This document shows positions 1-64,000 of a stretch of DNA of 64,000 bases, in pieces. The notes below the pieces were generated by a model, which was given only the letters and a program-made list of their open reading frames with translations, had not been told where the DNA came from and searched no databases. How positions within the stretch are numbered: position 1 is the first letter of the stretch; each line of letters opens with the position of its first letter. Source of the DNA: Bacilli bacterium (GTDB lineage: Bacteria; Bacillota_I; Bacilli_A; RF39; UBA660); contig JAFWYR010000019.1 in assembly GCA_017522615.1 (NCBI GenBank), positions 21,903 to 85,902 of the forward strand, in the 5' to 3' direction. The position numbers and the translations under genes are program-made.

Positions 1-761
1 TGGTAGTTACAATGGATTGTGATGGTCAGCACACTACTAAAGATGCGAATAAATTAGTTAAAGCATGTTTTAGAGAAGATGATAAACTTATTTTAGGTTC
101 TAGGAGGAGAGGTAAAAATACCCCTCTTAGAAGTTATTTAGGTAATTTTATTACGAGATTCATATATAGAGCAGTTACTTCGGTTGATATATATGATACT
201 CAGACAGGACTTAGATGTTTTTCAGATAAACTTATGGATTATATGTTATCAGTAAGTGGCGATAGGTATGAATATGAAATGAATGTTCTACTTGGAGCAA
301 GAGATAATAATATTAAGTTAAAGGAGGTATGGATTCAAACGATATACGAAGATAATAATAGAGGCTCGCATTTTAATACACTTAAAGATTCTTTTAAAAT
401 ATATAAGGAAATAATTAAATTTTCTCTTTCTTCAATTTTTAGTTTTGTAATAGATTATGTGCTTTTTGTATTATTTAATTTCTTTACTTTAAATACTATA
501 TTATCTAATGTTATGTCTAGAATTATTAGTTCTTCTTTTAATTATAATGTGAATAAAAAAATTGTTTTTAAATCTAATAGTAATTCTATAATTAAATATT
601 TTGGGCTTGCACTGTTAATTTTAATATTAAATACTTCTGTACTTTATGTTTTGTCTAATTTTGTAAATACATATTTAGCTAAGATAATAACTGAATTAAT
701 TATGTTTTTCTTTAGTTATTTTGTTCAGAAAAATTATATATTTGAGGGTGATGATAAATGA
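1..761 (+). CDS. Family 2 glycosyltransferase (GtrB/DPM1-like), 5'-truncated at window edge
   Basis: Frame is open back to position 1. 'CDGQH' matches the DxDxQH-type GT2 motif. C-terminal third is hydrophobic (two or more TM helices), as in polyprenyl-phosphate glycosyltransferases. Confidence 0.6.
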   Translation, partial: VVTMDCDGQHTTKDANKLVKACFREDDKLILGSRRRGKNTPLRSYLGNFITRFIYRAVTSVDIYDTQTGLRCFSDKLMDYMLSVSGDRYEYEMNVLLGARDNNIKLKEVWIQTIYEDNNRGSHFNTLKDSFKIYKEIIKFSLSSIFSFVIDYVLFVLFNFFTLNTILSNVMSRIISSSFNYNVNKKIVFKSNSNSIIKYFGLALLILILNTSVLYVLSNFVNTYLAKIITELIMFFFSYFVQKNYIFEGDDK

Positions 762-1627
762 AAAATCATAAGTTAAGTATAATATATTTAATTATTTTAA
801 TTATATTTACGGTGTATGTGGTTTTAGATACATTTGTTTTTTCGAGTGTTTACACGGTTACTCAAAATAAAAATACTAAAAAAATAAATTCTGGTGATGT
901 TACTTTAACAGATAATAGTTACTCTGATGATAATATAGAAATTAATATTAAAGAATATAGAGAAAATGATACGACTATATATGTAGCTGATGTGGTTTTG
1001 AAAGATAATAGTTTACTTAAAACTGCTTTTGCGAATAACAGTTATGGTAAAAATATTACGGCTAAAACATCTTCTATTTCTGAAAGTGTTAAAGCTATTC
1101 TTTCGGTGAATGGTGATTATTATGGTGTTCAAGAGAAGGGTTATGTACTTAAAAATGGAAATATTTATAGAAATACTTCATCTGGTAATGAGGATTTGGT
1201 AATTTATAAAGATGGTTCATTTGAAATTGTAAATGAAGATGATGTAAGTTTAGAAAGTTTAGTTTCTAAAGGAGCTTATAATGTTTTATCTTTTGGCCCA
1301 GCTTTAATTATAGACGGAGATATAAGTATCTCTAAAAATGAGGAAGTAGGTAAAGCAATGGCGAGTAATCCTAGAACAGCTATTGGAAAAATATCAGATA
1401 ATCATTATGTATTTGTAGTTTCTGATGGAAGAACAAGCGATTCTGAAGGTCTTTCTTTATATGAACTCGCTTCATTTATGAAAAGTCTCGGCTGTGATAT
1501 AGCTTATAATTTGGATGGTGGGGGATCATCTACTATGTATTTTAATGGTAAGGTTATAAATAATACAGTCGGTGGAAGAGGAGAGTCAGAAAGGAGTGTG
1601 AGTGATATTGTTTATATTGGATATTGA
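758..1627 (+). CDS. Exported phosphodiester glycosidase-family protein (DUF2233/NAGPA-like)
   Basis: N-terminal TM/signal anchor. 'NLDGGGSSTMYF' and 'SVNGDYYG' motifs are typical of the NAGPA-like phosphodiester glycosidase fold. Start overlaps the upstream stop (ATGA). Confidence 0.55.
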   Translation: MKNHKLSIIYLIILIIFTVYVVLDTFVFSSVYTVTQNKNTKKINSGDVTLTDNSYSDDNIEINIKEYRENDTTIYVADVVLKDNSLLKTAFANNSYGKNITAKTSSISESVKAILSVNGDYYGVQEKGYVLKNGNIYRNTSSGNEDLVIYKDGSFEIVNEDDVSLESLVSKGAYNVLSFGPALIIDGDISISKNEEVGKAMASNPRTAIGKISDNHYVFVVSDGRTSDSEGLSLYELASFMKSLGCDIAYNLDGGGSSTMYFNGKVINNTVGGRGESERSVSDIVYIGY

Positions 1628-1991
1628 TGATTATAAAAAAGAAAATAAAATATATATTGGATTTACGGTATTCTTTGTTATATTTTCTTTTATATATGAA
1701 TTGTTTAGTCATGGCGTATATTCTAATTTTATGATTTTTGTTTTTACATTTCCTTTAATTGGACTTTTTATGAATAATATATTTATTAAAAATAAGTTTT
1801 TAATACCTAAAATATCTCGAAATTTATTTGATATGTCTCTTTTAACTTTCTCTTTTGGGAGTATTATTGAGGGGGTGTTAGAAATATATGGAACTACTAA
1901 TTCTTTAATATTTGTATATTTGATAGTTGGAATTACCTTAATGTTTTTTAGTATGATTAGTGTGGTGATTTTTCTTCCAAATAAAGATTAA
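1602..1991 (+). CDS. Small polytopic membrane protein, unknown function
   Basis: 129-aa ORF, very hydrophobic with about 4 TM helices; no recognisable motif. Confidence 0.35.
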   Translation: MILFILDIDDYKKENKIYIGFTVFFVIFSFIYELFSHGVYSNFMIFVFTFPLIGLFMNNIFIKNKFLIPKISRNLFDMSLLTFSFGSIIEGVLEIYGTTNSLIFVYLIVGITLMFFSMISVVIFLPNKD

Positions 1992-2051
1992 AAATAATCT
2001 TTTATAATTTATTTTTTCTGTGTATAATAATATATAGAAAGAGGGATATAT

Positions 2052-2393
2052 ATGAGTATAAAGATTGAAAGAATATCGGATGCTTTAATAGAAGAGATAA
2101 GTTATATTTTAAATAATAAAGTTAAAAATAAAGATATTAATTTTGTTACTGTTACAGATGTAAAGGTTAGTAATGATTTAGGTCATGCGAAGGTTTATTT
2201 TACTGTTTTGGATGAAAGTAAAATAGATATTACTCTTAAAGCTTTGAAAGAAGCTTCTGGATTTATTCGTCATGAACTTAGGGAAAGAGTTGATATAAGG
2301 CAAATTCCCGAATTATCCTTTGTCTATGATGAGTCTATCAATGAGGCTAAGAAGATTGAGGATATAATTGAAAAATTACATGAAGAAAACTAA
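2052..2393 (+). CDS. rbfA: Ribosome-binding factor A
   Basis: 113 aa with the RbfA-like N-terminus 'RISDALIEEISYIL' and the 'VTVTDVKVSNDLGHAKVYF' core. RBS 'agagggatat' lies upstream. Confidence 0.85.
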   Translation: MSIKIERISDALIEEISYILNNKVKNKDINFVTVTDVKVSNDLGHAKVYFTVLDESKIDITLKALKEASGFIRHELRERVDIRQIPELSFVYDESINEAKKIEDIIEKLHEEN

Positions 2394-2412
2394 AGGAATA
2401 TGTATAGAAAAA

Positions 2413-2441
2413 CTTGACACACATATAATTTATGTGTATAA
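2413..2441 (+). promoter_or_regulatory. Sigma-A type promoter of the infC-rpmI-rplT operon (TTGACA, 17 nt, TATAAT)
   Basis: Exact TTGACA at 2413-2418 and TATAAT 17 nt downstream. Confidence 0.5.
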
Positions 2442-2444
2442 TTG

Positions 2445-2575
2445 AATGCGTAATTTGAAAAAGGAAAGAAGAAGTGCCTACTTCTCACCCGATTGCAATA
2501 GAGTGATGGGTTGAATGCCGAGGATTTTTTAAGATAGGTTAAGTGGGCACTTTGTGCTCACTTTTTTGATGAAAT
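2445..2575 (+). promoter_or_regulatory. L20-leader-like 5' UTR with intrinsic terminator/attenuator upstream of infC
   Basis: GC-enriched structured leader. A hairpin 'AGTGGGCAC..GTGCTCACT' plus T-run sits immediately 5' of infC. Position and organisation match the L20-autoregulated infC leader of Bacillus. Confidence 0.45.
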
Positions 2576-3118
2576 ATGGAGGTGTCTAGTATCGCAAGAG
2601 AGAGAGATTTGTATATCAATGAGCAAATACGTGCCAAGGAAGTTATGGTTATTGGTCCTAATGGAGAACAGTTAGGTGTTAAACCTATTAAAGATGCTTT
2701 AACGCTTGCTTCTTATGCAGGATTTGATTTAGTTTTGATGAATCCAGGTGGAAAACCACCAGTTTGTAAGATTATGGATTATAATCGTTATAAATATGAA
2801 AATAAGAAGAAACAAAAAGAAAATATGAAAAAACAACGTGAAGCTAACTTAGATATGAAAGAATTTAAGTTATCTGTCACTATCGATGTTCACGATTTTA
2901 ATACTAAACTTAAAAATGCTAGAAAATATTTAGAAAAAGGTCATAAAGTTAAGGTTAGTCTTAGATTCAAAGGTCGTGAGATTGCTCATAGTAATTTGGG
3001 TAGAGATGTTTTAAATAGGTTTGCTTCAGAGTGTGAAGACCTTGCTAGCGTTGAGGTTAAACCAAAAATAGATGGTCGTATTATGGCTATGATACTTGCG
3101 CCAAACAAAGAAAAGTAG
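2576..3118 (+). CDS. infC: Translation initiation factor IF-3
   Basis: 'IRAKEVMVIGPNGEQLGV' matches the conserved IF-3 N-domain. The true start may be the non-AUG ATC at 2591, which lies 6 nt after GGAGGTG; the ATG at 2576 has no SD. Confidence 0.9.
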   Translation: MEVSSIARERDLYINEQIRAKEVMVIGPNGEQLGVKPIKDALTLASYAGFDLVLMNPGGKPPVCKIMDYNRYKYENKKKQKENMKKQREANLDMKEFKLSVTIDVHDFNTKLKNARKYLEKGHKVKVSLRFKGREIAHSNLGRDVLNRFASECEDLASVEVKPKIDGRIMAMILAPNKEK

Positions 3119-3129
3119 GAGGAAGAGAT

Positions 3130-3333
3130 ATGGCAAATAAGGTAAAAGCTAAAACTCATAAGGGTTTATCTAAAGTTATTAAAGTTAGAAAAGGTGGATC
3201 AATTAAGTATCAACCTGCTAACAAATTACATCAAACTACTAATAGAAGTAATGCTTCTAGAAGAAGAAGACATCATGATTCTGGATTAAGTGGTTCTGAT
3301 TTTAAGAGATTAAAAACTATTATTAATAAGTAA
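3130..3333 (+). CDS. rpmI: 50S ribosomal protein L35
   Basis: 67-aa basic protein between infC and rplT, the canonical operon position. RBS 'aggaggaag'. Confidence 0.8.
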
Positions 3334-3350
3334 TTGAAGGAGGAAATAAA

Positions 3351-3944
3351 ATGAGAGTTAAAGGTGGAACTATACATCGTGCAAGAAGAAAGAAAGCACT
3401 AAAACAAGCTAAAGGTTATTTTGGTAGTAAACATAGACTTTATAAGACAGCTAAGGAACAAGTAATGCATTCTGGTGCTTATGCTTATAGAGATAGAAAG
3501 GCTAGAAAAAGAGATTTCAGAAAGTTATGGATAACTCGTATTAATGCTGCATGTAGATTAAATGAAATTAGTTATTCTAGATTTATAGATGGACTTAATA
3601 AAGCAGGAATCGAAATTAACAGAAAGATGCTTGCTGAAATAGCTATCGATGATGAAAAGGCATTTGCAGAATTAGTAAAAGTAGCTAAAGGAGCATTAGA
3701 AGGTAGAGAATATACTCCTAAGGCTGTTAAAAAAGAAACAGTAAAGAAAGAAGCTGCTAAGAAAGAGGTTAAAAAAGAAACCGCTAAAAAGGAAGTAAAA
3801 AAAGAAACTAAAACTGCAAAGAAAGCACCAAAAGTTGATTTAAATAGTCTTACAGTTTCTGAACTTAAAAATTTAGCTAAAGAAAAGAAAATTTCTGGTT
3901 ATTCAACTATGAAAAAAGACGAATTAATTAAAGCTTTAAAATAG
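3351..3944 (+). CDS. rplT: 50S ribosomal protein L20 with Lys-rich repeat and Rho_N/SAP-like C-terminal extension
   Basis: N-terminal ~118 aa is canonical L20 ('[14 protein letters not shown]...'). C-terminus has KKEx repeats and '[34 protein letters not shown]'. Confidence 0.9.
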
Positions 3945-3980
3945 GGAGAAAATCCTTATTTTTTCTGATTGAGGTGTTTA

Positions 3981-4475
3981 ATGAAAAATTTATATATAGA
4001 TTTTGATGGAGTTATATGCAATACTATTGAAATTACTTATAAGATGATTGAAGAGCGAGGTATTGATAAAGAAGATACTGAAGCGGTTTCCAATTTTTAT
4101 AGAGATTTAGATTGGAACAAGGTTTTAGATATATGTACAAATATCAATGATTCAATGCATAATATTCAGAAACTTATAAGTAGTGGAAAATTTAATATTG
4201 CAATACTTACACATGTCAATTCGATGGATGAAGTTATTGCTAAAGTTAAATATATTAGAAAATTTTTGAAGGATGTTACGATTATTCCGGTACCTAAGAG
4301 TATTTCTAAAACTCAAATGATTAATGCGAGATTTTCTATATTGGTTGATGATTATAATCAAAATTTAGATGAATGGAAGGCAGCTGGTGGAATAGGCGTA
4401 AGGTTTGATTTGGATATGGATAGCAAAGGTTTTTTGGTAATTGATCGTTTGGATGATTTACTTGAATTATTCTAA
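3981..4475 (+). CDS. HAD-superfamily 5'(3')-deoxyribonucleotidase-like protein
   Basis: 'LYIDFDGVICN' DxDx(V/T) HAD motif I at the N-terminus; size about 165 aa. ATG 3981 with 'GAGGTG' SD preferred over the ORF-track start 3969. Confidence 0.5.
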   Translation: MKNLYIDFDGVICNTIEITYKMIEERGIDKEDTEAVSNFYRDLDWNKVLDICTNINDSMHNIQKLISSGKFNIAILTHVNSMDEVIAKVKYIRKFLKDVTIIPVPKSISKTQMINARFSILVDDYNQNLDEWKAAGGIGVRFDLDMDSKGFLVIDRLDDLLELF

Positions 4476-4533
4476 TCTTATATACTAATTTATGTAAAAA
4501 TGATATAATTGATGTTAGTTTGGAGATGAGGAT

Positions 4534-5526
4534 ATGTTAATACTTGCTAAGGCAGTTATGGCAATTATGCTTGGATTTTGTTTTTCAGTATTCTTTGGAT
4601 ATTTTGCTATAAAGTTACTTAAAAAAAGACATATTAGACAATCTGTAAGTAGTTCTCTTGGTAAAAAACATTTAGCTAAAGAGGGAACCCCAACGATGGG
4701 AGGAATAATATTTATAATTCCGACTGTTGTTATTATGTTACTTTTAGTCCTGACTGGACGAATAGAATTTTCAACGAACTTATTTATTGTTTTATTTGTC
4801 TTTGTATCATATGCTTTACTTGGTCTTTTAGACGATGTATTGATTATTAAAAAACATAATAATGAAGGCTTGTCTGTATTTATGAAACTTGCTTTACAAA
4901 TTGTAATTGCTTTAATATTTTTCTATATATTTTTAAGTAGTGGTAATGATCCAATTGTTAATATTCATACGTTAGGAATTAAACTTAATTTAGGTTGGTT
5001 TTATGGAATGTTTTTACTTTTTGTACTTGTTGCAAGTAGTAATGCAGTAAATATTACTGATGGACTTGACGGTCTTGCTGGAGGTCTTTCAGCAATTGCA
5101 TTTGCAGCTTTTGGTATTATTACTTGGGGTGCTAATTGGGCAGCTGGTAATGAAGAAGTTGCGATATTCTGTTTTGTTTTAGTTGGTGCGTTAGTGGGAT
5201 TTTTAGTCTATAATGCACATCCAGCTAAAATATTTATGGGAGATACTGGTTCTCTTGCTTTGGGTGCTGCTTTAGCTAGTGTAGCAATAATTACAAACCA
5301 TGAACTTACTTTGGTTATTGTAGCTTTGGTATTTATTATAGAGACACTTAGTGTTATAATCCAATATGTTGCATTAATTAAATTTAAAACTAAAGTATTT
5401 TTAATGGCACCGCTTCATCATCATTTTGAAAAATTAGGATGGTCAGAAGTAGATGTTGTTAGGTTATTTTGGTCTGTCGGGTTATTACTCGGTATGGCCG
5501 CAATAGGATTTGGCGTTTGGATTTAG
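4534..5526 (+). CDS. mraY: Phospho-N-acetylmuramoyl-pentapeptide transferase
   Basis: 10-TM protein carrying the MraY signature region ('NAVNITDGLDGLAGG', 'GDTGSLALGAALA'), ending in 'HHHFE..GW'. Confidence 0.9.
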   Translation: MLILAKAVMAIMLGFCFSVFFGYFAIKLLKKRHIRQSVSSSLGKKHLAKEGTPTMGGIIFIIPTVVIMLLLVLTGRIEFSTNLFIVLFVFVSYALLGLLDDVLIIKKHNNEGLSVFMKLALQIVIALIFFYIFLSSGNDPIVNIHTLGIKLNLGWFYGMFLLFVLVASSNAVNITDGLDGLAGGLSAIAFAAFGIITWGANWAAGNEEVAIFCFVLVGALVGFLVYNAHPAKIFMGDTGSLALGAALASVAIITNHELTLVIVALVFIIETLSVIIQYVALIKFKTKVFLMAPLHHHFEKLGWSEVDVVRLFWSVGLLLGMAAIGFGVWI

Positions 5527-5541
5527 AAGGAGGAAATGTAA

Positions 5542-6795
5542 ATGAGTAAAAATGAGAAAAAAATTGAAATTAAAATAGAAGGTAAGGAGTGGCAAAAATG
5601 CTTAGATAGAGCATTTGATAAAAATATTAAAAAGGTTAAAATAGATGGTTTTAGACCTGGTAAAGCTCCTAAAAATGTATTTTTAAAGAAATATGGTATA
5701 GAATCTTTATTTATGGATGCTGCTGATTTTGCAATTGAGGCTGCTTATACTAAAGTATTAACTGATAATAAAGATATTGCTGAAAAGTTAGTTGCTAGAC
5801 CTGATGTACAAATGTTAGATGTGAATGAAAAAGAAATCACATTCGAATTTACTTTAACTACAAAACCTGAAATTAAGTTAGGTAAATATACTGATTTAGG
5901 TGTTGAAAAAGAAAAAGTTAAAGTTACTAAGAAAGAAATTGAAGAATCAATTGATAATATTAGAAAGAGATATACAGAAGATATTATTAAAGAAGGTAAA
6001 ATTGCCGATGGTGATATTGCAGTTATCGATTTTGAAGGATTTATCGATGATAAAGCATTTGATGGTGGTAAGGGAACAGATTATTCTTTAAAGATAGGTA
6101 GCGGAACTTTTATTCCTGGTTTTGAGGAACAATTAATTGGTCTTAAAGCTTCAGATGATAAAGATGTTAAAGTTACTTTCCCTGAAGATTATCACGCTTC
6201 AGAATTAAAAGGAAAAGAAGCTATATTTAAAGTACATATTAATGAAGTTAAAGAAGTTAAACTTCCTGAATTAGATAAAGATTTCTTTGAAGATTTAGGT
6301 ATGGAAGGTGTAACTAATAAAGAAGAATTAGAAGCTCAAGTTAAAGAAAATATTAAAAAACATAAAGAAGGACATGCTGAAAATGATTATTTAGATAAAT
6401 TACTTGAGACAGCGGCAGCTAATGTTAAAGTTGATATTCCTGATGCGATGATTAATGAAGAATTAGATAGAATGATTAGAGAATATAGTGAAAACTTAAA
6501 AATGCAAGGTATTACTTTAGAACAATTCTATCAATTCACTAATTCTGATGAAAAAGCACTTAAAGAAAGAATGAGAGATGAAGCTGTTAAGAGAATTACA
6601 TATAGGTTAATGCTTGAAGAAATTGCTAATAAAGAAAAGATTGAAATTTCTGACAAAGATGCTAAAAAAGAAGTTAAAGAATTAGCTAAGAAATATGGAG
6701 TTTCTGAAGATGAATTCTTAATGAATTTTGGCGGTTTAGATTTGGTTAAATATGATCTTAGAATGAGAAGAGCAATGGATATTTTGAAAAAATAA
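5542..6795 (+). CDS. tig: Trigger factor
   Basis: 417 aa. N-terminal ribosome-binding domain with 'GFRPGKAPK' signature, followed by PPIase and C-terminal domains. Confidence 0.9.
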   Translation: MSKNEKKIEIKIEGKEWQKCLDRAFDKNIKKVKIDGFRPGKAPKNVFLKKYGIESLFMDAADFAIEAAYTKVLTDNKDIAEKLVARPDVQMLDVNEKEITFEFTLTTKPEIKLGKYTDLGVEKEKVKVTKKEIEESIDNIRKRYTEDIIKEGKIADGDIAVIDFEGFIDDKAFDGGKGTDYSLKIGSGTFIPGFEEQLIGLKASDDKDVKVTFPEDYHASELKGKEAIFKVHINEVKEVKLPELDKDFFEDLGMEGVTNKEELEAQVKENIKKHKEGHAENDYLDKLLETAAANVKVDIPDAMINEELDRMIREYSENLKMQGITLEQFYQFTNSDEKALKERMRDEAVKRITYRLMLEEIANKEKIEISDKDAKKEVKELAKKYGVSEDEFLMNFGGLDLVKYDLRMRRAMDILKK

Positions 6796-6807
6796 AGGTA
6801 TGATTAG

Positions 6808-6965
6808 TCATATCTTTTTTTTATTAAAAAAGTTACTAAGGAAGTTACTAAGAAAAATAGTATTCAAACAGCAAAGAGATTGTTAGCCAATAAAGTAGAT
6901 ATTGACATAATAGTTGATTTGGTAGGTCTAACAAAAGAAGAAATTGAAAAAATAAAAAATGAATA
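6808..6965 (+). pseudogene. Short remnant resembling the C-terminus of a PD-(D/E)XK (Rpn/YhgA-type) transposase, with internal tandem duplication
   Basis: ~50-codon ORF '...KKVTKEVTKKNSIQTAKRLLANKVDIDIIVDLVGLTKEEIEKIKNE*'. The '..GLT.EEIEKI' tail is typical of that family. 'gttactaaggaa/gttactaagaaa' is directly repeated. Confidence 0.25.
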
Positions 6966-7097
6966 ATTAATATTTAGAGAATAGGCTGGTTTATGCTTTA
7001 TTCTTTTTCATTACTTGCTTTTTTAAGTTTGTCTGATATATAATGTAATTATGGAGAATATTTGTTTGCTAAGGCATGTTTTTCTTTAAATAGATAA

Positions 7098-9245
7098 ATG
7101 GGTGATAATATGTATGCTGATATATTAGTAGAAATTAATTCTTTGGAAAAAACATTTACTTATAAGATTCCTAGTGGTATTAATGCTTTAGCTGGAGAGA
7201 GAGCTTTAGTTCCTTTTGGAAGCAGAAAGCTCGAAGGATTTATTATGAAAACATATAAAGAAGGTAATTTTGATTATGAAGTTAAAGATATTATTTCTTT
7301 AATCGATGATCATCCAGTTATTAATAAAGAAATGATGGAACTTGGAAAATATATAAGTAATAAAAATTTATCTTCGTTAATATCTGCATATCAAACAATG
7401 CTTCCTAGAGCTTTAAAAGCTAAGATTAAGAGTAATATAAATAAAAAATATTTAATTTTTTTAAAGTGTGTTTCTTCAAATAACATTAAAACAGAAAAGC
7501 AAAAAGAAATTTATAATTACATATTGGATAAAGGTGAAGTTTTAAAAAGCGAGATTAGTTCAAAAGCTATTGTTAAGACTTTAATAAGTAATGGCAATAT
7601 CAAAGAATATAAAAAGGAAATATATCGATTAGATGATAAGATAAAAAAAATTAAGAAAAATTATGTTTTAACTAAAGAACAAAAAGATGTACTAACTAAG
7701 ATTGAATTTGGTAAGTTTAAACCTTATTTATTACATGGTGTTACAGGAAGTGGTAAAACATTAGTCTATATAAAATTAATTGAAAAGGTGTTAGAAAGTG
7801 GTAAGGAAGCAATATTGTTAGTTCCTGAGATTAGTTTAACGCCTCAAGTTGTAGATATATTTAAAAGTCATTTTGGTGAAGTTGTCGCTATATTACATAG
7901 TGGACTGTCTGATGGTGAAAAATTTGATGAGTGGAGAAAAATTGAAAGGGGTGAAGTATCAATTGCTATTGGAGCTAGAAGTGCCATATTTGCTCCATTT
8001 ACAAAATTAGGTATTATTATTATTGATGAAGAACATTCAACTAGTTATAAACAAGATAATATTCCAAGATATAGTGCATTAGATATTGCTTTAAAAAGAG
8101 GAATGACTTATTTTATACCTGTTGTTTTAGGTAGTGCGACTCCTAGTGTTGAAAGTTATACTAGAGCTAAAATTGGAGTATATGAATTATTAGAAATGAA
8201 AGAGAGGGTAAATAAGAATTTACCGAAAGTTGAATTAATCGATATGAAAGATGAATTTAAAAAAGGAAATAGAATTTTTTCATCTTTAGTTGTTTCTAAG
8301 ATTAATGAAAGATTAGACAATAATGAGCAGGTTATTATTTTATTAAATAGAAGAGGTTTTTCGACAGTTGTATCTTGTCATGACTGTGGATTTACGCATA
8401 AATGTCCAAATTGTGATATTCCTCTTACTTATCATAAAAAAGGTAATATTATGAAATGTCATTATTGTGATTATAGTAGTCCTAAATACTTAGAATGTCC
8501 AGAGTGTCGTAGTAGAAATATTAATTCTTTTGGTATGGGTACTGAAAAATTAGAAGAGATAATTAATTCAACATTTGATAAAGCTAAAACTATTAGAATG
8601 GATGTGGACACTACTAGAAAGAAGAATGCTCATAAGAGAATTATAGATGATTTTGGTAGTGGGAAGTATAATATTTTAGTTGGAACACAGATGATTGCTA
8701 AAGGTCTTGATTTTCCTTTAGTTACATTAGTGGTAGTTGTGAGTGGGGATGCATCACTAAATATACCTGATTTTAGAAGTGCGGAAAGAACTTATCAATT
8801 ACTTAGTCAAGTAGCTGGAAGAGCTGGGAGAGCTTCGCTTCCTGGTGAAGTTATTATTCAAGGATTTAATATGAATCATTATAGTATTATTTCTGCTAAA
8901 GATAATAATTATGAATTATTTTATAAGGAGGAAATGAAGATTAGAAAAACGTTAAAATATCCTCCATATTATAATTTGTGTTTGATTAAAGTAAGCGGAA
9001 AAAATAGTGATAAGGTGTTTGATGAAGCTAGTAAGATAAGTGTATATTTGAAAAGTCATATTAAAGATATTATATTAGGTCCTAGTTTTAGTAGTATGCC
9101 AAAAGTTAATAATGTTTATTATGTTCAAATTATTATTAAATTTAAAAATACAAAAGATATAATAAATGAATTATTGTTTATTAGAGATAGATATAAAAAA
9201 GGAACGATTTTTGTTGATATAGATTTAAATCCTATTAAGATATAG
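7098..9245 (+). CDS. priA: Primosomal protein N' (replication restart helicase PriA)
   Basis: Walker A 'GVTGSGKT', DEEH box 'IIIDEEHS', and a Cys4 zinc-binding region 'CHDCG...CPNCD...CHYCD...CPEC'. Start may be ATG 7110. Confidence 0.9.
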   Translation: MGDNMYADILVEINSLEKTFTYKIPSGINALAGERALVPFGSRKLEGFIMKTYKEGNFDYEVKDIISLIDDHPVINKEMMELGKYISNKNLSSLISAYQTMLPRALKAKIKSNINKKYLIFLKCVSSNNIKTEKQKEIYNYILDKGEVLKSEISSKAIVKTLISNGNIKEYKKEIYRLDDKIKKIKKNYVLTKEQKDVLTKIEFGKFKPYLLHGVTGSGKTLVYIKLIEKVLESGKEAILLVPEISLTPQVVDIFKSHFGEVVAILHSGLSDGEKFDEWRKIERGEVSIAIGARSAIFAPFTKLGIIIIDEEHSTSYKQDNIPRYSALDIALKRGMTYFIPVVLGSATPSVESYTRAKIGVYELLEMKERVNKNLPKVELIDMKDEFKKGNRIFSSLVVSKINERLDNNEQVIILLNRRGFSTVVSCHDCGFTHKCPNCDIPLTYHKKGNIMKCHYCDYSSPKYLECPECRSRNINSFGMGTEKLEEIINSTFDKAKTIRMDVDTTRKKNAHKRIIDDFGSGKYNILVGTQMIAKGLDFPLVTLVVVVSGDASLNIPDFRSAERTYQLLSQVAGRAGRASLPGEVIIQGFNMNHYSIISAKDNNYELFYKEEMKIRKTLKYPPYYNLCLIKVSGKNSDKVFDEASKISVYLKSHIKDIILGPSFSSMPKVNNVYYVQIIIKFKNTKDIINELLFIRDRYKKGTIFVDIDLNPIKI

Positions 9246-9292
9246 TGGTTAAATATTTAAACTTATGATAAAATATATATTAGGGTGATAGA

Positions 9293-10252
9293 ATGGATTT
9301 GGAAAATGTTGTAGTAAAAAAAGATCCAGTAATTATTTTTATGGGGACACCAGATTTTAGTGTTCCAGTATTAGAGGGTCTTATAGAAAAATATGGTGTT
9401 AGAGCTATTGTTACTCAGCCTGATAAACCAGTAGGTAGAAGTGGAGAAGTTAGAATTACTCCTATAAAAGAGGTGGCTATTAAAAATAATATTTTATGTC
9501 TTCAACCTGTTAAAATTAGAGATTCTGTAGATGAAATACGTCAGCTTAATCCTGATTTAATTGTAACTTGTGCTTATGGGCAAATTCTTCCTTTAGATTT
9601 GTTAAAAATTCCTTCTTTAGGTTGTATAAATGTTCACGCATCTTTACTTCCTAAATTGCGTGGTGGAGCTCCTATTCATCATGCAATTATAGATGGCTAT
9701 TCTAAAACTGGAGTGACTATTATGTATATGGCTGAAGGTATGGATAGTGGTGATATAATTAGCCAAAAAGAGATAGAAATAGGGGATGAAGAAACTGCTT
9801 CTTCTTTACATGATAAATTAAAGATTCTAGGTAGGGATTTGCTTTTAGAAACTTTACCTAGTATAATTAATGGTACTAATAGTAGAACAGTTCAAGATGA
9901 AGCAGAAGTGACTTATGGGTATAATATTTCTAGAGAAGATGAGAGGATTAAATTTGACGGTACCAAAAGAAAAGTATTTAATCAAATTAGAGGACTTAAT
10001 TCTTGGCCTGGAGCTTACTGTGAATTGGATGGAAAAATAATTAAGGTTTGGGAGTGTTATAAGACTCTTGAAGTGTATGATAGAAAAGTAAACGGGGAGA
10101 TAACTAAGTTATATCCGGATGGTATTGGAGTTAAGGTTGGAAATGGAGAAGTTGTACTCACTATTATTCAACCTGAAGGTAAAAAAAGAATGAAAGCATC
10201 TGATTTTATAAATGGTTATCACGGAGAATTAGTTGGAAAGATTTTGAGGTAA
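9293..10252 (+). CDS. fmt: Methionyl-tRNA formyltransferase
   Basis: 'IIFMGTPDFSV', 'NVHASLLPKLRGGAPI' (the formyltransferase SLLP motif), and the C-terminal Fmt domain. Confidence 0.85.
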   Translation: MDLENVVVKKDPVIIFMGTPDFSVPVLEGLIEKYGVRAIVTQPDKPVGRSGEVRITPIKEVAIKNNILCLQPVKIRDSVDEIRQLNPDLIVTCAYGQILPLDLLKIPSLGCINVHASLLPKLRGGAPIHHAIIDGYSKTGVTIMYMAEGMDSGDIISQKEIEIGDEETASSLHDKLKILGRDLLLETLPSIINGTNSRTVQDEAEVTYGYNISREDERIKFDGTKRKVFNQIRGLNSWPGAYCELDGKIIKVWECYKTLEVYDRKVNGEITKLYPDGIGVKVGNGEVVLTIIQPEGKKRMKASDFINGYHGELVGKILR

Positions 10253-10253
10253 T

Positions 10254-10949
10254 ATGTTTAAAAAATTAAAGGATAAAGAGGTATATAAAAAATATAAAAA
10301 ATTAAAAGATAATCCACAAAAGAGTGCGAAAATATCACTTGCTTTTTGGTTAATATTATTTGTCATTCTAATATTATTTGCTAGAGTAAATGTTAATCAT
10401 GTTTCAAATAATGATTCTAGAAATAATAAACAATATAGTGTTAATAGATATGAATATGTTTACAGCAACGAAAAAGTAAAAGTATTTGGTTACTATTATA
10501 ATTCCAAGCAGTTATTTACTGTTGGTAATGAGAAATATTATTATAATGGTAGTAATGTATATATAGAGAGTAATCATAATATGAGTTTAGTACCTGAATT
10601 TAATTTAGATATATTAAAAATTGATTATAGCTTTTTATCTAAACTTAAAAGTGGTATAAATTCTGTTAAAAAAGATAGTTTTGATAGATATATTATTCCT
10701 TTAACTAATTTTGTAAGTCTATTTGATGGTGATACTCCAGTTGATTTAAGTGGTATAGATAATTATAATATTATTGTTGATGAGTACTTTGAAGATAATA
10801 ATCTTATTATGGTAAAGGTTGATCTAAGTAGTTATTATAATTACCGTGGCACCGAAAATGACGGAATTTTAACAATTGATTTTTATAATATTAATAATAT
10901 TAATGATTTTACTAAAGAATATGAAAGGATACTTAGGGTGATTAAATGA
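10254..10949 (+). CDS. Membrane-anchored protein, unknown function
   Basis: N-terminal basic stretch plus a single TM ('ISLAFWLILFVILILFA'), then a Tyr/Asn-rich extracytoplasmic domain. Translationally coupled to fmt and the next ORF. Confidence 0.4.
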   Translation: MFKKLKDKEVYKKYKKLKDNPQKSAKISLAFWLILFVILILFARVNVNHVSNNDSRNNKQYSVNRYEYVYSNEKVKVFGYYYNSKQLFTVGNEKYYYNGSNVYIESNHNMSLVPEFNLDILKIDYSFLSKLKSGINSVKKDSFDRYIIPLTNFVSLFDGDTPVDLSGIDNYNIIVDEYFEDNNLIMVKVDLSSYYNYRGTENDGILTIDFYNINNINDFTKEYERILRVIK

Positions 10950-11254
10950 GCATTCCATTAGTTATATTTATAATTGCGTTGGTTTTAGTTGTTGTTTTTT
11001 ACAAAGATGTAAGGGCTTTTGTATATTTTGTCGTTATGACAGATATATTTTTAAGGCTTGTGACTTATCTGAAAATAAATATAATTAAAGATACAGCATT
11101 TTCATTTTTGAATGCGATTCCAGCTGATGTTCCAGACATTATTAGATCATTTGATTTAGGAGTTGTAACAGAAATATTGATATTTGTTTATGTTATAACA
11201 TATATAGTGTTTGAAATATTTTTAGTTAGATTATTTGTAAAAAGAAAATTTTAA
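10946..11254 (+). CDS. Small membrane protein, unknown function
   Basis: 102 aa with 3 predicted TM helices; ATGA overlap with the upstream gene. Confidence 0.35.
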   Translation: MSIPLVIFIIALVLVVVFYKDVRAFVYFVVMTDIFLRLVTYLKINIIKDTAFSFLNAIPADVPDIIRSFDLGVVTEILIFVYVITYIVFEIFLVRLFVKRKF

Positions 11255-11284
11255 TAAAAAACAGTTATTATTTTGATAACTGTT

Positions 11285-12130
11285 TTAACTTTTTTTGAAA
11301 TGATAAAGTTTTGTTGTTACAATGTGGACGTTTTTCTTTGTTTTTACCTCTTCATTTGTCAGATTTATTTCATTATTTTCTAAAGGTTTTATTTCTTCAT
11401 TTACCGGATTTATTATAATATTTTCTTTTTTATTATTTTTCTCATTTGATATTGTTTTTTCTATTTGAATGTTTTCAGATTTTATCTCTTTATTATTTGA
11501 GTTATCTTCTATAAAAATTGGATTTTGAGCTTTCTTTTTAAAGTCTTTTTTTACTTTAGCTGTACTTAAGTTAATAAGTTTTGTGATAATTCTTTTACCT
11601 ATTAGTAAAGTCGTCCAAATTGTAAAGGTTATGGTTGTAGATTCAATTAATATAAGTATTTTTTGATTTTTGTATACTTCTTCAGAATAAATGTTTATGT
11701 TGTTAATTATTATTTCATCTAGTGTATATACCATGATAAACATTATTATGGTATAGAAGATTGTATTTATTATTTTTTCATAGTTTTTTTTCTTTTTTTG
11801 AGTTATTAGTTCTAAATATAATATGTTGGATAAAATAATTATTATTACGTATGTAGCAAGATTTGGAAAGAATATTTGCATGAATACATTATTTATAAAA
11901 TTGTCAAATAAAATTGATAGGTAAGTGTTATATTTAAATAATATAAAAAGTATTATAAATCCCCAACTTATTAAAAATAATTTCCTACCAATTGTTTTTT
12001 TTCTTTTGATGTTGATTATGATTGTGGTTAGAAATAATAAGCCTAATATAATGAATATTATAGATTCTTTTGATGAAAATATTATTTCTTTTAAAGTAGA
12101 TAAGAAACTACTTACTGATATTTTAATCAT
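11285..12130 (-). CDS. Polytopic membrane protein with charged C-terminal tail, co-transcribed with the sortase
   Basis: 281 aa, about 6 TM helices, Lys/Glu/Asn-rich tail. Its start overlaps the sortase stop (ATGA). Confidence 0.45.
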   Translation of the reverse strand: MIKISVSSFLSTLKEIIFSSKESIIFIILGLLFLTTIIINIKRKKTIGRKLFLISWGFIILFILFKYNTYLSILFDNFINNVFMQIFFPNLATYVIIIILSNILYLELITQKKKKNYEKIINTIFYTIIMFIMVYTLDEIIINNINIYSEEVYKNQKILILIESTTITFTIWTTLLIGKRIITKLINLSTAKVKKDFKKKAQNPIFIEDNSNNKEIKSENIQIEKTISNEKNNKKENIIINPVNEEIKPLENNEINLTNEEVKTKKNVHIVTTKLYHFKKS

Positions 12131-12777
12131 TATATCCCTTCTTTTCCAATTAATTCACTTATGTATACGGTTTGAGTTGTTTCATCATTTTTGGTACATG
12201 TAATTAAAGTGACAATATTTTTATCCGCGTTTCTATATATAGATACTTTACCGTTTTTTGGAGTCGTGTATATATTTACAATATTATAAATATATTTTTC
12301 TCCATTATAAATTATGTATATTTTATCATCATTATTTAATTTATATAAATTTTTAAAATAGGCGATGTTACTAGTACCTGAGTGAGCAGCTAATATAAGA
12401 TTACCATTTACAACATCCGGATAGTTTGATGGATAGATAGTTTGTATATTCATATCGACGTTGTTTTCTTCAGAATCCATGGGAACCAGTCCTTGTTTTA
12501 AATTTATTTTTGGTATTTCAAGATAGCCATAGTAATTGGTATTTTGTACTGTTTCAGGGGTATTATTATTGTTTACTATATTGTTTTCTTCTTTTGAATT
12601 TTTATTTATAACTTTCGGAGTTGTATTACCATATAAATTTAAATTTATACTTTCAAATGTTTGACGTATTTTAGATATAGTATAGTCGTAGGTTAGAAAG
12701 ATTATTCCTATAATACCTATAGTAAACATGATGATGATTATGATTTTGTTTCTTTTAATGATCTTTTTTTCTTCCAA
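12130..12777 (-). CDS. Sortase-family transpeptidase
   Basis: N-terminal TM anchor; 'LAAHSG' (His box) and 'TLITC' (catalytic Cys in the TLxTC motif); C-terminal 'YISEL'. Confidence 0.7.
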   Translation of the reverse strand: MEEKKIIKRNKIIIIIMFTIGIIGIIFLTYDYTISKIRQTFESINLNLYGNTTPKVINKNSKEENNIVNNNNTPETVQNTNYYGYLEIPKINLKQGLVPMDSEENNVDMNIQTIYPSNYPDVVNGNLILAAHSGTSNIAYFKNLYKLNNDDKIYIIYNGEKYIYNIVNIYTTPKNGKVSIYRNADKNIVTLITCTKNDETTQTVYISELIGKEGI

Positions 12778-12919
12778 TTTTCATCATCTACCTTCTCTTA
12801 TTATTCTAACATTTATGATATATTAAAGTCAAAATAATTATGATATTTTTTAAAAATAATTGTGATTTCTTTGAAAGTTATCCTTCATTTGTTATAATGG
12901 ATATAGGAGTTGGTAGTAT

Positions 12920-13471
12920 ATGTATGCATATATAAAAGGTTTTATTAAAGAGATTGAAAGTAATTATATAGTTGTGGATAACAATGGGATTGGTTATTTA
13001 ATTTATACGGCAAGTCCATATTCGTTTGATATAGATAAAGAATATACGATTTATTTATATCAATATGTTAGAGAAGATGAGATAAGTTTGTACGGATTTA
13101 AAACTTTAGAAGAGAAGGAATTATTTTTAAGATTAATTGGAGTTAAAGGACTTGGGTGTAAGATGGCTTTACCTATGCTGGCGACTGGTTCTCCAGCAGG
13201 GATTATAGATGCGATTGAAAGAGAAAATATTTTATACTTAAAGAAATTTCCTAAGATTGGAGATAAAGTTGCCCGTCAGATAATACTTGATTTAAAAGGC
13301 AAGTTAGCTACAAGTAGTAATGAAAGTAATCCTAAATCTGATGAATTACTTGAAGCTCTTAGAAGTTTAGGATATAAAAATAGTGATATTAATAAAGTTG
13401 TAAAACAGATTGATCCATCATTAGAACTAGAAAAGCAGATAAAAGAGGCTTTAAAATTATTACTTAAATAA
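12920..13471 (+). CDS. ruvA: Holliday junction DNA helicase subunit RuvA
   Basis: 'MYAYIKGFI...GIGYLIY' OB-fold N-terminus, HhH 'GVKGLGCKMAL' and 'IPGIGKK'-like segment, C-terminal domain III. Confidence 0.9.
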   Translation: MYAYIKGFIKEIESNYIVVDNNGIGYLIYTASPYSFDIDKEYTIYLYQYVREDEISLYGFKTLEEKELFLRLIGVKGLGCKMALPMLATGSPAGIIDAIERENILYLKKFPKIGDKVARQIILDLKGKLATSSNESNPKSDELLEALRSLGYKNSDINKVVKQIDPSLELEKQIKEALKLLLK

Positions 13472-13482
13472 GGAGTTTAGTT

Positions 13483-14088
13483 ATGGTAAAACTTAATTTT
13501 AAATATGCGACGATGAATGCTGGAAAAAGTATTGATTTAATTAGAACAGCTTACAATTATGAAGAAAATGGTTTTAAGGTTTTAGTGATGAAACCAGCTA
13601 TTGATACTAAAGCTGATGATTATGTAATATCGAGGATAGGTATTTCTAGAAAAGTAGATTATTTAATAGATGGTAGTGTATATGAAGTATTAAAAGGTAA
13701 ATTAGATGGTGTTAATTGTATATTAATTGATGAAGCTCAGTTTTTAAGTAAAGAGCAAGTTGATGAATTATATATGATTACTAAAGCTTTTGATATTCCG
13801 GTTATTGCTTTTGGACTCAAAGTAAATTTTAAAGGTGAGTTATTTGAAGGAAGTAAGAGACTTATTGAACTTGGAGAAGAGTTATCGGAAATTCCAACGA
13901 TGTGTGCGTGCGGAGAGATTGCAAGAATGGTTGGAAGAAAAGTAAACGGGGAATATACATTAGATGGTGAAGAAGTCGTAATAGATGGAAGTGAAGAGAA
14001 GATAGAATATATTCCTCTTTGTGGTAAATGTTATTTAGAAAAAGTTATGAAAAAAGATTTTAAAAAATTTGCTCGGAAGATGAGGTGA
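13483..14088 (+). CDS. tdk: Thymidine kinase
   Basis: P-loop 'ATMNAGKS', 'IDEAQF', and C-terminal zinc ribbon 'CACGE...CGKC'. Confidence 0.9.
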   Translation: MVKLNFKYATMNAGKSIDLIRTAYNYEENGFKVLVMKPAIDTKADDYVISRIGISRKVDYLIDGSVYEVLKGKLDGVNCILIDEAQFLSKEQVDELYMITKAFDIPVIAFGLKVNFKGELFEGSKRLIELGEELSEIPTMCACGEIARMVGRKVNGEYTLDGEEVVIDGSEEKIEYIPLCGKCYLEKVMKKDFKKFARKMR

Positions 14089-14094
14089 TAGATA

Positions 14095-15099
14095 ATGGCT
14101 AAAAGAGTTGTCAGTAGCGATAAATTAAATGAAGATAATACTGAAAGTACTTTAAGACCGATAAGTTTAAGTGAATATATTGGGCAAAGTGAGTTAAAAG
14201 AAAATTTAGATATATTTATGAAGGCAGCTAGAATGAGAGATGAAGCATTAGATCATGTTTTATTATATGGACCACCTGGACTTGGTAAAACTACTATGGC
14301 TTATATAATTGCGAACGAGATGGGAACTAATATTAAAACAACTAGTGGACCTGCGATTGAAAAAAGTGGAGATTTAGCGGCTGTTTTATCTACTTTAGAA
14401 CCAGGTGATGTTTTGTTTATAGATGAGATACATAGGATACCTAGATTTGTCGAGGAAATTCTTTATTCGGCAATGGAAGATTTTAAATTAGATATAGTCG
14501 TTGGAACTGATGCTTCTTCTAGAAGTATAAGTATAGATTTACCTAGATTTACTTTAGTTGGGGCAACTACTAGAGCTGGTGATTTAACTGGTCCTTTACG
14601 CGATAGGTTTGGTATTGTATCTAGACTTAATTTTTATACTCATGATGAGCTTAAAGATATAGTACTTAGAACAAGTAGGGTTTTAGATAGTCCAATAAGT
14701 GAAGATGCGGCTTATGAACTTGCGAAAAGGAGTAGAGGAACTCCGCGTATTGCGAATAGGTTATTTAAAAGAGTTAGGGATTTTGCTTTAGTAGAGGGTA
14801 AAAAAGAGATAGATTTAGATATAACAGATGTCGCACTTGATAAATTAAAGGTAGATGCTTTTGGCTTAGATTCAACTGACTATAGTATACTAGAGGCTAT
14901 TATAGATAAGTTTAGTGGAGGACCAGTTGGAATAGATGCTTTAGCCTCTTCAATTGGAGAAGAAGCTTCTACTATAGAAGATGTTTATGAACCATATTTA
15001 CTTCAAAACGGATTTTTAAAAAGAACATCTCGCGGTAGAATGGTTACGGAAAAAACTTATAAATATTTGAAAAAGAAATCTCAAGATACTTTATTTTAA
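14095..15099 (+). CDS. ruvB: Holliday junction DNA helicase subunit RuvB
   Basis: 'GPPGLGKTT' Walker A, 'FIDEIHR' Walker B/sensor, 'RFGI' arginine finger region. Confidence 0.95.
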
Positions 15100-15295
15100 G
15101 GTATCTTTTTAGTATAATTAATTTTTGTGAGGTTTAAAAGTATTATTGTTTGTATGAGATACTTCCTATATGGGAATTGTTTAAGAAAAATTATTGATTT
15201 AAGTTATAACAAATCTTTATAATCATCATTGACCGACAAACAAACGCTATGTATAATATTTGTGTAGGAGTTGATGTTTTAAGGAGGCTTTTTAA

Positions 15296-16159
15296 TTGAA
15301 AAATGAAATTATTATCTTTGAGAATCAAGATGTAAAATTGGAAGTAAATATGAAAGATGAGACAGTTTGGCTTTCGCAACAGCAGATGTCGGAATTATTT
15401 GATTCATCAAGAACAAATATAGTTGAACATATTAATAATATTTATTCAGATGGTGAACTTGAAAAGAGTTCAACTTGTCAAGATTTCCGACAGGTTCGAA
15501 AAGAAGGTAAAAGAGAGGTTGTCAGAAATATACCTTTCTATAGTCTTGATATGATTATTTCGGTTGGATATCGTGTTAATAGTAAAAAGGGTATTGTGTT
15601 TAGAAAATGGGCAAATAGTGTATTAAAAGAATATTTATTAAAAGGGTATGCAGTTAATCGAAAAAGACTTGAATGTTTAGAAAAAACTGTTAAATTAATA
15701 GATATTGCAAATAGAAATATTGATATAAATGAAAATGATGCGAAGGAAATAATTAAAGTTATTGGTGATTATTCTAAAGCATAAGATTTACTAGATGATT
15801 ATGATCATAAAACTTTATTTAAACCTAAAGGAAGTAGTAGTAATAAAAGAATTCAGTATAATGAGTGTATGGCTATTGTTTCTCAGTTAAAGTTTAATGA
15901 AAAAAGTGATATTTTTGCTTTGGAAAGGAATATGGGGTTAAAGTCTATTATCGATAATATCTATCAAACTTTTGATGGAAATAAAAGGATTGCAGCTACA
16001 TTATTTATTTACTTTTTATTTTATTACAATATATTGTATAAAGGTGAAGAACATATAATTGACAATAATACTTTAGCTGCTTTAACTCTATTAGTTGCTG
16101 AATCTAATCCTAAAGAAAAAGAATTATTAATAGATTTGATTATGAATTTTTTATTGTAA
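15296..16159 (+). pseudogene. RhuM-family (virulence-protein RhuM / Fic-Doc-like C-terminus) gene interrupted by a single in-frame TAA
   Basis: TTG start with 'AAGGAGG' SD. N-terminal part (15296-15784) matches the RhuM N-domain ('ETVWLSQQQMSELF'). The same frame continues without further stops into 15785-16159, which carries the 'DGNKRIA' Fic/Doc-like motif. The only interruption is the TAA at 15782-15784. Confidence 0.6.
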
Positions 16160-16172
16160 AGGTTGTGAGAAA

Positions 16173-17195
16173 ATGAAAGTTGAAGAATTTGATTTTGATT
16201 TACCACAGGAGTTAATTGCGCAAACTCCTCTAAAAGAAAGAGATGCTTCTAGGTTACTTGTTTTAGATAAAAAAACTGGGGAGATAGAACATAAACATTT
16301 TTCAGATATTATTGATTATTTGGAGGAAGGAGATACTTTAGTTTTAAATGATACTAAGGTTATTCCAGCTCGTTTAATTGGAGAAAAAGAAGAAACTTTA
16401 GCGGTTATTGAAATTTTAATGCTTAAAGACAAGGGTAACGATGTTTGGGAATGTTTGTGTAAACCGGCTAAAAGAATTAAAGTTGGTACTGTAGTTAGAT
16501 TTGGAGAAAAATTAAAAGCTAGATGCACTTTTAAAGGTGAAGAGGGCATATGTGAATTTAAATTAATATATGATGGTATATTATACGAAATATTAGATGA
16601 ACTTGGTGAGATGCCACTTCCACCTTATATACATGAGAAACTATCTGATAAAGATAGATATCAAACTGTCTATGCGAAGAATATCGGTTCGGCAGCAGCG
16701 CCAACAGCTGGTCTTCATTTTACTGAAGAATTACTTAAGAAAATAGAAGAAAAAGGCGTTAATATTGCTTATGTTACACTTCATGTAGGACTTGGTACTT
16801 TTAGACCAGTTTCTGTGGATAATGTACTTGATCATAAGATGCATTCAGAATATTATGTGATGAGTGATGAAGTGGCTAAGTTACTTAACGATACTAAGAA
16901 AAGTGGTCATAAAATAATAAGTGTAGGAACTACATCAACTAGGACTTTGGAAACTGTTTATGGTTTATATGGAGAATTTAGAGGATGCTTTGGTAATACA
17001 TCAATATTTATATATCCTGGATATGAGTTTAAAGCTGTGGATAAACTTATTACTAATTTTCATTTACCTAAGTCTACTTTGGTAATGCTTGTTTCAGCAC
17101 TGGCTGGTAGAGAAAATATATTAAATGCTTATAATGAAGCTATTAAAGAGAGATATAGATTTTTCTCTTTTGGAGATGCGATGTTTATTAAATAG
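16173..17195 (+). CDS. queA: S-adenosylmethionine:tRNA ribosyltransferase-isomerase
   Basis: '[14 protein letters not shown]', '[10 protein letters not shown]', '[10 protein letters not shown]'; canonical position after ruvB. Confidence 0.9.
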
Positions 17196-17267
17196 TAGAA
17201 AACTCAATTATTTTGCTAAGTGTTTTTTGAATTTTTAAATATATTATATATGAAATGAAGTGATTTT

Positions 17268-18140
17268 ATGGTTATAGTGGTTACTGGTCCTACGGCTACT
17301 GGTAAAAGTGAACTTGGAATTACCATAGCTAAAAAGTTAAATGGTGAGATTATAAATGCTGATAGTACACAAATATATAAAAATATGAATATTTGTACTA
17401 ATAAAATAAAAGATAAAGAAGGGATAGTTCATCATTTATTCGATTTAAAAGAGTTAGATGAAGATTATACGGTATATGATTTTCAAAGAGATTCTAGAAG
17501 AATAATAGATGATATTTTATCTAGAGGAAAAGTTCCTATTATAGTTGGTGGTACTGGACTTTATATAAATGCGTGTTTATATGATTATGAGTTTGAAGAT
17601 AGAATAAAAGAGGATTACTCTGATTATAGTGATGATGAAGTATATGAGATGTTAATTAAAGTAGATCCTGATAATAAAATACATAAGAATAATAGAAAAA
17701 GAGTTATTAATGCTTTAAATTATTATAAAGCTACTGGAAAGCCTTATAGTTTAAAAGAGAAAAAACATAAATTACTTTATGATACTGTGTTTATAGGACT
17801 TACGACATCTAGAGATAATTTATATAAGAGAATTGACAATAGAGTAGATGATATGGTTAAAGAAGGATTAATTGATGAAGCATTAGAGTTATATAATTCT
17901 AATGTTAGAAGTAAGGCTGTTATGACACCGATTGGTCCTAAAGAATTATTTGAATATTTTGATGGGAAGATATCTAAGGAAGAAGCAATTAATTTAATTA
18001 AACAAAGAAGCCGAAGATATGCGAAAAGACAGTATACTTGGTTTAAGAATCAGATGAATTTAAAATGGTTTACAGTTAATTATGATGATTTTAATAAAAC
18101 TTGTGAAGAAGTATTAGAGTATATAAAAAGTATAGAATAA
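17268..18140 (+). CDS. miaA: tRNA dimethylallyltransferase
   Basis: P-loop 'GPTATGKS', 'GGTGLY', and C-terminal 'RQYAKRQ.TWF'. Confidence 0.9.
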   Translation: MVIVVTGPTATGKSELGITIAKKLNGEIINADSTQIYKNMNICTNKIKDKEGIVHHLFDLKELDEDYTVYDFQRDSRRIIDDILSRGKVPIIVGGTGLYINACLYDYEFEDRIKEDYSDYSDDEVYEMLIKVDPDNKIHKNNRKRVINALNYYKATGKPYSLKEKKHKLLYDTVFIGLTTSRDNLYKRIDNRVDDMVKEGLIDEALELYNSNVRSKAVMTPIGPKELFEYFDGKISKEEAINLIKQRSRRYAKRQYTWFKNQMNLKWFTVNYDDFNKTCEEVLEYIKSIE

Positions 18141-18143
18141 ATT

Positions 18144-19430
18144 CTATACAAATATTATAAAGAATGCGTATACTAGTATTCCTGTTATTATTCCACTTAG
18201 GAATGTAACTATACCTATTTCAATGAAGGCGTTTTTGTCTTCTTTTTTTGGTGGTTCAATTTTATATGCTCTTCCTTTTTCTTCATTTTTTTCTATTTCT
18301 GGATTTAGTTCAATTTGTAAGTTTTGATATAATTCTGAAATTTCTCTAAACATTTGCTGAGCTTCAGGAGGCAGAGTATAAAAATTAGACTCTATTTTAT
18401 TTTTTTCAATTACTTTTTTGTCTTCTTCTGATAATTCTTTATTTTGATATAATTTTAATAATATTCCTTTTATCTGATTTGTTATTGCTTGATTACTTAA
18501 TTCGTCTTCTAAGTTTTCAGTTTTTAAATCTTGAACTCCTAGTGATGTATTTTTTTCATTGTCGATGTTTTTTCTAGTTCCAAGTTTAACTGATGTGATA
18601 ATACCATTAATATCTCTTTCTATAGTCAGTAATTGCCAGCCATTTCCATAATCTACGAGTAGTGATTCACCAATTGTATTATCGTTTGAAGGCATGACAT
18701 CATATATTTCATTTATTCCGTAATTTTTTCTTAGGAAATCGGTTATTTCTTCGATATTGTTATCAAATGAGTTATATGTCGTCTCTGTTTTATGTTCGGT
18801 AAATCTATCTTTTTCTCTTTCAAATGAGTTATCAATTTCCATATCTAACTGTTCTTTGGAATTTAATTTATCAAAGTCTAGACTTCTTAAAACTTCTTCA
18901 TAGATATTAGTATCTGGATTAGTATGGGTTATTACATAAGGAATTCCGTTTTTTTCATATGTGATTGCAGATTTAGTATCAGTGATTTCAAATTCATTTA
19001 TTCCGTGATCTTGAAATATTGTTTTTAAATCTACATTTAGTTTTTCTTCAATTATTTCTTCTTTTTGTTTTACGTTGTCATTTTGCTTTTGAAAAGCCGA
19101 ATTTAGTTCTTCTAATTTATCTTCATAGGCTTTAAAAGTTTCATAATAAATGTTTTGATTATCTATGTTAAATTTTTTAAGACTGTTTAAAAATTCATTT
19201 TTTATTTCTTCTTCACTAATAAACATATTGTTTTTGATTTTATTTAATAATTCTTCACCGACTATTTGAACAATTCCAACTACGATGTTTTCAATGTGAA
19301 GGTCAAAATCTTCTTTAGTATTTAAGTTTATTTTTTTATAGTTTCCATTATAGTTAAAAACTGTTATATTTTTATTACTAAAAGCAAAAATATACATTTC
19401 TCCGTTTACAAATATTATTTTTTTATCCAT
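18144..19430 (-). CDS. Acidic tail-anchored protein (C-terminal TM), unknown function
   Basis: 428 aa, Glu/Asp/Asn-rich, with a single C-terminal TM 'IEIGIVTFLSGIITGILVYAFFIIFV'. Divergent from dinB. Confidence 0.5.
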   Translation of the reverse strand: MDKKIIFVNGEMYIFAFSNKNITVFNYNGNYKKINLNTKEDFDLHIENIVVGIVQIVGEELLNKIKNNMFISEEEIKNEFLNSLKKFNIDNQNIYYETFKAYEDKLEELNSAFQKQNDNVKQKEEIIEEKLNVDLKTIFQDHGINEFEITDTKSAITYEKNGIPYVITHTNPDTNIYEEVLRSLDFDKLNSKEQLDMEIDNSFEREKDRFTEHKTETTYNSFDNNIEEITDFLRKNYGINEIYDVMPSNDNTIGESLLVDYGNGWQLLTIERDINGIITSVKLGTRKNIDNEKNTSLGVQDLKTENLEDELSNQAITNQIKGILLKLYQNKELSEEDKKVIEKNKIESNFYTLPPEAQQMFREISELYQNLQIELNPEIEKNEEKGRAYKIEPPKKEDKNAFIEIGIVTFLSGIITGILVYAFFIIFV

Positions 19431-19561
19431 ACCATCACTTCCTATCTATATTGTATATTATTTTAGTTTAATTTTAAAGAAAATAATGTTTTATATTGAC
19501 ATTTGTGCGACACTCTTTTTTCGAACGGTTGTTTATGGTATAATGAATGTGGGTTGATAGT

Positions 19562-20773
19562 ATGAAAATAATTATGCATATTGATGTTAATAATGCTTTT
19601 TTATCTTGGTCGGCTATTTATATGCTTCAAAATGGATTTAAGTATGATATTAGAAATAGTTATGCCGTTATAGGTGGGGATGAAGAGTCTAGAAGAGGAA
19701 TAGTTCTAGCTAAATCTATGCCAGCTAAAAAAAGAGGTGTTGTTACTGGTGAGACTTTGTATAGTGCTCGTAAGAAATGCCCTAATTTAAAAAGTTACCC
19801 ACCGAATTTTATGTTTTATAAAAAAATGAGTGAGAGTATGTTTGAATTAATTCGAAAATATTCTCCAGATATTGAACAGATGAGTATAGATGAGTGTTTT
19901 TTAGATTATACTCCTGTTAAAAGATTATATGGTGATGAGATAGGGTTTGCTTATAAATTAAAAAAAGAGATATATGATACTCTTGGGTTTACGGTTAATA
20001 TTGGTATAGCTAATAATAAATTATGTGCGAAAATGGCATCGGATTTTTCAAAACCTTATAAAGTTCATACTCTTTATGAATATGAGGTTAAGAAAAAGAT
20101 GTGGCCGCTTAAGGTAGATGAATTATTTGGTATCGGAAAGCAGACTTCTATTAAATTACATAATTTAAATATTCATACTATCAAAGATTTAGCTTTGGCA
20201 GATCCTGATTATTTATATAAATATTTTAAAAATCAGGCTATTTATATGATAGAAAGTGCGAATGGAAAAGGTAGTGATATTGTAAATTCTATTCCGGATG
20301 ATCCTAAAGGAATAGGAAATGAAACAACTTTAAGATTTAATATATCTAATAGGGAAGATTTATATCCTTATTTACTTGGACTTTCTGAAAATGTATGTTT
20401 AAGACTTAGAAAACAAGGCAAATATGCCTATGTTGTCGCTGTTACTTTAAAAGATATTTATTTTAAAAGAAGGAGTCACCAGAAAAAGTTAGTTAATGCG
20501 ACTAATTCGACAGAAGAAGTATATAGAGTTTCTAAAGAAATACTATCTGAGATGAATACGGAAGATGGTATTAGATTAATCGGTGTAAGACTTGACAATC
20601 TAGTTAGCTCTTCTAATCATCAAACTAGTTTATTTGAAAGTATAGAAAAAAATGAAGATAATACGAATCTCGAAAAAACTGTGGATAATTTGAAAGAAAA
20701 ATATGGATATAAAGTTATTAAAAAAGCTTCGCTTATGGAAAATAGTGTAGGAAATAAATATTTGAATAAATAG
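19562..20773 (+). CDS. dinB: DNA polymerase IV (Y-family)
   Basis: 'IMHIDVNNAFLS' (compare 'ILHVDMDCFF'), 'SIDECFLD' catalytic motif, little-finger C-domain. Start moved to the ATG downstream of the TATAAT at 19539-19544. Confidence 0.85.
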   Translation: MKIIMHIDVNNAFLSWSAIYMLQNGFKYDIRNSYAVIGGDEESRRGIVLAKSMPAKKRGVVTGETLYSARKKCPNLKSYPPNFMFYKKMSESMFELIRKYSPDIEQMSIDECFLDYTPVKRLYGDEIGFAYKLKKEIYDTLGFTVNIGIANNKLCAKMASDFSKPYKVHTLYEYEVKKKMWPLKVDELFGIGKQTSIKLHNLNIHTIKDLALADPDYLYKYFKNQAIYMIESANGKGSDIVNSIPDDPKGIGNETTLRFNISNREDLYPYLLGLSENVCLRLRKQGKYAYVVAVTLKDIYFKRRSHQKKLVNATNSTEEVYRVSKEILSEMNTEDGIRLIGVRLDNLVSSSNHQTSLFESIEKNEDNTNLEKTVDNLKEKYGYKVIKKASLMENSVGNKYLNK

Positions 20774-20815
20774 TATTTATTGTGATAGAATTTGTTTTGT
20801 GGAGGTTTGATAATA

Positions 20816-21394
20816 ATGTGTGAATTAAAAAGATATTTAATAGATTATCAGCAATTTCAAAATATGGATTTTCAGATTAGAAATAGTTGGAAAGATTCAT
20901 ATAACGAAATCGCAAAAGAAATAGAAGAATTAGAAGAAAGATTAGAATTACTTAAAAAACAAGCTTTTGAGATTAAAGAAAATGGTGAAGAGAAGTCTTA
21001 TATACTTTCTAAAAAATTTGATGAAAATCACGAAGATAAAATATTTAATTTTAAAGTTAGAGACTTAGTTTGTCAACTGTCTGATAATTTAGGGGTTAAT
21101 CCAGAAGAGGTTAATGTATCTTTAACTAATTTAGATGATTATTCATCAGATGAACGTAGATATGTTTGTTTAAGTTTAGAATGTTTAGGTGAAATTTATT
21201 GTTATTTTTGGTCAGCTGATGATAGTGTTTTAGATATTGACGATTGTTATGATATAGATGTTCAATGCAGTTTTTCATCTTTGGCAAAGGGGCTTATATT
21301 ATATGAGTCTAGTGGTGGAGATATACTAAAAAGATCTATTCTGGATGTATATGAAAAAATACTATTGGAAGACGGAAAACATTTTATAAAATAG
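20816..21394 (+). CDS. Cytoplasmic acidic protein, unknown function
   Basis: About 192 aa from the ATG with 'GGAGG' SD; coiled-coil N-terminus and Cys/Asp-rich C-terminus; no known motif. Confidence 0.45.
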   Translation: MCELKRYLIDYQQFQNMDFQIRNSWKDSYNEIAKEIEELEERLELLKKQAFEIKENGEEKSYILSKKFDENHEDKIFNFKVRDLVCQLSDNLGVNPEEVNVSLTNLDDYSSDERRYVCLSLECLGEIYCYFWSADDSVLDIDDCYDIDVQCSFSSLAKGLILYESSGGDILKRSILDVYEKILLEDGKHFIK

Positions 21395-21454
21395 GAAAGA
21401 GGTAAAAACTCTTTTTCTTTTTGTGTTAAATTGTGTATAATGGATATGGAGGGT

Positions 21455-23266
21455 ATGGAAGTGAGTATTATATATATAATAACTTTAGGTGTTTTATTTT
21501 TTGTCTTATTTTATTTTAAAAAAACTGATAAGAAAATGAATATGATTGTGTGGATAATATATAGTTTTTGTATACTTTATTTTTTAAATGTATTTGAAGC
21601 ACTTATTTTATCTTTAATTAATATGAAAAATACATTATTATCGTTTTCATTTTTTAATTTATCTATTTCTTTTATTTTATATTTTATCAATAAGAAAAAA
21701 TATGGGGAGTTTAAAAAACAAGAATATTATTTAAATAAGAAAGAACTTATTATTTCATTGATTTTTATTATTATATGTATAGTTTTTGGATTTTTTAGAT
21801 TTTCTGGTTTTAGTTCAATTAATTATAGAATAAGTGATGCGACAGTTCATTTTAAGATGAGTAAAGATTATAGTCAATATATGAAGTTATTTGATAGTGG
21901 TTTTAAGGATGTATTTTATAAATTTGATAATTCGATGTTTGGTTATTATATTCCATGCGGACTTTTTATGAAGATTATGCCTTTTATGGAAACGGTAAGT
22001 TACAATATTTTTAACACTTTATTTTTATGTTTGATGGGTTTATGTTTTTATGCGACTTTGCTTACGATAAAAAAAGGTGATAAACATAATGTTTTTACAA
22101 CACTTATGTTAGTTTTGTATGTTCTGGCATACCCACTTAATTATTTTTTATTCGGTTTTGGGTATTTAGGTCCTGGAATACTTGCATGTAATTTAATATT
22201 ATTGACGTGGGAATTTATTAGTAAATATAAGAAGAAATATTTGTATGGTTTACTTTTACTTTTTAATTTTGGACTTTTTGTAAGTTATTATTTATTCGCA
22301 CCAGCTGTGTTTCTTTCTCAAGGATTATATATGTTATATCTTTTTATGAAAGGAAAATATAATCTTAAACAGTTATTTGTTTATGGTATTATATGTCTAC
22401 TTATACCGACTATTTTTGGATTTATGTATTTTATTATGTCTACTAAGGGAACTACGAGTAGTGCTATAAGTAGTTATAGTATAGATGGTTATTCGTATAT
22501 GAATTTAATCGGAAATTATATCTTATTAATACCTTTAGTTTGTTATTCTATGTATGTTCAAATTAAAAACAAAAAGGTTAAATTTGATTTTGTATTTTTA
22601 ATATGCGAAGTTGTTTATATTATTTTTACATTCTTTTTAATAGGAGGAAAAACTGTTTCACCATATTATTTCTATAAATCTTATTTTATCCTTTGGATAT
22701 GCGTTAATGTTTTAGTATTTAAACTCGTTAATTACGATGAGTATAGGGTTATACTTAGAATTAATTATGTACTTTTACTTGTCGCAATTATGTTTTCTGT
22801 TTTTGATGTTGAAAAAATGGTGAGTAAGAAAAATAATAGTTTTAATTATAGTGGTTCTATTCATCAACTCGGTGATATATATGCTTTCAATGTAGATATG
22901 ATAAGTAATGATTATAAAATTTCAAAAGACGAGATATTATTTTTAAAAAGTGGATCTAAATATTCTAAAGAATGTAAGCTGAGTAAAGGAAAGAGGTTGC
23001 CATTTTTGGGGTATTATCTTAAGAGAAGATGGCTTTATACACTAGATACTTATATTCCTGCACTTAAGTATAAGAAAAATGATATGAATGATGCATTTAC
23101 TTCTTTGGTTGATTATGATGAATTTAAAAATGATGATGAAGTTAAATGTTTGATGATTTCGGATGAATTTATTAAAGAAAGTGATAAAAAGTATGATATA
23201 AATTATAATGATTATAAAATATTATTTGAAAATAAATATGGAAAGTTAATTAAGAAGAAGTCATAG
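21455..23266 (+). CDS. Large polytopic membrane protein (at least 12 TM) with C-terminal soluble domain; possible GT-C-like glycosyltransferase or export protein
   Basis: Many TM helices through ~460 aa, then a hydrophilic ~150-aa tail. Own extended -10 promoter 'TGTGTATAAT' at 21433-21441. Confidence 0.5.
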   Translation: MEVSIIYIITLGVLFFVLFYFKKTDKKMNMIVWIIYSFCILYFLNVFEALILSLINMKNTLLSFSFFNLSISFILYFINKKKYGEFKKQEYYLNKKELIISLIFIIICIVFGFFRFSGFSSINYRISDATVHFKMSKDYSQYMKLFDSGFKDVFYKFDNSMFGYYIPCGLFMKIMPFMETVSYNIFNTLFLCLMGLCFYATLLTIKKGDKHNVFTTLMLVLYVLAYPLNYFLFGFGYLGPGILACNLILLTWEFISKYKKKYLYGLLLLFNFGLFVSYYLFAPAVFLSQGLYMLYLFMKGKYNLKQLFVYGIICLLIPTIFGFMYFIMSTKGTTSSAISSYSIDGYSYMNLIGNYILLIPLVCYSMYVQIKNKKVKFDFVFLICEVVYIIFTFFLIGGKTVSPYYFYKSYFILWICVNVLVFKLVNYDEYRVILRINYVLLLVAIMFSVFDVEKMVSKKNNSFNYSGSIHQLGDIYAFNVDMISNDYKISKDEILFLKSGSKYSKECKLSKGKRLPFLGYYLKRRWLYTLDTYIPALKYKKNDMNDAFTSLVDYDEFKNDDEVKCLMISDEFIKESDKKYDINYNDYKILFENKYGKLIKKKS

Positions 23267-23318
23267 ATTATCTATGATTTTTTCTTTAAATTGTGTATAA
23301 TGATATAGGGATGGTAGA

Positions 23319-25460
23319 ATGAATGAAAATATTATAGTAGAAATAGCGAATGATTTAAAGATTAAAAAGGAGCAAGTGTCGAAGACTTTAGAGCTGCTTT
23401 CTTCTGGAAATACAATTCCATTTATCGCTAGATACCGTAAAGAAGTTACTGGTAATTTAGATGAAGAAGAAATTAGAAAAATTAGTGAAGTTTACGAGTA
23501 TCAAGAAAACTTACTTAAGAGAAAAGAAGATGTTATTCGATTAATAGATGAAAAAGGTTTACTTACTGATGAGCTTAAAAATAATATTCTTAAAGCTTCA
23601 AAATTAGTCGAGGTTGAAGATTTATATAGGCCTTTTAAAGAAAAGAAAAAAACTAAGGCTACTGAAGCTATTAAAAATGGATTAGAAGGTCTTGCTAAAC
23701 AGATTATGGCTTTTACATCTAAGGATGAAGATAGTTTAACTAAACCATTTTTAAATGACAATGTTAAAGATTCTAAGGAAGCTTTACAAGGAGCTTCATA
23801 TATTATTGCCGAATGGATAAGTGATAATGCATATTATAGAAAATGGATTAGAAGAGTTATTTTTAATGAGGGATTTTTAGTTTGTAAGGTAAAAAAAGAT
23901 GCACCTGATGAAAATAAAGTTTATGAAATGTATTATGACTTTAAAGAAAAAATCAGATATGCGAAAGCTTATAGAATTATGGCTATTAATAGGGCTGAGA
24001 AAGAGAAGGTTATAACTGTAAGTATAGATTTTGATAAAGATAAAGTTGATTCATTTTTGAAAGAAAAAATGATTAAAAAAGAAGCACCTTTTAATTATAT
24101 TATCGAAGAGTCTATTAAAGATAGTTTAAAAAGATTAATACTTCCTTCTATTCAAAGAGAAATTAGAAATGAACTTACTGAAAGAGCATGCGAAGAGTCT
24201 ACTCATAATTTTGGGATTAATTTAGAAAAATTATTAATGCAGCCACCTATTAAAGAGAAGATGGTTTTGGGATTTGATCCAGCTTTTAGAACAGGGTGTA
24301 AGTTAGCTATAGTTGATCCTACTGGAAAAATGTTAGATATTTTAGTTATTTTTCCTCATGAACCTAGAAATGAAAAAGAAAAAAGTAAAAAAATATTACT
24401 CGATGTTATAGATAAATATAATATAGATATTATTGCGATTGGTAATGGTACAGCTTCTAGAGAAAGTGAAGCTTTTGTGGCTTCGGTTATCAAAGAAGCT
24501 AAAAGAAAGGTAGAATATATTATAGTTAGTGAGGCTGGAGCTTCAGTATATTCAGCTAGTAAGCTTGCGATAGAAGAATTTCCTAATTTACACGTAGAAG
24601 AGAGAAGTGCGATTAGTATTGCTAGGAGACTTCAAGATCCTTTAGCTGAACTTGTAAAAATAGATCCAGAAAGTATTGGGGTAGGTATGTATCAACACGA
24701 TGTTCCGGATAAACAGCTTAAAAGTTCACTCGATTTTGTGGTAGAGAAATCTGTTAATAATGTTGGAGTAAATATTAATACAGCAAGTCCTTCGCTTTTA
24801 AAATATGTTTCTGGACTTACGAAAACTAATATTAATAAGTTAATAAAATATAGAGAAGATAAAGGTAAGATCAAAGATAGAGATGAGATACAAAAACTAC
24901 TTTCTGAAAAGGTGTTTAAGCAAGCTGCTGGATTTTTAAGAGTAATTGGGGATAACGTTTTAGATCGAACAGCTATCCATCCGGAGAGTTATGATAAAAC
25001 TACTAAATTACTTAATTTTTTGAATTTAGATATTAAAGATATAGGAGAAGAATCTTTTAATAGTAAATTAGATATAGATATAGAAGAATATGCGAATAAA
25101 ATAGAAACTGATAAATATACTTTAGAGGATATTATTAAGTCTCTTAAAAAACCAAATAGAGATCCTCGTGACGATATGCCTAAACCAATTTTAAAAAGTG
25201 ATGTACTTGATATTAAAGATTTAAGACTCGGTATGAAACTCCAAGGAACTGTTAGGAATGTAACTCCTTTTGGAGCATTTATAGATATCGGACTGCATAA
25301 TGATGGACTCGCACATATATCTAAATTGACTAAGAAATTTATCAAACATCCTAATGAAGTTGTAAGTGTTGGAGATATAGTTGATTGTTATGTGGATGAT
25401 ATTTTAATCGATAAAGAAAAAGTTTCTCTTTCTTTAATTAAACCAGAGGAAACTATATGA
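23319..25460 (+). CDS. tex: Transcription accessory protein Tex (S1 RNA-binding)
   Basis: 713 aa. N-terminal Tex HTH 'TIPFIARYRKE', YqgF/RNaseH-like core, HhH, and C-terminal S1 domain 'GTVRNVTPFGAFIDIG'. Confidence 0.85.
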   Translation: MNENIIVEIANDLKIKKEQVSKTLELLSSGNTIPFIARYRKEVTGNLDEEEIRKISEVYEYQENLLKRKEDVIRLIDEKGLLTDELKNNILKASKLVEVEDLYRPFKEKKKTKATEAIKNGLEGLAKQIMAFTSKDEDSLTKPFLNDNVKDSKEALQGASYIIAEWISDNAYYRKWIRRVIFNEGFLVCKVKKDAPDENKVYEMYYDFKEKIRYAKAYRIMAINRAEKEKVITVSIDFDKDKVDSFLKEKMIKKEAPFNYIIEESIKDSLKRLILPSIQREIRNELTERACEESTHNFGINLEKLLMQPPIKEKMVLGFDPAFRTGCKLAIVDPTGKMLDILVIFPHEPRNEKEKSKKILLDVIDKYNIDIIAIGNGTASRESEAFVASVIKEAKRKVEYIIVSEAGASVYSASKLAIEEFPNLHVEERSAISIARRLQDPLAELVKIDPESIGVGMYQHDVPDKQLKSSLDFVVEKSVNNVGVNINTASPSLLKYVSGLTKTNINKLIKYREDKGKIKDRDEIQKLLSEKVFKQAAGFLRVIGDNVLDRTAIHPESYDKTTKLLNFLNLDIKDIGEESFNSKLDIDIEEYANKIETDKYTLEDIIKSLKKPNRDPRDDMPKPILKSDVLDIKDLRLGMKLQGTVRNVTPFGAFIDIGLHNDGLAHISKLTKKFIKHPNEVVSVGDIVDCYVDDILIDKEKVSLSLIKPEETI

Positions 25461-25897
25461 AAGTATTAATTATTATTGTTCTTCTTTTGACTGGATGTGT
25501 CAGTAATGCAGATTTTGAGAAAGAATGTACATATACTAAAGATAGTAACCATATTAAAGAATCGGTTAAAATGAATATTTTATACGATAATAAAGATGTT
25601 ACAAAGGATGTTATTTATATGAGAAGTTTTAAAGCTTTAGATGATGAAGGTTATAAAACTATTGAAGATATTAAAGAAGCGTCTATTACTTATAATAGGA
25701 GATATGGTGATAAAGGAATAAAAATTACAGTTTCTAAAGATACTTTAGATGAATATGAAATGAAATATTATATAGATGCGAGAAATATTGATAGTGAAAC
25801 TTTAAAAGATTTTAATTTAAATAAAAATTCAATTAAGTTATTCAATAATCTTCGAAAGAAAAGTATAGAATGTGAGGTTAAGGATGGAAATAATTAA
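25457..25897 (+). CDS. Lipoprotein, unknown function
   Basis: Lipobox 'LLLTGC' at residues 10-15; 146 aa hydrophilic. Confidence 0.55.
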   Translation: MKVLIIIVLLLTGCVSNADFEKECTYTKDSNHIKESVKMNILYDNKDVTKDVIYMRSFKALDDEGYKTIEDIKEASITYNRRYGDKGIKITVSKDTLDEYEMKYYIDARNIDSETLKDFNLNKNSIKLFNNLRKKSIECEVKDGNN

Positions 25898-26708
25898 AGC
25901 TATATTATTTGGAATTGTCGAAGGTATTACTGAGTGGCTTCCAGTCAGTAGTACTGGACATATGATTTTATTAGATGAGTTTATTAAATTAGATGTTAGT
26001 AAACAGTTTTATGAACTATTTGAAGTTGTTATACAACTAGGGGCAATACTAGCAGTTGTTATTATATTTTGGAAAAATATTTGGCCATTTTATAATGCGA
26101 GAGGTAAAACGAGGGTTAATCATACAGTTATTTCTCTTTGGGGAAAGATACTTGTTGCTTGCCTGCCAGCTGCGGTTATCGGAATTTTATTTGATGATTG
26201 GATAGATGCCCATCTACATAATAGTGTAGTTGTATCACTTACTTTAATTATATATGGTATTATATTTATTGTTATAGAGTCTAAAAATATAGGAAGTAGA
26301 ACTACTGATGATTTAGGTAAGATAACTTATAAACAGGCTTTAGGGGTTGGGGGATTTCAACTTTTGTCTTTGATTCCTGGAACTTCTAGAAGTGGATCTA
26401 CTATTATCGGTGGCCTTTTACTTGGTCTTGAAAGAAGTGTAGCAGCTGAGTTTACATTTTTCTTGGCTATTCCGGTTATGGCTGGAGCTTCACTTTTAAA
26501 ATTAGTTAAGTATGTTTTGAAAGTAGGTTTTACTTTTAGTGGAATGGAACTTGGAATATTAGCTACTGGCTGTATTGTTTCATTTATAGTTAGTTTATTT
26601 GTGATTAAGTTTTTACTTAGTTATATTAGAAAACATGACTTTAAAGTATTCGGATGGTATAGAATTATTTTGGGGATTATCGTTTTATTATATTTTTGGC
26701 TTTTTTAA
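25872..26708 (+). CDS. uppP: Undecaprenyl-diphosphatase
   Basis: 'GIVEGITEWLPVSSTGH' and 'SRSGSTI' conserved BacA/UppP motifs; 8 TM helices. Confidence 0.9.
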   Translation: MRLRMEIIKAILFGIVEGITEWLPVSSTGHMILLDEFIKLDVSKQFYELFEVVIQLGAILAVVIIFWKNIWPFYNARGKTRVNHTVISLWGKILVACLPAAVIGILFDDWIDAHLHNSVVVSLTLIIYGIIFIVIESKNIGSRTTDDLGKITYKQALGVGGFQLLSLIPGTSRSGSTIIGGLLLGLERSVAAEFTFFLAIPVMAGASLLKLVKYVLKVGFTFSGMELGILATGCIVSFIVSLFVIKFLLSYIRKHDFKVFGWYRIILGIIVLLYFWLF

Positions 26709-26729
26709 AGTGGATTTAATCCACTTTTT
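26707..26729 (+). terminator. Intrinsic terminator after uppP
   Basis: Hairpin 'AAAGTGGA..TCCACTTT' followed by TTT(TT)C. Confidence 0.5.
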
Positions 26730-26778
26730 CTTGTTTTATCAATTATTATGTGTTAGTATATATGACCGAGGGATTTAT

Positions 26779-27237
26779 ATGGAAAGATATGTATTAAGCG
26801 AAATGAAGGATAAGAATTTTTCTAAAGGAGCGAATGAAATATATTTGCTTACAGATTATAATAAATTACAATATCCTGATTATTATAAATGGTTTTATGG
26901 GAAAAATATTCCAAGAGTTATAACAGGTAATGGTGAAATAATTTTTTATTTAGATGGTTTAGAAGTTGTAGGTCTTACGATTTTAAAAAAAGATTTTGAA
27001 GCTAAGATATGTACTTTTATGGTTAATCCAGAATATAGAAAAAAGGGTTTTAGTTCTAAATTACTCGAAGATTCTTTTGATTTTTTAGGGACCGATAAAC
27101 CTTTGATAACAATTCCAGAGGGAAGATTAGATGAGTTTTCTTCAATAATTGATGCGTATGGTTGGGAAGAGTCTTCTATTACTTCCAAGTATTATACACC
27201 GGAATATGTTTTTAATGATTTTGGTAAAAAAAGATAG
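26779..27237 (+). CDS. GNAT-family N-acetyltransferase
   Basis: 'ICTFMVNPEYRKKGFSSKLL' acetyl-CoA binding motif A (Q/RxxGxG/A-like). ATG 26779 with 'GAGGGA' SD chosen because the longer ORF-track start overlaps uppP and its terminator. Confidence 0.6.
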   Translation: MERYVLSEMKDKNFSKGANEIYLLTDYNKLQYPDYYKWFYGKNIPRVITGNGEIIFYLDGLEVVGLTILKKDFEAKICTFMVNPEYRKKGFSSKLLEDSFDFLGTDKPLITIPEGRLDEFSSIIDAYGWEESSITSKYYTPEYVFNDFGKKR

Positions 27238-27289
27238 CAAAAAAGATTATAATGTGTTATTATATTTTTGTAAATGAGCTGTGAAAAGG

Positions 27290-27475
27290 AATAGTAATAG
27301 GAATTAATATCTAATAGTGAGTTAGTGGTTAGTGGAAACTAATGGTATTTACCTATGAACGCACCTTGGAGCTTATTCGCGTGTCAGCGTTATTGATGTA
27401 AAGAGCATAGTAAATTCTATGAATTAAGGTGGTACCGCGGGGTAAACTCGTCCTTAGTTTATGGGATTTTTTTAT
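27290..27475 (+). promoter_or_regulatory. T-box riboswitch leader upstream of argS
   Basis: Canonical T-box sequence 'AATTAAGGTGGTACCGCGGGG' at 27422-27442 (compare AANNNGGGTGGNACCGCG). GC-enriched structured leader, followed by a hairpin plus U-run (27467-27473) just 5' of the argS RBS. Confidence 0.7.
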
Positions 27476-27490
27476 ATAGGAGGGATTTTT

Positions 27491-29188
27491 ATGTATAATA
27501 AATTAGAAAGTATTTTAAATGAATCGTTTTCTAAATTAGGTTATGAAGTAAAAAGTAAAGTTATTAAATCAAAAGAAGAAGGGGTAGATTTTCAGTGCGA
27601 CAATCTATTTAAACTTGCTAAAAAATATCATAAAGCTCCTTTTATGATAGGTGATGAGGTTATAAATGATATTAAATCTAGAGGTGATTTTTCTTTATAT
27701 TTTGATAGTATAGAATGCGTTAAACCAGGGTTTATCAATATATGTGTTAGTGATTTGCTTATTAATAACTCTCTAAAGAATCTTATTTCAAAAGATAAGT
27801 TTGGAGTTGAAATAGAAAATAGTACTATAGTTTTGGATTATGGTGGCCCTAATGTGGCTAAACCGCTACATGTTGGTCATTTAAGAACTGCTATTATCGG
27901 ACAAGCTATAAATAATATTTTATCTTTTAAAGGAAATAAGGTTTTAAGTGATGTTCATTTGGGAGATATAGGTACACAAATGGGTCAGGTTATATATGGA
28001 ATACTTGAGGATTATCCTGGTGTAGATTTTAATGATATAGATATTACTTTAGATTATTTAAATGAAACATATCCTAAAATTAGTGGACTTAGTAAAGAAA
28101 ATGAAGAAGTTAGGAATAGATGTCTAGAGATAACTAAAGAACTTCAAAGGCAGCTTCAAGAAGGCACGGGAGAATACTTTACTTTATGGAAAAAAATATA
28201 TGATGTTTCTGTAAAGGATATTAAAAGATTATATGATTTTTTAGATGTTCATTTTGACTGTTGGTATGGTGAAAGTGATGCGTTTAAATACTATGGTGAG
28301 ATGTTTGATTATTTTAAAGATAAAAATGTTTTTAGAGAAGACGATGGCGCTTTAGTTATAGATGTTAAAGAAGAAGAAGATAAAATAGAAATGCCACCAT
28401 GCATAATTAGGAAAAGTGATGGAGCTTATTTATATGCGACTTCTGATTTAGGAACTATTTGGCAAAGAAAAAAAGATTTTGATCCAGATGATATAATTTA
28501 TGTGGTAGATGCAAGACAAAGTTTACATTTTACGCAAATATTTAGAGCAGTTAAAAAATGTGGATTTTATGATGGTGGGTTAGAATTTTGTGGTTACGGA
28601 ACGGTTAATGGAACGGATAATAAGCCTTTTAAAACGAGAAGTGGTGGCTCATTTAAATTAGATGATTTGATAAACGAGGTTAAAGAAGAATTTATTTCAC
28701 TTAGAGAAGAAAATAAACAAATGAGTGAAGAAGATTTATCTAAGATTGTAAATTCAATTATTAAGTTTGCTGATTTACAAAACGATTTAACGAGAAATTA
28801 TATTTTTGATATTAAGAAATTTAGTGAGGTAAATGGTAAAACAGGTCCTTATATCTTATATACTTATTTGAGAATAAGTAAATTATTAAGTGGTAATGAT
28901 GGAACTCTTTCTGATGAAATATATAATGATATAGATAGGAGTTTACGTTTAAAACTTTTAGAGGTTAATGATATTATTGAGTTATCAGCTTTAGAAAGAA
29001 AACCACATTATATTGCTAATTATCTATATGAACTTTCAGTTATTTCAAATAATTTTTATGAAAATAATAAGATGGCAGAAATAGATGAAAAAATTAGAAA
29101 TGATTATGATATAGTTTTAAATTTTAATAATTTAGTTATTAAAACGTTACTTAATTTACTTGGAATATCTATTCCTAGCAAGATGTAA
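27491..29188 (+). CDS. argS: Arginine--tRNA ligase
   Basis: Class I HIGH motif 'PLHVGHLRTAIIGQAI', DALR anticodon-binding C-terminal domain. ATG 27491 with 'TAGGAGGGA' SD. Confidence 0.9.
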   Translation: MYNKLESILNESFSKLGYEVKSKVIKSKEEGVDFQCDNLFKLAKKYHKAPFMIGDEVINDIKSRGDFSLYFDSIECVKPGFINICVSDLLINNSLKNLISKDKFGVEIENSTIVLDYGGPNVAKPLHVGHLRTAIIGQAINNILSFKGNKVLSDVHLGDIGTQMGQVIYGILEDYPGVDFNDIDITLDYLNETYPKISGLSKENEEVRNRCLEITKELQRQLQEGTGEYFTLWKKIYDVSVKDIKRLYDFLDVHFDCWYGESDAFKYYGEMFDYFKDKNVFREDDGALVIDVKEEEDKIEMPPCIIRKSDGAYLYATSDLGTIWQRKKDFDPDDIIYVVDARQSLHFTQIFRAVKKCGFYDGGLEFCGYGTVNGTDNKPFKTRSGGSFKLDDLINEVKEEFISLREENKQMSEEDLSKIVNSIIKFADLQNDLTRNYIFDIKKFSEVNGKTGPYILYTYLRISKLLSGNDGTLSDEIYNDIDRSLRLKLLEVNDIIELSALERKPHYIANYLYELSVISNNFYENNKMAEIDEKIRNDYDIVLNFNNLVIKTLLNLLGISIPSKM

Positions 29189-29193
29189 AAAAT

Positions 29194-29228
29194 AGACAGA
29201 TTTCGATTTAAAGAAATCTGTTTTAAAA
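29194..29228 (+). terminator. Intrinsic terminator after argS
   Basis: 'CAGATTT..AAATCTG' hairpin followed by TTTT. Confidence 0.5.
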
Positions 29229-29370
29229 TAAGAAATTATAAGCTTTTAATTTTTCTATGTGTTAAAAAAAATAAAAAAGTGAAAAAAAAGCTTGAATAAA
29301 GGTTTGAAAAATGATATATTATTTTTAGAGTAGGAAAGCTACTTCGAAAATTTATAAGGAGGAAGAGAAA

Positions 29371-30009
29371 ATGGAATCAAAACACAAAAATGCGTTAATA
29401 GGAGCTTTACTTGCAGTAGTATTTGTAATGGCAGTAGGTTATGCTGCATTTGCTCAGCAACTTACAATCAATGGTACAGCTGAAATCACTTCAAGCTGGG
29501 ATATTCATTATGATCATTCACAAGATACAGTTGATGGTCAAGTAGTTACTAGTCCATCTTGTGTAAGTGGAATGGGTGGTACTACATGTGGTAGTGAATC
29601 TGATACTGCTAATCCTTACGGAACTATCACTTATACTACTGATACTGATGCAACTATTTCAGTTAAGTTAGTTCAACCTGGTGACAAAGTTACTTTCTAT
29701 TTAAAACCTAAGAACTTTGGTACTGGATTAAATGCTACTGGAACTATGTCTATTGCTGATACTACTACATCTGGTTATACAGGAATTACTTTACCTGCTA
29801 CGACAACTGGATTAAAAGCAGCTACTGTTGCAACTAAAGATCATATTCAATTTACAGTAACTCCAACATTTGATAGCAGTTTAGCACCTGGAGAATATGA
29901 TACTATTAAAGTAGAAGCTGAATACTTAAGTAATCAAACTACTAACGAAGTTATTCCACAAACTAAAGCTGGAATTAAAGTATCTATTGATTATACTCAA
30001 GTATCATAA
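29371..30009 (+). CDS. TasA/camelysin-family secreted fibre protein, paralog 1 (SipW-cognate signal peptide)
   Basis: N-terminus 'KHKNALIGALLAVVFVMAVGYAAFAQQLTINGTAEITS' is TasA-like (compare 'GGGTWAAFND...TFASGTLDL'). Core 'VQPGDKVTFYLKPKNFG' parallels TasA 'LKPGDKLTKDFQFENNG'. Own promoter and terminator. Confidence 0.7.
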   Translation: MESKHKNALIGALLAVVFVMAVGYAAFAQQLTINGTAEITSSWDIHYDHSQDTVDGQVVTSPSCVSGMGGTTCGSESDTANPYGTITYTTDTDATISVKLVQPGDKVTFYLKPKNFGTGLNATGTMSIADTTTSGYTGITLPATTTGLKAATVATKDHIQFTVTPTFDSSLAPGEYDTIKVEAEYLSNQTTNEVIPQTKAGIKVSIDYTQVS

Positions 30010-30021
30010 TAATGTTTTGAG

Positions 30022-30049
30022 AGATTACCGTTTTGGTAATCTTTTTTTT
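30022..30049 (+). terminator. Intrinsic terminator
   Basis: 'AGATTACC gtttt GGTAATCT' followed by T7. Confidence 0.65.
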
Positions 30050-30165
30050 GCTTTACACCCCTAGTGTATAGTATTATAATTTTTTGAGTAAACTACTTGA
30101 TGAAGTGTTAAAAAAATGTTATATTCAATTTAGGTTAAATATTTTATGTGTGAGGAGGAATAATT

Positions 30166-30783
30166 ATGGAGGCAAAACACAAAAATATGCTTATAGTTGC
30201 ACTACTTGCTTTAGTTATGATTATGGCCGTTGGTTATGCAGCATTTGCTCAAAATTTAAATATTAATAGTACATCTGAGGTTAGTTCTAAGTGGGAAGTT
30301 AAGATAACTAATATTGCTGTAAAAAAAGTTATGGTTGGTGGAGTAGAACAAGATGATATAACTGGTACAGCTAGTAATAAAACTACTTTTGCAGTTGATG
30401 AGGATTTCCCTTCAACTTCTGCAACAATTAACGAAGCTGGAACTATGGCTAGATTTAGTTCTGAATTAAGATCTCCTGGAGATTCTATAACTTATGATGT
30501 AACTATTACTAATAGTGGAACTTTAAATGCTAAAGTTGGGGATATTCAGTTTGAAGAAGCTAACGCAACAACTCACTGTATTAAAAATGGTACTACTTGT
30601 TTAGAGGATGATCCTATTTATTATGGATTTACAGGTCTTGCTCAAAACGATGTTATTACAGCTAATGGTGGAACTGCTCATGTTTATGTAACTGTAACTT
30701 ACGATGAAAATGTAACTTCACAACCTGAAGCTAATATTGAAAAAGATGCTACTTTAAGAGTAGACTGTGTACAGGCACAATAA
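30166..30783 (+). CDS. TasA/camelysin-family secreted fibre protein, paralog 2
   Basis: 'KHKNMLIVALLALVMIMAVGYAAFAQNLNINSTSEVSS'; core 'RSPGDSITYDVTITNSGTLNAKV'. Confidence 0.7.
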   Translation: MEAKHKNMLIVALLALVMIMAVGYAAFAQNLNINSTSEVSSKWEVKITNIAVKKVMVGGVEQDDITGTASNKTTFAVDEDFPSTSATINEAGTMARFSSELRSPGDSITYDVTITNSGTLNAKVGDIQFEEANATTHCIKNGTTCLEDDPIYYGFTGLAQNDVITANGGTAHVYVTVTYDENVTSQPEANIEKDATLRVDCVQAQ

Positions 30784-30809
30784 AGAACTTTTATATAAGT
30801 TCTTTTTTT
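30783..30809 (+). terminator. Intrinsic terminator
   Basis: 'AAGAACTT ttatat AAGTTCTT' followed by T6. Confidence 0.65.
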
Positions 30810-30866
30810 GTATTGATTGTATTTTTTTTTTATGTTATATTAATAATAGGATAGGAGAGTGTTATA

Positions 30867-31481
30867 ATGGCTAAGCCAAGAAAAGTTGAGAAAAAAGATA
30901 CTAGTAAGGATGAAATTTTTAAGAATGTAATGATTGGAGTTTTAGTTGCAATAATTGTTGTCATGGGACTTGGATATGCAGCTTTTACTCAGCAACTTAC
31001 TATTAATGGTACTGCAGAGATAACAAGTAAATGGGATGTTCATATCAAATCTATTGTTCCTGATAAGAATGCTACTTCAGTTACTGAAGAGGGTAATGTA
31101 AGATATACTTCTGCTGGAAGTATTAGTTCTTCTGTATTAAACGCAAATACAGCTGAATTTTCTGCTGTTTTAGTTGCTCCTGGGGATACTGTTAATTATA
31201 CTGTAACTGTAGAAAATAGTGGGACATTAGATGCTAAAATTGATACTAATGGTATTGTATTTAGTGATTTAACACAGATGAATAAACTAGCTAATAATAC
31301 AGCTGATGATGCTATAGTATTTAGTTATTCTGGTATTGGTGATGGTACTGTTATTAATAAAAATGGTGGAACTAATGTATTTACTATTTCTGTAACTTAT
31401 AATTCTAGATTTACATCACAACCAGAAGGTGGACAACTTAGAAAGAATTTAGAAATGATTTTAAATTATATTCAAGCTTAA
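30867..31481 (+). CDS. TasA/camelysin-family secreted fibre protein, paralog 3
   Basis: 'VMGLGYAAFTQQLTINGTAEITSKWDV'; core 'VAPGDTVNYTVTVENSGTLDAKI'. Confidence 0.7.
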   Translation: MAKPRKVEKKDTSKDEIFKNVMIGVLVAIIVVMGLGYAAFTQQLTINGTAEITSKWDVHIKSIVPDKNATSVTEEGNVRYTSAGSISSSVLNANTAEFSAVLVAPGDTVNYTVTVENSGTLDAKIDTNGIVFSDLTQMNKLANNTADDAIVFSYSGIGDGTVINKNGGTNVFTISVTYNSRFTSQPEGGQLRKNLEMILNYIQA

Positions 31482-31622
31482 TTTATATTAATAAATAAGC
31501 TTTTTTCTGTTTTATTTAAAAAAATAATTTTTATTTTAAAATGTGTTGTAAAAAGAAAAACTATGTGTTATAATTTATTATAGTAGGAGTAGCACGATTG
31601 CTATTTCAAAAGGGGTCATAAT

Positions 31623-32762
31623 ATGAAAAAGAACTTAATCATTTATGGTCTTCTTATAGGTTATTTACTATTGAACACGTTTGTTCTTTTGCCTATGAAT
31701 TTAAATTATTACAATGAAATTATTAATCCTTGTTTATGGATGATGATTTGCGGTGTTAGTGCTTTTCTAAGCAATGGTGCATCGTTAAGAATAAAAGGTG
31801 AAAGAGATAAAATTCAAAGTTTGATAATAGTAATGATAATTTATGTTATTTGTTACTTTTTACTTGGTTTGGTGTTCGGCTTTGAGAAGACTCCGTATGC
31901 TAAGGATGTACTTAGTATACTTCGAAATTTATGGTCGTTTGTAGGAATTGTATTTTTTCAAGAATTTATTCGAGAAACAGTTGTTAGAAATGAAAAAAAG
32001 AATATACTTAATTATTTGATTATTGTTGTACTGTTTACTTTCTTACAATTAAATTTATCAAATTTTGCTTCAAACTTTTCAGATGTTAAAACTACATTTA
32101 TATATGCTTCTACAACTTTGATTCCGGGTTTTTTGGAAAGTGCGATATTGACTTATTTGGTATATATTGGTGGCTTTAAAGCTAGCATTATATATAGACT
32201 ATTTGTAATGGTTCCTCCATTTATTGTACCAATTATTCCTAGTTTGGACTGGTTTGGTATTGCGATGATGGGAATTGTACTTCCTATGGGTGTATATATT
32301 TATTTGAATTATATACATGTTAAAAGGTCAGAACAACTTTCTAGGAAAGAAAGGCGAAAATATAATCCAGTTGTATATGTTCCGGTGTTTGTATTTATCG
32401 GACTATTAGCAGGATTTGTTGTTGGTTTGTTTAAATATCAACCAATAGCAGTTGTTTCTGGAAGTATGTCTCCGACATTTAATAGGGGAGATGCAGCAGT
32501 TATAAGAAAATTAACTACACAGGAAAAGGATAAGCTTAAAGTTGGAGATGTAATCCAATTTGTAAGTGGTACTAAATTTGTTATTCATAGAATTTATGAT
32601 ATTTCAAATGATGAGTATGGAAATAAGCTATTTATCACTAAGGGTGATCATAATAATGCTCCAGATGTTGGTAAGGTACATTTAGAAGAAGTAAAAGGAA
32701 AAGTTTCATTTATTATTCCACTAATCGGTTATCCATCAGTATGGCTTAGTGGAGCAATTTAA
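31623..32762 (+). CDS. Fusion protein: N-terminal ~7-TM membrane domain plus C-terminal archaeal-type signal peptidase I (SipW-like)
   Basis: C-terminal ~110 aa carry the SPase I box B 'VVSGSMSPTF' and 'GDHNNAPD' (box D-like). The N-terminal 270 aa are polytopic and hydrophobic. Own extended -10 promoter 'TGTGTTATAAT' at 31564-31574. Confidence 0.7.
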   Translation: MKKNLIIYGLLIGYLLLNTFVLLPMNLNYYNEIINPCLWMMICGVSAFLSNGASLRIKGERDKIQSLIIVMIIYVICYFLLGLVFGFEKTPYAKDVLSILRNLWSFVGIVFFQEFIRETVVRNEKKNILNYLIIVVLFTFLQLNLSNFASNFSDVKTTFIYASTTLIPGFLESAILTYLVYIGGFKASIIYRLFVMVPPFIVPIIPSLDWFGIAMMGIVLPMGVYIYLNYIHVKRSEQLSRKERRKYNPVVYVPVFVFIGLLAGFVVGLFKYQPIAVVSGSMSPTFNRGDAAVIRKLTTQEKDKLKVGDVIQFVSGTKFVIHRIYDISNDEYGNKLFITKGDHNNAPDVGKVHLEEVKGKVSFIIPLIGYPSVWLSGAI

Positions 32763-32781
32763 TAAGAAGGGGAGAATTTAG

Positions 32782-33891
32782 ATGACAAAAGCAAAGCGAA
32801 AAGAAAATGAAAACAAAGTTATTTTAAAACAGTGGGTTAGGGTATTTATTTTAATTGTTACTATAGCTGTTATGATTACTTCTATAGTTTCAATTGCTAA
32901 ATCTTTAAATCCAGAAGTGATTATGAATAAAAAACTATATTCATATAATTACAATTCTGGTATGAATTATAAGGTATATTTGAAAAACAATAGTTTTTTC
33001 ACTTCGCCTTATATGCCAATGAATAAACAATATATTACTTCAATTATCGATCATATTGAGGTAGAAGCAAAGTATGATTTTACTAGTGATACTGATTTAG
33101 CTTATGACTATAGTTATAGTATTAAAGCTACTGCTAGAGGAATGGCTGAAGACTCTGATGGTAAGAAGATCGATGTATGGTCTAAAGAGTATCCTTTAGT
33201 ACCTGAGACTAAAAATACTGGTACTGGTAGAAAGGTTACTATTTCTAAAACATTTAATGTAGATTATAATTATTATAATCAAGTACTTACTGATTTTCGT
33301 AATCAATTTGGATTATCTGTAGATGCTAGAGTAGATGTTACATTTAATGTTAAGATTAATGGTGGTATGCCTGGCGCTGCGACTAAATCATTACAAGAAA
33401 ATAAATCTATGACTTTACAAATGCCTTTACTTGTTCAAACATTAAAGATTAAACCTGACTTTGTAAATAATGGTGGAGATACAGTATATGAAAAATTAGA
33501 TGATCAAGGTAAAAAGATAGATGTTAATTTATTAGTAATTGGTGTATTATTGTTAGCTGTTTCTATTATTGTACTTATTAAAGTTGGTAAGAGTTTACTT
33601 GTTGTAACTAGAAAATCTGAATATATTTTAGCTGTTAACAAGATTCTTAAAGATTATGGTGACATTATTGCTGAAACTCACAATATGCCTGATTTAAATA
33701 AATATGATATTGTTAATATTAAAAACTTTGTAGATATGGTTGATATCGAAGAAGAATTACATTCACCTATTATCTATTTTGAAATTGAAGAAGATTCTAA
33801 ATGTGTATTCTTGATTCTTAATGAGAATACTGCTTATAGATTCTTACTAAAAGAATCAGATTTCGATCATTTCAACGCTAAATCTAAATAA
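32782..33891 (+). CDS. Bitopic membrane protein (TM near the N-terminus and near residue 250), TasA-locus associated, unknown function
   Basis: 369 aa; TM 'VFILIVTIAVMITSIVSIA' and TM 'LLVIGVLLLAVSIIVLI'; extracytoplasmic beta-rich middle segment; cytoplasmic acidic tail. Coupled 19 nt after the SipW fusion. Confidence 0.45.
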   Translation: MTKAKRKENENKVILKQWVRVFILIVTIAVMITSIVSIAKSLNPEVIMNKKLYSYNYNSGMNYKVYLKNNSFFTSPYMPMNKQYITSIIDHIEVEAKYDFTSDTDLAYDYSYSIKATARGMAEDSDGKKIDVWSKEYPLVPETKNTGTGRKVTISKTFNVDYNYYNQVLTDFRNQFGLSVDARVDVTFNVKINGGMPGAATKSLQENKSMTLQMPLLVQTLKIKPDFVNNGGDTVYEKLDDQGKKIDVNLLVIGVLLLAVSIIVLIKVGKSLLVVTRKSEYILAVNKILKDYGDIIAETHNMPDLNKYDIVNIKNFVDMVDIEEELHSPIIYFEIEEDSKCVFLILNENTAYRFLLKESDFDHFNAKSK

Positions 33892-33900
33892 TAGTATATG

Positions 33901-33925
33901 AAAACGAGATTATATCTCGTTTTTT
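33901..33925. terminator. Bidirectional intrinsic terminator (perfect 22-nt palindrome flanked by A-run and T-run)
   Basis: 'AAAACGAGATATATCTCGTTTT' lies between the convergent genes 32782-33891 (+) and 33910-36042 (-). Confidence 0.6.
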
Positions 33926-36042
33926 ATTTTATTTAATAATGTATTTACTTTATTATTATCTTCATCATATAGTATTATTCTTACATCTGTTTTTATTTTT
34001 TCATCCGTTTTATCTATGTTATCTGAATGAAGTATTTTGGTATATTGATTATTTATTATAGGATATATTTTCCCAAATTTGTTTTTTAATAGTATATTTT
34101 CACCTTTCAAATAAAAATCTTTTAATATCATTAATTCTAGTTTTCCATATATTATTTTTTCAATATTTTTGGAATAATTTAATATTTCATTGTTTGGGAC
34201 TTCTGGGGATAAAGTAACTGCTTTTACATTATATTTATTTAATAGTTTTACACTTTCACTATTGGTAATGTTTAATGTATAGTCAGTTATTATTTCATTA
34301 TCTTTATAATATTTGTTTAAACTACCTAGTTCATTAATTAGTAGTTTTTCATTTTTGTATTTTTTAAAATCTTTTATTATGGATGGAAGTCTATAGTATA
34401 TGTTTAAATCTTTATATTTTTTATAAAGATTATAATCTTCTGTATAAATTCTATCTACTTTATCTTTAATATTTAGTAGTTGTTTTTCTGTTTTAACTTC
34501 TATCGATATTTTATGATTATTAGATATCATTTTTTCCTTTTTATAATTAAATGATACTTTATTATTTGCTTTTGTTCTTTTTTCTATCAATTTATCTATT
34601 AAATTATGTCTTAATTCATTTAGTATTTTTAGTGGAATAAATACATTTTCAATATCAATATTTATATTTTCAATTTTAAATGGGGTATTTCCTATTTTAT
34701 TTAGTTTTTCTTCTATTTCTATTTTTGATGTAGGTCTATTTTTAGCTTTTTCTAATGTTACCGATTTTTTAGTGATTGTGTTTGTGCCATCTGAAATAGT
34801 TAGCGTTAGTGGTTTATTAATGTATCCTTTTAAGTTAAAAGATATGCCTATTTTTTTGTTTGGTGTTTTTCTAATTTCTTTTAATAATTGTATATCTATA
34901 GTTTTATTAATTTCAGTATTTTTTTTAATATTAATTTTGTTATCTATTACAGCTATTTGTCCTTTATCTATGTGATTAACTAATAGTCCTTTTGTATTAT
35001 AAATTTTATTAACTATCATTCCTTTATTTTCATTTATAAATCTTATTCCATCTTCCATGTAGAGGTTATCATCTAGTTTAATATATATTTTTTTATCAGT
35101 TATTTTCGTTGTTTTGCCTAAATGATATCCTATATGATTTGAAGATGATGTGTTGTAGATGTCATTATTAAATAAGTATCCTTTAGTAAATTTTCTATTA
35201 TATAATTTAGCTAAGTTTATAAGTTCTTCTTTTTTTACTTTTGGTATTTTTCCTTCATAATATTCATCTATTAATCTTCTATAAACTTTTGTTACATAGC
35301 CAACGTATTCTGGGCTTTTCATTCTTCCTTCAATTTTTAAACTAGTAATATTTAATGAAAGTATTTTATCTATATTTTCTACTGTGCATAATTCTTTTGT
35401 GCTTAGAGGATATTTGATGTCCAATTTTTTTCCTTCTTGATAAATTTCATATGGTAATCTACATGATCCAACGCATCTTCCGCGGTTACCACTTCTGCCA
35501 CCATTTAGACTAGAAAAAAGACATCTCCCACTATATGATACACATAGAGCTCCGTGAATGAATATTTCAATATCTATATCAGTTTTTATATTTTTGATTT
35601 CATCTATTGTCATTTCACGAGCTAGAACAGCTCTTTTGACGCCGATATTTTTAAGAAATTTTAAACATTCATCATTATGACAATTTGCTTGAGTAGAGGA
35701 ATGTATTTCTAAGTTTGGTATTAGTTTTTTACATAAACTAATCATACCGATATCTTGCATTATTACGGCATCGACTCCTATTTCATATAAATATTTTAAA
35801 TAGTTAATACATTCTTCGATCTCTTTTTCAAATATAACTGTATTTACAGCTACGTATAATTTTACACCATATAGATGAGTATAATAAACTGCTTCTTTTA
35901 ATTTTTCTTTATCAAAGTTTTGAGCAAAGGCTCTTGCACTAAAATTTTCCCCACCTATGTATATGGCGTCAGCACCATTATTTATAGCTGATAATAGTGT
36001 TTCCATATTTCCTGCTGGTGATAATAATTCAATTTTTTTCAT
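33910..36042 (-). CDS. Peptidase U32-family protein (PrtC/YhbU/RlhA-like) with long C-terminal extension
   Basis: 'LLSPAGN...AIYIGGENFSARA', 'EIHSSTQ', and Cys cluster 'CVSYSGRC...RGRCVGSC' are characteristic of U32. 710 aa. Confidence 0.8.
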   Translation of the reverse strand: MKKIELLSPAGNMETLLSAINNGADAIYIGGENFSARAFAQNFDKEKLKEAVYYTHLYGVKLYVAVNTVIFEKEIEECINYLKYLYEIGVDAVIMQDIGMISLCKKLIPNLEIHSSTQANCHNDECLKFLKNIGVKRAVLAREMTIDEIKNIKTDIDIEIFIHGALCVSYSGRCLFSSLNGGRSGNRGRCVGSCRLPYEIYQEGKKLDIKYPLSTKELCTVENIDKILSLNITSLKIEGRMKSPEYVGYVTKVYRRLIDEYYEGKIPKVKKEELINLAKLYNRKFTKGYLFNNDIYNTSSSNHIGYHLGKTTKITDKKIYIKLDDNLYMEDGIRFINENKGMIVNKIYNTKGLLVNHIDKGQIAVIDNKINIKKNTEINKTIDIQLLKEIRKTPNKKIGISFNLKGYINKPLTLTISDGTNTITKKSVTLEKAKNRPTSKIEIEEKLNKIGNTPFKIENINIDIENVFIPLKILNELRHNLIDKLIEKRTKANNKVSFNYKKEKMISNNHKISIEVKTEKQLLNIKDKVDRIYTEDYNLYKKYKDLNIYYRLPSIIKDFKKYKNEKLLINELGSLNKYYKDNEIITDYTLNITNSESVKLLNKYNVKAVTLSPEVPNNEILNYSKNIEKIIYGKLELMILKDFYLKGENILLKNKFGKIYPIINNQYTKILHSDNIDKTDEKIKTDVRIILYDEDNNKVNTLLNKIKNEI

Positions 36043-36138
36043 ATTAAAGTTCCTTTCAAAATTCTCTCATATTATACCATAGTTGATTGACTTATGCATT
36101 TAATTATTTTATAATTTATATAGGATAGGTGATTGGTA

Positions 36139-36558
36139 ATGAAGAAAAAGGGTTTTACTTTAGTCGAATTATTATTAGTTATTGTTATTATAGGATTAAT
36201 TGCGCTTATAGTATATCCATCAATACTTAGAATTATCGGTGATGCGAGAACTAGTTCATATGAAAACCAGGTAAAAATAGTTGAAAAAGCTGCTAGAGCA
36301 TGGGGATATAAGAATGCTTTATTATTACCTGATGGTAGTGGTTCTACTGATAAGGAAAAATACGGCTGTTTAAAATTATCTGTTTTAACATCTGGAGGTT
36401 ATCTTTCTGTAGATGAGGTAAAAGATCCTAGAACTACTGGTAAGAATTTGACTGGTGCGGTTAGAATTTCATATTCTAGTGGACAGTATGTATATGAATA
36501 TGTCGATGAGTTAAATGATTTAATTAGTAATGATAGTAGATGTACGGTTTACAATTAA
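36139..36558 (+). CDS. Type IV pilin / ComGC-like pseudopilin precursor
   Basis: Class III signal 'MKKKGFTLVELLLVIVIIGLIA' (prepilin peptidase site G|FTLVE with Glu+5). 139 aa. ATG 36139 with 'AGGTGA' SD. Confidence 0.75.
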   Translation: MKKKGFTLVELLLVIVIIGLIALIVYPSILRIIGDARTSSYENQVKIVEKAARAWGYKNALLLPDGSGSTDKEKYGCLKLSVLTSGGYLSVDEVKDPRTTGKNLTGAVRISYSSGQYVYEYVDELNDLISNDSRCTVYN

Positions 36559-36592
36559 TCTTAAAAAAAGTATAATGGTAGAGGTGAGTTAA

Positions 36593-37054
36593 ATGGGAGA
36601 TTTTTTGAAAGCACATAGAAAAGGAATTAAAATTGGTTTTCTTGTATTTTTTGTTATTATAATTTTGATTAGTATTTGGTTATTTGTTATGCCAACATTT
36701 AAGAAAAATAAATATGGTGATAGATTAAAAGATTTGAGTAAACACAAGATTTCGAATGAAGTTGTTAATAAAATTAAAGATAAAGCTAATGGTAATGATA
36801 GTGTTAAAAAGATAGATTATAATAGAGAAGGTAGAATTCTTTCTTTTATCATAACTGTCGATAGTAATTTTGGAGTTGATCAAGCTAAGGAATTTGCTAA
36901 AGATATTTTAGATGAGATTAGTGATGATAATAAAAAATACTATGATATTCAAGTATTAATTACTAGTGATGAATTAAGTGATAATTATCCAATTATAGGA
37001 TATAAAAATAAAAATAGTGATGAATTTAAATATGGGAATGCAGGTGGAAATTAA
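36593..37054 (+). CDS. Membrane-anchored protein, unknown function
   Basis: Single N-terminal TM 'IKIGFLVFFVIIILISIWLFVM'; 153 aa; ATGA-coupled to the downstream GGDEF-like gene. Confidence 0.4.
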   Translation: MGDFLKAHRKGIKIGFLVFFVIIILISIWLFVMPTFKKNKYGDRLKDLSKHKISNEVVNKIKDKANGNDSVKKIDYNREGRILSFIITVDSNFGVDQAKEFAKDILDEISDDNKKYYDIQVLITSDELSDNYPIIGYKNKNSDEFKYGNAGGN

Positions 37055-39081
37055 TGAGTAAGAAAAGTAAAATAATTCTCGGAGTCATAATATTATTCAG
37101 CGTTGTTATTGGTCTTTTGTATTTTTTTATGAATGAGGATAATAATACTTCGCTTACTGTTTCACAAAAGAAATGGATTGAAAATAATAAAAATAGTGTT
37201 ATTGATTTAGCTGTTTTGGGTGGAATTCCAGTATTAAATGAAAATGGTAATGGTTTATTTTTGGAATTTATTTCTTCTTTAGAAAAAGAGACAGGTCTCG
37301 AATTTAATGAGCTTTCATATACAAAAGGGGAGAAAGCTGTTTCTGATTATTCGCTTGAGGTTAGTGACAATACTAATAATGGAATACTTTTTTATAGAGA
37401 TAATTATGTTATAGTAACTAAGAAAAAAATATATTTTAATGACGTTACTGAAGTTTCGAATTTGAAAATTGGTGTATTGAAAGGTGCTTCAGCTGATATT
37501 AATAATTATTTATATGGAAGTAATAATTTAGTATTTACTGGATATGATGATATTCCATCGATGTTTACTGATTTAAATGGAGATTTAGTAGATGGTATTG
37601 TCGTACCTAAATTAGATTATTTAAAGACTATTTTAGAGTATGATTTGAATATTGCTTATAATATCGATGAGTATCCAATTAATTATGTTTTTAAGTTTGG
37701 AGATAATGAAAAGTTAAATAAAATATTAATTAAATATTTTGATGGATATAAAAAGAAAAAATTTGATAAAGCATTTAATAAATATTTAGCTAATGCATAT
37801 TTTACTTATGAAAAAATTGACGAAAAAGAACAAGCTTCTTTTAGAAGTAAAAGATATAGTTATGGCTTTGTGTATGACGAGCCTTATATGATGAATGTAA
37901 AAGGAAATTTAGTTGGATTTAATTATTCATTTATTAAAAAATTTGCGAATGCGGCAAATATAGAAGTTGATTTTAAAAGATATTCTAGTAAAGAAAAGTT
38001 ATATAATGATTTTAATACAAATAAATTAGACTTTATATATGGCGATTTAAGTGTAGGTAAATATAAGATTAAGACTTATAGTACAGATCCTATTTATAAT
38101 AATAAAGTTACTTTAATTACTAAAGGTAGAACTGATTTAACGGTTAATAATATTTCTTCTTTAAATGATGCAACTGTTATGGTTGTGAAAGATAGTTCTG
38201 CCCATAAATTTTTAAAGAAAAATGGAATTAGAACTAAGACTTATGAGACAACTTCTTCACTTGTAAATAGTTTATCTGGTGATAAAGTTGCTTTAGTTGA
38301 TTCATACGTATATGATTATTTTGTAAGAAATAATCTTAAAGATGCGATTAAACTTAAAACAATTGATATTCAAAGTGATTTTGGCTTTGTTTCTAGAAAT
38401 ATAAAGGAAAATGAAATATTTAATAGATTAATGGATTTTTATATTTCTTTTGTAAGTAGTAATAAAATTGTAAATGAAGGTTATAAAAAAATCTTTTCTT
38501 CAAATAATAATCTTATGATGTTACAAGTAACATTAAGTATTTTAGTAATTATTTTAATAGGAATTATTATATTTTTACTTTTCTATTTACTTAAGAAAAG
38601 AGGAAAATATGATAATAAATTATCTAAAGCTGATAAGCTTAGATATGCAGATTCGATGACATCTCTTAAAAATAGAGATTATCTAAACGACAATATTTCT
38701 AGATGGGATGAAAGTAAAGTTTATCCACAGGCTATTATTATAATTGATTTAAATAATATAGCTTATATAAACGATAATTTTGGACATGCTGAAGGAGATA
38801 AGGTAATCGTCGAAGCTGCAGGTGTTCTTATTAAAAATCAAATGTCTGATAGTGAATTAATCAGAACTAATGGTAATGAATTTTTGGTATTTACTATCGG
38901 TCATGAAGAGAAAGATGTAGTTACATATATTAGGCGATTAAATAAAGAATTTAAAGAACTTTCTCATGGTTTTGGAGCTGCTATTGGATATAGTATGATT
39001 AATGATGAGATTAAGACTGTCGATGATGCAGTTAATGAAGCTACTATCGATATGCGAAGGAATAAAGAAGAAGTAAACTAG
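37054..39081 (+). CDS. Membrane receptor with tandem periplasmic solute-binding-like domains and a degenerate GGDEF domain
   Basis: N-terminal TM, ~480-aa extracytoplasmic region, second TM ('ILVIILIGIIIFLLFYLL'), then a GGDEF fold. It has 'SLKNRDYL' and 'IIIDLNNIAYINDNFGHAEGDKV', but the active-site motif reads 'RTNGNEF' instead of RxGG(D/E)EF. Confidence 0.7.
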   Translation: MSKKSKIILGVIILFSVVIGLLYFFMNEDNNTSLTVSQKKWIENNKNSVIDLAVLGGIPVLNENGNGLFLEFISSLEKETGLEFNELSYTKGEKAVSDYSLEVSDNTNNGILFYRDNYVIVTKKKIYFNDVTEVSNLKIGVLKGASADINNYLYGSNNLVFTGYDDIPSMFTDLNGDLVDGIVVPKLDYLKTILEYDLNIAYNIDEYPINYVFKFGDNEKLNKILIKYFDGYKKKKFDKAFNKYLANAYFTYEKIDEKEQASFRSKRYSYGFVYDEPYMMNVKGNLVGFNYSFIKKFANAANIEVDFKRYSSKEKLYNDFNTNKLDFIYGDLSVGKYKIKTYSTDPIYNNKVTLITKGRTDLTVNNISSLNDATVMVVKDSSAHKFLKKNGIRTKTYETTSSLVNSLSGDKVALVDSYVYDYFVRNNLKDAIKLKTIDIQSDFGFVSRNIKENEIFNRLMDFYISFVSSNKIVNEGYKKIFSSNNNLMMLQVTLSILVIILIGIIIFLLFYLLKKRGKYDNKLSKADKLRYADSMTSLKNRDYLNDNISRWDESKVYPQAIIIIDLNNIAYINDNFGHAEGDKVIVEAAGVLIKNQMSDSELIRTNGNEFLVFTIGHEEKDVVTYIRRLNKEFKELSHGFGAAIGYSMINDEIKTVDDAVNEATIDMRRNKEEVN

Positions 39082-39092
39082 AGGGGATTAGT

Positions 39093-39935
39093 ATGGTAAA
39101 GAGTTATTTTAGTAGAATATTTGATTTGATTACGAGGCCTGAAATGAAAGTACTTCCTGGACAATTAGCATTTTTCCTTGTGCTTTCTATATTTCCACTT
39201 CTTACACTAATTGGATTTATAATATCTAAAATAACTCTTTTATCTGGCCCTTTTTTTAGTGCGGTATCTAGTTTTTTTCCTAAGAATATTGCTAATATTT
39301 TGCTACCTTTTGTGTCTCAAAGTAGTGGAACTGATAATATTGCTTTAATAGCTATATTAGGTTTTATTTTAGTTTCAAATGGTACATATTCAATTATAGT
39401 TACATCTAATCAAGTGTTTGGTATTAAAGACGGAGACTATTTACGTGGACGATTAAAAGCTTTATTTATGATATTTTTACTTTTATTTTTATTTGTATTT
39501 GTTTTTATAGTTTTAGCGTATGGTAATAATATTTTTAGATATATTATAAATCTCGATATTTTTTCAAATGTTCGTGATAGTTTGTCACTTATATTTTTCT
39601 TCTTTAGGTGGCCAGTAGCATTTTTAATATTATTTTGGTTTTTGAAGGTATTTTATACTGTCGCACCTGATGAAAAGATATCTGGTAAGTTTATGAATAA
39701 AGGTGCTTTATTTACTACTGTTGGATGGATTTTAGCAACTTTTGTATATTCTTATTACGTAACTTATATTGCGGATTATTCTTTATTATATGGAAGTTTA
39801 TCGGGTATTATTATAATGATGATGTGGATTTATTTTTTATCATATATATTTGTTATGGGAATTGCGATAAATGCGGATGAATATTTAGTTTATAAAAGTA
39901 AGCATAAAAAGAAGAAAAATACTAATAATAGTTAA
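39093..39935 (+). CDS. YihY/BrkB-family membrane protein
   Basis: 'RPEMKVLPGQLAFFLVLSIFPLL' N-terminal signature; 6 TM helices; 280 aa. Confidence 0.75.
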   Translation: MVKSYFSRIFDLITRPEMKVLPGQLAFFLVLSIFPLLTLIGFIISKITLLSGPFFSAVSSFFPKNIANILLPFVSQSSGTDNIALIAILGFILVSNGTYSIIVTSNQVFGIKDGDYLRGRLKALFMIFLLLFLFVFVFIVLAYGNNIFRYIINLDIFSNVRDSLSLIFFFFRWPVAFLILFWFLKVFYTVAPDEKISGKFMNKGALFTTVGWILATFVYSYYVTYIADYSLLYGSLSGIIIMMMWIYFLSYIFVMGIAINADEYLVYKSKHKKKKNTNNS

Positions 39936-40040
39936 TGGGTACATATTATGATTACCTGGTATGTACTTACCCCCAGACTACTAGTACTTCATGTTTTCTT
40001 CTTATAGAATTCTAAAAAGTATTAAAAGGTAATGATTAGA

Positions 40041-40067
40041 CGAGGATACGTTCTTCGCCTTTTTTTT
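40041..40067 (+). terminator. Intrinsic terminator after the YihY-family gene
   Basis: 'CGAGGA tacgt TCTTCG' followed by CC and T8. Confidence 0.55.
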
Positions 40068-40153
40068 ATTCATTTATATGAAATGCCTTTTTTTGTTTTT
40101 AACTTTGTTTCTTTTATAAAAAGTGGTATAATGATTAGTGATTGAGGTGTTAT

Positions 40154-42199
40154 ATGAATAATTTTAGTAAGAAGGCGAAGAAATTATTTAAAAATGTTAA
40201 GGAGAAGGTTATTTATTTTTTTAAGAACAATGTTTTGTTTTTTGCGTTTGTTATATCTTCTTTATTTAACGGAACTTTACTTAGATTTTTAACAGTAAAA
40301 AATTATACTAATTTTAGTCCTATACTTGCTGATTTATCTTTTATTTTGTTAGTAGGTTCTTTAGGATATTTATTTAAACCTAAAAATAGATTTAGGTATT
40401 ATATTATTTGGTCAATTATTTTTACTTTAGTTTGTTTAATAAATTCAGTTTATTATACTAATTATGTTTCTTTTACATCTTTTTCACTCCTTGCAACTAG
40501 TCTTCAGATTTTTGGAGTAAGTGATGCACTTCAAACGATTATGGAGCTTAAAGATTTTAGTTATATTTGGGCACCTTTGATGCTTATATTTTTACATATT
40601 AAGCTAAAGAAAAATGGATATTATGATAATTTTAAAATTAATAAAAATTATAAGGTTGGAGTTTTTAAAGTAATGCTTGCAGGATTAATAAGTTTAATTA
40701 TGTTTGCTTTTACTTTAACTGGTACAGATATTAGTAGACTTTATAAGCAGTGGAATAGAGAATATGTTGTTATGAAATTTGGTATTTATGTTTATCAAGG
40801 TAATGATTTGATTGCTAGTTTAAAACCACAGATTAGTCCATTATTTGGATATGATAAGGCAGCTCGTGAATTTAGAGAGTATTATAAAGAAAATGAATCT
40901 GAACATAAAGAAAATGAGTATTCTAATATACTTAAAGATAAAAATGTAATTGTTATTCATGCTGAAAGTATTCAAAATTATTTATTGGATACTAAGATAA
41001 ACGATAAAGCAATTACACCTAATTTAAAGAGACTTGCAGATGAGGGAATGTATTTTTCTAATTTCTATGCACAGGAAAGTGTTGGAACTAGTAGTGATAC
41101 TGAATTTACATTTAGTACTTCTTTACTTCCTGCTAGTAGTGGTACTGTGTTTGTTAGTTATTATGATAGATATTATCCTTCTATTCAAAAGATTTTAAAT
41201 AATAATGATTACTTTGTATTTAGTATGCATGCGAATAAAGGAAATTATTGGAATAGGGAAGCTATGCATAAATCACTTGGATATGATACATTCTATTATT
41301 ATGATAAAGATTATAAGTTAGACGATATGGTTGGACTTGGTTTATCTGATAAATCATTCTTTAGACAGTCAGCTAAAAAGATTGGTAAGATATCTTCTAA
41401 AAATGATAATTTTTATGGACTTATGATTATGCTTACTAATCATACTCCATTTGATGGTATTACAGAAACTGATTTAGATTTAACTTATAGATACAATAAG
41501 AAAGATGAGACAACAGGAGAAGAGACAGAAGTTGTTAATGATTATTTGAAAGATACTACTTTAGGTAAATATTTTACAACCGCACATTATGCGGATGAAG
41601 CTATAGGAGAATTTGTCGAAGAACTCGATGCTGAGGGAGTTTTAGATGATACGGTTATAGTTATATATGGAGATCATGATGCGAAGATAAAAAGAGGAGA
41701 ATATGATTTTTATTATAATTATAATCCAGAGACTGATTCTAAAAGAGATAAAGAAGATCCTCTTTATAAAGAATATACAAAATATGATTATGAATTAAAT
41801 AGAAAAGTTCCATTTATTATTTGGACTAAGGATGAAGAATTAAAGTCTAAAATTAATAAGGAAATTAAAACAGTAACTGGTATGTATGATGTTTTACCAA
41901 CATTATCTAATATGCTTGGGGTAGAGAATAGTAAATATGCTTTAGGACATGATGTATTTAGTACTGATGATCATTATGTAATATTTCCTAACAGTAACTG
42001 GGTTACTGATAAAATGTATTATGATAGTCAAAACGGTGAGGCATTTACTTTAGATGCAAATGATGTTATAGATGCTGATTATATTAAAAAATATACTGAG
42101 ATGGCAGAAAAAGAAATTGCCGTGTCTAATGATATTATAGTTCATGATTTGATAAAGAAAACGGAGGAGTCTAGTAAGGTAATAAAAGGAGGCAAATAA
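40154..42199 (+). CDS. LtaS-family lipoteichoic acid synthase / sulfatase-fold phosphoglycerol transferase
   Basis: 5 N-terminal TM helices followed by an extracellular sulfatase domain ('VIVIHAESIQ', 'NFYAQESVGTSSDTEFT' nucleophile-Thr region, 'GDHD'). ATG 40154 with 'GAGGTG' SD. Confidence 0.8.
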   Translation: MNNFSKKAKKLFKNVKEKVIYFFKNNVLFFAFVISSLFNGTLLRFLTVKNYTNFSPILADLSFILLVGSLGYLFKPKNRFRYYIIWSIIFTLVCLINSVYYTNYVSFTSFSLLATSLQIFGVSDALQTIMELKDFSYIWAPLMLIFLHIKLKKNGYYDNFKINKNYKVGVFKVMLAGLISLIMFAFTLTGTDISRLYKQWNREYVVMKFGIYVYQGNDLIASLKPQISPLFGYDKAAREFREYYKENESEHKENEYSNILKDKNVIVIHAESIQNYLLDTKINDKAITPNLKRLADEGMYFSNFYAQESVGTSSDTEFTFSTSLLPASSGTVFVSYYDRYYPSIQKILNNNDYFVFSMHANKGNYWNREAMHKSLGYDTFYYYDKDYKLDDMVGLGLSDKSFFRQSAKKIGKISSKNDNFYGLMIMLTNHTPFDGITETDLDLTYRYNKKDETTGEETEVVNDYLKDTTLGKYFTTAHYADEAIGEFVEELDAEGVLDDTVIVIYGDHDAKIKRGEYDFYYNYNPETDSKRDKEDPLYKEYTKYDYELNRKVPFIIWTKDEELKSKINKEIKTVTGMYDVLPTLSNMLGVENSKYALGHDVFSTDDHYVIFPNSNWVTDKMYYDSQNGEAFTLDANDVIDADYIKKYTEMAEKEIAVSNDIIVHDLIKKTEESSKVIKGGK

Positions 42200-42834
42200 T
42201 GGCTAGGAGAAGAAGAAAAGTTAAGTTTAGCAGAGTGTTTATTTTACTCCTTTTGATTGCTTTAATATTTGTTTTTGGCTATATGGCTATTAAGAAATTT
42301 AGTAGTAAGAAAGTTAGTAAGGTTAAAGAGATATCTTCTATTAAAGGATATGGTTATACTTTGAGAGCAGATGCGACAGATTATTACAAAAGTTTATTTA
42401 AAAAATTAGATAAAGTATTAAAAGAAAAAGATGTAGATATGGATGAGTATGCTTCTTTGGTTAGCCAAATGTTCGTAGCTGATTTCTTTAATTTAGATAA
42501 TAAAATAAGTAAGAATGATGTTGGCGGCAAGCAGTTTGTTTATACTGATTATCAAGGTGATTTTGAAAAATATGCGAAAGATTCTATTTATAAATCTGTT
42601 CAAAATAATGTATATGGAAATAGAAAACAAGAGTTACCAATAGTTAGTAAAGTTACAGTTTCTAAAAAAGATAGTGAATCATTTAAATATGGGGATAATA
42701 CTGATAGTGAAGCTTATGTATTTGAATTTGAGGTCCAATATAAAAAGAACTTAGATTATCAAGAAAGCGGTAAATTGGTTTTGATTCACAATGATAAAAA
42801 AATAGAAGTTGCTTCGATGAGTGATAATAATTAG
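42199..42834 (+). CDS. Membrane-anchored protein, unknown function
   Basis: N-terminal 'RRRRKVK' followed by TM 'VFILLLLIALIFVFGYMAI'. Translationally coupled to ltaS (TAATG). Confidence 0.4.
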   Translation: MARRRRKVKFSRVFILLLLIALIFVFGYMAIKKFSSKKVSKVKEISSIKGYGYTLRADATDYYKSLFKKLDKVLKEKDVDMDEYASLVSQMFVADFFNLDNKISKNDVGGKQFVYTDYQGDFEKYAKDSIYKSVQNNVYGNRKQELPIVSKVTVSKKDSESFKYGDNTDSEAYVFEFEVQYKKNLDYQESGKLVLIHNDKKIEVASMSDNN

Positions 42835-42921
42835 TAGATGAAAGTCTACTTTTTTCTTTATTTTGATTCTTTACAATTTATTATAGTAATGATAAAATAT
42901 ATTTAGAGAATAGGTGAGGGT

Positions 42922-43398
42922 ATGAAAAAGTCAGTTGTTTTAATTTGGGTTTTGGTTTCAATTTTATTTATAATGAGTAGTAGTTTTACCATATATGGTT
43001 TGTATTTAAATTTTAGAGAACCAGCAAAACCAGAACTATTAGTTCAGAGTGTTTCTGTTTCTGATACAGAAAATGGTGGTGGTAGTATTGGGAATCCAAT
43101 ATATTCTAATTCTTCTATTACATTTTCATCTTCATTACTAAATCCTGGTAGTAGTGTCACTTATAAGGTAACTTTTAGTAATGATAGTAATAAAGATATT
43201 ATTTTAACTGATTTTGAAAAGTCTACTCCGGAAAGTTCTGATATTAATTTTGAATTAGTAGGAGTGACTAAAGGAAATATTATCTCTAAAAATAGTACTT
43301 TTGATATGTTAGTTAAAATATCTTATGATAGTGAATCAAAAGGAAATACTAAGATTAATACTAATTTAACTGTTAAAGTAGATTACGAGGAAAAGTAA
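42922..43398 (+). CDS. Divergent TasA-like small secreted protein (paralog 5)
   Basis: Signal/TM 'VVLIWVLVSILFIMSSS'. Core 'LNPGSSVTYKVTFSNDSNKDIIL' parallels the '(Q/A/S)PGDxVxYxVT(V/I)xN(S/A)GTL(N/D)AK' motif of the three TasA-like paralogs. Confidence 0.5.
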   Translation: MKKSVVLIWVLVSILFIMSSSFTIYGLYLNFREPAKPELLVQSVSVSDTENGGGSIGNPIYSNSSITFSSSLLNPGSSVTYKVTFSNDSNKDIILTDFEKSTPESSDINFELVGVTKGNIISKNSTFDMLVKISYDSESKGNTKINTNLTVKVDYEEK

Positions 43399-43441
43399 TC
43401 TATTTTTTTTGCTTGAATATATTTAATATAGGTGATGATCT

Positions 43442-43780
43442 ATGAATGCGAAAGAAAATTTTAAATTGTTTGTGAAGAAAAATCCAAATTTGTTAAAATA
43501 TGTTCAAAATGGTGATATGAGCTGGCAAAAGTTTTACGAAATGTATGATATGTATGGAGAAGATGATAAGATTTGGAATAGTTATTTAAATAATAATTTA
43601 AATGATTCTATAACTAATGGTTTATTTGATATGATTAAGAATTTAGATTTTGACAGTATTCAAACTGGAGTTAGTAGTATGCAGAGGGTAGTAAGTTTAC
43701 TTCAAGATATGACAGCCCAAGATAATAAGGATATAAAAGAATATAAGCCTAGACCACTTTATAAACATTTTGAAGATTGA
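43442..43780 (+). CDS. YlbD-like small protein
   Basis: 112 aa; sits immediately upstream of a YlbE-like ORF and rsmD (ylbH), mirroring the Bacillus ylbD-ylbE-...-ylbH neighbourhood. Sequence similarity judged by eye only. Confidence 0.35.
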   Translation: MNAKENFKLFVKKNPNLLKYVQNGDMSWQKFYEMYDMYGEDDKIWNSYLNNNLNDSITNGLFDMIKNLDFDSIQTGVSSMQRVVSLLQDMTAQDNKDIKEYKPRPLYKHFED

Positions 43781-43998
43781 TATTACCAATTCAATTTAAG
43801 ATAAAAGAAAATCCTTATTATTTGAGATATTTGAGGGCTAATTCTCATTGGTATAAATTATTAAATAGAAATCCAAATTTGTTTAAAGAATTCGAAGAAG
43901 AGGTTAAAAAAGAATATCGATTGAATAGAAGCGATAAATTAGAAAATATGATAAATACTTTAGAGATGATGGAGAAAATTCTTTCAACATTTAAGTAA
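43777..43998 (+). CDS. YlbE-like small protein
   Basis: 73 aa, 'YYLRYLRANSHWYKLLNRNP' resembles YlbE ('...LRFHP.WYKILSR.P'). ATGA overlap with the upstream gene. Confidence 0.4.
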   Translation: MILPIQFKIKENPYYLRYLRANSHWYKLLNRNPNLFKEFEEEVKKEYRLNRSDKLENMINTLEMMEKILSTFK

Positions 43999-44027
43999 TA
44001 ATGGTATTATATTATTAGGTGATTTTT

Positions 44028-44549
44028 ATGCGTATTATAAGTGGTAAATATAGAGGTAAAAAATTAAAAGGATTTGATATAGAAGGTACAAGACCTACTA
44101 TGGATAGGGTTAAAGAGTCACTATTTGGTATGATACAAGGTTATATTCCTTCTTCGGTTGTTTTAGATTTGTTTGCTGGAAGTGGTTCACTTGGATTAGA
44201 GGCAATTAGTAATGGAGCGAGTAAGGCTATATTATGTGATAATAATAAAAAAGTAATAGATATACTTAAAGATAATATTAAATCGTTTGATGATGATATT
44301 GAATTATTATGTGTAGATTATAAAAAATTTTTAAAAGAAACTGAATATAAATTTGATGTTATATTTTTGGATCCTCCTTATAGAGCTGGAGTTATGAATA
44401 AAGCTTTGAGAATTATCGAGGAGAGAGAATTATTAAATGATGGCGGAATTGTCGTTTGTGAATATGAAAATATAAGAATTGAAACTAATTTGGAAAAGAT
44501 TAAAGAAAAAAATTATGGACCAAAAACAATAAGTGTTTTTAGAAAATAA
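44028..44549 (+). CDS. rsmD: 16S rRNA (guanine966-N2)-methyltransferase
   Basis: 'MRIISGKYRGKKL', 'DLFAGSGSLGLEA', and 'DPPY' catalytic motif. Confidence 0.85.
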   Translation: MRIISGKYRGKKLKGFDIEGTRPTMDRVKESLFGMIQGYIPSSVVLDLFAGSGSLGLEAISNGASKAILCDNNKKVIDILKDNIKSFDDDIELLCVDYKKFLKETEYKFDVIFLDPPYRAGVMNKALRIIEERELLNDGGIVVCEYENIRIETNLEKIKEKNYGPKTISVFRK

Positions 44550-44617
44550 TTTTTTTTATTATTTAAAAGTAAATGTGAATATTTTATAGAATAATTATTT
44601 ATGAGGGGGTGATAACG

Positions 44618-46612
44618 ATGAAGAAGTATCCTTTTGTAAAGCAAACTGGATTAAAAGATTGTGGTCCAGCATGTAGTTTGATGATTATAAAATACTATGG
44701 CGGTTATGTAAGTTTAGATAAACTATGTGAAATTATGAAAACAAATAAGAGTGGAACTACTGCTTACCATATAATTAAGGCATTTAGATTATTTGGATTT
44801 GAATGTGATGGCTTTAAATATGACGATATTTCTTTAGTTAGTTTTCCAAGTATTATGCATATAAAAACTAACTCCTACACCCATTATGTTGTAATATGGA
44901 AAATAGACTATAAAAGAAATTATGTTATTGTTGGAGATCCATTTAAAGGAAATATTAACATGAAAATATCAGATTTTATTTCTATATGGACAGGTTATAC
45001 TATTTCTATGAATCCTATTAAAAAGATAGTTAAAGAAGAAAAACCTAAAGTATTTAGTTTTTTATATAATTTAATTAAACCAAATGTTAAATATTTAATT
45101 ATTACAAGTATTCTTTCTTTATTTACTGTGTTTTTTTCTATAATTCTTTCTTTCTTTGTTCAAATAATCATTTCTAATATGAATAGTAATTATTTGTTTT
45201 TGATTTTGGTTTTCTTTATCTTTTTAATGATTTTAAATGCGGTTTTTAATTATTTTCGAAATTTATTTATGGTAAGATTTGGTAATAAGCTCGATAAATT
45301 GTTATCATATAATACTTTTTCATCTATTATTAGACTCCCTTATGAAGCGTGCCTAAGTAAAACGACTGGAGAGACAATGAGCTTTTATAATGATTTATTT
45401 TTGATCAAAAGTTTTGCATTAAAAATAGCGGTTACATTTTTAATTGATATTCCAATTATTTTATTTGTTTCTTTGTATTTCTTTAAGAATTCATTTTATC
45501 TTTTTTTAATTAATATTGGTTTTTTAATATTATATTTATGTTATTTTTTATATAATAAGAAGAAAGTACTATTTTTGTCTAGCGAAGTACTTAATTCAAA
45601 ATCTATAGTAAATTCTTTTATTACGGAATGTGTTTCCGGGTTTGAAAGTATTAGAAATTTAAATATTCAATCTAAAATGAATGAAAGATTTAAAAGGAAT
45701 TATGACAATTATTATGATATAAATGATCGTTATGAATATTTTAGAATAAAAAAATTATTTTTTAAAGATTTATTTTCTAATTTATATTTTATTTTGATAG
45801 TAGCTATTTGTTTGAATAATTCTTTTAAATTATTTTTTACAATTTATTATCTTTCATCTTTATTTATTTCCTCTTTAGAAAATCTTTTTAATTATGATTT
45901 TGAATTTAGTGAGGTTATATCTTCTATTAGTCATATAGAGTATTTGTCTTTAAAAAAATTAAACAAGGAGGAGAATAATTTTTTTGGAGATATTAGTATT
46001 AGTAATTTAATGTATAGTTATGATGGTATAAAAAATGTTTTAAACAATATTAATTTAAAGATAAAAAAAGGAGAAAAGATATTAGTTAGTGGTGAAAGCG
46101 GTAGTGGTAAAAGTACACTATTTAGAATTATTAAAGGATTTTATGATGACTATAATGGTAAGGTTACGATAGGAAAATACGATTTAAAAAAATATGATTT
46201 TAATAATATTTTATATGTTTCTTCTGAAGAGACATTATTTACTGGAAGGATAATCGATAATTTAAATATTAGAAATTTAGATTTTGATAGAGATATGTGT
46301 GAAATAGATGATTTTGCTATTGATAATAATGTTATTTTAGAAAATGGATTTAATTTATCTAGTGGTCAAAGACAGCGGATAGGACTTACTAGAGTAGGTA
46401 AATTTGATATTTTGATAATTGATGAAGGATTGTCTTGCGTAGATATTAGTATGGAAAGACGTATTTTAAAGAGACTTTTTAAAAAGAATTTAGATAAAAC
46501 TATTATTTTTATTTCTCATAGGCTCGATAATTTAGATCTTTTTGAAAGATTTATTAAACTCTCTTCTGGTAAAATAATAGTCGATGAGGTACGCAATTAT
46601 GAAAGGATGTGA
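44618..46612 (+). CDS. Peptidase-C39-containing ABC transporter (PCAT; double-glycine leader peptide exporter)
   Basis: N-terminal C39 domain with catalytic Cys in 'KDCGPACSLMI' and His in 'HYVVI'. 6-TM domain. NBD has Walker A 'GESGSGKST', signature 'LSSGQRQRIGL', Walker B 'ILIIDE', and H-loop 'ISHRL'. Confidence 0.85.
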   Translation: MKKYPFVKQTGLKDCGPACSLMIIKYYGGYVSLDKLCEIMKTNKSGTTAYHIIKAFRLFGFECDGFKYDDISLVSFPSIMHIKTNSYTHYVVIWKIDYKRNYVIVGDPFKGNINMKISDFISIWTGYTISMNPIKKIVKEEKPKVFSFLYNLIKPNVKYLIITSILSLFTVFFSIILSFFVQIIISNMNSNYLFLILVFFIFLMILNAVFNYFRNLFMVRFGNKLDKLLSYNTFSSIIRLPYEACLSKTTGETMSFYNDLFLIKSFALKIAVTFLIDIPIILFVSLYFFKNSFYLFLINIGFLILYLCYFLYNKKKVLFLSSEVLNSKSIVNSFITECVSGFESIRNLNIQSKMNERFKRNYDNYYDINDRYEYFRIKKLFFKDLFSNLYFILIVAICLNNSFKLFFTIYYLSSLFISSLENLFNYDFEFSEVISSISHIEYLSLKKLNKEENNFFGDISISNLMYSYDGIKNVLNNINLKIKKGEKILVSGESGSGKSTLFRIIKGFYDDYNGKVTIGKYDLKKYDFNNILYVSSEETLFTGRIIDNLNIRNLDFDRDMCEIDDFAIDNNVILENGFNLSSGQRQRIGLTRVGKFDILIIDEGLSCVDISMERRILKRLFKKNLDKTIIFISHRLDNLDLFERFIKLSSGKIIVDEVRNYERM

Positions 46613-46752
46613 TTTTTATTATTTTAAGTAAAGAAGAGCTAATTAAAGTAAATGGTGGTGGACCAAATTTTACTCTGATTGGTGGTATAGGAGCTGCGAT
46701 TGCATTTTTAATTAGTTTAGTTGATGGTTTTTTAAACCCTGGTAAGTGCTGA
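46609..46752 (+). CDS. Double-glycine-leader peptide A (bacteriocin/pheromone-like), not in the ORF track
   Basis: Reading frame '(M)IFIILSKEELIKVNGG|GPNFTLIGGIGAAIAFLISLVDGFLNPGKC*'. Leader fits LSxxELxxIxGG. The start codon is uncertain: GTG at 46609 overlaps the ABC stop, and in-frame ATT at 46612/46618 is the alternative. The previous in-frame stop is at 46600. Confidence 0.6.
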   Translation: MIFIILSKEELIKVNGGGPNFTLIGGIGAAIAFLISLVDGFLNPGKC

Positions 46753-46913
46753 TGAAGTTATCTAATGAAGAGTTAATTAATATTAGTGGTGGAGCGGTTA
46801 CATCGACATTTATAAATGCAGCAGTTAAAGGAATAACTTTATTGATAGAACTAGGTAAGAGCTTAGGTTCGACTATTAGAAGAATATCTGAAAAGAAAAG
46901 TTGTTCTATATAA
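46752..46913 (+). CDS. Double-glycine-leader peptide B (bacteriocin/pheromone-like), not in the ORF track
   Basis: ATG overlaps the stop of peptide A (TGATG). 'MKLSNEELINISGG|AVTSTFINAAVKGITLLIELGKSLGSTIRRISEKKSCSI*'. Leader fits LSxxELxxIxGG; the mature part has a GxxxG motif. Followed by a strong terminator. Confidence 0.7.
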   Translation: MKLSNEELINISGGAVTSTFINAAVKGITLLIELGKSLGSTIRRISEKKSCSI

Positions 46914-46918
46914 TTATT

Positions 46919-46947
46919 AAAAGTGAGATTTTCTCACTTTTTTTTTA
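46919..46947 (+). terminator. Intrinsic terminator after the peptide genes
   Basis: 'AAGTGAGA ttt TCTCACTT' followed by T8. Confidence 0.7.
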
Positions 46948-47021
46948 GTTTTTTTAATTTTTTCTTTAAAAACAAAAGGAAACGTGTTATAATATGGATA
47001 GCCGAGAAGGGAGGGATTTTT

Positions 47022-47303
47022 ATGACAAAAGTAATGGTTAGAAACGGAAATGTCGATGGTGCACTTAGAACTTTAAAAGTCGATAAAGATGGCTCCCGCA
47101 GAAAAATTAGAGAAAATATGGAAGGCTATTTAAAACCTGGAGTTAGAAGAAGAAGAAAAAAAGAAGAAGGCATCAGAAATACTAAGAGAAGAAATAGAAG
47201 AGAAAATAGAAGTTATAGTAGTTTTAGTAGTAATCATTATACTAGACCTGTTAGTAGAGTTAACAGAGAAAAAAAAGAAGAAACTTCTGAAAATAATGAA
47301 TAA
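47022..47303 (+). CDS. rpsU: 30S ribosomal protein S21 with Arg/Lys-rich C-terminal extension
   Basis: 'MTKVMVRNGNVDGALRTLK...KPGVRRRRKK' is S21. ATG 47022 with 'GAAGGGAGGGA' SD and extended -10 'TGTTATAAT' at 46986-46994. The ORF-track start 46923 runs through the terminator and promoter. Confidence 0.8.
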   Translation: MTKVMVRNGNVDGALRTLKVDKDGSRRKIRENMEGYLKPGVRRRRKKEEGIRNTKRRNRRENRSYSSFSSNHYTRPVSRVNREKKEETSENNE

Positions 47304-47343
47304 GACCAATTATGGTCTTTTTGAATAAAGAAAGGGTGTTTAT

Positions 47344-47781
47344 ATGAGAAATCAAATTTTAGAAGATTTAAAAACTGCGATGAAAGAAAGAAATAAAGTT
47401 AAATTATCTGTTGTTAGAATGGTAAAATCAGCTATTCAAATGGAAGAGTTAAATAAAAAAAGAGAACTATCTGATGATGAAGTTATAGATGTTATATCTA
47501 AACAAATTAAAACTAGAAAGGATTCTATTAAAGAGTTCGAAAAGGGTGGAAGAGATGATTTAGTAGCATCTACTCAAGAGGAGATTGATATTTTATCTAC
47601 ATATTTACCTGAACAATTAACAAAAGAAGAGTTAAATGAATTAATCGATAAAGTATTTGAAGAAGTTAAGCCTGAAAGCTCTCGCGATATGGGAAAAGTG
47701 ATGAAAGCACTTACACCACTTGTCAAAGGTAAGGCTGATATGGGTGAAGTAAGTTTAATGATTAAAGAACGTTTAAAGTAG
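47344..47781 (+). CDS. yqeY: GatB/YqeY-domain protein
   Basis: 'LKTAMKERNKVKLSVVRMVKSAIQ' YqeY signature; conserved rpsU-yqeY pairing. Confidence 0.75.
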   Translation: MRNQILEDLKTAMKERNKVKLSVVRMVKSAIQMEELNKKRELSDDEVIDVISKQIKTRKDSIKEFEKGGRDDLVASTQEEIDILSTYLPEQLTKEELNELIDKVFEEVKPESSRDMGKVMKALTPLVKGKADMGEVSLMIKERLK

Positions 47782-47844
47782 GTTATTGCCTACTTTTATT
47801 ATTTTGTTTTTTTTGTTATAATTATTTTATTAGGAGGGTTAAAA

Positions 47845-48804
47845 ATGGCTAAAAAAAAGGAAAAAGATATTAAGAAAAGCGAAGAGGTAATCGATAAAGC
47901 TATAGAAGAAAAGGTAGAAGTAATATCTGAGAATGTTAGTAAACCTATGATAGATGTTCAGTCTATTAAAAATGATTTAACTGACTACATGAGAATGAGA
48001 ATTGATAAGGAAGTTTCTGAAGCAGTTGAGAGAGCTAATAAAAAAATTATTCATCATAAAAATTCTATTATTATTAAAAGGGATATTTTAATTGTTGTTT
48101 TATTGGTTATATGTTTCTTTTTAGGATATAATTTATATAATGTATCTAATATAAATATCGATATTACTAGAGCTAAAAAGAATGAAAGTACGAAGATTAA
48201 AAAAACTTCTGTAAAAGAAGAATCTAAAGATTCTGAAGAAGTAAAAGAAAAAAGCTTAGAAGAGAAGAAAAGTGAATACGGTTCATTAATAGATGATATT
48301 ATTATTGATGAAGAAAGTGATTATATTGATAATTTTTACGATGGAGATTTAACAGATGAAATAAAACTTTATCTTGCCCTTAATCGTTTGGATGATGTAA
48401 CGAATGAAGATGATACTATATATATAGACGATGATAAATTAAAGGAAAGTTATGAAGAATTATTCGATAGTGAATTTAGTCCTAAAAGTTTTAAGTATGG
48501 AAGTTTTAGTTTCCGTCATTTGACTGCAAAATCAATGTTTATAGCGGATGGTGAATTTAAAAAAGTTAAATCTAATATAAAGAAAGAAATAACTGAAATT
48601 AATGAAGAAGATGATAAAGTTATAATAAATACAGTTGAGGGAATTGTTAAAGATAATAAACTTTATGATATAAAAGGCAGAGAAATTAAAAAATATAACG
48701 GTGGTAAAATGGATGAGTTTGAAAGCTCTTTAAATAAAATTAAATATGAATTTATAAAGATAGATGATAAATATAAGCTTTCAAAGATAGAAAAAGGTAA
48801 TTAA
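47845..48804 (+). CDS. Bitopic acidic membrane protein, unknown function
   Basis: 319 aa with a single TM 'ILIVVLLVICFFLGYNLY' near residue 85; Glu/Asp/Lys-rich. Confidence 0.4.
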   Translation: MAKKKEKDIKKSEEVIDKAIEEKVEVISENVSKPMIDVQSIKNDLTDYMRMRIDKEVSEAVERANKKIIHHKNSIIIKRDILIVVLLVICFFLGYNLYNVSNINIDITRAKKNESTKIKKTSVKEESKDSEEVKEKSLEEKKSEYGSLIDDIIIDEESDYIDNFYDGDLTDEIKLYLALNRLDDVTNEDDTIYIDDDKLKESYEELFDSEFSPKSFKYGSFSFRHLTAKSMFIADGEFKKVKSNIKKEITEINEEDDKVIINTVEGIVKDNKLYDIKGREIKKYNGGKMDEFESSLNKIKYEFIKIDDKYKLSKIEKGN

Positions 48805-48978
48805 TATTACTTTTTTTATTTTAAAATGTATTAAAAAAATGTTACAAAAATACTATATTATGTTATAATATTGTTGGCTTTTTTAAAAAACATGAATGTG
48901 GATGTCTTTGCCTAGTGCCTTATTTGGTGGTTTAAGACTTTGAAATGTTCAGAAGTTGTAACAAAAGGAGGAATGAAT

Positions 48979-50043
48979 ATGGCAGTAGTATCAATGAATT
49001 TACTACTAGAGGCTGGTGTTCATTTTGGACATCAGACTAAAAGATGGAATCCTAAAATGAAGGAGTACATCTTTACAGCTAGAGATGAGATCTATATTAT
49101 CGATTTACAAAAAACAGCTAAAAAGTTAGAAGAAGCTTATAATGCTTTAAAAGAGATTGTGGCAAATGGAGGAAAAGTTTTATTTGTCGGAACTAGAAAA
49201 CAAGCTAGTGAAGCAGTTAAGGATGAAGCTCTTAGAAGTGGTTCATTCTATGTTAATGAAAGATGGCTTGGAGGAACACTTACAAACTTTAAGACAATCA
49301 GAAGAAGAGTTAGAAGACTTGAACAAATAGAAAAGATGGAAAAAGATGGTATTTTTGAATTACTTCCTAAGAAAGAAGTTATTCATATTAAGAAAGAATA
49401 TAATAAATTAAATAAACTATTATGTGGTATTAGAGATATGTACAAATTACCACAAGCTATGTTTATCGTAGATCCATCTAAAGAAGAAATTGCAATTAGA
49501 GAAGCTAGAAAATTAAATATTCCAGTATTTGGTATTGTAGATACAAACTGTGATCCAGATATGGTTGATTATGTAATTCCTGGTAACGATGATGCAATTA
49601 GAGCAGTTAAATTAGTTACTGGTGTAATTAATAATGCTATTGTCGAAGCTAACGGCGGAAAATTAGTCGATTATGTAAGTGATAACAGAAAAGAAGAAGG
49701 CGAAGATATAATGAAGAAAGCCTTGGAAACTGTTAAGAGAAAAGAAGATAGAAGACCTAGATTCGACCGTAAATCTGATAGAAAATTTTATAATAGATCA
49801 TCTGAAAAAGTAGAAAGAAAAACTACTAGAAAAGAAGCTTTTAAACCTAAAACTGAGGAAAAAGCTCCTGAGAAAAAAGCTGAAGTTAAAGAAGTAAAAG
49901 AAGTTAAAGCTAAAAAAGAAAAAGCCACTGTAGATTTATCTACTAAAACTGTAGCTGAACTTCGTGAAATGGCTAAAGCTAAAGAAATTAAAGGTATTTC
50001 TACTATGAAAAAAGCTGAATTAATCGAAGCTTTAAGTAAGTAA
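48979..50043 (+). CDS. rpsB: 30S ribosomal protein S2 with ~100-aa basic C-terminal extension ending in a Rho_N/SAP-like motif
   Basis: '[27 protein letters not shown]' is the canonical S2 start. ATG 48979 with 'AAAGGAGGA' SD. C-terminus '[35 protein letters not shown]'. Confidence 0.9.
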
Positions 50044-50048
50044 TTTAA

Positions 50049-50074
50049 GGGTGACTTTATAAAGTCGCCTTTTT
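50049..50074 (+). terminator. Hairpin plus U-run between rpsB and tsf (partial terminator/attenuator)
   Basis: 'GGTGACTTT..AAAGTCGCC' followed by T5; an rpsB-tsf intergenic attenuator is known in other bacteria. Confidence 0.45.
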
Positions 50075-50096
50075 AAATAGAAAGAGGAGGAATAAT

Positions 50097-50966
50097 ATGA
50101 TTAGTGCGAGTTTAATTAAGGATTTAAGAGAAAAAACTGGTGCAGGAATGCTTGATTGTAAAAAAGCATTAGAGGAAAATGGAGGAGACATCGATAAAGC
50201 AATTGATTGGCTTCGTGAGAAAGGTATTTCTAAAGCTGCTAAAAAAGCTGATAGAGTAGCAGCTGAAGGAGTTGCTGCTATTTTAACTAAAGGTAACGAT
50301 GCAGTAATTTTAGAGATGAATTCTGAAACAGATTTTGTCGCTAAAAACGATAAATTTACAGAACTTGTTAAAACTATTTTAGAGACTGTTATCGATAGTA
50401 AAGCTAATAGTTTAGAGGATGTTTTAAATTTAACTTGTGGTGATAGTACTATCAATGATTTAATTGTTGAAAATACAGCTACTATAGGTGAAAAATTATC
50501 TCTTAGAAGAATTGCTAGAGTAAGTAAAGAAGATAATGAATCATTTGGTGAATATATTCACATGGGTGGTAAAATTGCTGTTTTAATAGTTACTGAAGGA
50601 ACTTCAGAAGAAGTTGCTAAAGATGTAGCTATGCATGCAGCTGCTATGAGACCAACTTATGTAAGTGAAGAAGATGTTCCTAGTGAAGAAGTTGAAAAAG
50701 AAAAAGCTGTACTTACTGAACAAGCTATGAATGAAGGAAAACCTGAAGAAATAGCTAAGAAAATGGTTCAAGGAAGAATTAAAAAATTCTTTAAAGAAAT
50801 TTGTTTAGAAGAGCAACCATTTGTTAAAGATAGCGATGTAAATGTTAAAACTTTCGTTAAAAATAATGGTGGAAGTATTAAAGCTATGTATAGATTTGAA
50901 GTTGGTGAAGGAATCGAGAAAAAAGAAGAGAACTTTGCCGAAGAAGTTGCTAAACAATTAAAATAA
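50097..50966 (+). CDS. tsf: Elongation factor Ts
   Basis: '[20 protein letters not shown]' UBA-like N-terminus; EF-Ts dimerisation domain. Confidence 0.9.
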
Positions 50967-50989
50967 GCGTCTTGTTAGATGCTTTTTTT
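50965..50989 (+). terminator. Intrinsic terminator after tsf
   Basis: 'AAGCGTCT tgtt AGATGCTT' followed by T7. Confidence 0.6.
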
Positions 50990-51200
50990 GTATTTATGTG
51001 TAAAAAATGTATAAAGTAATATTGGTGTTGATTTTGCAAAAATATTAATTGTTTTTTTTTTGTTTTTTTTGATAAAATTGGTATGTCATAAAAAATAGGA
51101 AGGGTAGAGAAAAAAATAACACATAAAAAATAGTAAAAGACTAGAAAAAAGAGAAGATATGTGATATCCTTAAGAAGGATAGAAGAGGAGTGAATAAAAA

Positions 51201-52553
51201 ATGAGACAAAGTGGGAGAGATAAAAGAAATTATTTAATTATTGGACTATGTGCCGTAGTAGCAATAATGGCAGTAGGATTTGCGGCATTTAGTCAGCAGC
51301 TAACAATTAATTCAACATCGGAAGTAACAAGTTCATGGTGTGTAGGATTTGATACAAGTAAGACTACTGATTATGTAGCGACTCCAGGACTATCTGGAGC
51401 TACTACACCAACAGCAACAATGTCATATAGTGGAAATACTTGCGGAAGTGATAATCTTCAAACAGGAGCAAGTTTATCTGCAACATTTAAACAACCAGGG
51501 GATCAGGTAGTATATACATTTACAATTAAGAATGCATCAACACTTAATGCCAAATTAGATAGTATAAATGAGAATTTAACAACATCAAATTCAGCTATAG
51601 AGTATGAACTATCAGGAGCTAAGGCAAATGATATTCTTGGGCCAAATGATACTACGACATTAATAGTAACAGTAAGATATAAAGATAGTATAACTAACTA
51701 ACCAGAAGTAACAACATGGGGACTTGAGTTAAAACTTAATTTTTCACAGACAAGTGATTCACCAGTTCCACCAGTGCCTACATATACAGTTAATGATTTA
51801 AAAGCAAATACTGTCACAACAGGAGATGGACTTTATGATAATGGTGATGGAACATATACTTATAAAGGAAGTAATCCTGCTAATTATTTAAGCTTTGCAG
51901 GAAATATTTGGAGAATACTTGGAATAGATTCAACTGGTATTAAAATTATTTCTAATGAAAGAATAGATTTAACAGGTTATTCTGGCGTAGTAGGATCAAA
52001 TAGTTTACTAGGTCAATTTGATGGACAAGGACTTAGAGATTCTTCTAGTAATGGTGCAGGTGGAACATACTGTTCACAAGGGTCATATGGATGTAATATT
52101 TGGTCAAGAGATTATACACCATCTGGAGACTATACAAATGGTAGTTATACAGGAACTGTATTATTAGATTCAGAGCTTAAAACATTTTTAAATGGAACGT
52201 ATTATACTAGTACTCTTAATTCAAATTCAAATATAATAGATGGTACATATAATGTAGGACCATATAATAATGAATCATCATATACATGGACAGGTAAAGT
52301 AGCCCTTTTAACTGCTCCTGAGTATAGGGCAGCAGGAGGCTCATCATCATATCTTAAAAAGTCCTTTAATTGGTGGCTTTTGTCTCCGAGCGCGAGTAAT
52401 GCGTACAGCGTGTTCTGCGTTTATAGTGGCGGCGACATCACGGGCAACGGCGCGCACTACAGCAGTGGTGTCCGCCCTGTTCTCTATCTTTCATCAAATA
52501 TCACACTTTCGGGTTCAGGAACAGACTCTAATAATGCTTTCACAATTTCATAA
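51201..52553 (+). pseudogene. TasA-like protein (paralog 4) fused in frame, across a single TAA, to a C-terminal ~280-aa Gly/Ser/Thr/Tyr-rich domain with a GC-rich 3' end
   Basis: N-terminal 166 aa: 'LCAVVAIMAVGFAAFSQQLTINSTSEVTSSW' plus 'KQPGDQVVYTFTIKNASTLNAKL'. TAA at 51699-51701 sits within '(TAAC)3'. The same frame continues 'PEVTTWGLELKLNFSQ...' to 52553. The final ~150 nt are ~58% GC. Confidence 0.55.
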
Positions 52554-52595
52554 CAAAAAACAAATAAGGTAGTAGAATAGATATAATAAGAAGAA

Positions 52596-52700
52596 GCGTC
52601 ATTCGCTTGGCGAATGCGCAAGGGTCTCTATGAAATGTAGGCCGGCATCTTTGATAGGTAAAATAAAAGTCCACGAGGGAATCCGAGTGGAAGATTAAAA
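52596..52700 (+). ncRNA. Candidate structured cis-regulatory RNA / GC-rich leader upstream of the L,D-transpeptidase-like gene (class undetermined)
   Basis: Local GC about 50% versus ~28% genome background. Perfect hairpin 'CATTCGC ttg GCGAATG', then 'GCGCAAGGGUCU...AGGCCGGC', then hairpin 'TCCAC..GTGGA'. No ORF of substance. Confidence 0.25.
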
Positions 52701-52770
52701 TAGGTAAAATATCTAATAGTAATGCATATAATTAAAGTATCGAAGTCGATACTTTTTTGGAGTGATTTTT

Positions 52771-53352
52771 ATGGAAGAATTATTTATTTTAGATAGTGAG
52801 AGTAAGAAAATTAATGTTTATTTAGACGACAAATTAATTAAGATTATAGATGATGTCAGAATTGGACTAAATGGCGTTTGTGATTATAATGATATGGTAG
52901 AAGGTGGAAAGAGAACACCTAGGGGACTATATAATTTAGGGGTTGCTTTTGGAAGATATGATTTAAATATAAATTATCCATATATTAAAATAGATAATGG
53001 TAGTTATTGGGTAGATGATATTAATTCTAAGTATTATAATTCTTTTGTAGAAGTAGATGGTAGTGTAGATACATTTGGATATGATTATATTTTTAATTTG
53101 AATAAAAAAGAATTTAATTCAGCTGAGCATTTAATTGATTATAAAAAAGCTTATGAATATGGTGTGTTTATAGAATATAATACTGATAATAAAATAAATG
53201 GGCTTGGTAATAATAAGGGTTCAGCTATATTTTTACATTGTTATGGTGAAAGTGATTATACTTATGGATGTGTGGCTATAAGTAGAGATGATATGAAATG
53301 GGTGATTAACTTTTTAGATAGGAATAAAAATCCTCAAATATTAATAAAATAA
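52771..53352 (+). CDS. L,D-transpeptidase (YkuD)-like catalytic-domain protein
   Basis: 'SAIFLHCYGESDYTYGCVAISRDDM' resembles the YkuD His...(S/T)xGC(V/I) active-site arrangement. No signal peptide seen. ATG 52771 with 'GGAGTG' SD. Confidence 0.6.
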   Translation: MEELFILDSESKKINVYLDDKLIKIIDDVRIGLNGVCDYNDMVEGGKRTPRGLYNLGVAFGRYDLNINYPYIKIDNGSYWVDDINSKYYNSFVEVDGSVDTFGYDYIFNLNKKEFNSAEHLIDYKKAYEYGVFIEYNTDNKINGLGNNKGSAIFLHCYGESDYTYGCVAISRDDMKWVINFLDRNKNPQILIK

Positions 53353-53368
53353 CAAGTTTTTATGCTTG

Positions 53369-55273
53369 TTATTTTTTCTTTGGATTAATTGTTATTCCAT
53401 CATCAGTTTCACTTAGATAATTATCTGGAAATTCATATGGTCTATTTTTAAGATCTTGGGTTTCTAAGTTTTCTTCAAGTAATTCTCTATATTCTTCTAC
53501 ATTTTGTGGTAATAATAATCCTTGTTTTAGTTTTGTATTTGTAATTGCGTTTGCTATAGTACTTTTTGAAACTTCTTTATTTGATTTGCTTACTATGTAT
53601 GGTCCTATTTTGGCGAAGAAATCATAATAGTAATCTATTTTTTTATTAATGGTATCTATGGAATCTATAATTGGAAATGATTCAAATGTATTTGAATAAT
53701 CATTTTTTAGTTCCAAATATTTATTATAATCTAGATTTTTTATGGTGTTTATTATTTTATCATAAATTAGACTTAGACTATTTAGTATATCTTTTTTATA
53801 ATACTGTTCTATTTTTTCATTTATCTGGAAAGGTGAGTATTTATTAGAATCAAATTTATCTTTTGGTGGTGGAGTTATTTTCGTTAGTTTTTTTCTAATT
53901 AATGTACTTATTTTTGTTTTATATTCTTCTAGATTATGAACGTCAAATATGTAATCTAGATCTTGAAGTTTGAAAAGTCTATTTGATTTTTGCATGTAGT
54001 CCATTGGCATTAATAGATTTCCATATAAGTCATTTTCTAAGTCATTATCCCATGTTGGATCTGTTATATAAAATCCATCTATTCCATATTTTTCATCTTG
54101 AATATTAACCATTAATCTAGCGTGACCTGCATGCTCTAAAGGGATTTCTTCTTCAGTAAATCCTTTGTCGTAAGATATGTCTACTTGTGGGCTATAGTCT
54201 ATAGAATCTATTCCTACTTTATCCAATAAAGTTTGAAGTAATTTGGCATAACCTACACAGACCATATAGTCATTATCTAATATATGTCTTAGATATCTTG
54301 ATTGATTTTTATTTTCTTCATTTTCATTATATTTTTTATAGTTTTTAACGATATTATAGACGGCTATATATTTTTCGAATGGTGTCATATCTGAATTTTT
54401 AATATTTTCTACCATATTGTTTAATTTTTCTTCTTCGTTTTTATATTCTTCGAAAGGATAATCATATAAATCGTTATTAATTATGATTTTTAGATTAGTG
54501 AAGTTTAAATTTAAAATTCCTGATTTTTCTAAATTTGATCTTTTGTTACTTTCAAATTTAATTATTATGTTTCTGTCTTCTATACTATCTAGTATTCTTT
54601 TAACATTTGTTAAAAACTCTGGTTCTTCATTGTCATTTTTGATGTTAATTATCATGTTTTCTCTGCAGTATTTTAGATTGTATATTTCTTCATCTGTGAT
54701 AGAAGAGGAAATAGTGATTTTACTTAATGTTTCTAAATCTTTAAATGTATAGTAACTAATTGCATATTTAGTAGATAATATTTTTCTTTCATTATTTGTT
54801 TCTAAAAATGATTCAATGTGTTTTTCTCTAAGTAGATCTATTATAGGTGATGATGGAGTAATTTCTTTAAATGTTATTTGAACTTCGTCATCATTTTCTA
54901 TTATTTGTTTAATTAAATCGTCAGAATATGTATATTTATCAATAGTTACTGATTTACTATTTAGGGCATTTTCTCTTAGCGTTTCGATTATTATATCTTT
55001 ATGTTTTTCAAAGAAGGCTGGATCTACAATAGTGCCTTTAAATAATCCTGTTTTACAAGCTGGATGGTTTTCATCTGTGTATGTTACTTTTAAATCTTGA
55101 TTTAAGAAAATACTTTCTTCGGATAATGTTACTCGAGAACCTGGAATATATTCATTTTTTATTTCTATATTTGTGGTTTTTCTTTTTTTAAGATTTTCGA
55201 TTAATTCTTCTATGGTATTATAATAAGTAAATTTATAGATATGATTATTATCCCAAATGTTTATTGCTTTCAT
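53369..55273 (-). CDS. Transglutaminase-like cysteine-protease-superfamily protein with N-terminal repeat-containing domain
   Basis: Catalytic-triad motifs in order: 'MVCVGYAKLL' (Cys), 'GHARLMV' (His), 'YITDPTWD' (Asp). The N-terminal 300 aa are Leu/Asn/Ile repeat-like. No TM or signal peptide. Confidence 0.65.
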   Translation of the reverse strand: MKAINIWDNNHIYKFTYYNTIEELIENLKKRKTTNIEIKNEYIPGSRVTLSEESIFLNQDLKVTYTDENHPACKTGLFKGTIVDPAFFEKHKDIIIETLRENALNSKSVTIDKYTYSDDLIKQIIENDDEVQITFKEITPSSPIIDLLREKHIESFLETNNERKILSTKYAISYYTFKDLETLSKITISSSITDEEIYNLKYCRENMIINIKNDNEEPEFLTNVKRILDSIEDRNIIIKFESNKRSNLEKSGILNLNFTNLKIIINNDLYDYPFEEYKNEEEKLNNMVENIKNSDMTPFEKYIAVYNIVKNYKKYNENEENKNQSRYLRHILDNDYMVCVGYAKLLQTLLDKVGIDSIDYSPQVDISYDKGFTEEEIPLEHAGHARLMVNIQDEKYGIDGFYITDPTWDNDLENDLYGNLLMPMDYMQKSNRLFKLQDLDYIFDVHNLEEYKTKISTLIRKKLTKITPPPKDKFDSNKYSPFQINEKIEQYYKKDILNSLSLIYDKIINTIKNLDYNKYLELKNDYSNTFESFPIIDSIDTINKKIDYYYDFFAKIGPYIVSKSNKEVSKSTIANAITNTKLKQGLLLPQNVEEYRELLEENLETQDLKNRPYEFPDNYLSETDDGITINPKKK

Positions 55274-55412
55274 TATATCACCAGCTATATTGTATCATAT
55301 TTTTATGTGTATGGTTTTTATTTACACTATTTAAAATATTAATTTTATAAAAAAATTGTTTTCTTTATAAAAATATATTATAATAGTTAATGGGTAAGTG
55401 AGGTAGTTTGTA

Positions 55413-56144
55413 GTGAATTATTCAAAATTAAAAATTCCAAATCATATAGCTTTTATTGTTGATGGTAATGGAAGATGGGGAAAGGCTAAAGGATTATCTA
55501 GAAGTGGTGGTCATGAAGCTGGTTTTAAAAATTTAATGAAAGTACTTAGCTATAGTTATTCCAAAGGAATTAAATATTTTAGTGCTTATTTGTTTTCGAC
55601 CGAAAATTTTAAAAGAAGTAAAGTAGAAGTATCCTTTTTGATGAATTTACTAACTGGAAAGCTTAAAGAGATTTTAAAGTTTTGTCATGATGAAAAGATT
55701 AAAGTAATTTTTTCTGGAAGAAGAGATAGACTTTCTTTGAATGTAGTTAGTGCGATGGAAGAAATAGAAGAGGAAACTCATCAATATAAAGATAGAATTT
55801 TTAATATTTGTTTTAATTATGGTGGTAGAGCAGAGATAATTGATGCAGCTTTAGATATTGCTGAAGAGATTAAAAAAGGTGAACTTTTACCTGCTATGGT
55901 TGATGAGGATGTATTTAGTCAACATTTATATCAACAACTACCTGATGTAGATTTGATGATTAGAACTAGTGGTGAGATGAGATTAAGTAATTTTATGTTA
56001 TGGCAATGTTCATATGCTGAATTTTATTTTCCTAAAGTTTTATTTCCTGATTTTGACGAAAAAGAATTTGATAAAGCTATTTTAGAATATACTAAAAGAG
56101 ATCGAAGGTTTGGAGGAATAGATTATGAAGATAAGAGTAATTAG
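55413..56144 (+). CDS. uppS: Undecaprenyl diphosphate synthase (isoprenyl transferase)
   Basis: 'HIAFIVDGNGRWGKAKGLSRSGGHEAG' and 'RTSGEMRLSNFMLWQ' motifs; GTG start. Confidence 0.9.
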   Translation: MNYSKLKIPNHIAFIVDGNGRWGKAKGLSRSGGHEAGFKNLMKVLSYSYSKGIKYFSAYLFSTENFKRSKVEVSFLMNLLTGKLKEILKFCHDEKIKVIFSGRRDRLSLNVVSAMEEIEEETHQYKDRIFNICFNYGGRAEIIDAALDIAEEIKKGELLPAMVDEDVFSQHLYQQLPDVDLMIRTSGEMRLSNFMLWQCSYAEFYFPKVLFPDFDEKEFDKAILEYTKRDRRFGGIDYEDKSN

Positions 56145-56925
56145 TGCACTGGTAGCTCTAGCAATTGTTATTCCACTTATTATATCTGGTGGTATAGCAT
56201 TTGATATAGGTATATTTGTAATTGGAATGATTGCATTAAAAGAGTTTTTAGATATTAAAGCATCTAGAAAAAAAATACCTATTTTTATTCAGTTAATCGC
56301 ATATATTTTTATGACATTAATTGTTTTGGTGGGAATTAAAACTACTGATACTTCATTTAATTTTGATTATAGAATATTATCAGCTTTATTTATGTCATTT
56401 TTGATACCGACAGTATTTTATCATGAAAGAAGTACTTATAGTGTTACAGATGCATTTTATTTAATAGGTGGTATTCTATTTATTAGTATTTCGATGTCAC
56501 TATTTGTACTTGTTAGAAGTATTGGATTAGAAGTATTTGTATTTTTACTTTTAATTCCTATGATTACTGATACATTTGCTTATATCGGTGGAAATTTGAT
56601 TGGAAAAGATAAATTATTAGAAGATATTTCCCCAAACAAAACTGTTCAAGGTATGATTGTTGGTACATTTATGGGGGTATTTGTCGGAGGAGTATATTAT
56701 CATACAGTAGTTAATCCAGAATTATCTATTATGGTATTAGGATCTATTTGTTTGTTCTTATCAATTTTAGGACAGTTAGGAGATTTAGTTTTTTCTGCTA
56801 TTAAGAGATATTTTGGAAAGAAAGATTATTCTAATTTAATACCTGGACATGGAGGTATTTTAGATAGATTAGACAGTATTATATTTGTCGTACTTGGTTA
56901 TATGATATTTATAAATATAATTTAA
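56125..56925 (+). CDS. cdsA: Phosphatidate cytidylyltransferase
   Basis: C-terminal signature 'KDYSNLIPGHGGILDRLDS'; 8 TM helices; overlaps the uppS end. Confidence 0.85.
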   Translation: MKIRVISALVALAIVIPLIISGGIAFDIGIFVIGMIALKEFLDIKASRKKIPIFIQLIAYIFMTLIVLVGIKTTDTSFNFDYRILSALFMSFLIPTVFYHERSTYSVTDAFYLIGGILFISISMSLFVLVRSIGLEVFVFLLLIPMITDTFAYIGGNLIGKDKLLEDISPNKTVQGMIVGTFMGVFVGGVYYHTVVNPELSIMVLGSICLFLSILGQLGDLVFSAIKRYFGKKDYSNLIPGHGGILDRLDSIIFVVLGYMIFINII

Positions 56926-56938
56926 AAAGGAGGTTATT

Positions 56939-57976
56939 ATGACTTTATTATATTTTATTTTAATACTTGGTGTTATTGTGTTAATTCACGAGTTTGGCCA
57001 TTATTTCTTTGCAAAAAGATCAGGGATTTATGTTTATGAATTTTCTATTGGTATGGGACCTAGATTATTTAAGTGGAAAAGAAAAAATGATGAGACTGAA
57101 TATTCTTTGAGACTTATTCCAATTGGAGGATTTGTTCAAATGGCTGGTGAAGAGATAGAAGATGATCCAGATGTTCCTAAGGATATGAAGTTTTCTATTA
57201 AAACATTTGGTCAAAAATTTATGACTGTTATTGCTGGTATAATGAATAATTTTTTACTTGCAATGTTATTGTTATTTCTTTACGCACTTTTCAATGGTGC
57301 TCCTCAAAATAAAGCTTTAATAGGAGAAGTGATTAAAGATACACCTGCTTATGAAGCTGGACTTAAAGAAGGCGATAGAGTACTTACTGTTAATGGTAAG
57401 AAAGCTGATACTTCTGATATATTTGCTTTAGAATTACAAGTTCATATTCAAGATAAAGTTACTTTAGAAGTTGACAGAAATGGTAAATCAGAAAAAGTTA
57501 CTCTTAAGGCAAAGAAAGTTAAAGAAAAAGGTCAAGAAGTATACAAATATGGTTTTCAAATTACCGATGAAGTTAAAACAGGATTTATTGAATCTATAAT
57601 ATATGCGATAACTAAAACTATAAGTTTGTTACATCAAATGGTTCTTACTATATTTTATTTGGTTACAGGAAATTTAGGGCTTAAATCATTTTCTGGCCCA
57701 GTAGGAATTTATAATGTAGTTGGTCAAGCATCCGCTTCTGGATTTTGGGCTTTAGTAAGTTTGACAGCTCTTCTAAGTGTCAATGTAGGATTTATTAATT
57801 TATTACCACTTCCAGCATTTGATGGAGGAAGATTATTATTTATAATTATCGAAAAGATAAGTGGTAAAAAAGTTGATCCTAGATTAGAAAATACAATACA
57901 CGCGATAGGATTTTTCTTACTTATGGCTTTGATGTTATTGATAACTTATAATGATATTATTAGACTGATTAAATAG
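56939..57976 (+). CDS. rseP: RIP zinc metalloprotease RseP/RasP
   Basis: 'HEFGHYFFAK' HExxH, PDZ domain, and 'LSVNVGFINLLPLPAFDGG' LDG motif. Confidence 0.9.
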   Translation: MTLLYFILILGVIVLIHEFGHYFFAKRSGIYVYEFSIGMGPRLFKWKRKNDETEYSLRLIPIGGFVQMAGEEIEDDPDVPKDMKFSIKTFGQKFMTVIAGIMNNFLLAMLLLFLYALFNGAPQNKALIGEVIKDTPAYEAGLKEGDRVLTVNGKKADTSDIFALELQVHIQDKVTLEVDRNGKSEKVTLKAKKVKEKGQEVYKYGFQITDEVKTGFIESIIYAITKTISLLHQMVLTIFYLVTGNLGLKSFSGPVGIYNVVGQASASGFWALVSLTALLSVNVGFINLLPLPAFDGGRLLFIIIEKISGKKVDPRLENTIHAIGFFLLMALMLLITYNDIIRLIK

Positions 57977-57996
57977 AAACTTTTTAGTTTCTTTAT

Positions 57997-58080
57997 GCAC
58001 GAGTGGCGGAATGGTAGACGCGCTACTTTGAGGGGGTAGTGGAGAAATCTGTGTGAGTTCAAATCTCATCTCGTGCACCA
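57997..58080 (+). tRNA. tRNA-Leu (anticodon GAG), type II with long variable arm and encoded CCA
   Basis: Acceptor stem GCACGAG/CTCGTGC. D-arm 'GCGG AATGGTAGA CGC'. Anticodon stem CTACT/GGTAG with loop 'TTGAGGG' (U33, GAG, G37). 14-nt variable arm. T-loop 'TTCAAAT'. 3' ACCA. Confidence 0.85.
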
Positions 58081-58093
58081 TAAAAATAATAAA

Positions 58094-58118
58094 ATCCTTT
58101 TTTGAAAAGGGTTTTTTT
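58094..58118 (+). terminator. Intrinsic terminator after the tRNA
   Basis: 'CCTTTT ttg AAAAGG' followed by GT7. Confidence 0.55.
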
Positions 58119-58131
58119 AGAGGTGAGTTTA

Positions 58132-58695
58132 ATGAATTTTAATATTTTTGATTATGTTTCATATAATTCAGTTGTTATTCTTTCTTATTTTTTTATATGT
58201 TTAGCAGTATTAGTTTTAGATAGAATTACAAAAGGTAAGGTTAATAATTTTTTTGTATGTAGAAGGGGTAATGTGTTTAATCCGATGAACTTTTTTAGAT
58301 TGTTTTTATCTGGTGTATGTCACTGTGATTGGATGCACTTTAGAAATAATTTTTTAACTATTTTATTACTTGGCCCTATGTTAGAAGAAAAATATGGAAG
58401 TATGAATATTTTATATATGTTACTTATAACTACAGCTGTTAGTAGTCTAGTTCATTTGTTTATATATGATGGTGGAGCAATAGGGGCTAGTGATAATGTA
58501 TTTATGATGGTGGTATTATGTTCTATAGTAAATATTTCATCTGGGAAAATACCTTTGACATTATTATTTATTTTAATGTTTTATGTATTTGATGAAATTG
58601 TTAAATTATTTTCTTCTAAAGGAGATCATATAGCTCATGATAGTCATATAGTTGGAGCTGTTTGTGGCTTTATTTTTGGATATTTTATATTTTAA
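58132..58695 (+). CDS. Rhomboid-family intramembrane protease-like protein
   Basis: 6 TM helices; 'GASDNVF' (GxSx serine motif) in TM4 and 'AHDSHIVGAVCGFIFG' (His in AHxxGxxxG) in TM6. ATG 58132 with 'AGAGGTGAG' SD; the ORF-track start 58102 overlaps the tRNA terminator. Confidence 0.6.
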   Translation: MNFNIFDYVSYNSVVILSYFFICLAVLVLDRITKGKVNNFFVCRRGNVFNPMNFFRLFLSGVCHCDWMHFRNNFLTILLLGPMLEEKYGSMNILYMLLITTAVSSLVHLFIYDGGAIGASDNVFMMVVLCSIVNISSGKIPLTLLFILMFYVFDEIVKLFSSKGDHIAHDSHIVGAVCGFIFGYFIF

Positions 58696-58718
58696 AAGAA
58701 ACCTAATATTAGGTTTCT

Positions 58719-59696
58719 TTATTTTGTACATGTCATACCTTGTTCTTTAGCTGCTTTTATAAATGCTTCAGGTGTTTCATCTTCTCCATTAAATTGTGTT
58801 TCAAATAATTTTTCAGCACTACTACGATTAGCAGTTACAGTGAATGTTACAACATTTCCTTTTTTCTCAGATGTTCCTTTTACACCATCAGTTTTTTCGA
58901 ATTCTTTAACCTGTTCTTTAACACTATCGTAGAAAAGATCTATATAATCTTTGTAAGTATCTTCAACAGTATATGTTCCTTTAATCGTAATTACATCAAC
59001 TTTATTACCTTTGAAATCAGTTGTTATTTCACTTTTTATTTTAATACCAGTTTGGCTTTGCTCTTGAGAACATGTTACAGTCTTTTTACCTAAGTTTGGA
59101 ATAAGTAATACTGCAACTGCTATGGCTACAACAACTATTGCGGCAACAATAATAATTATTTTATTGTTTTTAGCTCCTGAATTTTGAGCTGTATTTGCTG
59201 GCATTCCTTGGTTAGCTACGTTATTGTCAAAAGATTGAATCCCTGGGTTATTGTTAAAAGATTGAATTGTTGGTTCAGGATTTGCTGTTTCTGTAGGTGT
59301 AGCCATTGGTTCAGAATTAACTGGTTCAGTAGATGTAGTCATTGGTTCAGGACTAGCTGTTTCTGTAGGTGTAGACATAAGTTCAGGTCCAGTAGGTTCT
59401 GTAGGTCCAAACATAGATTCAGAATTAACTGATTCAGCAGATGTTTCCATAGGTTCAGGATTTGCAGGTTCTGTAGCTCCAAACATAGATTCAGGACTAA
59501 CTGATTCGTTAGGTGTTACTGTAGGTTCAGTAGGTGCATTCATAGGCTCTGGATTATTTCCGATTAATCCTCCTTGAAATATTTGTGTTTTATCATCTAT
59601 TTGTTCATTAGTTGGTGTTGTGTTAATTGGTTGTCCACATTTTGGACAAAACATATCTCCTTCAGGTATTTGATTACCACATTTTGTACATATCAT
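58719..59696 (-). CDS. Zinc-ribbon membrane protein with Pro/Thr/Glu-rich tandem repeats and extracytoplasmic C-terminal domain
   Basis: N-terminal 'CTKCGNQIPEGDMFCPKCGQ' (CxxC...CxxC), about 8 degenerate 'xEPMxT/SPTETxN' repeats, TM 'IIIIVAAIVVVAIAVAVLLI', then a 140-aa domain ending 'GMTCTK'. Confidence 0.55.
   Translation of the reverse strand: MICTKCGNQIPEGDMFCPKCGQPINTTPTNEQIDDKTQIFQGGLIGNNPEPMNAPTEPTVTPNESVSPESMFGATEPANPEPMETSAESVNSESMFGPTEPTGPELMSTPTETASPEPMTTSTEPVNSEPMATPTETANPEPTIQSFNNNPGIQSFDNNVANQGMPANTAQNSGAKNNKIIIIVAAIVVVAIAVAVLLIPNLGKKTVTCSQEQSQTGIKIKSEITTDFKGNKVDVITIKGTYTVEDTYKDYIDLFYDSVKEQVKEFEKTDGVKGTSEKKGNVVTFTVTANRSSAEKLFETQFNGEDETPEAFIKAAKEQGMTCTK
59184..59560. repeat. 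Imperfect tandem repeats (~42-51 nt units) encoding the Pro/Thr-rich linker of the zinc-ribbon protein
   Basis: Reiterated 'ggttcag(g/t)a...gctg(t/g)ttctgtaggt..' units. The + strand ORF 59184-59432 is a frame artefact of the repeats. Confidence 0.6.
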
Positions 59697-59848
59697 TTTC
59701 CATACTCCTTTCTATAATCACTTTAGCAAAAATGAATATGGTAGTCAATAGAATTTTCTTTTTTATTTTTAGTTTTACACTGTATTTTTTTTAAATCATT
59801 TTGAATTATCATAATTTAAGTGTATAATATATTCAAAGTAGGGAAGTT

Positions 59849-60502
59849 ATGAAAGTAAATGATAAAGTAATGTATCATTTTCATAAAAATGGTATATATG
59901 ATGATATGTGGACAGTTGGCAATTCTATTATTGTTGATGATAAGTTTAATAGTGCTTTAGTTTGTAGAGCTATTGCTGATTTTAATACTAATGGGTTGAA
60001 TAAATATAAAGATATTTCTTTAAGTTTTATTGTCGATGAATATTTAAAACAAGAAAATGATATTTTATTTACTAAAATATTTGACAGTGTTGAATCGAAA
60101 GAGGATTTAATGAAACTTCTTATTATGTCTAGTAAGGTAATATGGGAAGCAAATATATTTAAAAGAGAGATGGCTTTGGAAGAAATACGAAGAAATTATT
60201 TTAATCATCTACCAAGCCGTAAACATTGTATATGGGTTATGCGAAAGCAGAGTATTGATTTTTGGAGAGGAAGACTAAAACCTTTTAAGGAATATAGTAA
60301 TAGTTTGATTTTATATTCTGTGTCTTTAACTGGAGATTTGTTTAGAACTAATGAACTATTTTTACCATCTGATAATTATAGTTATGTGGAGTGTTTAGAA
60401 GCTTCATTTGATTATTGGAATCCCGATTTTAGTTTTACTGATGATTTGAAAGATGAATATTTATTTCAAGGAGAAGTAAAGATTTTAGATAAGGTATTAT
60501 AA
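59849..60502 (+). CDS. Cytoplasmic protein, unknown function, co-transcribed with an EEP-family nuclease/phosphatase
   Basis: 217 aa; no motif recognised; 10-nt gap to the downstream gene. Confidence 0.4.
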   Translation: MKVNDKVMYHFHKNGIYDDMWTVGNSIIVDDKFNSALVCRAIADFNTNGLNKYKDISLSFIVDEYLKQENDILFTKIFDSVESKEDLMKLLIMSSKVIWEANIFKREMALEEIRRNYFNHLPSRKHCIWVMRKQSIDFWRGRLKPFKEYSNSLILYSVSLTGDLFRTNELFLPSDNYSYVECLEASFDYWNPDFSFTDDLKDEYLFQGEVKILDKVL

Positions 60503-60512
60503 GGATGATATT

Positions 60513-61220
60513 ATGGTAATAGGAACTTTTAATGTAGATAATAAGATTTTTGAAAACAATATAAATGGAGAAAAAAGAATGGATAAACTTATTTCTTTTA
60601 TTAATGGTTATGATTTATCTATTTTAGGTATTCAAGAGTTAAGTAATTCTAATAAAAGATATTTAGAAAAAAAGTTAAAAGATTATAAGATATATGGTCA
60701 TTCTAAAGGTGGTTTTTCTTTTAATGATGAATATAACTCTATAATAATGAAGAAAGATTTTACACATGTTAAAAGCAAGACATATGCTTTATCTAAAAAA
60801 ATAGATAAAGTTGGTTCTAAATTTTTATTTAGTTTATTTCCCAGAATTTGTACAGTTGTTCATTTTAAATATGATAATCACTATTATATGATGATAAATA
60901 CTCAGTTAAGTAGTTTTGTGAATAGGAATAAAGAAATAGATGCGTTAAATAAAATTATACTTCGAGAAAGAAAAAAAGATGAGTTTCTTATTATTACTAT
61001 TGATTTTAATGGGAAGATTAACGATAGATTAAAATGGTTTATTACAGAAAACGGACTTAAAGTAGTTAAATTTTATACTAAGAGAAAAATATATGGAATT
61101 GTGGATAATATATTGCTTTCTAAAAATATTAAAATTATATCAAAAAGAACAGTTGGATTTAATGAAATAAAAATAAGTAAACATAATCCTTCAGTGGTTA
61201 GAATAAGTGTAAAAGATTAG
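60513..61220 (+). CDS. Endonuclease/exonuclease/phosphatase (EEP)-family protein
   Basis: 'IGTFNVD' (N-terminal Asn), 'LGIQEL' (catalytic Glu), and C-terminal 'SKHNP' (the SDH-like motif). Confidence 0.6.
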   Translation: MVIGTFNVDNKIFENNINGEKRMDKLISFINGYDLSILGIQELSNSNKRYLEKKLKDYKIYGHSKGGFSFNDEYNSIIMKKDFTHVKSKTYALSKKIDKVGSKFLFSLFPRICTVVHFKYDNHYYMMINTQLSSFVNRNKEIDALNKIILRERKKDEFLIITIDFNGKINDRLKWFITENGLKVVKFYTKRKIYGIVDNILLSKNIKIISKRTVGFNEIKISKHNPSVVRISVKD

Positions 61221-61287
61221 AAATATTTGATATATTTTTAATCTTTTTTTAATATTTGAAGGTATAATTATATTAGAGGTGATATTA

Positions 61288-61980
61288 GTGAGAATATTAG
61301 TTGTTGAAGATGAACCAGTTTTAGCTGATATAGTTGCGGATAGTTTAAAAAAGGAAAAATATAGTGTAGATGTGTGTTATGATGGGGAAGAAGGAGAGTA
61401 TAATGCTTTATCTGATATTTATAATTTAATAATTTTAGATGTTATGCTTCCTTATAAAGATGGTTTTGAAATACTTAAATCTATTAGAGAAAATAATATT
61501 AAAGCTAAAGTTATTATGTTAACTGCTAAAGCAGAACTCGAAGATAAGTTAACCGGTTTAGAGGGCGGAGCTGATGATTATATTACTAAGCCTTTTCACA
61601 TAGAAGAGTTACTGGCTAGAGTTAATATTCAGCTAAGGAAGAAAGCTATTAAGGATGATAATTGTATTGAATTTGATGATTTAAAACTAAATTTAAAAAC
61701 TTCAAATCTTATGTGCACGAAAAGTGGGGAAAGTATAGATGTTGGATTAAAAGAATTTTTATTATTGGAAGAGTTTATTAGAAATCCAAATATTATTATT
61801 TCAAAGGATCAAATATATGATAAAGTTTGGGGAATAGATAATATTTCTGATTCAAATAATTTGGAAGCATATTTATCTTTTGTTAGGAAAAAGATTAAAA
61901 TAATTGGTTCTAGAGTTCAAATTAAAGCTTATAGGGGACTAGGTTATAAGTTAGAGGTGCGAGATGAAAAAGTTATTTAA
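61288..61980 (+). CDS. OmpR/PhoB-family response regulator
   Basis: 'RILVVEDE', phospho-acceptor 'LIILDVMLP', 'MLTAK', winged-helix C-terminus 'AYRGLGYKL'. GTG 61288 with 'AGAGGTGA' SD; TATAAT at 61263-61268. Confidence 0.85.
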   Translation: MRILVVEDEPVLADIVADSLKKEKYSVDVCYDGEEGEYNALSDIYNLIILDVMLPYKDGFEILKSIRENNIKAKVIMLTAKAELEDKLTGLEGGADDYITKPFHIEELLARVNIQLRKKAIKDDNCIEFDDLKLNLKTSNLMCTKSGESIDVGLKEFLLLEEFIRNPNIIISKDQIYDKVWGIDNISDSNNLEAYLSFVRKKIKIIGSRVQIKAYRGLGYKLEVRDEKVI

Positions 61981-63157
61981 TAAAGTATTTTGGGTTTTGT
62001 TTTCGATTTTGTCTATTTTTTTGATTTCAATATTATTTATCTTTAATTACACTAATTATTCTGATGTAAAAAATAGGATTAGAAATAGTTTGAATATTAT
62101 GGATAGACCTAATAGAAATAATATGGATGAAACGGAACCTCCTGGTGATAAAAAAAATATTAGATTTATGGATATTTCTGTTTATTCGGTTATTTTATCA
62201 GGTGATGAAGTTTTGGAAGTTATTAATCACGATATAAATTTAAAAAGTGAATCTGATATTAAAATGATTGCTAGAGAGGTTTTAGATAATAAGAAAAGCG
62301 ATTATTATATTGGAAATTTATATTTTGATAAATATTCGTATTCTCTTTCTGGTAATGTGCTTACAATTTGCGAGAATGGTTCTGTTAACAAAGGAATAAT
62401 AAATAATTTGATTATTTCTATATTTGTATTTGTTGTTTCTGAAATTATTATTGTGTTTGTTTCTCTAAAGATTACTGAGTGGATAAGCAGACCTGTAATA
62501 GATGCATTTAAAAAACAAAAAGAATTTATAGCTGATGCGTCTCATGAATTAAAAACTCCTCTTGCGGTTATTATGGCTTCTTCTGAAGCTTTAGAAAAAA
62601 CTATGGATAATAAGTATGTTAAAAATATTGTCAGCGAATCTGAGAGGATGAATAAACTTATTTTGTCATTATTAGATTTAGCAAAGTCTGAAAATAAAAA
62701 TAAGGAATATAAGGAAGTTGATTTATCTAAATTAGTGGAAAAGTCTATTTTAACTTTTGAAAGTATTATTTATGAAAATAATATTAAATTAGATTACAAT
62801 ATAGATCAAAATGTCAAATTAATATGTGATAGTGATGAAATTAAGCAAGTGATGTCTATTTTAATCGATAATGCGATTAAACATAGTGAAGAAAATGGTG
62901 AAATATTTGTAGAGATGCATTCTGCTAAAAACGAGGTAAATATAAATGTTAGAAATAAAGGAAAAGCTATTTCTAAAGAAGATGAAGACAAAATATTTGA
63001 AAGATTTTACAAAGCTGATAAATCTAGAAATAGAAATAGTAATACATATGGTTTAGGTTTAGCTATAGCTAAAAATATTGTTACTAATCACGGAGGGATC
63101 ATTTCAGCTCATTCTAAAGATGGATATACTAATTTTAAAATAATATTAAAAAAATAA
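61964..63157 (+). CDS. Sensor histidine kinase (HisKA plus HATPase_c), two TM helices
   Basis: H-box 'IADASHELKTPLAV', N-box 'IDNAIKHS', G-boxes 'RFYKADKSR' and 'GLGLAIAK'. Overlaps the response-regulator end. Confidence 0.85.
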   Translation: MKKLFNKVFWVLFSILSIFLISILFIFNYTNYSDVKNRIRNSLNIMDRPNRNNMDETEPPGDKKNIRFMDISVYSVILSGDEVLEVINHDINLKSESDIKMIAREVLDNKKSDYYIGNLYFDKYSYSLSGNVLTICENGSVNKGIINNLIISIFVFVVSEIIIVFVSLKITEWISRPVIDAFKKQKEFIADASHELKTPLAVIMASSEALEKTMDNKYVKNIVSESERMNKLILSLLDLAKSENKNKEYKEVDLSKLVEKSILTFESIIYENNIKLDYNIDQNVKLICDSDEIKQVMSILIDNAIKHSEENGEIFVEMHSAKNEVNINVRNKGKAISKEDEDKIFERFYKADKSRNRNSNTYGLGLAIAKNIVTNHGGIISAHSKDGYTNFKIILKK

Positions 63158-63217
63158 TTTTTTTAATGTTCATTTAATGTATGATTTATATAATGTGATT
63201 GAAAGGAAGTGATGTGA

Positions 63218-64000
63218 ATGAAAAGAAAAACTAAAAATATAATAATAGTTTTTTCAATTATACTACTTGGTATATCTAATTATTTTACTATTAGTTATGC
63301 TGGAAAAAGTGTGAAAAGTGAATCTAGTATGGTTCAAGGTGAAGGAGGCTTTGGTGGTATGACACCACCTGATATGAATAATTCTGAAAATTCAGATAAT
63401 ACTTCTAGTTCTGATAGTAATAATGTTGCAACTGAGACGAAAGGTAAAATTGGAAAATCTAATAATTCTAATACTCCACCAACTAGACCTGGGAATTCAG
63501 AAAATTCTAGTAATGATTCAGGTAATAGTTCTAATACTCCTCCAGCAAGACCTGATGATTCATCTAACTCTGATAGCCAAGATGATTCAAATGTCCCTAC
63601 AAGACCTGATGATAATTCTGATAGTCAAAGTGATTCGTCTGATAATTCTAATATGAGACAAAGACCTAATTTTTCTAATAATAATCAGAAGATGAACTCT
63701 AATAATTCTAAAAATATAGATGTATTTTATTATGTCTTATTTGGAGTAGAAAGTCTTATGATAAGTATGTTAATTCTATATTTATTTATGTCATCATTTA
63801 ACAAAAAGAGTTTTAAAGAGACTTTTGAAGTTAAGGATAAAATAGTAATATTTATTCTAGCTAGTATTATTTTAACTAGTGGACTTACATTTGGAGATGG
63901 ATATTTAGCTCAAAACTTTTTTACAGAATCTTCTAATGTAACTAACTCTAGTAGTTCAGTTTCAGCTAGTGGAGCTAAAACAGTAGATGGTACAAAAGAG
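63218..64000 (+). CDS. Exported low-complexity (Ser/Asn/Asp/Pro-rich) repeat protein with second TM, 3'-truncated at window edge; missed by the ORF track
   Basis: ATG 63218; signal/TM 'IIIVFSIILLGISNYFTISYA'; repeats 'NSNTPPTRPGNSENS / NSSNTPPARPDDSSNS / NVPTRPDDNSDS'; TM 'VFYYVLFGVESLMISMLILYLFM'. The frame is open to position 64000. Confidence 0.5.
   Translation, partial: MKRKTKNIIIVFSIILLGISNYFTISYAGKSVKSESSMVQGEGGFGGMTPPDMNNSENSDNTSSSDSNNVATETKGKIGKSNNSNTPPTRPGNSENSSNDSGNSSNTPPARPDDSSNSDSQDDSNVPTRPDDNSDSQSDSSDNSNMRQRPNFSNNNQKMNSNNSKNIDVFYYVLFGVESLMISMLILYLFMSSFNKKSFKETFEVKDKIVIFILASIILTSGLTFGDGYLAQNFFTESSNVTNSSSSVSASGAKTVDGTKE
63420..63660 (+). repeat. Imperfect ~60-nt tandem repeats encoding TPP(T/A)RP(G/D) units
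   Basis: Three reiterations of '...tctaatactcc(a/t)cca(a/g)c(t/a)agacctg(g/a)...'. Confidence 0.45.

What the first reader, a model, noticed from the sequence alone, without database searches (positions are those of the whole stretch)
29371..33891. Multi-paralog TasA/camelysin-like fibre locus with a SipW-like signal peptidase fused to a polytopic membrane domain
Three consecutive genes, each with its own promoter and terminator, encode ~205-aa proteins. Their N-termini and the 'PGDxVxYxVT(V/I)xNxGTL(D/N)AK' core resemble B. subtilis TasA ('GGGTWAAFND', 'KPGDKLTKDFQFENNGSL'). In Bacillus such proteins are processed by the archaeal-type signal peptidase SipW and assemble biofilm/spore-surface fibres. 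Here the cognate peptidase ('GSMSPT' box, C-terminal 110 aa of 31623-32762) is fused to a ~270-aa, about 7-TM N-terminal domain of unknown function. A bitopic 369-aa protein follows. The tasA(x3)-sipW*-X organisation and the fusion are not the canonical tapA-sipW-tasA arrangement. Together they may represent an uncharacterised fibre assembly and anchoring module.
Basis: partly seen in the sequence, partly recalled or inferred. Interest (0 to 1): 0.8.

Follow-up and report, generated by a model that had tools for sequence, protein, structure and literature searches.

The report
AbpX-type fibre locus in gut Bacilli
This is a real five-gene module (three secreted fibre-subunit-like proteins, their own unusual membrane signal peptidase and a helper protein) from an uncultured gut bacterium; it belongs to a fibre system first described in a January 2026 preprint, so it is a new example and not a new kind.

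Summary
Five same-strand genes lie at 29371-33891: three paralogs (31-35% identical), a 379-aa polytopic protein ending in an archaeal/ER-type signal peptidase I (SPase I), and a DUF5305 protein.

The small proteins are not TasA/camelysin family members. Profile comparison places them with AbpX, a TasA-superfamily protein of Pyrodictium abyssi that polymerises by donor-strand complementation.

The "fusion" is not a one-off. It is the normal layout of a large family (876 representatives). It aligns over its full length with the SPase encoded next to abpX. A January 2026 preprint already describes abpX loci with a "ten-TM" SPase I, AbpX-like minor subunits and a DUF5305 accessory protein. The order subunits(1-7)-SPase-DUF5305 recurs in 80 of 80 related gut-Bacilli genomes examined.

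Two points go beyond the preprint:
- The 8-helix N-domain has the CAAX-protease (CPBP: Rce1/SpdC) fold but lacks the catalytic histidines. It resembles the non-catalytic scaffolds SpdC and SpbR; SpbR binds a signal peptidase.
- This clade lacks the acidic donor-strand residue that mediates calcium-dependent assembly in AbpX (1 of 193 subunits).

Verdict: new member of a known kind, moderate interest. Fibre formation itself is inferred, not shown.

The parts
29371..30009 (+). Subunit paralog 1 (212 aa). Signal anchor is residues 9-25; the inferred SPase site is GYA|AF after residue 25, so the mature protein starts at nt 29446. Mature pI 4.4.
   Evidence: ORF; paralogy; family profile E = 2.6e-53; pI and cleavage site.
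30019..30045 (+). Terminator-like hairpin plus U-run after paralog 1.
   Evidence: fold -13.1 kcal/mol, z = -5.6.
30052..30080 (+). Promoter-like site TTTACA-17-TATAAT (11 of 12 matches) ahead of paralog 2.
   Evidence: Consensus match only; such sites are not enriched over shuffles.
30166..30783 (+). Subunit paralog 2 (205 aa). Site GYA|AF after residue 25; the mature protein starts at nt 30241. Mature pI 4.3; D+E 13.9%.
   Evidence: family profile E = 1.3e-64.
30783..30809 (+). Weak AT-rich hairpin (AAGAACTT/AAGTTCTT) plus T-run after paralog 2.
   Evidence: Sequence; fold -8.5 kcal/mol, z = -3.3. The consensus scan missed it because the stem has fewer than 3 G-C pairs.
30867..31481 (+). Subunit paralog 3 (204 aa). 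It has a longer basic N-region. Site GYA|AF after residue 38; the mature protein starts at nt 30981. This protein was used for the structure model.
   Evidence: AF2 pLDDT 82.7: helix 14-42, disordered 42-57, then a beta-sandwich.
31474..31506 (+). Weak hairpin (AAGCTTA/TAAGCTT) plus T-run after paralog 3.
   Evidence: Sequence; fold -7.2 kcal/mol, z = -2.3.
31546..31574 (+). Promoter-like site TTGTAA-17-TATAAT with extended TG, ahead of the peptidase gene.
   Evidence: Consensus match only.
31623..32357 (+). N-terminal 8-helix domain of the peptidase (residues 1-245). It has a CPBP/CAAX-protease-like fold with degenerate motifs. Conserved polar residues: N102 (nt 31926-31928), E114 (nt 31962-31964) and R117.
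   Evidence: - AF2 pLDDT 89.3, pTM 0.82.
- Conservation in 118 representatives.
- 876 family representatives.
32367..32762 (+). Anchor helix (residues 249-267) plus the archaeal/ER-type SPase I catalytic domain and a short C-terminal hydrophobic helix. Ser281 is at nt 32463-32465 and His322 at nt 32586-32588; Asp342 and Asp348 are also conserved.
   Evidence: - TIGR02228: 94.6 bits against a 51.85 cut-off.
- Family profile against human SEC11A: E = 6.9e-24.
- Catalytic residues are invariant.
32782..33891 (+). DUF5305 protein (369 aa) with TM segments at 21-39 and 248-266. Inferred to be an SPase accessory subunit. It starts 19 nt after the peptidase stop codon, with no terminator between the two genes.
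   Evidence: PF17231, 2e-18; TM segments; adjacent to the peptidase in 80 of 80 loci; accessory role proposed in the literature.
33900..33924 (+). Terminator-like hairpin closing the module.
   Evidence: fold -10.7 kcal/mol.
51201..52553 (+). Unlinked fourth family member. A subunit-like module (166 aa, GFA|AF site) is followed, after one in-frame TAA at 51699-51701, by the family's C-terminal strand, a Pro-rich linker and a DUF6273 domain. It is a candidate tip or adhesin subunit and may be a pseudogene.
   Evidence: Family profile E = 3e-38; in-frame reading; DUF6273 7e-11; an uninterrupted 339-aa counterpart at L039:854-1873.
42922..43398 (+). Distant family member (158 aa) with an N-terminal TM segment but no GYA|AF site. 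It may be an uncleaved, membrane-anchored relative.
   Evidence: Family profile E = 1.5e-14; sequence. A role in the system is not shown.

Best explanation
The locus is an AbpX-type (TasA-superfamily) surface fibre or matrix module of an uncultured, small-genome gut Bacilli bacterium. Steps 1-5 below are inferred from sequence and from homologous systems; none was tested here.

1. The three paralogs are made as precursors with an N-terminal signal anchor and are exported through Sec.
2. The dedicated peptidase cleaves after G-Y-A using its Ser281/His322 site on the outer face of the membrane. A dedicated enzyme is needed because Phe at P2' is poorly handled by LepB-type peptidases, as is known for TasA and SipW.
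3. Cleavage frees a new N-terminus, A-F-A-Q-Q-L-T-I-N-G-T-A. This is an amphipathic strand with F2, L6, I8, G10 and A12 in the same register as W2, L6, L8, A10 and I12 of AbpX. The strand inserts into the open beta-sandwich of the next subunit (donor-strand complementation) and builds a fibril. The paralogs serve as alternative major or minor subunits.
4. The peptidase's 8-helix N-domain is a CAAX-protease-fold (CPBP) module without the catalytic histidines. Like the non-catalytic homologs SpdC and SpbR, it most likely acts as an in-membrane scaffold that holds the substrate's conserved signal anchor and/or positions and gates the catalytic domain.
5. DUF5305, always encoded immediately downstream, is a two-TM accessory subunit of this peptidase.
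6. The acidic donor-strand residue used by AbpX for calcium bridging is absent here, so assembly is probably not calcium-triggered in the AbpX manner.
For: Shown by tool results:
- The ORFs and their paralogy.
- SPase I identity and an invariant Ser/His/Asp set.
- The peptidase family profile aligns over 312 columns, N-domain included, with the SPase encoded next to P. abyssi abpX (hhalign 99.5%, E = 1.5e-22). It also aligns with an archaeal homolog whose locus holds AbpX-like genes plus DUF5305 (99.9%).
- The subunit profile matches the AbpX profile at 95.1%, E = 3e-8, over 165 columns from signal peptide to C-terminus. AbpX is also the best PDB sequence hit.
- DUF5305 is identified by Pfam.
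- The order subunits(1-7)-SPase-DUF5305 is conserved in 80 of 80 genomes, while the flanking genes change.
- The model of the mature subunit has a disordered N-terminal extension (residues 42-57) ahead of a confident beta-sandwich. The preprint reports the same for the AbpX monomer.
- The cleavage and donor-strand motif is nearly invariant across 193 subunits.

From the literature:
- abpX loci with a 10-TM SPase I, minor subunits and DUF5305 (10.64898/2026.01.04.697558).
- The SPase TafD is required to process TafA, and its gene is paired with a DUF5305 gene (PMC11821415).
- TasA has Phe at P2', which needs SipW and is cleaved poorly by LepB (PMC10269814; abstract shown).
- SpdC is a non-catalytic scaffold (10.1101/2020.05.21.109470).
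- The CAAX-like protein SpbR binds and regulates the signal peptidase SpsB (PMC12260438).
Against: - No fibre, no cleavage and no polymerisation has been observed for any member of this gut-Bacilli clade.
- Structure searches with the subunit model returned only generic Ig/PapD-like beta-sandwiches. [quoted passage not shown] The fold therefore does not single out the TasA superfamily.
- The AbpX link rests on a weak sequence hit (E = 0.024) plus profile-profile comparison.
- The hallmark acidic residue at mature position 4 is absent (1 of 193). In sister clades the aromatic at position 2 is Leu.
- D+E content is lower than reported for AbpX (median 9.6% against about 15%).
- No cell-wall anchor (LPXTG, SLH or sortase) lies in the module, unlike the bacterial abpX loci in the preprint.
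- The CPBP assignment is at fold level only. No PF02517 hit was found in 32 members. Equating E114 with the CPBP motif-1 glutamate is inferred from helix order, not from superposed coordinates.
Confidence: 0.7

Rival explanations
1. The small proteins are ordinary DUF11/CARDB-like cell-surface or secreted beta-sandwich proteins, for example adhesins or envelope coat components. They need a special signal peptidase but act as monomers or as a 2-D layer and do not form donor-strand fibres.
For: - Sub-threshold hits to DUF11-type repeats (TIGR01451, E = 2.4e-4; DUF7507, DUF7927, CBM39).
- Some homologs are named 'DUF11 domain-containing protein' by NCBI.
- Fold searches return generic Ig-like sandwiches.
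- Related genomes fuse the module to adhesin-type domains: DUF6273, DUF285 and BspA LRR_5.
Against: - The profile alignment to AbpX runs full length and includes the signal peptide and donor-strand region.
- The most conserved part of the family is the 20 residues after the cleavage site, an alternating hydrophobic pattern. This is hard to explain for a monomeric sandwich whose N-terminus is disordered in the model.
- The peptidase and DUF5305 are the same as in loci of proven fibre formers.
Confidence: 0.17
2. The N-terminal 8-TM domain is a catalytically active intramembrane protease. It carries out a second cleavage, for example degrading the released signal peptide or processing another part of the subunit. 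The enzyme would then be a two-protease machine, not a peptidase with a scaffold.
For: - The fold is that of the glutamate intramembrane protease Rce1.
- N102 (100%), E114 (97%) and R117 (97%) are conserved inside the membrane domain. The position four residues after F138, where CPBP motif 2 has its His, is Asp or Glu in 58% of members.
- Active CPBP enzymes act in protein sorting elsewhere (myxosortase, PMC11980579; listed).
Against: - Both histidines of CPBP motifs 2 and 3 are missing. No position in the N-domain has more than 36% His.
- Motif 1 is shortened to E-x-x-R.
- The window protein itself has Gln, not an acid, at position 142.
- CPBP homologs with degenerate motifs (SpdC, SpbR, LnsB) are non-catalytic.
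Confidence: 0.08
3. One reading: a TasA/camelysin (Peptidase_M73) fibre system with a SipW ortholog, i.e. a rearranged tapA-sipW-tasA operon.
For: - An A|AF cleavage motif like that of TasA.
- The PGD..N.G motif is shared with TasA.
- Weak hits to exp_by_SipW_III (E = 0.002) and Peptidase_M73 (E = 0.21).
Against: - All curated TasA and SipW models are below cut-off.
- hhalign to TasA gives 16% over 30 columns, against 88-95% to AbpX over 147-165 columns.
- SipW has no CPBP-like domain. The window enzyme aligns along its whole length with the AbpX-linked SPase.
- No TapA-like gene is present; DUF5305 takes that place.
Confidence: 0.04

Closest known systems
AbpX loci (Pyrodictium abyssi AbpX, PDB 9SJ2 and 9RHP; bacterial examples such as Clostridium amylolyticum), described in bioRxiv 10.64898/2026.01.04.697558
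   Same: - Subunits of 160-190 mature residues with an SPase I signal ending in aromatic-Ala, followed by an amphipathic N-terminal strand with an aromatic at position 2 and hydrophobic residues at 6, 8, 10 and 12.
- Acidic pI.
- The 'PG..V.....N.GT' core motif.
- Several AbpX-like paralogs per locus.
- A dedicated polytopic ('ten-TM') SPase I that aligns over its full length with the window enzyme.
- A DUF5305 accessory gene.
   Different: - An acidic residue at donor-strand position 4 is found in only 1 of 193 subunits, and only one of the five AbpX Ca-binding positions (D18) has a conserved counterpart.
- D+E content is lower.
- No LPXTG or SLH anchor, sortase or regulator lies inside the module.
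- Each subunit gene has its own hairpin terminator.
- The host is a mesophilic, small-genome gut Bacilli lineage.
- Similarity to AbpX is detectable only with profiles.
Bacillus subtilis tapA-sipW-tasA (TasA fibres, PDB 8AUR; SipW)
   Same: - A dedicated archaeal/ER-type Ser/His signal peptidase encoded next to its fibre subunit.
- A cleavage site X-aromatic-A|A-F with Phe at P2'.
- The freed N-terminal strand is used for donor-strand exchange.
- Membership of the same superfamily, according to the preprint.
   Different: - TasA-family and SipW-equivalog models are not met.
- SipW is a short two-TM enzyme with no CPBP-like domain.
- TapA is absent, and DUF5305 is present instead.
Haloarchaeal Tat-fimbriae (tafi: TafA/C/E, SPase TafD, DUF5305 protein TafG; PMC11821415, PMC12337348)
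   Same: - Donor-strand fimbriae whose major subunit needs a locus-encoded SPase I. A tafD deletion blocks TafA processing.
- The SPase gene is paired with a DUF5305 gene.
   Different: - Tafi subunits use the Tat pathway. The window proteins have no twin-arginine motif.
- TafD has four TM helices and an extra C-terminal domain, not an N-terminal 8-TM CPBP-like domain.
Non-catalytic CAAX-protease (CPBP) homologs of Staphylococcus aureus: SpdC (PDB 6U0O) and SpbR
   Same: - SpdC scaffolds a single-pass membrane hydrolase.
[quoted passage not shown] This is the same pairing of protein types as in the window enzyme.
   Different: - In the window enzyme the CPBP-like module is covalently fused to the peptidase, which is of the archaeal/ER type and not the LepB/SpsB type.
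- There is no detectable sequence similarity to PF02517.
- Whether the module activates, targets or inhibits the peptidase is unknown.

Membership tests
TasA / camelysin (Pfam PF12389 Peptidase_M73) | Family HMM at or above the gathering score | tested here: not met
   Only paralog 1 hits, at 11.8 bits against a 22.5 cut-off (E = 0.21). Paralogs 2 and 3 give no hit.
TasA / camelysin (Pfam PF12389 Peptidase_M73) | Detectable homology to B. subtilis TasA along the fold | tested here: not met
   hhalign of the 40-member profile against TasA gives 16% probability over 30 columns (the PGD..N.G motif only). The TasA sequence used was verified against PDB 8aur.
TasA / camelysin (Pfam PF12389 Peptidase_M73) | SipW-cognate signal peptide (TIGR04088) | tested here: not met
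   No TIGR04088 hit at E <= 1 for any paralog. The A|AF site itself resembles that of TasA.
AbpX clade of the TasA superfamily (10.64898/2026.01.04.697558) | Homology to AbpX over the whole protein | tested here: met
   - hhalign against the AbpX profile: 95.1%, E = 3e-8, 165 columns.
- hhalign against the single AbpX sequence: 87.9%, 147 columns.
- AbpX is the best PDB sequence hit, E = 0.024.
AbpX clade of the TasA superfamily (10.64898/2026.01.04.697558) | Aromatic residue at position 2 of the mature donor strand | tested here: met
   Phe in all three window paralogs and in 147 of 151 subunits of the window's clade. Sister clades have Leu (41 of 42). The cleavage site is inferred, not measured.
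AbpX clade of the TasA superfamily (10.64898/2026.01.04.697558) | Acidic residue at position 4 of the donor strand (calcium bridge) | tested here: not met
   Gln, Thr or Ser at this position; an acidic residue occurs in 1 of 193 subunits.
AbpX clade of the TasA superfamily (10.64898/2026.01.04.697558) | Low pI (about 4) with about 15% Asp+Glu | tested here: inconclusive
   The window paralogs have pI 4.3-4.6 and D+E 9.6-13.9%. The clade median is pI 4.30 and D+E 9.6%.
AbpX clade of the TasA superfamily (10.64898/2026.01.04.697558) | Adjacent dedicated polytopic ('ten-TM') SPase I | tested here: met
   The window enzyme's family profile aligns with the SPase next to P. abyssi abpX over 312 columns, 99.5%, E = 1.5e-22.
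AbpX clade of the TasA superfamily (10.64898/2026.01.04.697558) | Jelly-roll subunit that polymerises by donor-strand complementation | not testable with these tools
   The monomer model shows a beta-sandwich with a disordered N-terminal extension. Fold hits are generic. No multimer prediction was available.
Archaeal/ER-type signal peptidase I (TIGR02228; Sec11/SipW type) | Family HMM above cut-off | tested here: met
   94.6 bits against 51.85, residues 251-376. The family profile hits human SEC11A at E = 6.9e-24.
Archaeal/ER-type signal peptidase I (TIGR02228; Sec11/SipW type) | Catalytic Ser and His (not Lys) plus conserved Asp residues | tested here: met
   S281, H322, D342 and D348 are 100% conserved in 118 representatives and invariant in alignment A3.
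SipW equivalog (NF046067) | Equivalog HMM above cut-off | tested here: not met
   68.7 bits against a cut-off of 190.
CPBP / type II CAAX protease (Rce1, Abi; PF02517) | Eight-TM CPBP fold | tested here: met
   [not shown]
CPBP / type II CAAX protease (Rce1, Abi; PF02517) | Family HMM match | tested here: not met
   No PF02517 hit at E <= 1 in any of 32 diverse members.
CPBP / type II CAAX protease (Rce1, Abi; PF02517) | Catalytic motifs EExxxR, FxxxH and HxxxN/D | tested here: not met
   - The fourth helix carries E114-x-x-R117 (97% each).
- F138 is 69% conserved, but the position four residues later is E, D, N, S or Q.
- No His in the N-domain exceeds 36%.
- The motif correspondence is by helix order only.
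Exosortase / archaeosortase | Conserved Cys-Arg-His active site in a polytopic domain, and a family HMM match | tested here: not met
   No Cys in the N-domain exceeds 16% and no His exceeds 36%. No NCBIfam exosortase or archaeosortase hit at E <= 1.
DUF5305 (PF17231), proposed SPase I accessory subunit | Family HMM above cut-off, two TM segments, and a gene adjacent to an SPase I gene | tested here: met
   67.1 bits against 29. TM segments at 21-39 and 248-266. Follows the peptidase gene in 80 of 80 loci. The accessory function itself is a literature hypothesis.

The most novel reading that the evidence does not exclude
The AbpX-type signal peptidase is a built-in two-part sorting machine. A CAAX-protease-fold module has lost catalysis but keeps an invariant intramembrane Asn-Glu-Arg site. 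It captures the conserved signal anchor of the fibre subunits (the 'KN...MAVGYA' segment) and hands it to the fused Sec11-like catalytic domain, with DUF5305 as a third subunit. This would be a prokaryotic counterpart of multi-subunit signal-peptidase and gamma-secretase-style complexes, in which a CPBP-derived scaffold (APH-1) partners a protease. In the gut-Bacilli clade the product would be a calcium-independent fibre, built from a rapidly expanding set of 1-7 paralogs plus adhesin-tipped variants, that mediates host or community attachment by these uncultured, small-genome commensals.
Probability: 0.3. Interest if true: 0.65.

Novelty: new member of a known kind. Interest (0 to 1): 0.45.

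Why it matters
- It extends the newly defined AbpX branch of TasA-like donor-strand fibres from hyperthermophilic archaea and a few Clostridia to a large group of uncultured, reduced-genome gut Bacilli. At least 197 species-level genomes encode the peptidase. Nothing is known about the surface structures of these organisms.
- It gives the unexplained "ten-TM" peptidase a structural reading. The enzyme is a catalytically degenerate CAAX-protease-fold domain fused to a Sec11/SipW-type peptidase. Staphylococcus aureus pairs the same two kinds of protein in trans (SpbR-SpsB).
- That reading yields testable residues (N102, E114, R117) and a testable idea of substrate selection.
- The absence of the calcium-bridging residue suggests a variant assembly trigger.
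- None of this changes the category. The system type is already described.

Tried and rejected
1. TasA, camelysin and SipW family membership: curated HMMs and hhalign are below threshold.
2. Exosortase/archaeosortase similarity of the N-domain: no HMM hit and no conserved Cys or His.
4. Sequence-level link of the N-domain to CPBP: no PF02517 hit in 32 members, and no Rce1 or SpdC hit in a PDB profile search at E <= 10.
5. The first genome scan with the 32-member alignment failed because no block was conserved enough. It was repeated with 11 closer sequences. The best 80 loci were therefore all gut Bacilli, so the Clostridia loci named in the preprint were not retrieved.
6. A search with AbpX itself found only 7 proteins. 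It was still enough to fetch the P. abyssi locus.
7. Invertible-promoter or phase-variation repeats around the paralogs: none convincing.
8. Prophage or mobile-element origin: composition is uniform, and the locus is syntenic between argS and a U32 peptidase gene in close relatives.
9. My first count of Phe at P2' (146 of 146) was circular, because the search pattern required an aromatic there. It was redone without that requirement.

Full report
**What is there**

The window is 26-30% G+C throughout. It carries housekeeping genes around the finding, including a T-box leader and argS just upstream. The peptidase ORF is 100% identical to a protein that NCBI records as "MAG: signal peptidase I [Bacilli bacterium]".

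- 29371-30009: small protein, 212 aa.
- 30166-30783: small protein, 205 aa.
- 30867-31481: small protein, 204 aa.
- 31623-32762: polytopic protein with a peptidase domain, 379 aa.
- 32782-33891: 369-aa protein.

The three small proteins are 31-35% identical to one another. They share an almost invariant N-terminus, K-N-x-x-I-G-x-L-x-A-x-x-x-x-M-A-V-G-Y-A-A-F-A-Q-Q-L-T-I-N-G-T-A, and the core P-G-D-x-V-x-Y-x-V-x-x-x-N-x-G-T. At DNA level the first 131 nt of each gene form a 69-72% repeat family.

Each small gene is followed by a hairpin plus U-run (-13.1, -8.5 and -7.2 kcal/mol). The last gene has one too (-10.7 kcal/mol). The peptidase and the 369-aa gene are only 19 nt apart with no hairpin between them. 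Promoter-like hexamers precede genes 1-4, but such sites are no more frequent than in shuffled sequence. Two corrections apply: the membrane domain has 8 helices, not about 7, and "own promoter" remains a plausible reading only.

**The peptidase**

Residues 251-376 pass NCBIfam TIGR02228, archaeal-type signal peptidase I (94.6 bits, cut-off 51.85). They fail the Bacillus SipW equivalog (68.7 bits against 190). A family profile hits human SEC11A and SEC11C at about 1e-23.

An HMMER search with the N-terminal 255 residues alone, against 1.8 billion cluster representatives, found 876 relatives. Nearly all full-length ones are 375-400 aa with the same layout. The "fusion" is therefore the family's normal architecture.

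In 118 full-length representatives, S281, H322, D342 and D348 are 100% conserved. Within the membrane domain N102 is 100% conserved and E114 and R117 are 97% conserved. No His exceeds 36% and no Cys exceeds 16% there. That removes an exosortase-like Cys/His site.

AlphaFold2 gives a confident model (pLDDT 89.3, pTM 0.82). It has eight helices, then the peptidase anchor helix, the beta-rich catalytic domain and a short C-terminal helix.

| Part of model | Best matches |
|---|---|

No member hits Pfam PF02517, so the CPBP relationship is at fold level only. Of the CPBP motifs (EExxxR, FxxxH, HxxxN/D), the family keeps a shortened E-x-x-R on its fourth helix and often the Phe of motif 2. Both histidines are gone. 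Matching these motifs by helix order is my inference.

**The small proteins**

Pfam and NCBIfam give only sub-threshold hits: Peptidase_M73 E = 0.21, exp_by_SipW_III E = 0.002, DUF11 repeat E = 2.4e-4. Homologs are numerous but unnamed, or labelled "DUF11 domain-containing".

A 40-member profile finds AbpX (PDB 9sj2 and 9rhp) as its best solved relative, at E = 0.024. I rebuilt the AbpX precursor from the preprint's supplement and checked it against the PDB chain; 163 of 163 residues matched. I collected its few homologs and compared profiles:

| Comparison with the small-protein profile | Probability | Aligned columns |
|---|---|---|
| AbpX profile | 95.1% (E = 3e-8) | 165, from signal peptide to C-terminus |
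| AbpX single sequence | 87.9% | 147 |
| B. subtilis TasA (sequence verified) | 16% | 30 |

The proteins are therefore AbpX-like, and TasA-like only at superfamily level.

The precursors line up strikingly. AbpX reads ...A-I-G-L-T-Y-A|Q-W-S-E-T-L-S-L-S-A-T-I. The window proteins read ...M-A-V-G-Y-A|A-F-A-Q-Q-L-T-I-N-G-T-A. F2, L6, I8, G10 and A12 fall in the register of W2, L6, L8, A10 and I12, which dock in the acceptor groove of AbpX.

**The last gene**

It is a DUF5305 protein (PF17231, 2e-18) with two TM segments. DUF5305 is TafG of the haloarchaeal Tat-fimbriae locus. It is paired with, and sometimes fused to, SPase I genes. The AbpX preprint proposes it as an SPase I accessory subunit.

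**Link to the published system**

The preprint (bioRxiv 10.64898/2026.01.04.697558) makes these statements:
- AbpX-like proteins form a clade of the TasA superfamily in Thermoproteota, Bacillota and Chloroflexota.
- Their dedicated SPase I "possess[es] ten transmembrane helices".
- Most loci also encode AbpX-like minor subunits, tip proteins and a DUF5305 accessory protein.
- Its Clostridium amylolyticum example has AbpX, two AbpX-like minor subunits, the SPase and DUF5305.

I fetched the P. abyssi locus. A 380-aa SPase gene lies just downstream of abpX. The window enzyme's family profile aligns with it over 312 columns, including the membrane domain and the E-x-x-R motif (99.5%, E = 1.5e-22). 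A second archaeal locus, with an AbpX-like gene, a second small ORF of unassigned family, a 411-aa homolog of the enzyme and DUF5305, aligns at 99.9%. The window module is thus the same kind of system.

**Distribution and conservation**

A scan of one genome per species found 197 genomes with a relative of the peptidase. The best 80 are all uncultured gut or rumen Bacilli, some with complete chromosomes of 1.3-1.5 Mb (Candidatus Coprosoma, CAG:822, CAG:710, "Tenericutes" UMGS bins).

In 80 of 80 loci the peptidase gene is followed by DUF5305; in three of them one subunit gene lies between. One to seven subunit paralogs lie upstream in most loci. Several loci with no subunit gene sit at contig ends, where upstream DNA is missing.

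The flanks (argS, a U32 peptidase, a type IV pilin-like gene and a GGDEF protein) are shared only among close relatives. The subunits-peptidase-DUF5305 core is therefore the functional unit.

Across 193 distinct subunits the inferred site is G-Y-A | A-(F 76%, L 23%)-A-(Q/T)-Q-L-T-I-N-G-T-A. An acidic residue at position 4, which AbpX uses for calcium-mediated strand docking and which the preprint calls strongly conserved, occurs once in 193. Mature proteins are acidic (median pI 4.3) with about 10% D+E.

**How it most likely works**

The genes, the family assignments, the conserved catalytic residues, the conserved synteny and the predicted folds are shown. The steps below are inferred from homologous systems:
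1. The precursors are exported through Sec.
2. Ser281/His322 cleave after G-Y-A on the outer face of the membrane. A dedicated enzyme makes sense because an aromatic P2' residue is cleaved poorly by LepB-type peptidases and TasA needs SipW (PMC10269814; abstract shown).
3. The freed amphipathic N-terminus serves as a donor strand that links subunits into fibrils. The paralogs act as alternative or minor subunits.
4. The CPBP-fold domain lacks the catalytic histidines. It most likely works as an in-membrane scaffold or substrate-selection module. SpdC scaffolds the hydrolase SagB without catalysis, and the CAAX-like SpbR binds the signal peptidase SpsB and controls what it cleaves (PMC12260438).
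5. DUF5305 is a third, accessory subunit.

Because the acidic position-4 residue is missing, assembly is probably not triggered by calcium in the AbpX manner.

**Rivals**

- Monomeric DUF11-like surface proteins.
- An active second protease in the N-domain.
- A true TasA/SipW operon.

These are weighed in their own sections. The first cannot be excluded without multimer modelling or microscopy.

**Novelty and score**

The system type, including the polytopic peptidase and DUF5305, was published as a preprint in January 2026. This is therefore a new member of a known kind. Four things are new here:
- The host range: abundant, uncultured, small-genome gut Bacilli.
- The size and turnover of the paralog arrays.
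- The loss of the calcium-bridging residue.
- The identification of the peptidase's membrane domain as a degenerate CAAX-protease fold. I found no paper stating this.

I score interest at 0.45.

Noticed in passing
window 51201-52553 (+): A fourth subunit-like gene (166 aa, GFA|AF site, E = 3e-38 to the family profile) ends at a TAA (51699-51701). That codon sits where the family has its near-invariant Gln of 'T-x-Q-P'. The same frame continues with the family's last strand ('PEVTTWGLELKLNFSQ'), a Pro-rich linker and a DUF6273 domain (ORF 51774-52553). Read through, it would be a protein of about 450 aa and a candidate tip or adhesin subunit. It could be a CAA>TAA pseudogene, an assembly error or read-through; this is not resolved.
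   Followed up: partly
L039:854-1873; L043:4409-5431; L065:1413-2891 and 9817-11295: In related genomes the subunit module (signal, donor strand and sandwich) is fused to adhesin-type C-terminal domains: DUF6273, DUF285 and BspA-type LRR_5. These may be fibre tip or display subunits.
   Followed up: partly
window 42922-43398 (+): A 158-aa distant relative of the subunits (E = 1.5e-14) has an N-terminal TM segment but no G-Y-A|A-F site. It could be an uncleaved, membrane-anchored acceptor (a fibre base). This is only a lead.
   Followed up: no
window 36133-39081 (+): A type IV pilin-like gene (N_methyl motif, 141 aa), a 153-aa membrane protein, and a 675-aa SBP_bac_3 + GGDEF protein whose active-site motif reads N-G-N-E-F (degenerate). 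They are syntenic with the fibre module only in close relatives.
   Followed up: partly
window 33910-36042 (-): A convergent 710-aa peptidase U32 / DUF3656 ('collagenase'-type) gene lies directly after the module's terminator. It holds the same position in 37 of 80 related loci.
   Followed up: partly
window 27272-27458 (+): A T-box leader (133 bits) lies in front of the 575-aa ORF read as argS (27461-29188), immediately upstream of the module.
   Followed up: no
L001 and L055 (7 paralogs) compared with L005, L006 and others (2 paralogs): The number of subunit paralogs between argS and the peptidase gene ranges from 1 to 7 among otherwise syntenic genomes. This suggests rapid duplication and loss, as expected for a variable surface antigen.
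   Followed up: partly
L056, L062, L064 and L067-L076: In sister clades the inferred P2' residue is Leu, not Phe (G-Y-A|A-L-A-Q). One subunit gene can also sit between the peptidase and DUF5305 genes, or downstream of DUF5305.
   Followed up: partly

Follow-up and report, generated by a model that had tools for sequence, protein, structure and literature searches.

A type I signal peptidase fused to a putative CPBP-fold pseudo-protease domain in a candidate AbpX/TasA-like fibre operon

The 64,000-nucleotide stretch of DNA from a Bacilli bacterium that we analysed (hereafter the window; 27% GC) contains, at positions 31623-32762 of the forward strand, a single continuous ORF for a protein of 379 aa in which a polytopic membrane domain is followed by a signal peptidase I (SPase) domain. 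Because its neighbours are genes for TasA-like fibre subunits, a role for the protein in fibre-subunit processing is well founded, and our preferred reading of the whole, to which we give a probability of roughly 55%, is that a dedicated peptidase and a docking pseudo-protease are combined in one product of an AbpX/TasA-like fibre operon. Taken separately, it is highly likely that the fusion protein serves AbpX-like subunits as their dedicated peptidase, and the odds that the N-terminal domain (N-domain) has a non-proteolytic docking role, for which we argue by analogy, are about even. Dedicated SPases for TasA-like biofilm fibres were known before, as was, since 2025, one dead CAAX homologue that binds an SPase (PMC12260438). 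The window protein would unite a fibre-dedicated SPase and a dead CAAX-protease homologue in one polypeptide, and might serve as a "Rosetta stone" for the partnership between CPBP proteins and SPases. The operon for TasA/AbpX-like surface fibres to which it is assigned appears to be widespread and barely described, and suggests that subunits might be recognised within the membrane before they are cleaved.

The three subunit genes lie upstream of the fusion gene and on the same strand. Paralog 1 (29371..30009, 212 aa) reads '...VFVMAVGYA↓AFAQQLTINGTAEITS' around its inferred cleavage site (arrow), matches the N-terminal HMM of the family with E 1.2e-32, and has a terminator-like hairpin on its 3' side (30019-30045). 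Paralog 2 (30166..30783, 205 aa; HMM E 4.4e-29) carries the same N-terminal sorting motif, and paralog 3 (30867..31481, 204 aa), which aligns with AbpX of P. abyssi and gives a weak match to TIGR04089, is predicted by AlphaFold2 (AF2) to consist of an N-terminal helix and a beta-sandwich (residues 58-203). An AT-rich hairpin with a T-run after paralog 3 (31474..31502, forward strand; -7.2 kcal/mol, z -2.1) falls under the GC threshold of the terminator scan and is possibly a weak terminator. The sequence 'KN-LIG-LLA---VM-VGYAAF-Q-L-INGTAEITS-WDV', followed by a 'PGD-V-Y-V---N-GTL-A' core, is common to all three paralogs. The same sorting signal is present in a remote fourth gene (51201..52553, forward strand), in which an AbpX-like domain precedes a DUF6273 domain; at 51699-51701 a TAA in frame breaks the AbpX-like domain, beyond which the reading frame runs on into DUF6273. 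A gene for a GGDEF sensor protein was also observed near the fibre locus.

Conservation among 68 subunit homologues is concentrated in the signal and the strand that follows it, with an entropy of 0.71 bits in this region as compared with 2.02 bits in the mature domain, a contrast that is partly inflated by the preference of the underlying word-indexed search for conserved N-termini. In this set, residues K19, N20, L26, M33, G36, Y37, A38 and F40 vary little or not at all. Since the search was biased towards shared N-terminal words, substrates that had been found by gene context alone were also checked, and these, from loci of 25-52% GC, keep the pattern 'G-Y-A-[AVL]-[FW]-x-Q-x-L-x-[IV]-x-G-[TS]'. 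The motif is also present on larger proteins of those loci with Big_2, LRR_5 and CBM_2 domains.

The subunit family could be related to the archaeal fibre protein by two kinds of comparison: a profile alignment with AbpX (hhalign) gave E 8.9e-5 and a probability of 60% over 147 columns, and BLASTP gave E 0.003 with 30% identity over 105 aa. The AbpX sequence in the preprint supplement reads '...IGLTYA↓QWSETLSLSATIS...', and the alignments set 'GYA↓AFAQQL' against 'TYA↓QWSETL', across the cleavage site and the donor strand; the window subunits and AbpX also align over a 'PG..VN.T...EN.GT' core. From these sequence comparisons we judge, with moderate confidence, that the subunits are homologous to AbpX and would share with it an N-terminal donor strand and an aromatic residue at mature position 2, a position at which an aromatic is conserved among AbpX homologues (bioRxiv 10.64898/2026.01.04.697558). 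The likeness does not extend to donor-strand position 4, which is Gln in the window paralogs and in the substrates of distant loci, whereas AbpX has E4, an acidic residue tied to calcium binding and calcium-dependent assembly (bioRxiv 10.64898/2026.01.04.697558). In published work on TasA, an aromatic P2' residue is described as making that protein a poor substrate of LepB and a client of SipW, such that a SipW-type enzyme is needed. An archaeal pilin topped the Foldseek list for the subunit, for which reason a type IV pilin was considered; it was rejected, as the subunits have neither G/A at -1 nor Glu at +5 and there is no prepilin peptidase in the operon.

The peptidase part of the fusion protein is encoded at 32424..32762 (forward strand) and resembles the catalytic domains of archaeal and ER-type SPase I. 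Residues 251-376 match TIGR02228, the model for archaeal-type SPase I, with 94.6 bits (cut-off 51.85), and an alignment with human SEC11A (1e-10) puts S281 (in SGSM), H322 (in VIHRI) and D342 and D348 (in KGDHNNAPD) on conserved positions; the codons are at 32463-32465, 32586-32588, 32646-32648 and 32664-32666, respectively, and all four residues are invariant in family alignments of 62 and 120 members. Peptidase_S26 was matched by each of the 62 aligned members. Judged by these signatures the domain is an S26B-type SPase I, in which His is predicted to replace the Lys of bacterial enzymes as the general base. It has its own membrane anchor, TM9 (residues 249-267; 32367..32423, forward strand), and in the predicted topology this helix follows a basic cytoplasmic loop, KRSEQLSRKERRKYN, and directly precedes an outward-facing catalytic domain.

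A functional parallel for this enzyme is the SipW-TasA-TapA system of B. subtilis, in which, as here, a dedicated archaeal-type SPase I is encoded together with a fibre subunit and assembly involves donor-strand exchange. The two systems differ in that SipW, with ~190 aa, has no CPBP-like domain, and in that the window locus has no TapA and has a DUF5305 protein instead. TasA is cleaved at 'WA↓AF', as compared with 'YA↓AF' here, and the P2' residue is aromatic in both. The SipW equivalog model NF046067 scores the fusion protein at 68.7 bits, far below its cut-off of 190, and the protein is thus, as far as its sequence indicates, SipW-like in function without being a SipW orthologue.

The N-domain (residues 1-248; 31623..32366, forward strand) was modelled with AF2 as part of the fusion protein from 62 diverse members of the family (pLDDT 92.6, pTM 0.87). 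The model has helices at residues 2-25, 30-49, 60-85, 96-123, 128-142, 155-183, 185-201 and 210-236, after which come the anchor helix (249-267), a beta-rich catalytic domain (272-365) and a C-terminal helix (370-378) that is longer by ~12 residues in other family members. Loops 50-59, 124-127 and 237-248 are positively charged, as would fit a protein whose N-terminus lies inside the cell and whose catalytic domain lies outside it. A first-pass annotation of this DNA had described the N-terminal part as having about seven TM segments; its polytopic nature stands, and the count becomes eight TM helices plus the SPase anchor in the AF2 model. Comparison of the model with known structures gave as best matches for the membrane part S. 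aureus SpdC/LyrA (6u0o_A; 13.5, 210) and Rce1 of M. maripaludis (4cad_C; 12.8, 210), followed among membrane proteins by TMEM147 (6w6l_4; 6.8, 144), while other high fold scores, for SipA (13.4), SEC11 (10.9), LepB (10.2) and LexA/UmuD, are due to the peptidase domain. The N-domain model has the eight-TM fold of Rce1 and SpdC, and on the strength of this model we consider it very probable that the domain has the fold of the CPBP/Rce1 (type II CAAX protease) family, with degenerate catalytic motifs. At the level of sequence no link to CPBP proteins was seen: residues 1-250 matched nothing in Pfam or NCBIfam, in the query or in the 62 members, none of which matched PF02517 at E<=1, and the N-domain profile found nothing among PDB sequences at E<=10. 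The SpdC (LyrA)-SagB (6U0O) and M. maripaludis Rce1 (4CAD) structures correspondingly share ~10% identity with the N-domain and no HMM-level similarity. Canonical CPBP genes, sought by regular expression, were absent from the window and from 92 loci.

Insights into what such a domain might do for an SPase can be drawn from S. aureus, in which SpbR, a degenerate CAAX-protease homologue, forms an inhibitory 1:1 complex with the SPase I SpsB, the TM helix of SpsB contacting TM5 and TM7 of SpbR and the ectodomain being bound as well (PMC12260438). SpdC scaffolds SagB in a manner similar to that of SpbR with SpsB. The staphylococcal pair thus resembles the window protein in joining a degenerate CAAX homologue to a type I SPase, and differs from it in being made of two proteins rather than one polypeptide. 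SpsB, moreover, is a general peptidase of the bacterial Ser-Lys P-type, while the enzyme here is a Ser-His-Asp peptidase encoded in a fibre operon, and the inhibition of SpsB by SpbR controls the length of lipoteichoic acid.

In the mechanism that we propose, the operon encodes the three subunit paralogs, the peptidase and, as an accessory protein, DUF5305. The outward-facing Ser-His-Asp domain would most likely cut the subunits at GYA↓AF, which would leave an aromatic residue as the second of the mature protein, a feature of TasA and AbpX too, and would make the N-terminal donor strand available to polymerise. The pseudo-protease domain might act as an intramembrane dock that holds the SPase anchor helix, in the way of SpbR with SpsB and SpdC with SagB, and the same dock would bind the conserved signal-anchor of the subunits, thereby conferring specificity and positioning the scissile bond. 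With DUF5305 added, these parts might amount to a prokaryotic signal peptidase complex of several components. The first-pass annotation suggested that the fusion could couple substrate recognition or fibre polymerisation to cleavage, which would be a plausible arrangement.

The same staphylococcal precedent can be read in the opposite sense, with the CPBP-like domain as a built-in brake by which subunits are kept anchored and unpolymerised until the inhibition is relieved by some signal or by a partner, for which DUF5305 and the growing fibre are candidates. [quoted passage not shown] A permanent, covalently attached 1:1 inhibitor nevertheless seems wasteful, the conserved signal-anchor of the substrates is easier to explain by recognition than by inhibition, and no regulatory ligand site was identified, and we therefore regard a brake as unlikely, though it is the best of the alternatives to a dock.

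Active CPBP enzymes have three motifs, EExxxR, FxxxH and HxxxN/D, and a core that is built from TM4-TM7; in Rce1, which is catalytically active as a glutamic protease, the motifs read EExxxR, FxxxH and HxxxN, and they are not retained in the window protein. What is conserved lies on TM4, where N102 is present in 120 of 120 members, E114 in 117 and R117 in 116 (codons 31926-31928, 31962-31964 and 31971-31973, forward strand). The TM4 motif is [QIKRE]-E114-[YF]-x-R117, with a gap between E and R that is one residue shorter than in EExxxR, and E114 and R117 may occupy the structural position of CPBP motif 1. TM5 carries F138-xxx-[E/D/N/S/Q], so that in place of the motif-2 His the window protein has Gln142, and apart from a loop His at 94 there is no N-domain column in which His or Cys is conserved in at least 30% of the 120 members. 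The predicted fold and the lack of conserved catalytic histidines of the FxxxH and HxxxN/D motifs make it most likely that the N-domain is a CPBP-fold pseudo-protease from which both have been lost. The motif 2 of SpbR is likewise degenerate (FIYLD), and SpdC, LnsB and SpbR are all non-catalytic homologues.

The near-invariance of N102, E114 and R117 exceeds what a passive scaffold would need, and could mark a catalytic or a ligand-binding site; the motif residues of SpbR, by contrast, can be mutated without effect. It might accordingly be supposed that the N-domain is still a protease, which makes a second cut, for instance for clearance of the released signal peptide or trimming of the subunits, through Glu114, further residues and a variant glutamic intramembrane mechanism. 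The location of the three residues on TM4, where CPBP motif 1 is found, would fit such an activity, and active CPBP enzymes can serve as sorting proteases. Against it stand the family-wide loss of the FxxxH and HxxxN/D histidines, with E/D/N/S/Q at the motif-2 position, a spacing between E and R that is unlike EExxxR, and the non-catalytic nature of the similarly degenerate SpdC, LnsB and SpbR, all of which make a second protease distinctly improbable.

CPBP and exosortase belong to the same Pfam clan. Myxosortase MrtX is both a member of the CPBP family and a true sorting protease, and MrtX, the exosortases and the archaeosortases are polytopic proteins that recognise a conserved, TM-containing sorting signal, as we propose for the window protein. 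They act on C-terminal signals, however, and are themselves catalytic, while here the signal is N-terminal and the fused SPase would do the cutting. The first-pass annotation had drawn a parallel to exosortase and sortase logic in a different fold; this misses the point that the fold of the N-domain is, in all probability, that of the CPBP family, which includes both myxosortase and dead scaffolds, the latter being partners of single-pass enzymes, SPase I among them (SpbR-SpsB). The N-domain as an exosortase or as an active CPBP enzyme was considered and rejected, as no catalytic His or Cys is conserved; the Cys-Arg-His set of exosortases and archaeosortases is absent from it, and there was no Pfam or NCBIfam match to support such an assignment.

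A dedicated function of the peptidase is further indicated by the company that its gene keeps. The DUF5305 gene (32782..33891, forward strand; PF17231, 2e-18) begins 19 nt after the peptidase gene, encodes 369 aa, with one TM helix close to residues 18-40 and another close to 246-270, and is followed by a terminator-like hairpin (33900-33924) at which the peptidase and DUF5305 genes appear to end as a two-gene unit of their own. Among the 80 metagenome loci that were surveyed (protein identity 26-71%, GC 22-64%), DUF5305 is encoded directly downstream of the fusion gene in 65 and nearby in 3 more, and nine of the 11 loci that lack it have <1 kb of downstream sequence. In distant members, examined on their own contigs, the order of subunits, peptidase and DUF5305 is the same, and it is kept over 22-52% GC and down to ~26% identity. 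Such persistence is difficult to reconcile with a general housekeeping SPase that has acquired an extra membrane domain and sits beside fibre genes by chance or convenience, as are the specific motif conserved in the substrates and the specialised nature of bacterial TIGR02228-type enzymes such as SipW. In its favour, the 64-kb window holds no second SPase I gene, and relatives are found on genome-sized contigs of ~1.3 Mb, which hint at small genomes; on balance a housekeeping enzyme seems to us a poor candidate, slightly poorer even than a second protease.

An N-domain-only query (residues 1-250), run against 1.84 billion cluster representatives with a cut-off of E<=1e-3, yielded 875 matches, nearly all of them, among the matches listed, 375-400 aa long; an SPase domain is present in 126 of the 150 best of the 875, and the remaining 24 are each <320 aa. 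Both domains are held by a single ORF at 79 of the 80 metagenome loci, and the sole split copy (L052/L093) looks like a degraded, disrupted gene. The 379-aa protein is identical to an NCBI record named 'MAG: signal peptidase I [Bacilli bacterium]'. The fusion of SPase and N-domain is a trait of the family, and the first-pass annotation, which had read the two domains as one gene, is borne out. That two genes have been joined by a sequencing or assembly error is refuted by the recurrence of the same fusion at 79 of 80 independent loci and in 126 of 150 cluster representatives, with the uninterrupted ORF also speaking against it and nothing having been found in its favour, and its probability is negligible. 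A stand-alone N-domain gene was also sought, and the best candidate, P0136, proved to be a disrupted fusion gene. A genome scan with the single protein returned two close loci only, and the profile search for homologues mostly re-found the same clade; the sequence clusters that make up the family number in the hundreds and come from metagenomes of the gut, the rumen and the environment.

The architecture has one earlier mention, in a January 2026 preprint that describes a ten-TM SPase I in the AbpX loci of bacteria and archaea and suggests that DUF5305 is an accessory subunit of the SPase, an arrangement likened to the eukaryotic complex (bioRxiv 10.64898/2026.01.04.697558). The enzyme is given one sentence in that preprint, which makes no mention of CAAX, Rce1 or CPBP (bioRxiv 10.64898/2026.01.04.697558), and in the literature that we searched no description of the fusion as one of CPBP and SPase was found. 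In the AbpX loci as in the present one, donor-strand subunits are encoded together with their own TIGR02228-type SPase I, which has many extra TM helices, and DUF5305 is a neighbouring gene; the AbpX loci differ in the ten TM helices of their SPase I, as against nine full TM helices and a truncated C-terminal helix in the window clade, and in the acidic residue at subunit position 4, as against Gln. The present analysis adds, as new inferences, the assignment of the N-domain to a fold, the sorting motif that the subunits conserve and a mechanistic tie to SpbR-SpsB.

A more far-reaching version of the docking proposal, which we put forward only tentatively, would make the CPBP-like domain an intramembrane receptor that reads a specific sequence, an N-terminal sorting signal of a new class (K-N...L...M..GYA↓A[FW]xQxLxIxG[TS]), and would have it form, with DUF5305, a prokaryotic signal peptidase complex that passes the donor strand, once exposed, straight on to the fibre as it grows. 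If this were true, partnerships between CPBP pseudo-proteases and SPases would be ancient and widespread, extending beyond the staphylococci. The locus would also offer a bacterial counterpart to the multi-subunit signal peptidase complex of eukaryotes (SEC11A/C, SPC22/23, SPC25 and SPC12; 7P2P/7P2Q), whose accessory parts are not homologous to those here as far as tested; the extra helices in the window protein belong to the fused CPBP-fold domain. It provides a concrete hypothesis, and a simple test system, for the selection and cleavage of fibre subunits that bear a conserved signal-anchor.

The fusion gene appears to be transcribed from its own promoter, a sigma-A-type site TTGTAA-17-TATAAT with an extended -10 TG (31546..31574, forward strand). 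Such a motif alone is worth little in DNA of 27% GC, since promoter-like sites in the region occur at chance level (52 found, 52 expected); the claim of the first-pass annotation that the gene has its own promoter is sustained by eight related loci (proteins 57-71% identical), in which TTG and TG-N-TATAAT are invariant while the spacer sequence around them has diverged. The same annotation had described a long, structured 5' UTR (31575-31622), of which modest structure is confirmed and length is not: the leader measures ~48 nt, contains a ribosome-binding site, AAAGGGG, at 31609-31615 (forward strand), and matched no Rfam family in a scan across 28.5-37 kb. Its structure is one small hairpin near the leader's 5' end (31586..31607, forward strand; -9.8 kcal/mol, z -1.8), which we would guess to be a 5' stabilising stem-loop; a hairpin with different arm sequences occurs at the matching position in seven of eight relatives.

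Each of the three fibre-subunit paralogs that precede the fusion gene has its own promoter-like site (window 29290-30870): at 29292-29320 for the first paralog, at 30052-30080 for the second (11/12 matches) and at 30840-30868 for the third, which carries a TG. A strong terminator-like hairpin follows the first paralog at 30019-30045. Together, the individual promoter-like sites and this hairpin suggest that the subunits are expressed at separately tuned levels, with the product of gene 1 as the major subunit.

The presumed sorting signal of these subunits also occurs on larger proteins. In distant metagenome loci, a GYA-A-F-type N-terminal motif is found on proteins with Big_2, LRR_5 or CBM_2 domains (L004, 3824-4897; L008, 3064-4926; L009, 2833-3636), which are likely to be tip adhesins or anchors that would be cut by the same enzyme as the subunits. 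Within the window, a fourth gene with the sorting signal (51201-52553, + strand; N-terminal IMAVGFAAFSQQLTINSTSEVTSSW, HMM E = 1.5e-21) lies remote from the operon. It has an in-frame TAA at 51699-51701, aligned to the Gln codon of the "TSQPE" of the paralogs, beyond which the frame stays open through the missing last strand, a Pro-rich linker and then a DUF6273 domain (51774-52553, + strand). The gene looks like that of a ~450-aa tip or adhesin-like subunit disrupted by a single nonsense codon, and the TAA could reflect a pseudogene, an error in the consensus of the metagenome-assembled genome or readthrough.

Among the 80 metagenome loci, the only one in which the fusion is split (L052/L093, 1912-3062) has an ORF for a 289-aa N-domain, then a 76-aa peptidase fragment and then a DUF5305 gene that is still present; this is probably a decaying copy and not a natural two-gene version. 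Two family members of 412 aa (L085 and L086) reside on contigs of 63-64% GC on which neither DUF5305 nor a substrate was detected by HMM; the sequence downstream of the gene spans ~1.8 kb at L085 and only ~0.7 kb at L086. The two may belong to a branch of the family that has diverged or is organised differently.

Further genes near the operon include one for a small, solitary type IV pilin that resembles ComGC/GspG and bears a methylation motif at its N-terminus (36133-36558, + strand), which has a strong promoter-like site in front (36087-36115) and is followed by a gene for a single-TM protein (36593-37054). Three genes away from the operon lies the gene for a membrane protein that combines SBP_bac_3 sensor domains with a diguanylate cyclase (GGDEF) domain (37054-39081, + strand); c-di-GMP enzymes have been noted near AbpX loci (bioRxiv 10.64898/2026.01.04.697558). 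The LtaS of S. aureus is a substrate of signal peptidase I under the control of the CPBP homologue SpbR (PMC12260438), and it is solely through this relation that an LtaS-like polytopic sulfatase-domain protein of the window (40142-42199, + strand; PF00884, 2e-34) might be of note, by analogy.

What the first reader, a model, noticed from the sequence alone, without database searches (positions are those of the whole stretch)
44618..46947. C39-peptidase ABC exporter followed by two unannotated double-glycine-leader peptides
Immediately after the PCAT stop codon lie two tandem, overlapping small ORFs (about 47 and 53 codons) that the six-frame track missed. Their N-termini match the LSxxELxxIxGG double-glycine leader consensus ('LSKEELIKVNGG', 'LSNEELINISGG'). 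The predicted mature parts are 30 and 39 aa: one is a Gly/Ala-rich amphipathic helix, the other carries GxxxG. This is the signature of a class IIb two-peptide bacteriocin, or a peptide pheromone pair, with its dedicated exporter. Two things are unusual. No immunity gene, HlyD-like accessory gene or cognate two-component system is adjacent. The locus is wedged between housekeeping genes (rsmD and rpsU), with a strong terminator separating it from rpsU.
Basis: partly seen in the sequence, partly recalled or inferred. Interest (0 to 1): 0.75.

Follow-up and report, generated by a model that had tools for sequence, protein, structure and literature searches.

The report
Conserved exporter with two leader peptides
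An uncultured gut bacterium carries a peptide-cleaving export pump followed by two small bacteriocin-like peptide genes, and this three-gene unit appears to have been inherited vertically across a whole bacterial order without any visible immunity gene.

Summary
A 664-aa C39-peptidase ABC exporter (PCAT, 44618-46612) has its catalytic Gln/Cys/His/Asp intact. It is followed by two overlapping small genes: pepA (46609-46752) and pepB (46752-46913). Both carry canonical double-glycine leaders. A terminator follows, and the unit lies between rsmD and rpsU.

Both small genes are real. The PCAT-pepA-pepB trio recurs in at least 120 species-level genomes of uncultured gut Bacilli, covering at least two families of GTDB order RF39. 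PepB relatives form 458 clusters at 50% identity. PCAT divergence tracks that of RpsU and YqeY (rho 0.88-0.89). The unit was not found on plasmids, phages or viral contigs.

PepA matures to a 30-aa hydrophobic helix and pepB to a 39-aa cationic amphipathic helix with an almost invariant GxxxG motif. Each keeps one nearly invariant Cys near its C-terminus. The window holds no immunity gene, accessory gene or sensor system near the cassette.

The class IIb bacteriocin-like reading is the best fit but has not been tested by experiment. The core-genome behaviour and the missing immunity gene are atypical. The genes are already called as "hypothetical protein" in public records, so they are not unannotated. 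I rate this a new variant of a known kind, of moderate interest.

The parts
44563..44592 (+). Promoter-like site (TTAAAA-18-TAGAAT) in the rsmD-PCAT spacer
   Evidence: Consensus scan. A -10-like TAGAAT/TATAT element and the downstream Shine-Dalgarno (SD) sequence align across six relatives. The match to consensus is shown; promoter function is inferred.
44603..44613 (+). Strong Shine-Dalgarno sequence (GAGGGGGTGAT) 4 nt before the PCAT ATG
   Evidence: Read directly from the sequence. GAGGAGGTGAT is conserved in relatives.
44618..46612 (+). PCAT: peptidase-containing ABC exporter, 664 aa
   Evidence: Pfam C39, ABC_membrane and ABC_tran domains. Full-length alignment to PCAT1 4RY2 (1.5e-64) and ComA 8HF7. 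NCBIfam TIGR01193 scores 255.5 bits, below its 523.85 cut-off.
44624..45016 (+). C39 cysteine-peptidase domain (aa 3-133) with Gln9, Cys15, His89 and Asp107
   Evidence: The four residues align to those of PCAT1. They are conserved in 21 of 22 homologues; the remaining one is N-terminally truncated.
45098..45811 (+). ABC exporter transmembrane domain (aa 161-398)
   Evidence: Pfam ABC_membrane, 4.8e-15.
46040..46426 (+). Nucleotide-binding domain (Pfam ABC_tran match, aa 475-603). Walker A (GESGSGKST) and Walker B (ILIIDE) are intact, as is the H-loop (SHR) at aa 631-636 just beyond the Pfam match. The Q-loop Gln is replaced by Ser, and the signature motif is LSSGQ.
46609..46752 (+). pepA precursor, 47 codons from GTG. 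An alternative start is ATT at 46618. Leader 46609-46659 ends in GG. Mature peptide 46660-46749 is 30 aa: GPNFTLIGGIGAAIAFLISLVDGFLNPGKC.
   Evidence: 77 homologous clusters. Paired with pepB in 113 of 121 loci. AF2 pLDDT 82, with helices at 8-15 and 19-42. NCBIfam TIGR03949 scores 20.8 bits against a 21.5 cut-off.
46752..46913 (+). pepB precursor, 53 codons. Leader 46752-46793 (MKLSNEELINISGG). Mature peptide 46794-46910 is 39 aa, net charge +4, with GxxxG = GKSLG and a single Cys 2 residues from the C-terminus.
   Evidence: 95 clusters. 458 representatives at 50% identity. AF2 pLDDT 78, helix 5-46. Hydrophobic moment 0.46, exceeded by 0.1% of shuffles.
46919..46951 (+). Intrinsic-terminator-like hairpin (10 bp stem, 3-nt loop) plus T-run, ending the cassette
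   Evidence: A comparable hairpin with T-run lies within 110 nt of the pepB stop in 59 of 120 loci, against 0 in a control region inside PCAT.
44028..44549 (+). Upstream flank: rsmD (16S rRNA methyltransferase family)
   Evidence: Pfam Cons_hypoth95, 4.8e-53. Syntenic in the nearer relatives.
46965..47303 (+). Downstream flank: rpsU (S21, 47022-47303) with its own extended -10 promoter-like site (46965-46993)
   Evidence: rpsU lies on the same strand directly downstream of pepB in 72 loci.

Best explanation
The locus is a three-gene, self-contained transcription unit. It makes two unmodified precursor peptides and the pump that matures them.

Proposed mechanism. Each precursor has a 14-17-aa double-glycine leader, which forms a short helix with Leu-12, Glu-8, Leu-7 and Ile/Val-4. 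The leader docks in the C39 domain of the PCAT dimer. Cys15 and His89 cut after Gly-Gly. The ABC core then exports the mature peptides.

Outside the cell, the hydrophobic 30-aa pepA helix and the cationic amphipathic 39-aa pepB helix act together on a membrane, in the manner of class IIb two-peptide bacteriocins. They would pack through their small-xxx-small/GxxxG motifs. They may also be tied together by a disulfide between the single conserved C-terminal Cys of each.

Shown here: gene reality, pairing, conservation, leader consensus, intact peptidase residues, predicted helicity and amphipathicity, and vertical inheritance.

Inferred, not shown: cleavage, export, joint membrane activity, the disulfide, and the target. 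The target could be competitors, kin or host cells, or the producer's own membrane.
For: PCAT architecture and catalytic residues are intact.

The leader consensus over about 110-120 loci is Gly-1 100%, Gly/Ala-2, Ile/Val-4, Leu-7 83%, Glu-8 84% and Leu-12. From established knowledge, this is the recognition pattern of C39 domains.

pepA and pepB are adjacent and translationally overlapped or closely spaced. They were recovered as a pair in 113 of 121 loci.

Codon-position conservation follows pos3 < pos1 < pos2 in the leaders and mature parts of both genes.

pepB has G21xxxG25 at 92% each. pepA has [G/S]xxDG at 78%.

AF2 predicts helices. pepB is strongly amphipathic with net charge +4. pepA is hydrophobic with GRAVY 1.07.

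35 of 50 pepA relatives match the class IIb family TIGR03949, best 2.2e-9, and 25 of 50 match the lactococcin G-beta family.

Exactly one Cys is present in 110 of 113 mature pepA and 115 of 121 mature pepB sequences, always within 0-5 residues of the C-terminus.
Against: No immunity gene lies in or beside the operon, and no LcnD/ComB/HlyD-type accessory gene is present.

The cassette co-diverges with housekeeping genes. It is absent from plasmids, phages and viral contigs. That pattern is unusual for a competitive weapon.

The window's PCAT subclade has lost the Q-loop Gln and has a degenerate signature motif.

The window's pepA falls 0.7 bits short of the TIGR03949 cut-off, and pepB belongs to no described family.

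The organisms are gut anaerobes, so extracellular disulfide formation is uncertain.

No expression or activity data exist.
Confidence: 0.55

Rival explanations
1. The pair has a physiological role directed at the producer. After export and cleavage, the peptides re-insert into the producer's own membrane or envelope and serve a housekeeping or regulatory function, for example as a small membrane complex or channel. That would explain why every lineage keeps them and why no immunity gene is needed.
For: The trio is retained in at least 120 species-level genomes. PCAT divergence tracks RpsU and YqeY (rho 0.88-0.89). It sits in a housekeeping neighbourhood, usually directly upstream of rpsU (72 loci). 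No immunity gene is present. The cassette is not mobile. C39 ABC transporters are retained in mycoplasmas, and even in the minimal cell JCVI-syn3A, with no known GG substrate. This suggests a non-bacteriocin role is conceivable (PMC6609329).
Against: I know of no precedent for a GG-leader peptide pair with a housekeeping role. About 30 of the 120 loci sit in other genomic contexts. The peptide features are those of membrane-active toxins.
Confidence: 0.2
2. The peptides are pheromones of the ComC/BlpC type. They would be exported and cleaved by the PCAT and sensed by a histidine kinase encoded elsewhere.
For: GG leaders and a dedicated PCAT are shared with quorum-sensing peptides. A few members give weak hits to ComC, EntF-induction-factor and VP1 pheromone models, which are leader-driven.
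Against: No histidine kinase or response regulator lies next to the cassette in the window or in any relative inspected. The mature parts are 30-40 aa, one is a transmembrane-length hydrophobic helix, and their cores are conserved across an order. From knowledge, pheromones are shorter and diversify quickly. Two peptides are always paired.
Confidence: 0.08
3. The small ORFs are chance reading frames or decaying remnants, and the PCAT is an orphan exporter.
For: pepA has no ATG start in the window. The window's PCAT has a degenerate Q-loop and signature motif.
Against: There are hundreds of homologues with conserved length, GG site, core motifs and Cys. The codon-position pattern is that of coding sequence. 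The same non-ATG layout, with a proper SD, recurs in sister lineages. Only two such ORFs exist in 64 kb, and they sit exactly after the PCAT.
Confidence: 0.02

Closest known systems
Class IIb two-peptide bacteriocins (lactococcin G, plantaricin EF/JK; NCBIfam TIGR03949 lactobin A/cerein 7B family)
   Same: Two different GG-leader peptides are encoded by adjacent genes, alongside a dedicated C39 ABC exporter. The peptides are helical, with mature lengths of 30-40 aa. GxxxG-type motifs are present. One partner is hydrophobic and one cationic. pepA relatives match TIGR03949 (35 of 50).
   Different: No immunity gene in the operon and no accessory protein in the window. pepB belongs to no described family. 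Each peptide has a single, nearly invariant C-terminal Cys. The cassette is vertically inherited across an order and usually lies next to rpsU, rather than being patchy, strain-variable or plasmid-borne. Activity is untested.
PCAT1 of Clostridium thermocellum (PDB 4RY2) and ComA of Streptococcus (PDB 8HF7)
   Same: Full-length collinear alignment (E 1.5e-64 and 7.7e-64). Same C39-TMD-NBD order. Catalytic Gln/Cys/His/Asp conserved. The substrate gene is adjacent.
   Different: About 65 residues shorter. In the window's subclade the Q-loop Gln is replaced by Ser, Pro, Ala or Leu, and the signature is LSSGQ/ISDGQ. There is no ComB-type partner. It scores below the TIGR01193 trusted cut-off.
CibAB two-peptide fratricide bacteriocin of Streptococcus pneumoniae (comparison from my own knowledge, not tested here)
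   Same: A GG-leader peptide pair that is part of the species' conserved genome rather than a variable accessory locus. It is exported by a PCAT and used to lyse neighbouring cells.
   Different: CibAB has a linked immunity gene (cibC). It is under competence control and uses the ComAB exporter encoded elsewhere. No sequence similarity was established.
Mycoplasma Mbov_0121-family C39 ABC transporter (NF045998) and MAG1140-family protein (NF045999)
   Same: RF39 PCATs score 199-331 bits on NF045998 over its full length. The extra 130-152-aa single-TM ORF found after the PCAT in 22 of 107 related loci hits NF045999 in 10 of 19 cases. Mycoplasma PCATs have no known GG substrate (PMC6609329).
   Different: All scores are below the curated cut-offs of 500 and 35 bits. 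The window itself lacks the MAG1140-like ORF. That the two Mycoplasma genes are adjacent is my inference from their consecutive accession numbers, not a checked fact.

Membership tests
PCAT / AMS (peptidase-containing ABC transporter) | N-terminal C39 papain-like domain with catalytic Cys and His (plus Gln oxyanion residue and Asp) | tested here: met
   Pfam PF03412, 107.8 bits against a cut-off of 22. Gln9, Cys15, His89 and Asp107 align to PCAT1 and are conserved in homologues.
PCAT / AMS (peptidase-containing ABC transporter) | Type-I ABC exporter transmembrane domain followed by a nucleotide-binding domain on one chain | tested here: met
   PF00664 and PF00005 both score above their cut-offs. 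Collinear alignment to 4RY2 covers residues 2-654.
PCAT / AMS (peptidase-containing ABC transporter) | Complete set of ATPase motifs (Walker A, Q-loop Gln, LSGGQ signature, Walker B, H-loop) | tested here: inconclusive
   Walker A, Walker B (DE) and the H-loop are present. The Q-loop Gln is Ser and the signature is LSSGQ in the window and its subclade; both are canonical in more distant relatives.
PCAT / AMS (peptidase-containing ABC transporter) | Score above the trusted cut-off of NCBIfam TIGR01193 (peptide cleavage/export ABC transporter) | tested here: not met
   255.5 bits against a cut-off of 523.85. It is the best-scoring model, with full-length coverage.
PCAT / AMS (peptidase-containing ABC transporter) | Cognate double-glycine-leader substrate encoded nearby | tested here: met
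   pepA and pepB follow directly. Their leader consensus matches LSxxELxxIxGG.
PCAT / AMS (peptidase-containing ABC transporter) | Demonstrated leader cleavage coupled to export | not testable with these tools
   Needs biochemistry or mass spectrometry.
Class IIb two-peptide bacteriocin | Two different peptides encoded by adjacent genes in one operon | tested here: met
   pepA and pepB overlap by 1 nt in the window. They were recovered as a pair in 113 of 121 loci, with spacing of -19 to +20 nt in nearly all.
Class IIb two-peptide bacteriocin | Double-glycine leaders and unmodified mature peptides of 25-60 aa | tested here: met
   Leaders of 12-17 aa ending in GG or AG. Median mature lengths are 31 and 40 aa. 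No modification enzyme lies adjacent. Absence of modification is inferred.
Class IIb two-peptide bacteriocin | GxxxG (small-xxx-small) helix-packing motifs in both peptides | tested here: met
   pepB has G21xxxG25, 92% each. pepA has G19xxxG23 at 78%, which is S-L-V-D-G in the window, plus GGIGAAIA.
Class IIb two-peptide bacteriocin | Immunity gene in the same operon | tested here: not met
   No ORF lies between rsmD and PCAT or between pepB and the terminator. The flanking genes are RsmD, YlbD/E, S21 and YqeY. The extra single-TM ORF seen in 22 of 107 relatives is absent, and no homologue exists in the window.
Class IIb two-peptide bacteriocin | Antimicrobial activity that needs both peptides | not testable with these tools
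   Needs synthetic peptides and indicator strains.
Class IIb two-peptide bacteriocin | Membership of a curated class IIb HMM family (TIGR03949 or NF038034/NF038035) | tested here: inconclusive
   Window pepA scores 20.8 bits on TIGR03949 (cut-off 21.5) and 25.7 on NF038034 (cut-off 37). 35 of 50 relatives hit TIGR03949 at E<=0.01, best 2.2e-9. pepB shows leader-only hits in 8 of 50.
GG-leader peptide pheromone system (ComC/BlpC type) | Cognate histidine kinase and response regulator linked to the peptide and exporter genes | tested here: not met
   None within +/-5 kb in the window or in six relatives with Pfam-annotated neighbours.
GG-leader peptide pheromone system (ComC/BlpC type) | Short, rapidly diversifying mature peptide | tested here: not met
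   Mature peptides are 30-40 aa with cores conserved across at least 120 species.
Mycoplasma Mbov_0121 / MAG1140 gene pair | PCAT above the NF045998 cut-off, followed by a MAG1140-family protein | tested here: not met
   The window PCAT scores 198.9 bits against a cut-off of 500. No MAG1140-like ORF is present in the window.

The most novel reading that the evidence does not exclude
The PCAT-pepA-pepB trio is a core, vertically inherited function of the reduced-genome gut order RF39, not an accessory weapon. The two peptides would form a disulfide-linked heterodimer through their invariant C-terminal cysteines. The pair would serve an obligatory role, for example lysing neighbours to release nutrients for an auxotrophic lifestyle, or acting on the producer's own membrane. 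The RF39 loci that also carry a MAG1140-like gene would be the substrate-bearing counterpart of the orphan C39 ABC transporters kept by mycoplasmas, including JCVI-syn3A gene 0401. That would point to where the missing substrates of those transporters should be sought.
Probability: 0.15. Interest if true: 0.75.

Novelty: new variant of a known kind. Interest (0 to 1): 0.5.

Why it matters
RF39 bacteria are common, uncultured gut inhabitants of humans and livestock, with small genomes. A secreted, membrane-active peptide pair that almost all of them keep would be one of the few conserved effectors known for the group.

If the pair is antimicrobial, it is a new two-peptide bacteriocin family from an untapped lineage.

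If it is not, it would be a first case of a double-glycine peptide system with a core physiological role. It might also help explain why mycoplasmas, including the minimal cell, retain a C39 exporter with no known substrate.

The paired invariant cysteines give a directly testable structural prediction: a heterodimer with mass A+B-2 Da.

Tried and rejected
**Genetic code 4 (TGA = Trp).** Rejected. pepA homologues stop at the same place with TAA or TAG, and 6 of 59 long window ORFs end in TGA.

**The search for related loci with peptide alignments A3 and A1.** Both runs failed because no sufficiently conserved stretch was available. I replaced them with a hand-built degenerate DNA pattern, validated on 15 known loci.

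**Pairwise NG86 dN/dS.** Synonymous sites are saturated across these AT-rich genomes, giving a median dS of 0.8-1.3 and ratios of about 0.5. I judged this uninformative and used codon-position conservation instead.

**Searches for mobile copies.** tblastn of pepA and pepB against plasmids, and of pepB against phages, gave no match. The pepB pattern gave 0 hits in viral contigs.

**Literature.** Peptide motifs gave 0 papers. RFN20 or RF39 with bacteriocin gave nothing relevant. Two-peptide bacteriocin with intermolecular disulfide gave nothing relevant. MAG1140 and Mbov_0121 gave no functional data.

**The extra single-TM ORF of relatives.**
- No Pfam family.
- The PDB profile search gave only weak IsdA NEAT-domain hits (E 0.005-0.015), which I regard as non-significant.
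- No homologue in the window.

**Cluster look-up for taxonomy of distant pepB relatives.** It returned no organism names.

**A-versus-B profile comparison.** The similarity is confined to the leaders, so the two peptides are not recent duplicates of one another.

**AF2 on the natural A-B fusion.** Considered and not run. A 4-residue linker would force an antiparallel hairpin, so the model could not test the parallel, Cys-linked arrangement.
Full report
**What is in the window**

The window has 27% G+C. It matches a metagenome-assembled "Bacilli bacterium" from a gut data set (ENA scaffold, 92 kb).

At 44618-46612 on the + strand lies a 664-aa ORF with Pfam Peptidase_C39 (4.9e-31), ABC_membrane and ABC_tran domains. 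It aligns over its full length to the solved peptidase-containing ABC transporters PCAT1 (4RY2, 1.5e-64) and ComA (8HF7).

Two small ORFs follow it directly:
- pepA, 46609-46752. Its GTG start overlaps the PCAT stop as GTGA.
- pepB, 46752-46913. Its ATG shares one base with the pepA TGA.

Their N-termini read LSKEELIKVNGG and LSNEELINISGG.

A hairpin with a T-run lies at 46919-46941. The flanks are RsmD upstream and S21 then YqeY downstream. rpsU has its own extended -10 promoter-like site.

A regex scan of all six frames of the 64 kb found no other double-glycine-leader ORF.

**Are the small ORFs genes?**

Yes. Exact-sequence look-ups of PCAT homologues only 40-56% identical to the window's all returned the same layout. 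That layout is LtaS, unknown genes, ylbD, ylbE, rsmD, PCAT, a 43-47-aa ORF, a 52-54-aa ORF, rpsU, yqeY.

Profile searches found 95 clusters of pepB and 77 of pepA, clustered at 90% identity. An exhaustive HMM search of 1.84 billion representatives found 458 pepB relatives at E<=1e-3. Of 146 short representatives, 143 have a Cys in the last eight residues.

I built a degenerate DNA pattern for the pepB core.

In those loci the PCAT lies on the same strand upstream in 106 of 114 cases. The rest are cut by contig ends. pepA and pepB were recovered as a pair in 113 of 121 loci.

Third codon positions are the least conserved and second positions the most, in both leaders and both mature regions. 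TGA is a genuine stop here.

Public gene callers already list both ORFs. NCBI calls them hypothetical proteins, and one JGI record calls a pepA relative a "lactobin A/cerein 7B family class IIb bacteriocin".

**Which organisms carry it**

The hits include Candidatus Coprosoma intestinipullorum and Clostridium sp. CAG:594. A published taxonomy places these in GTDB order RF39, in families CAG-822 and CAG-433 respectively (PMC8035907). The cassette therefore spans at least two families of RF39, a group of uncultured gut Bacilli that was formerly filed under Mollicutes.

Identity of each locus's PCAT to the window's PCAT correlates with the identity of its RpsU (rho 0.88) and YqeY (rho 0.89). This indicates co-divergence with the genome rather than horizontal spread.

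rpsU lies directly downstream, at a median of about 200 nt, in 72 loci. About 30 loci with enough flanking sequence sit in other contexts, next to trpS, MarR with ABC genes, pnp or polC. rsmD is upstream only in the nearer relatives.

No related peptide was found on plasmids or phages.

**Anatomy of the parts**

*The exporter.* The C39 residues Gln9, Cys15, His89 and Asp107 are conserved in the window and in 21 of 22 homologues; the exception is N-terminally truncated. Walker A, Walker B and the H-loop are intact. In the window's subclade, however, the Q-loop glutamine is replaced by Ser, Pro, Ala or Leu, and the signature reads LSSGQ or ISDGQ. I cannot explain this.

*The leaders.* Over about 110-120 loci, both peptides show Gly-1 100%, Gly/Ala-2, Ile/Val-4, Leu-7 83%, Glu-8 84% and Leu-12. 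This is the classical pattern recognised by C39 domains (established knowledge).

*Mature pepA.* It is a hydrophobic, Gly/Ala-rich segment with GRAVY 1.07 and net charge 0 in the window. AF2 predicts a 24-residue helix with pLDDT above 90 in its core. It ends in a conserved D-G-[FY]-x-[NR]-P-x-x-C motif.

*Mature pepB.* It has net charge +4 and is predicted as one long helix. Its hydrophobic moment is 0.46, exceeded by 0.1% of shuffles. Its G-[KR]-x-x-G motif is nearly invariant, with each Gly at 92%. It continues with I-R-R and a single Cys two to three residues from the end.

*The cysteines.* Exactly one Cys is present in 110 of 113 mature pepA and 115 of 121 mature pepB sequences.

**Mechanism**

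The best-supported reading is that the PCAT cuts both precursors after Gly-Gly and exports them. The hydrophobic and the cationic amphipathic helices then act together on a membrane, as class IIb two-peptide bacteriocins do.

The paired, invariant C-terminal cysteines suggest an intermolecular disulfide that would hold the two helices parallel. This is inference only. I found no precedent in the literature I searched.

Shown here are the genes, their pairing, conservation, leader consensus, peptidase residues, predicted helices and vertical inheritance. Cleavage, export, joint activity, the disulfide and the target are all inferred.

**Comparison with known systems**

pepA is a borderline member of NCBIfam TIGR03949, the class IIb lactobin A/cerein 7B family. 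The window's copy scores 20.8 bits against a cut-off of 21.5. Of its relatives, 35 of 50 hit the model, best 2.2e-9. In addition, 25 of 50 hit the lactococcin G-beta family.

pepB matches known models only through its leader. Its similarity to pepA is likewise confined to the leader. Its mature part therefore appears to be an undescribed family.

Against class IIb membership, the immunity gene typical of such operons is absent. The window also has no LcnD/ComB-type accessory gene.

In 22 of 107 related loci an extra 130-152-aa single-pass membrane ORF sits between the PCAT and pepA. It has no Pfam family. Ten of 19 copies hit the Mycoplasma "MAG1140 family" model NF045999, best 2.6e-4. That model's accession number follows the Mycoplasma PCAT model NF045998, on which RF39 PCATs score 199-331 bits, below the cut-off of 500. 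The window lacks this ORF and has no homologue of it.

A modelling paper on the minimal cell JCVI-syn3A notes that its C39 ABC transporter (gene 0401), like those of other mycoplasmas, has no identified double-glycine substrate (PMC6609329). A relationship between those orphan transporters and this substrate-bearing RF39 cassette is a lead I could not test.

**Rival readings**

- *Physiological role directed at the producer.* This would explain the core-genome behaviour and the missing immunity gene, but it has no precedent. I give it about 0.2.
- *Pheromone pair.* This is unlikely. No sensor is linked, the mature peptides are long and conserved, and they are always paired.
- *Spurious or decaying ORFs.* This is excluded by the conservation data.

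**The pepA start codon**

Relatives begin M-[KIL]-L-[SNTD]. The window has ATT ATT TTA AGT at that position, 10 nt after a GAAAGGA Shine-Dalgarno sequence. It also has a GTG 1 nt after the same Shine-Dalgarno sequence, overlapping the PCAT stop.

Two sister lineages (L136/L137 and L138) show the same arrangement, with ATA or ATT at the canonical position. Initiation is therefore either at GTG, by termination-reinitiation coupling, or at AUU/AUA. This is unresolved, but the frame and the mature peptide are intact.

**Verdict**

The finding is real and correctly described in outline. It is best filed as a new variant of the PCAT plus two-peptide bacteriocin theme.

Four features set it apart: inheritance across an order, frequent anchoring upstream of rpsU, one invariant cysteine in each peptide, and no immunity gene. 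I found no paper describing it.

Interest is moderate, at 0.5. It would rise if the core-function reading or the Mollicutes link proved true.

Noticed in passing
window 46040-46530 (PCAT NBD); also L017, L027, L038, L040, L042, L078, L082, L111: In the window's subclade the Q-loop glutamine of the ABC ATPase is replaced by Ser, Pro, Ala or Leu, and the signature motif reads LSSGQ or ISDGQ. Walker A, Walker B and the H-loop stay intact. More distant relatives keep the canonical motifs. The peptides remain conserved, so the pump presumably still works, perhaps with altered ATPase coupling.
   Followed up: partly
window 46600-46630; L136 285-310; L138 1495-1530: pepA lacks an ATG at the canonical Met position in the window and two sister lineages. 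A GTG lies 0-1 nt after the Shine-Dalgarno sequence, overlapping the PCAT stop in two of the three. An ATT or ATA lies 8-10 nt after it. This could be a conserved non-canonical (AUU/AUA) or coupled GTG start.
   Followed up: partly
L019 1784-2224; oriented loci L021, L025, L031, L033, L039, L047-L049, L051, L059, L064, L094, L102, L114, L119, L121, L125, L131: 22 of 107 related loci carry an extra 130-152-aa single-TM ORF between the PCAT and pepA. It has no Pfam family. Ten of 19 copies hit NCBIfam NF045999 'MAG1140 family protein' (Mycoplasma), whose accession follows the Mycoplasma PCAT model NF045998. It could be an accessory or immunity component and a possible link to the orphan PCATs of mycoplasmas. 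It is absent from the window.
   Followed up: partly
P0195 (83 aa), P0302 (101 aa); L020 oriented 2506-2680: Two single-contig natural fusions or read-throughs of pepA and pepB exist. One locus (L020) has a third, degenerate pepB-like GG peptide without the conserved Cys. These may be assembly errors or evolutionary intermediates.
   Followed up: no
window 27272-27458 (+): A T-box leader (Rfam RF00230, 133 bits) lies immediately upstream of the 575-aa ORF at 27461-29188. This is presumably an aminoacyl-tRNA synthetase or an amino-acid-related gene.
   Followed up: no
window 47022-47303: Ribosomal protein S21 is 93 aa in the window, against 62-78 aa in most relatives. It has a Ser/Asn/Arg/Glu-rich C-terminal extension.
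   Followed up: no
window 48979-50043; L001 10362-11426: Ribosomal protein S2 carries a C-terminal extension with a precomputed Pfam Rho_N (PF07498) hit, in the window and in several relatives.
   Followed up: no
L002 and L003 (Logan contigs SRR31077522, SRR31077497; 3.2 kb): Independent short assemblies begin in ylbE/rsmD and end about 115 nt after pepB, close to the terminator. If the libraries are RNA, this would be evidence for a transcript covering rsmD, PCAT, pepA and pepB. The library type is unknown.
   Followed up: no
window 42199-42834, 42922-43398, 47845-48804: Three conserved syntenic ORFs of 211, 158 and 319 aa have no Pfam family. All have N-terminal hydrophobic segments. None recurs next to the cassette in distant relatives, so they are unlikely to belong to it.
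   Followed up: partly
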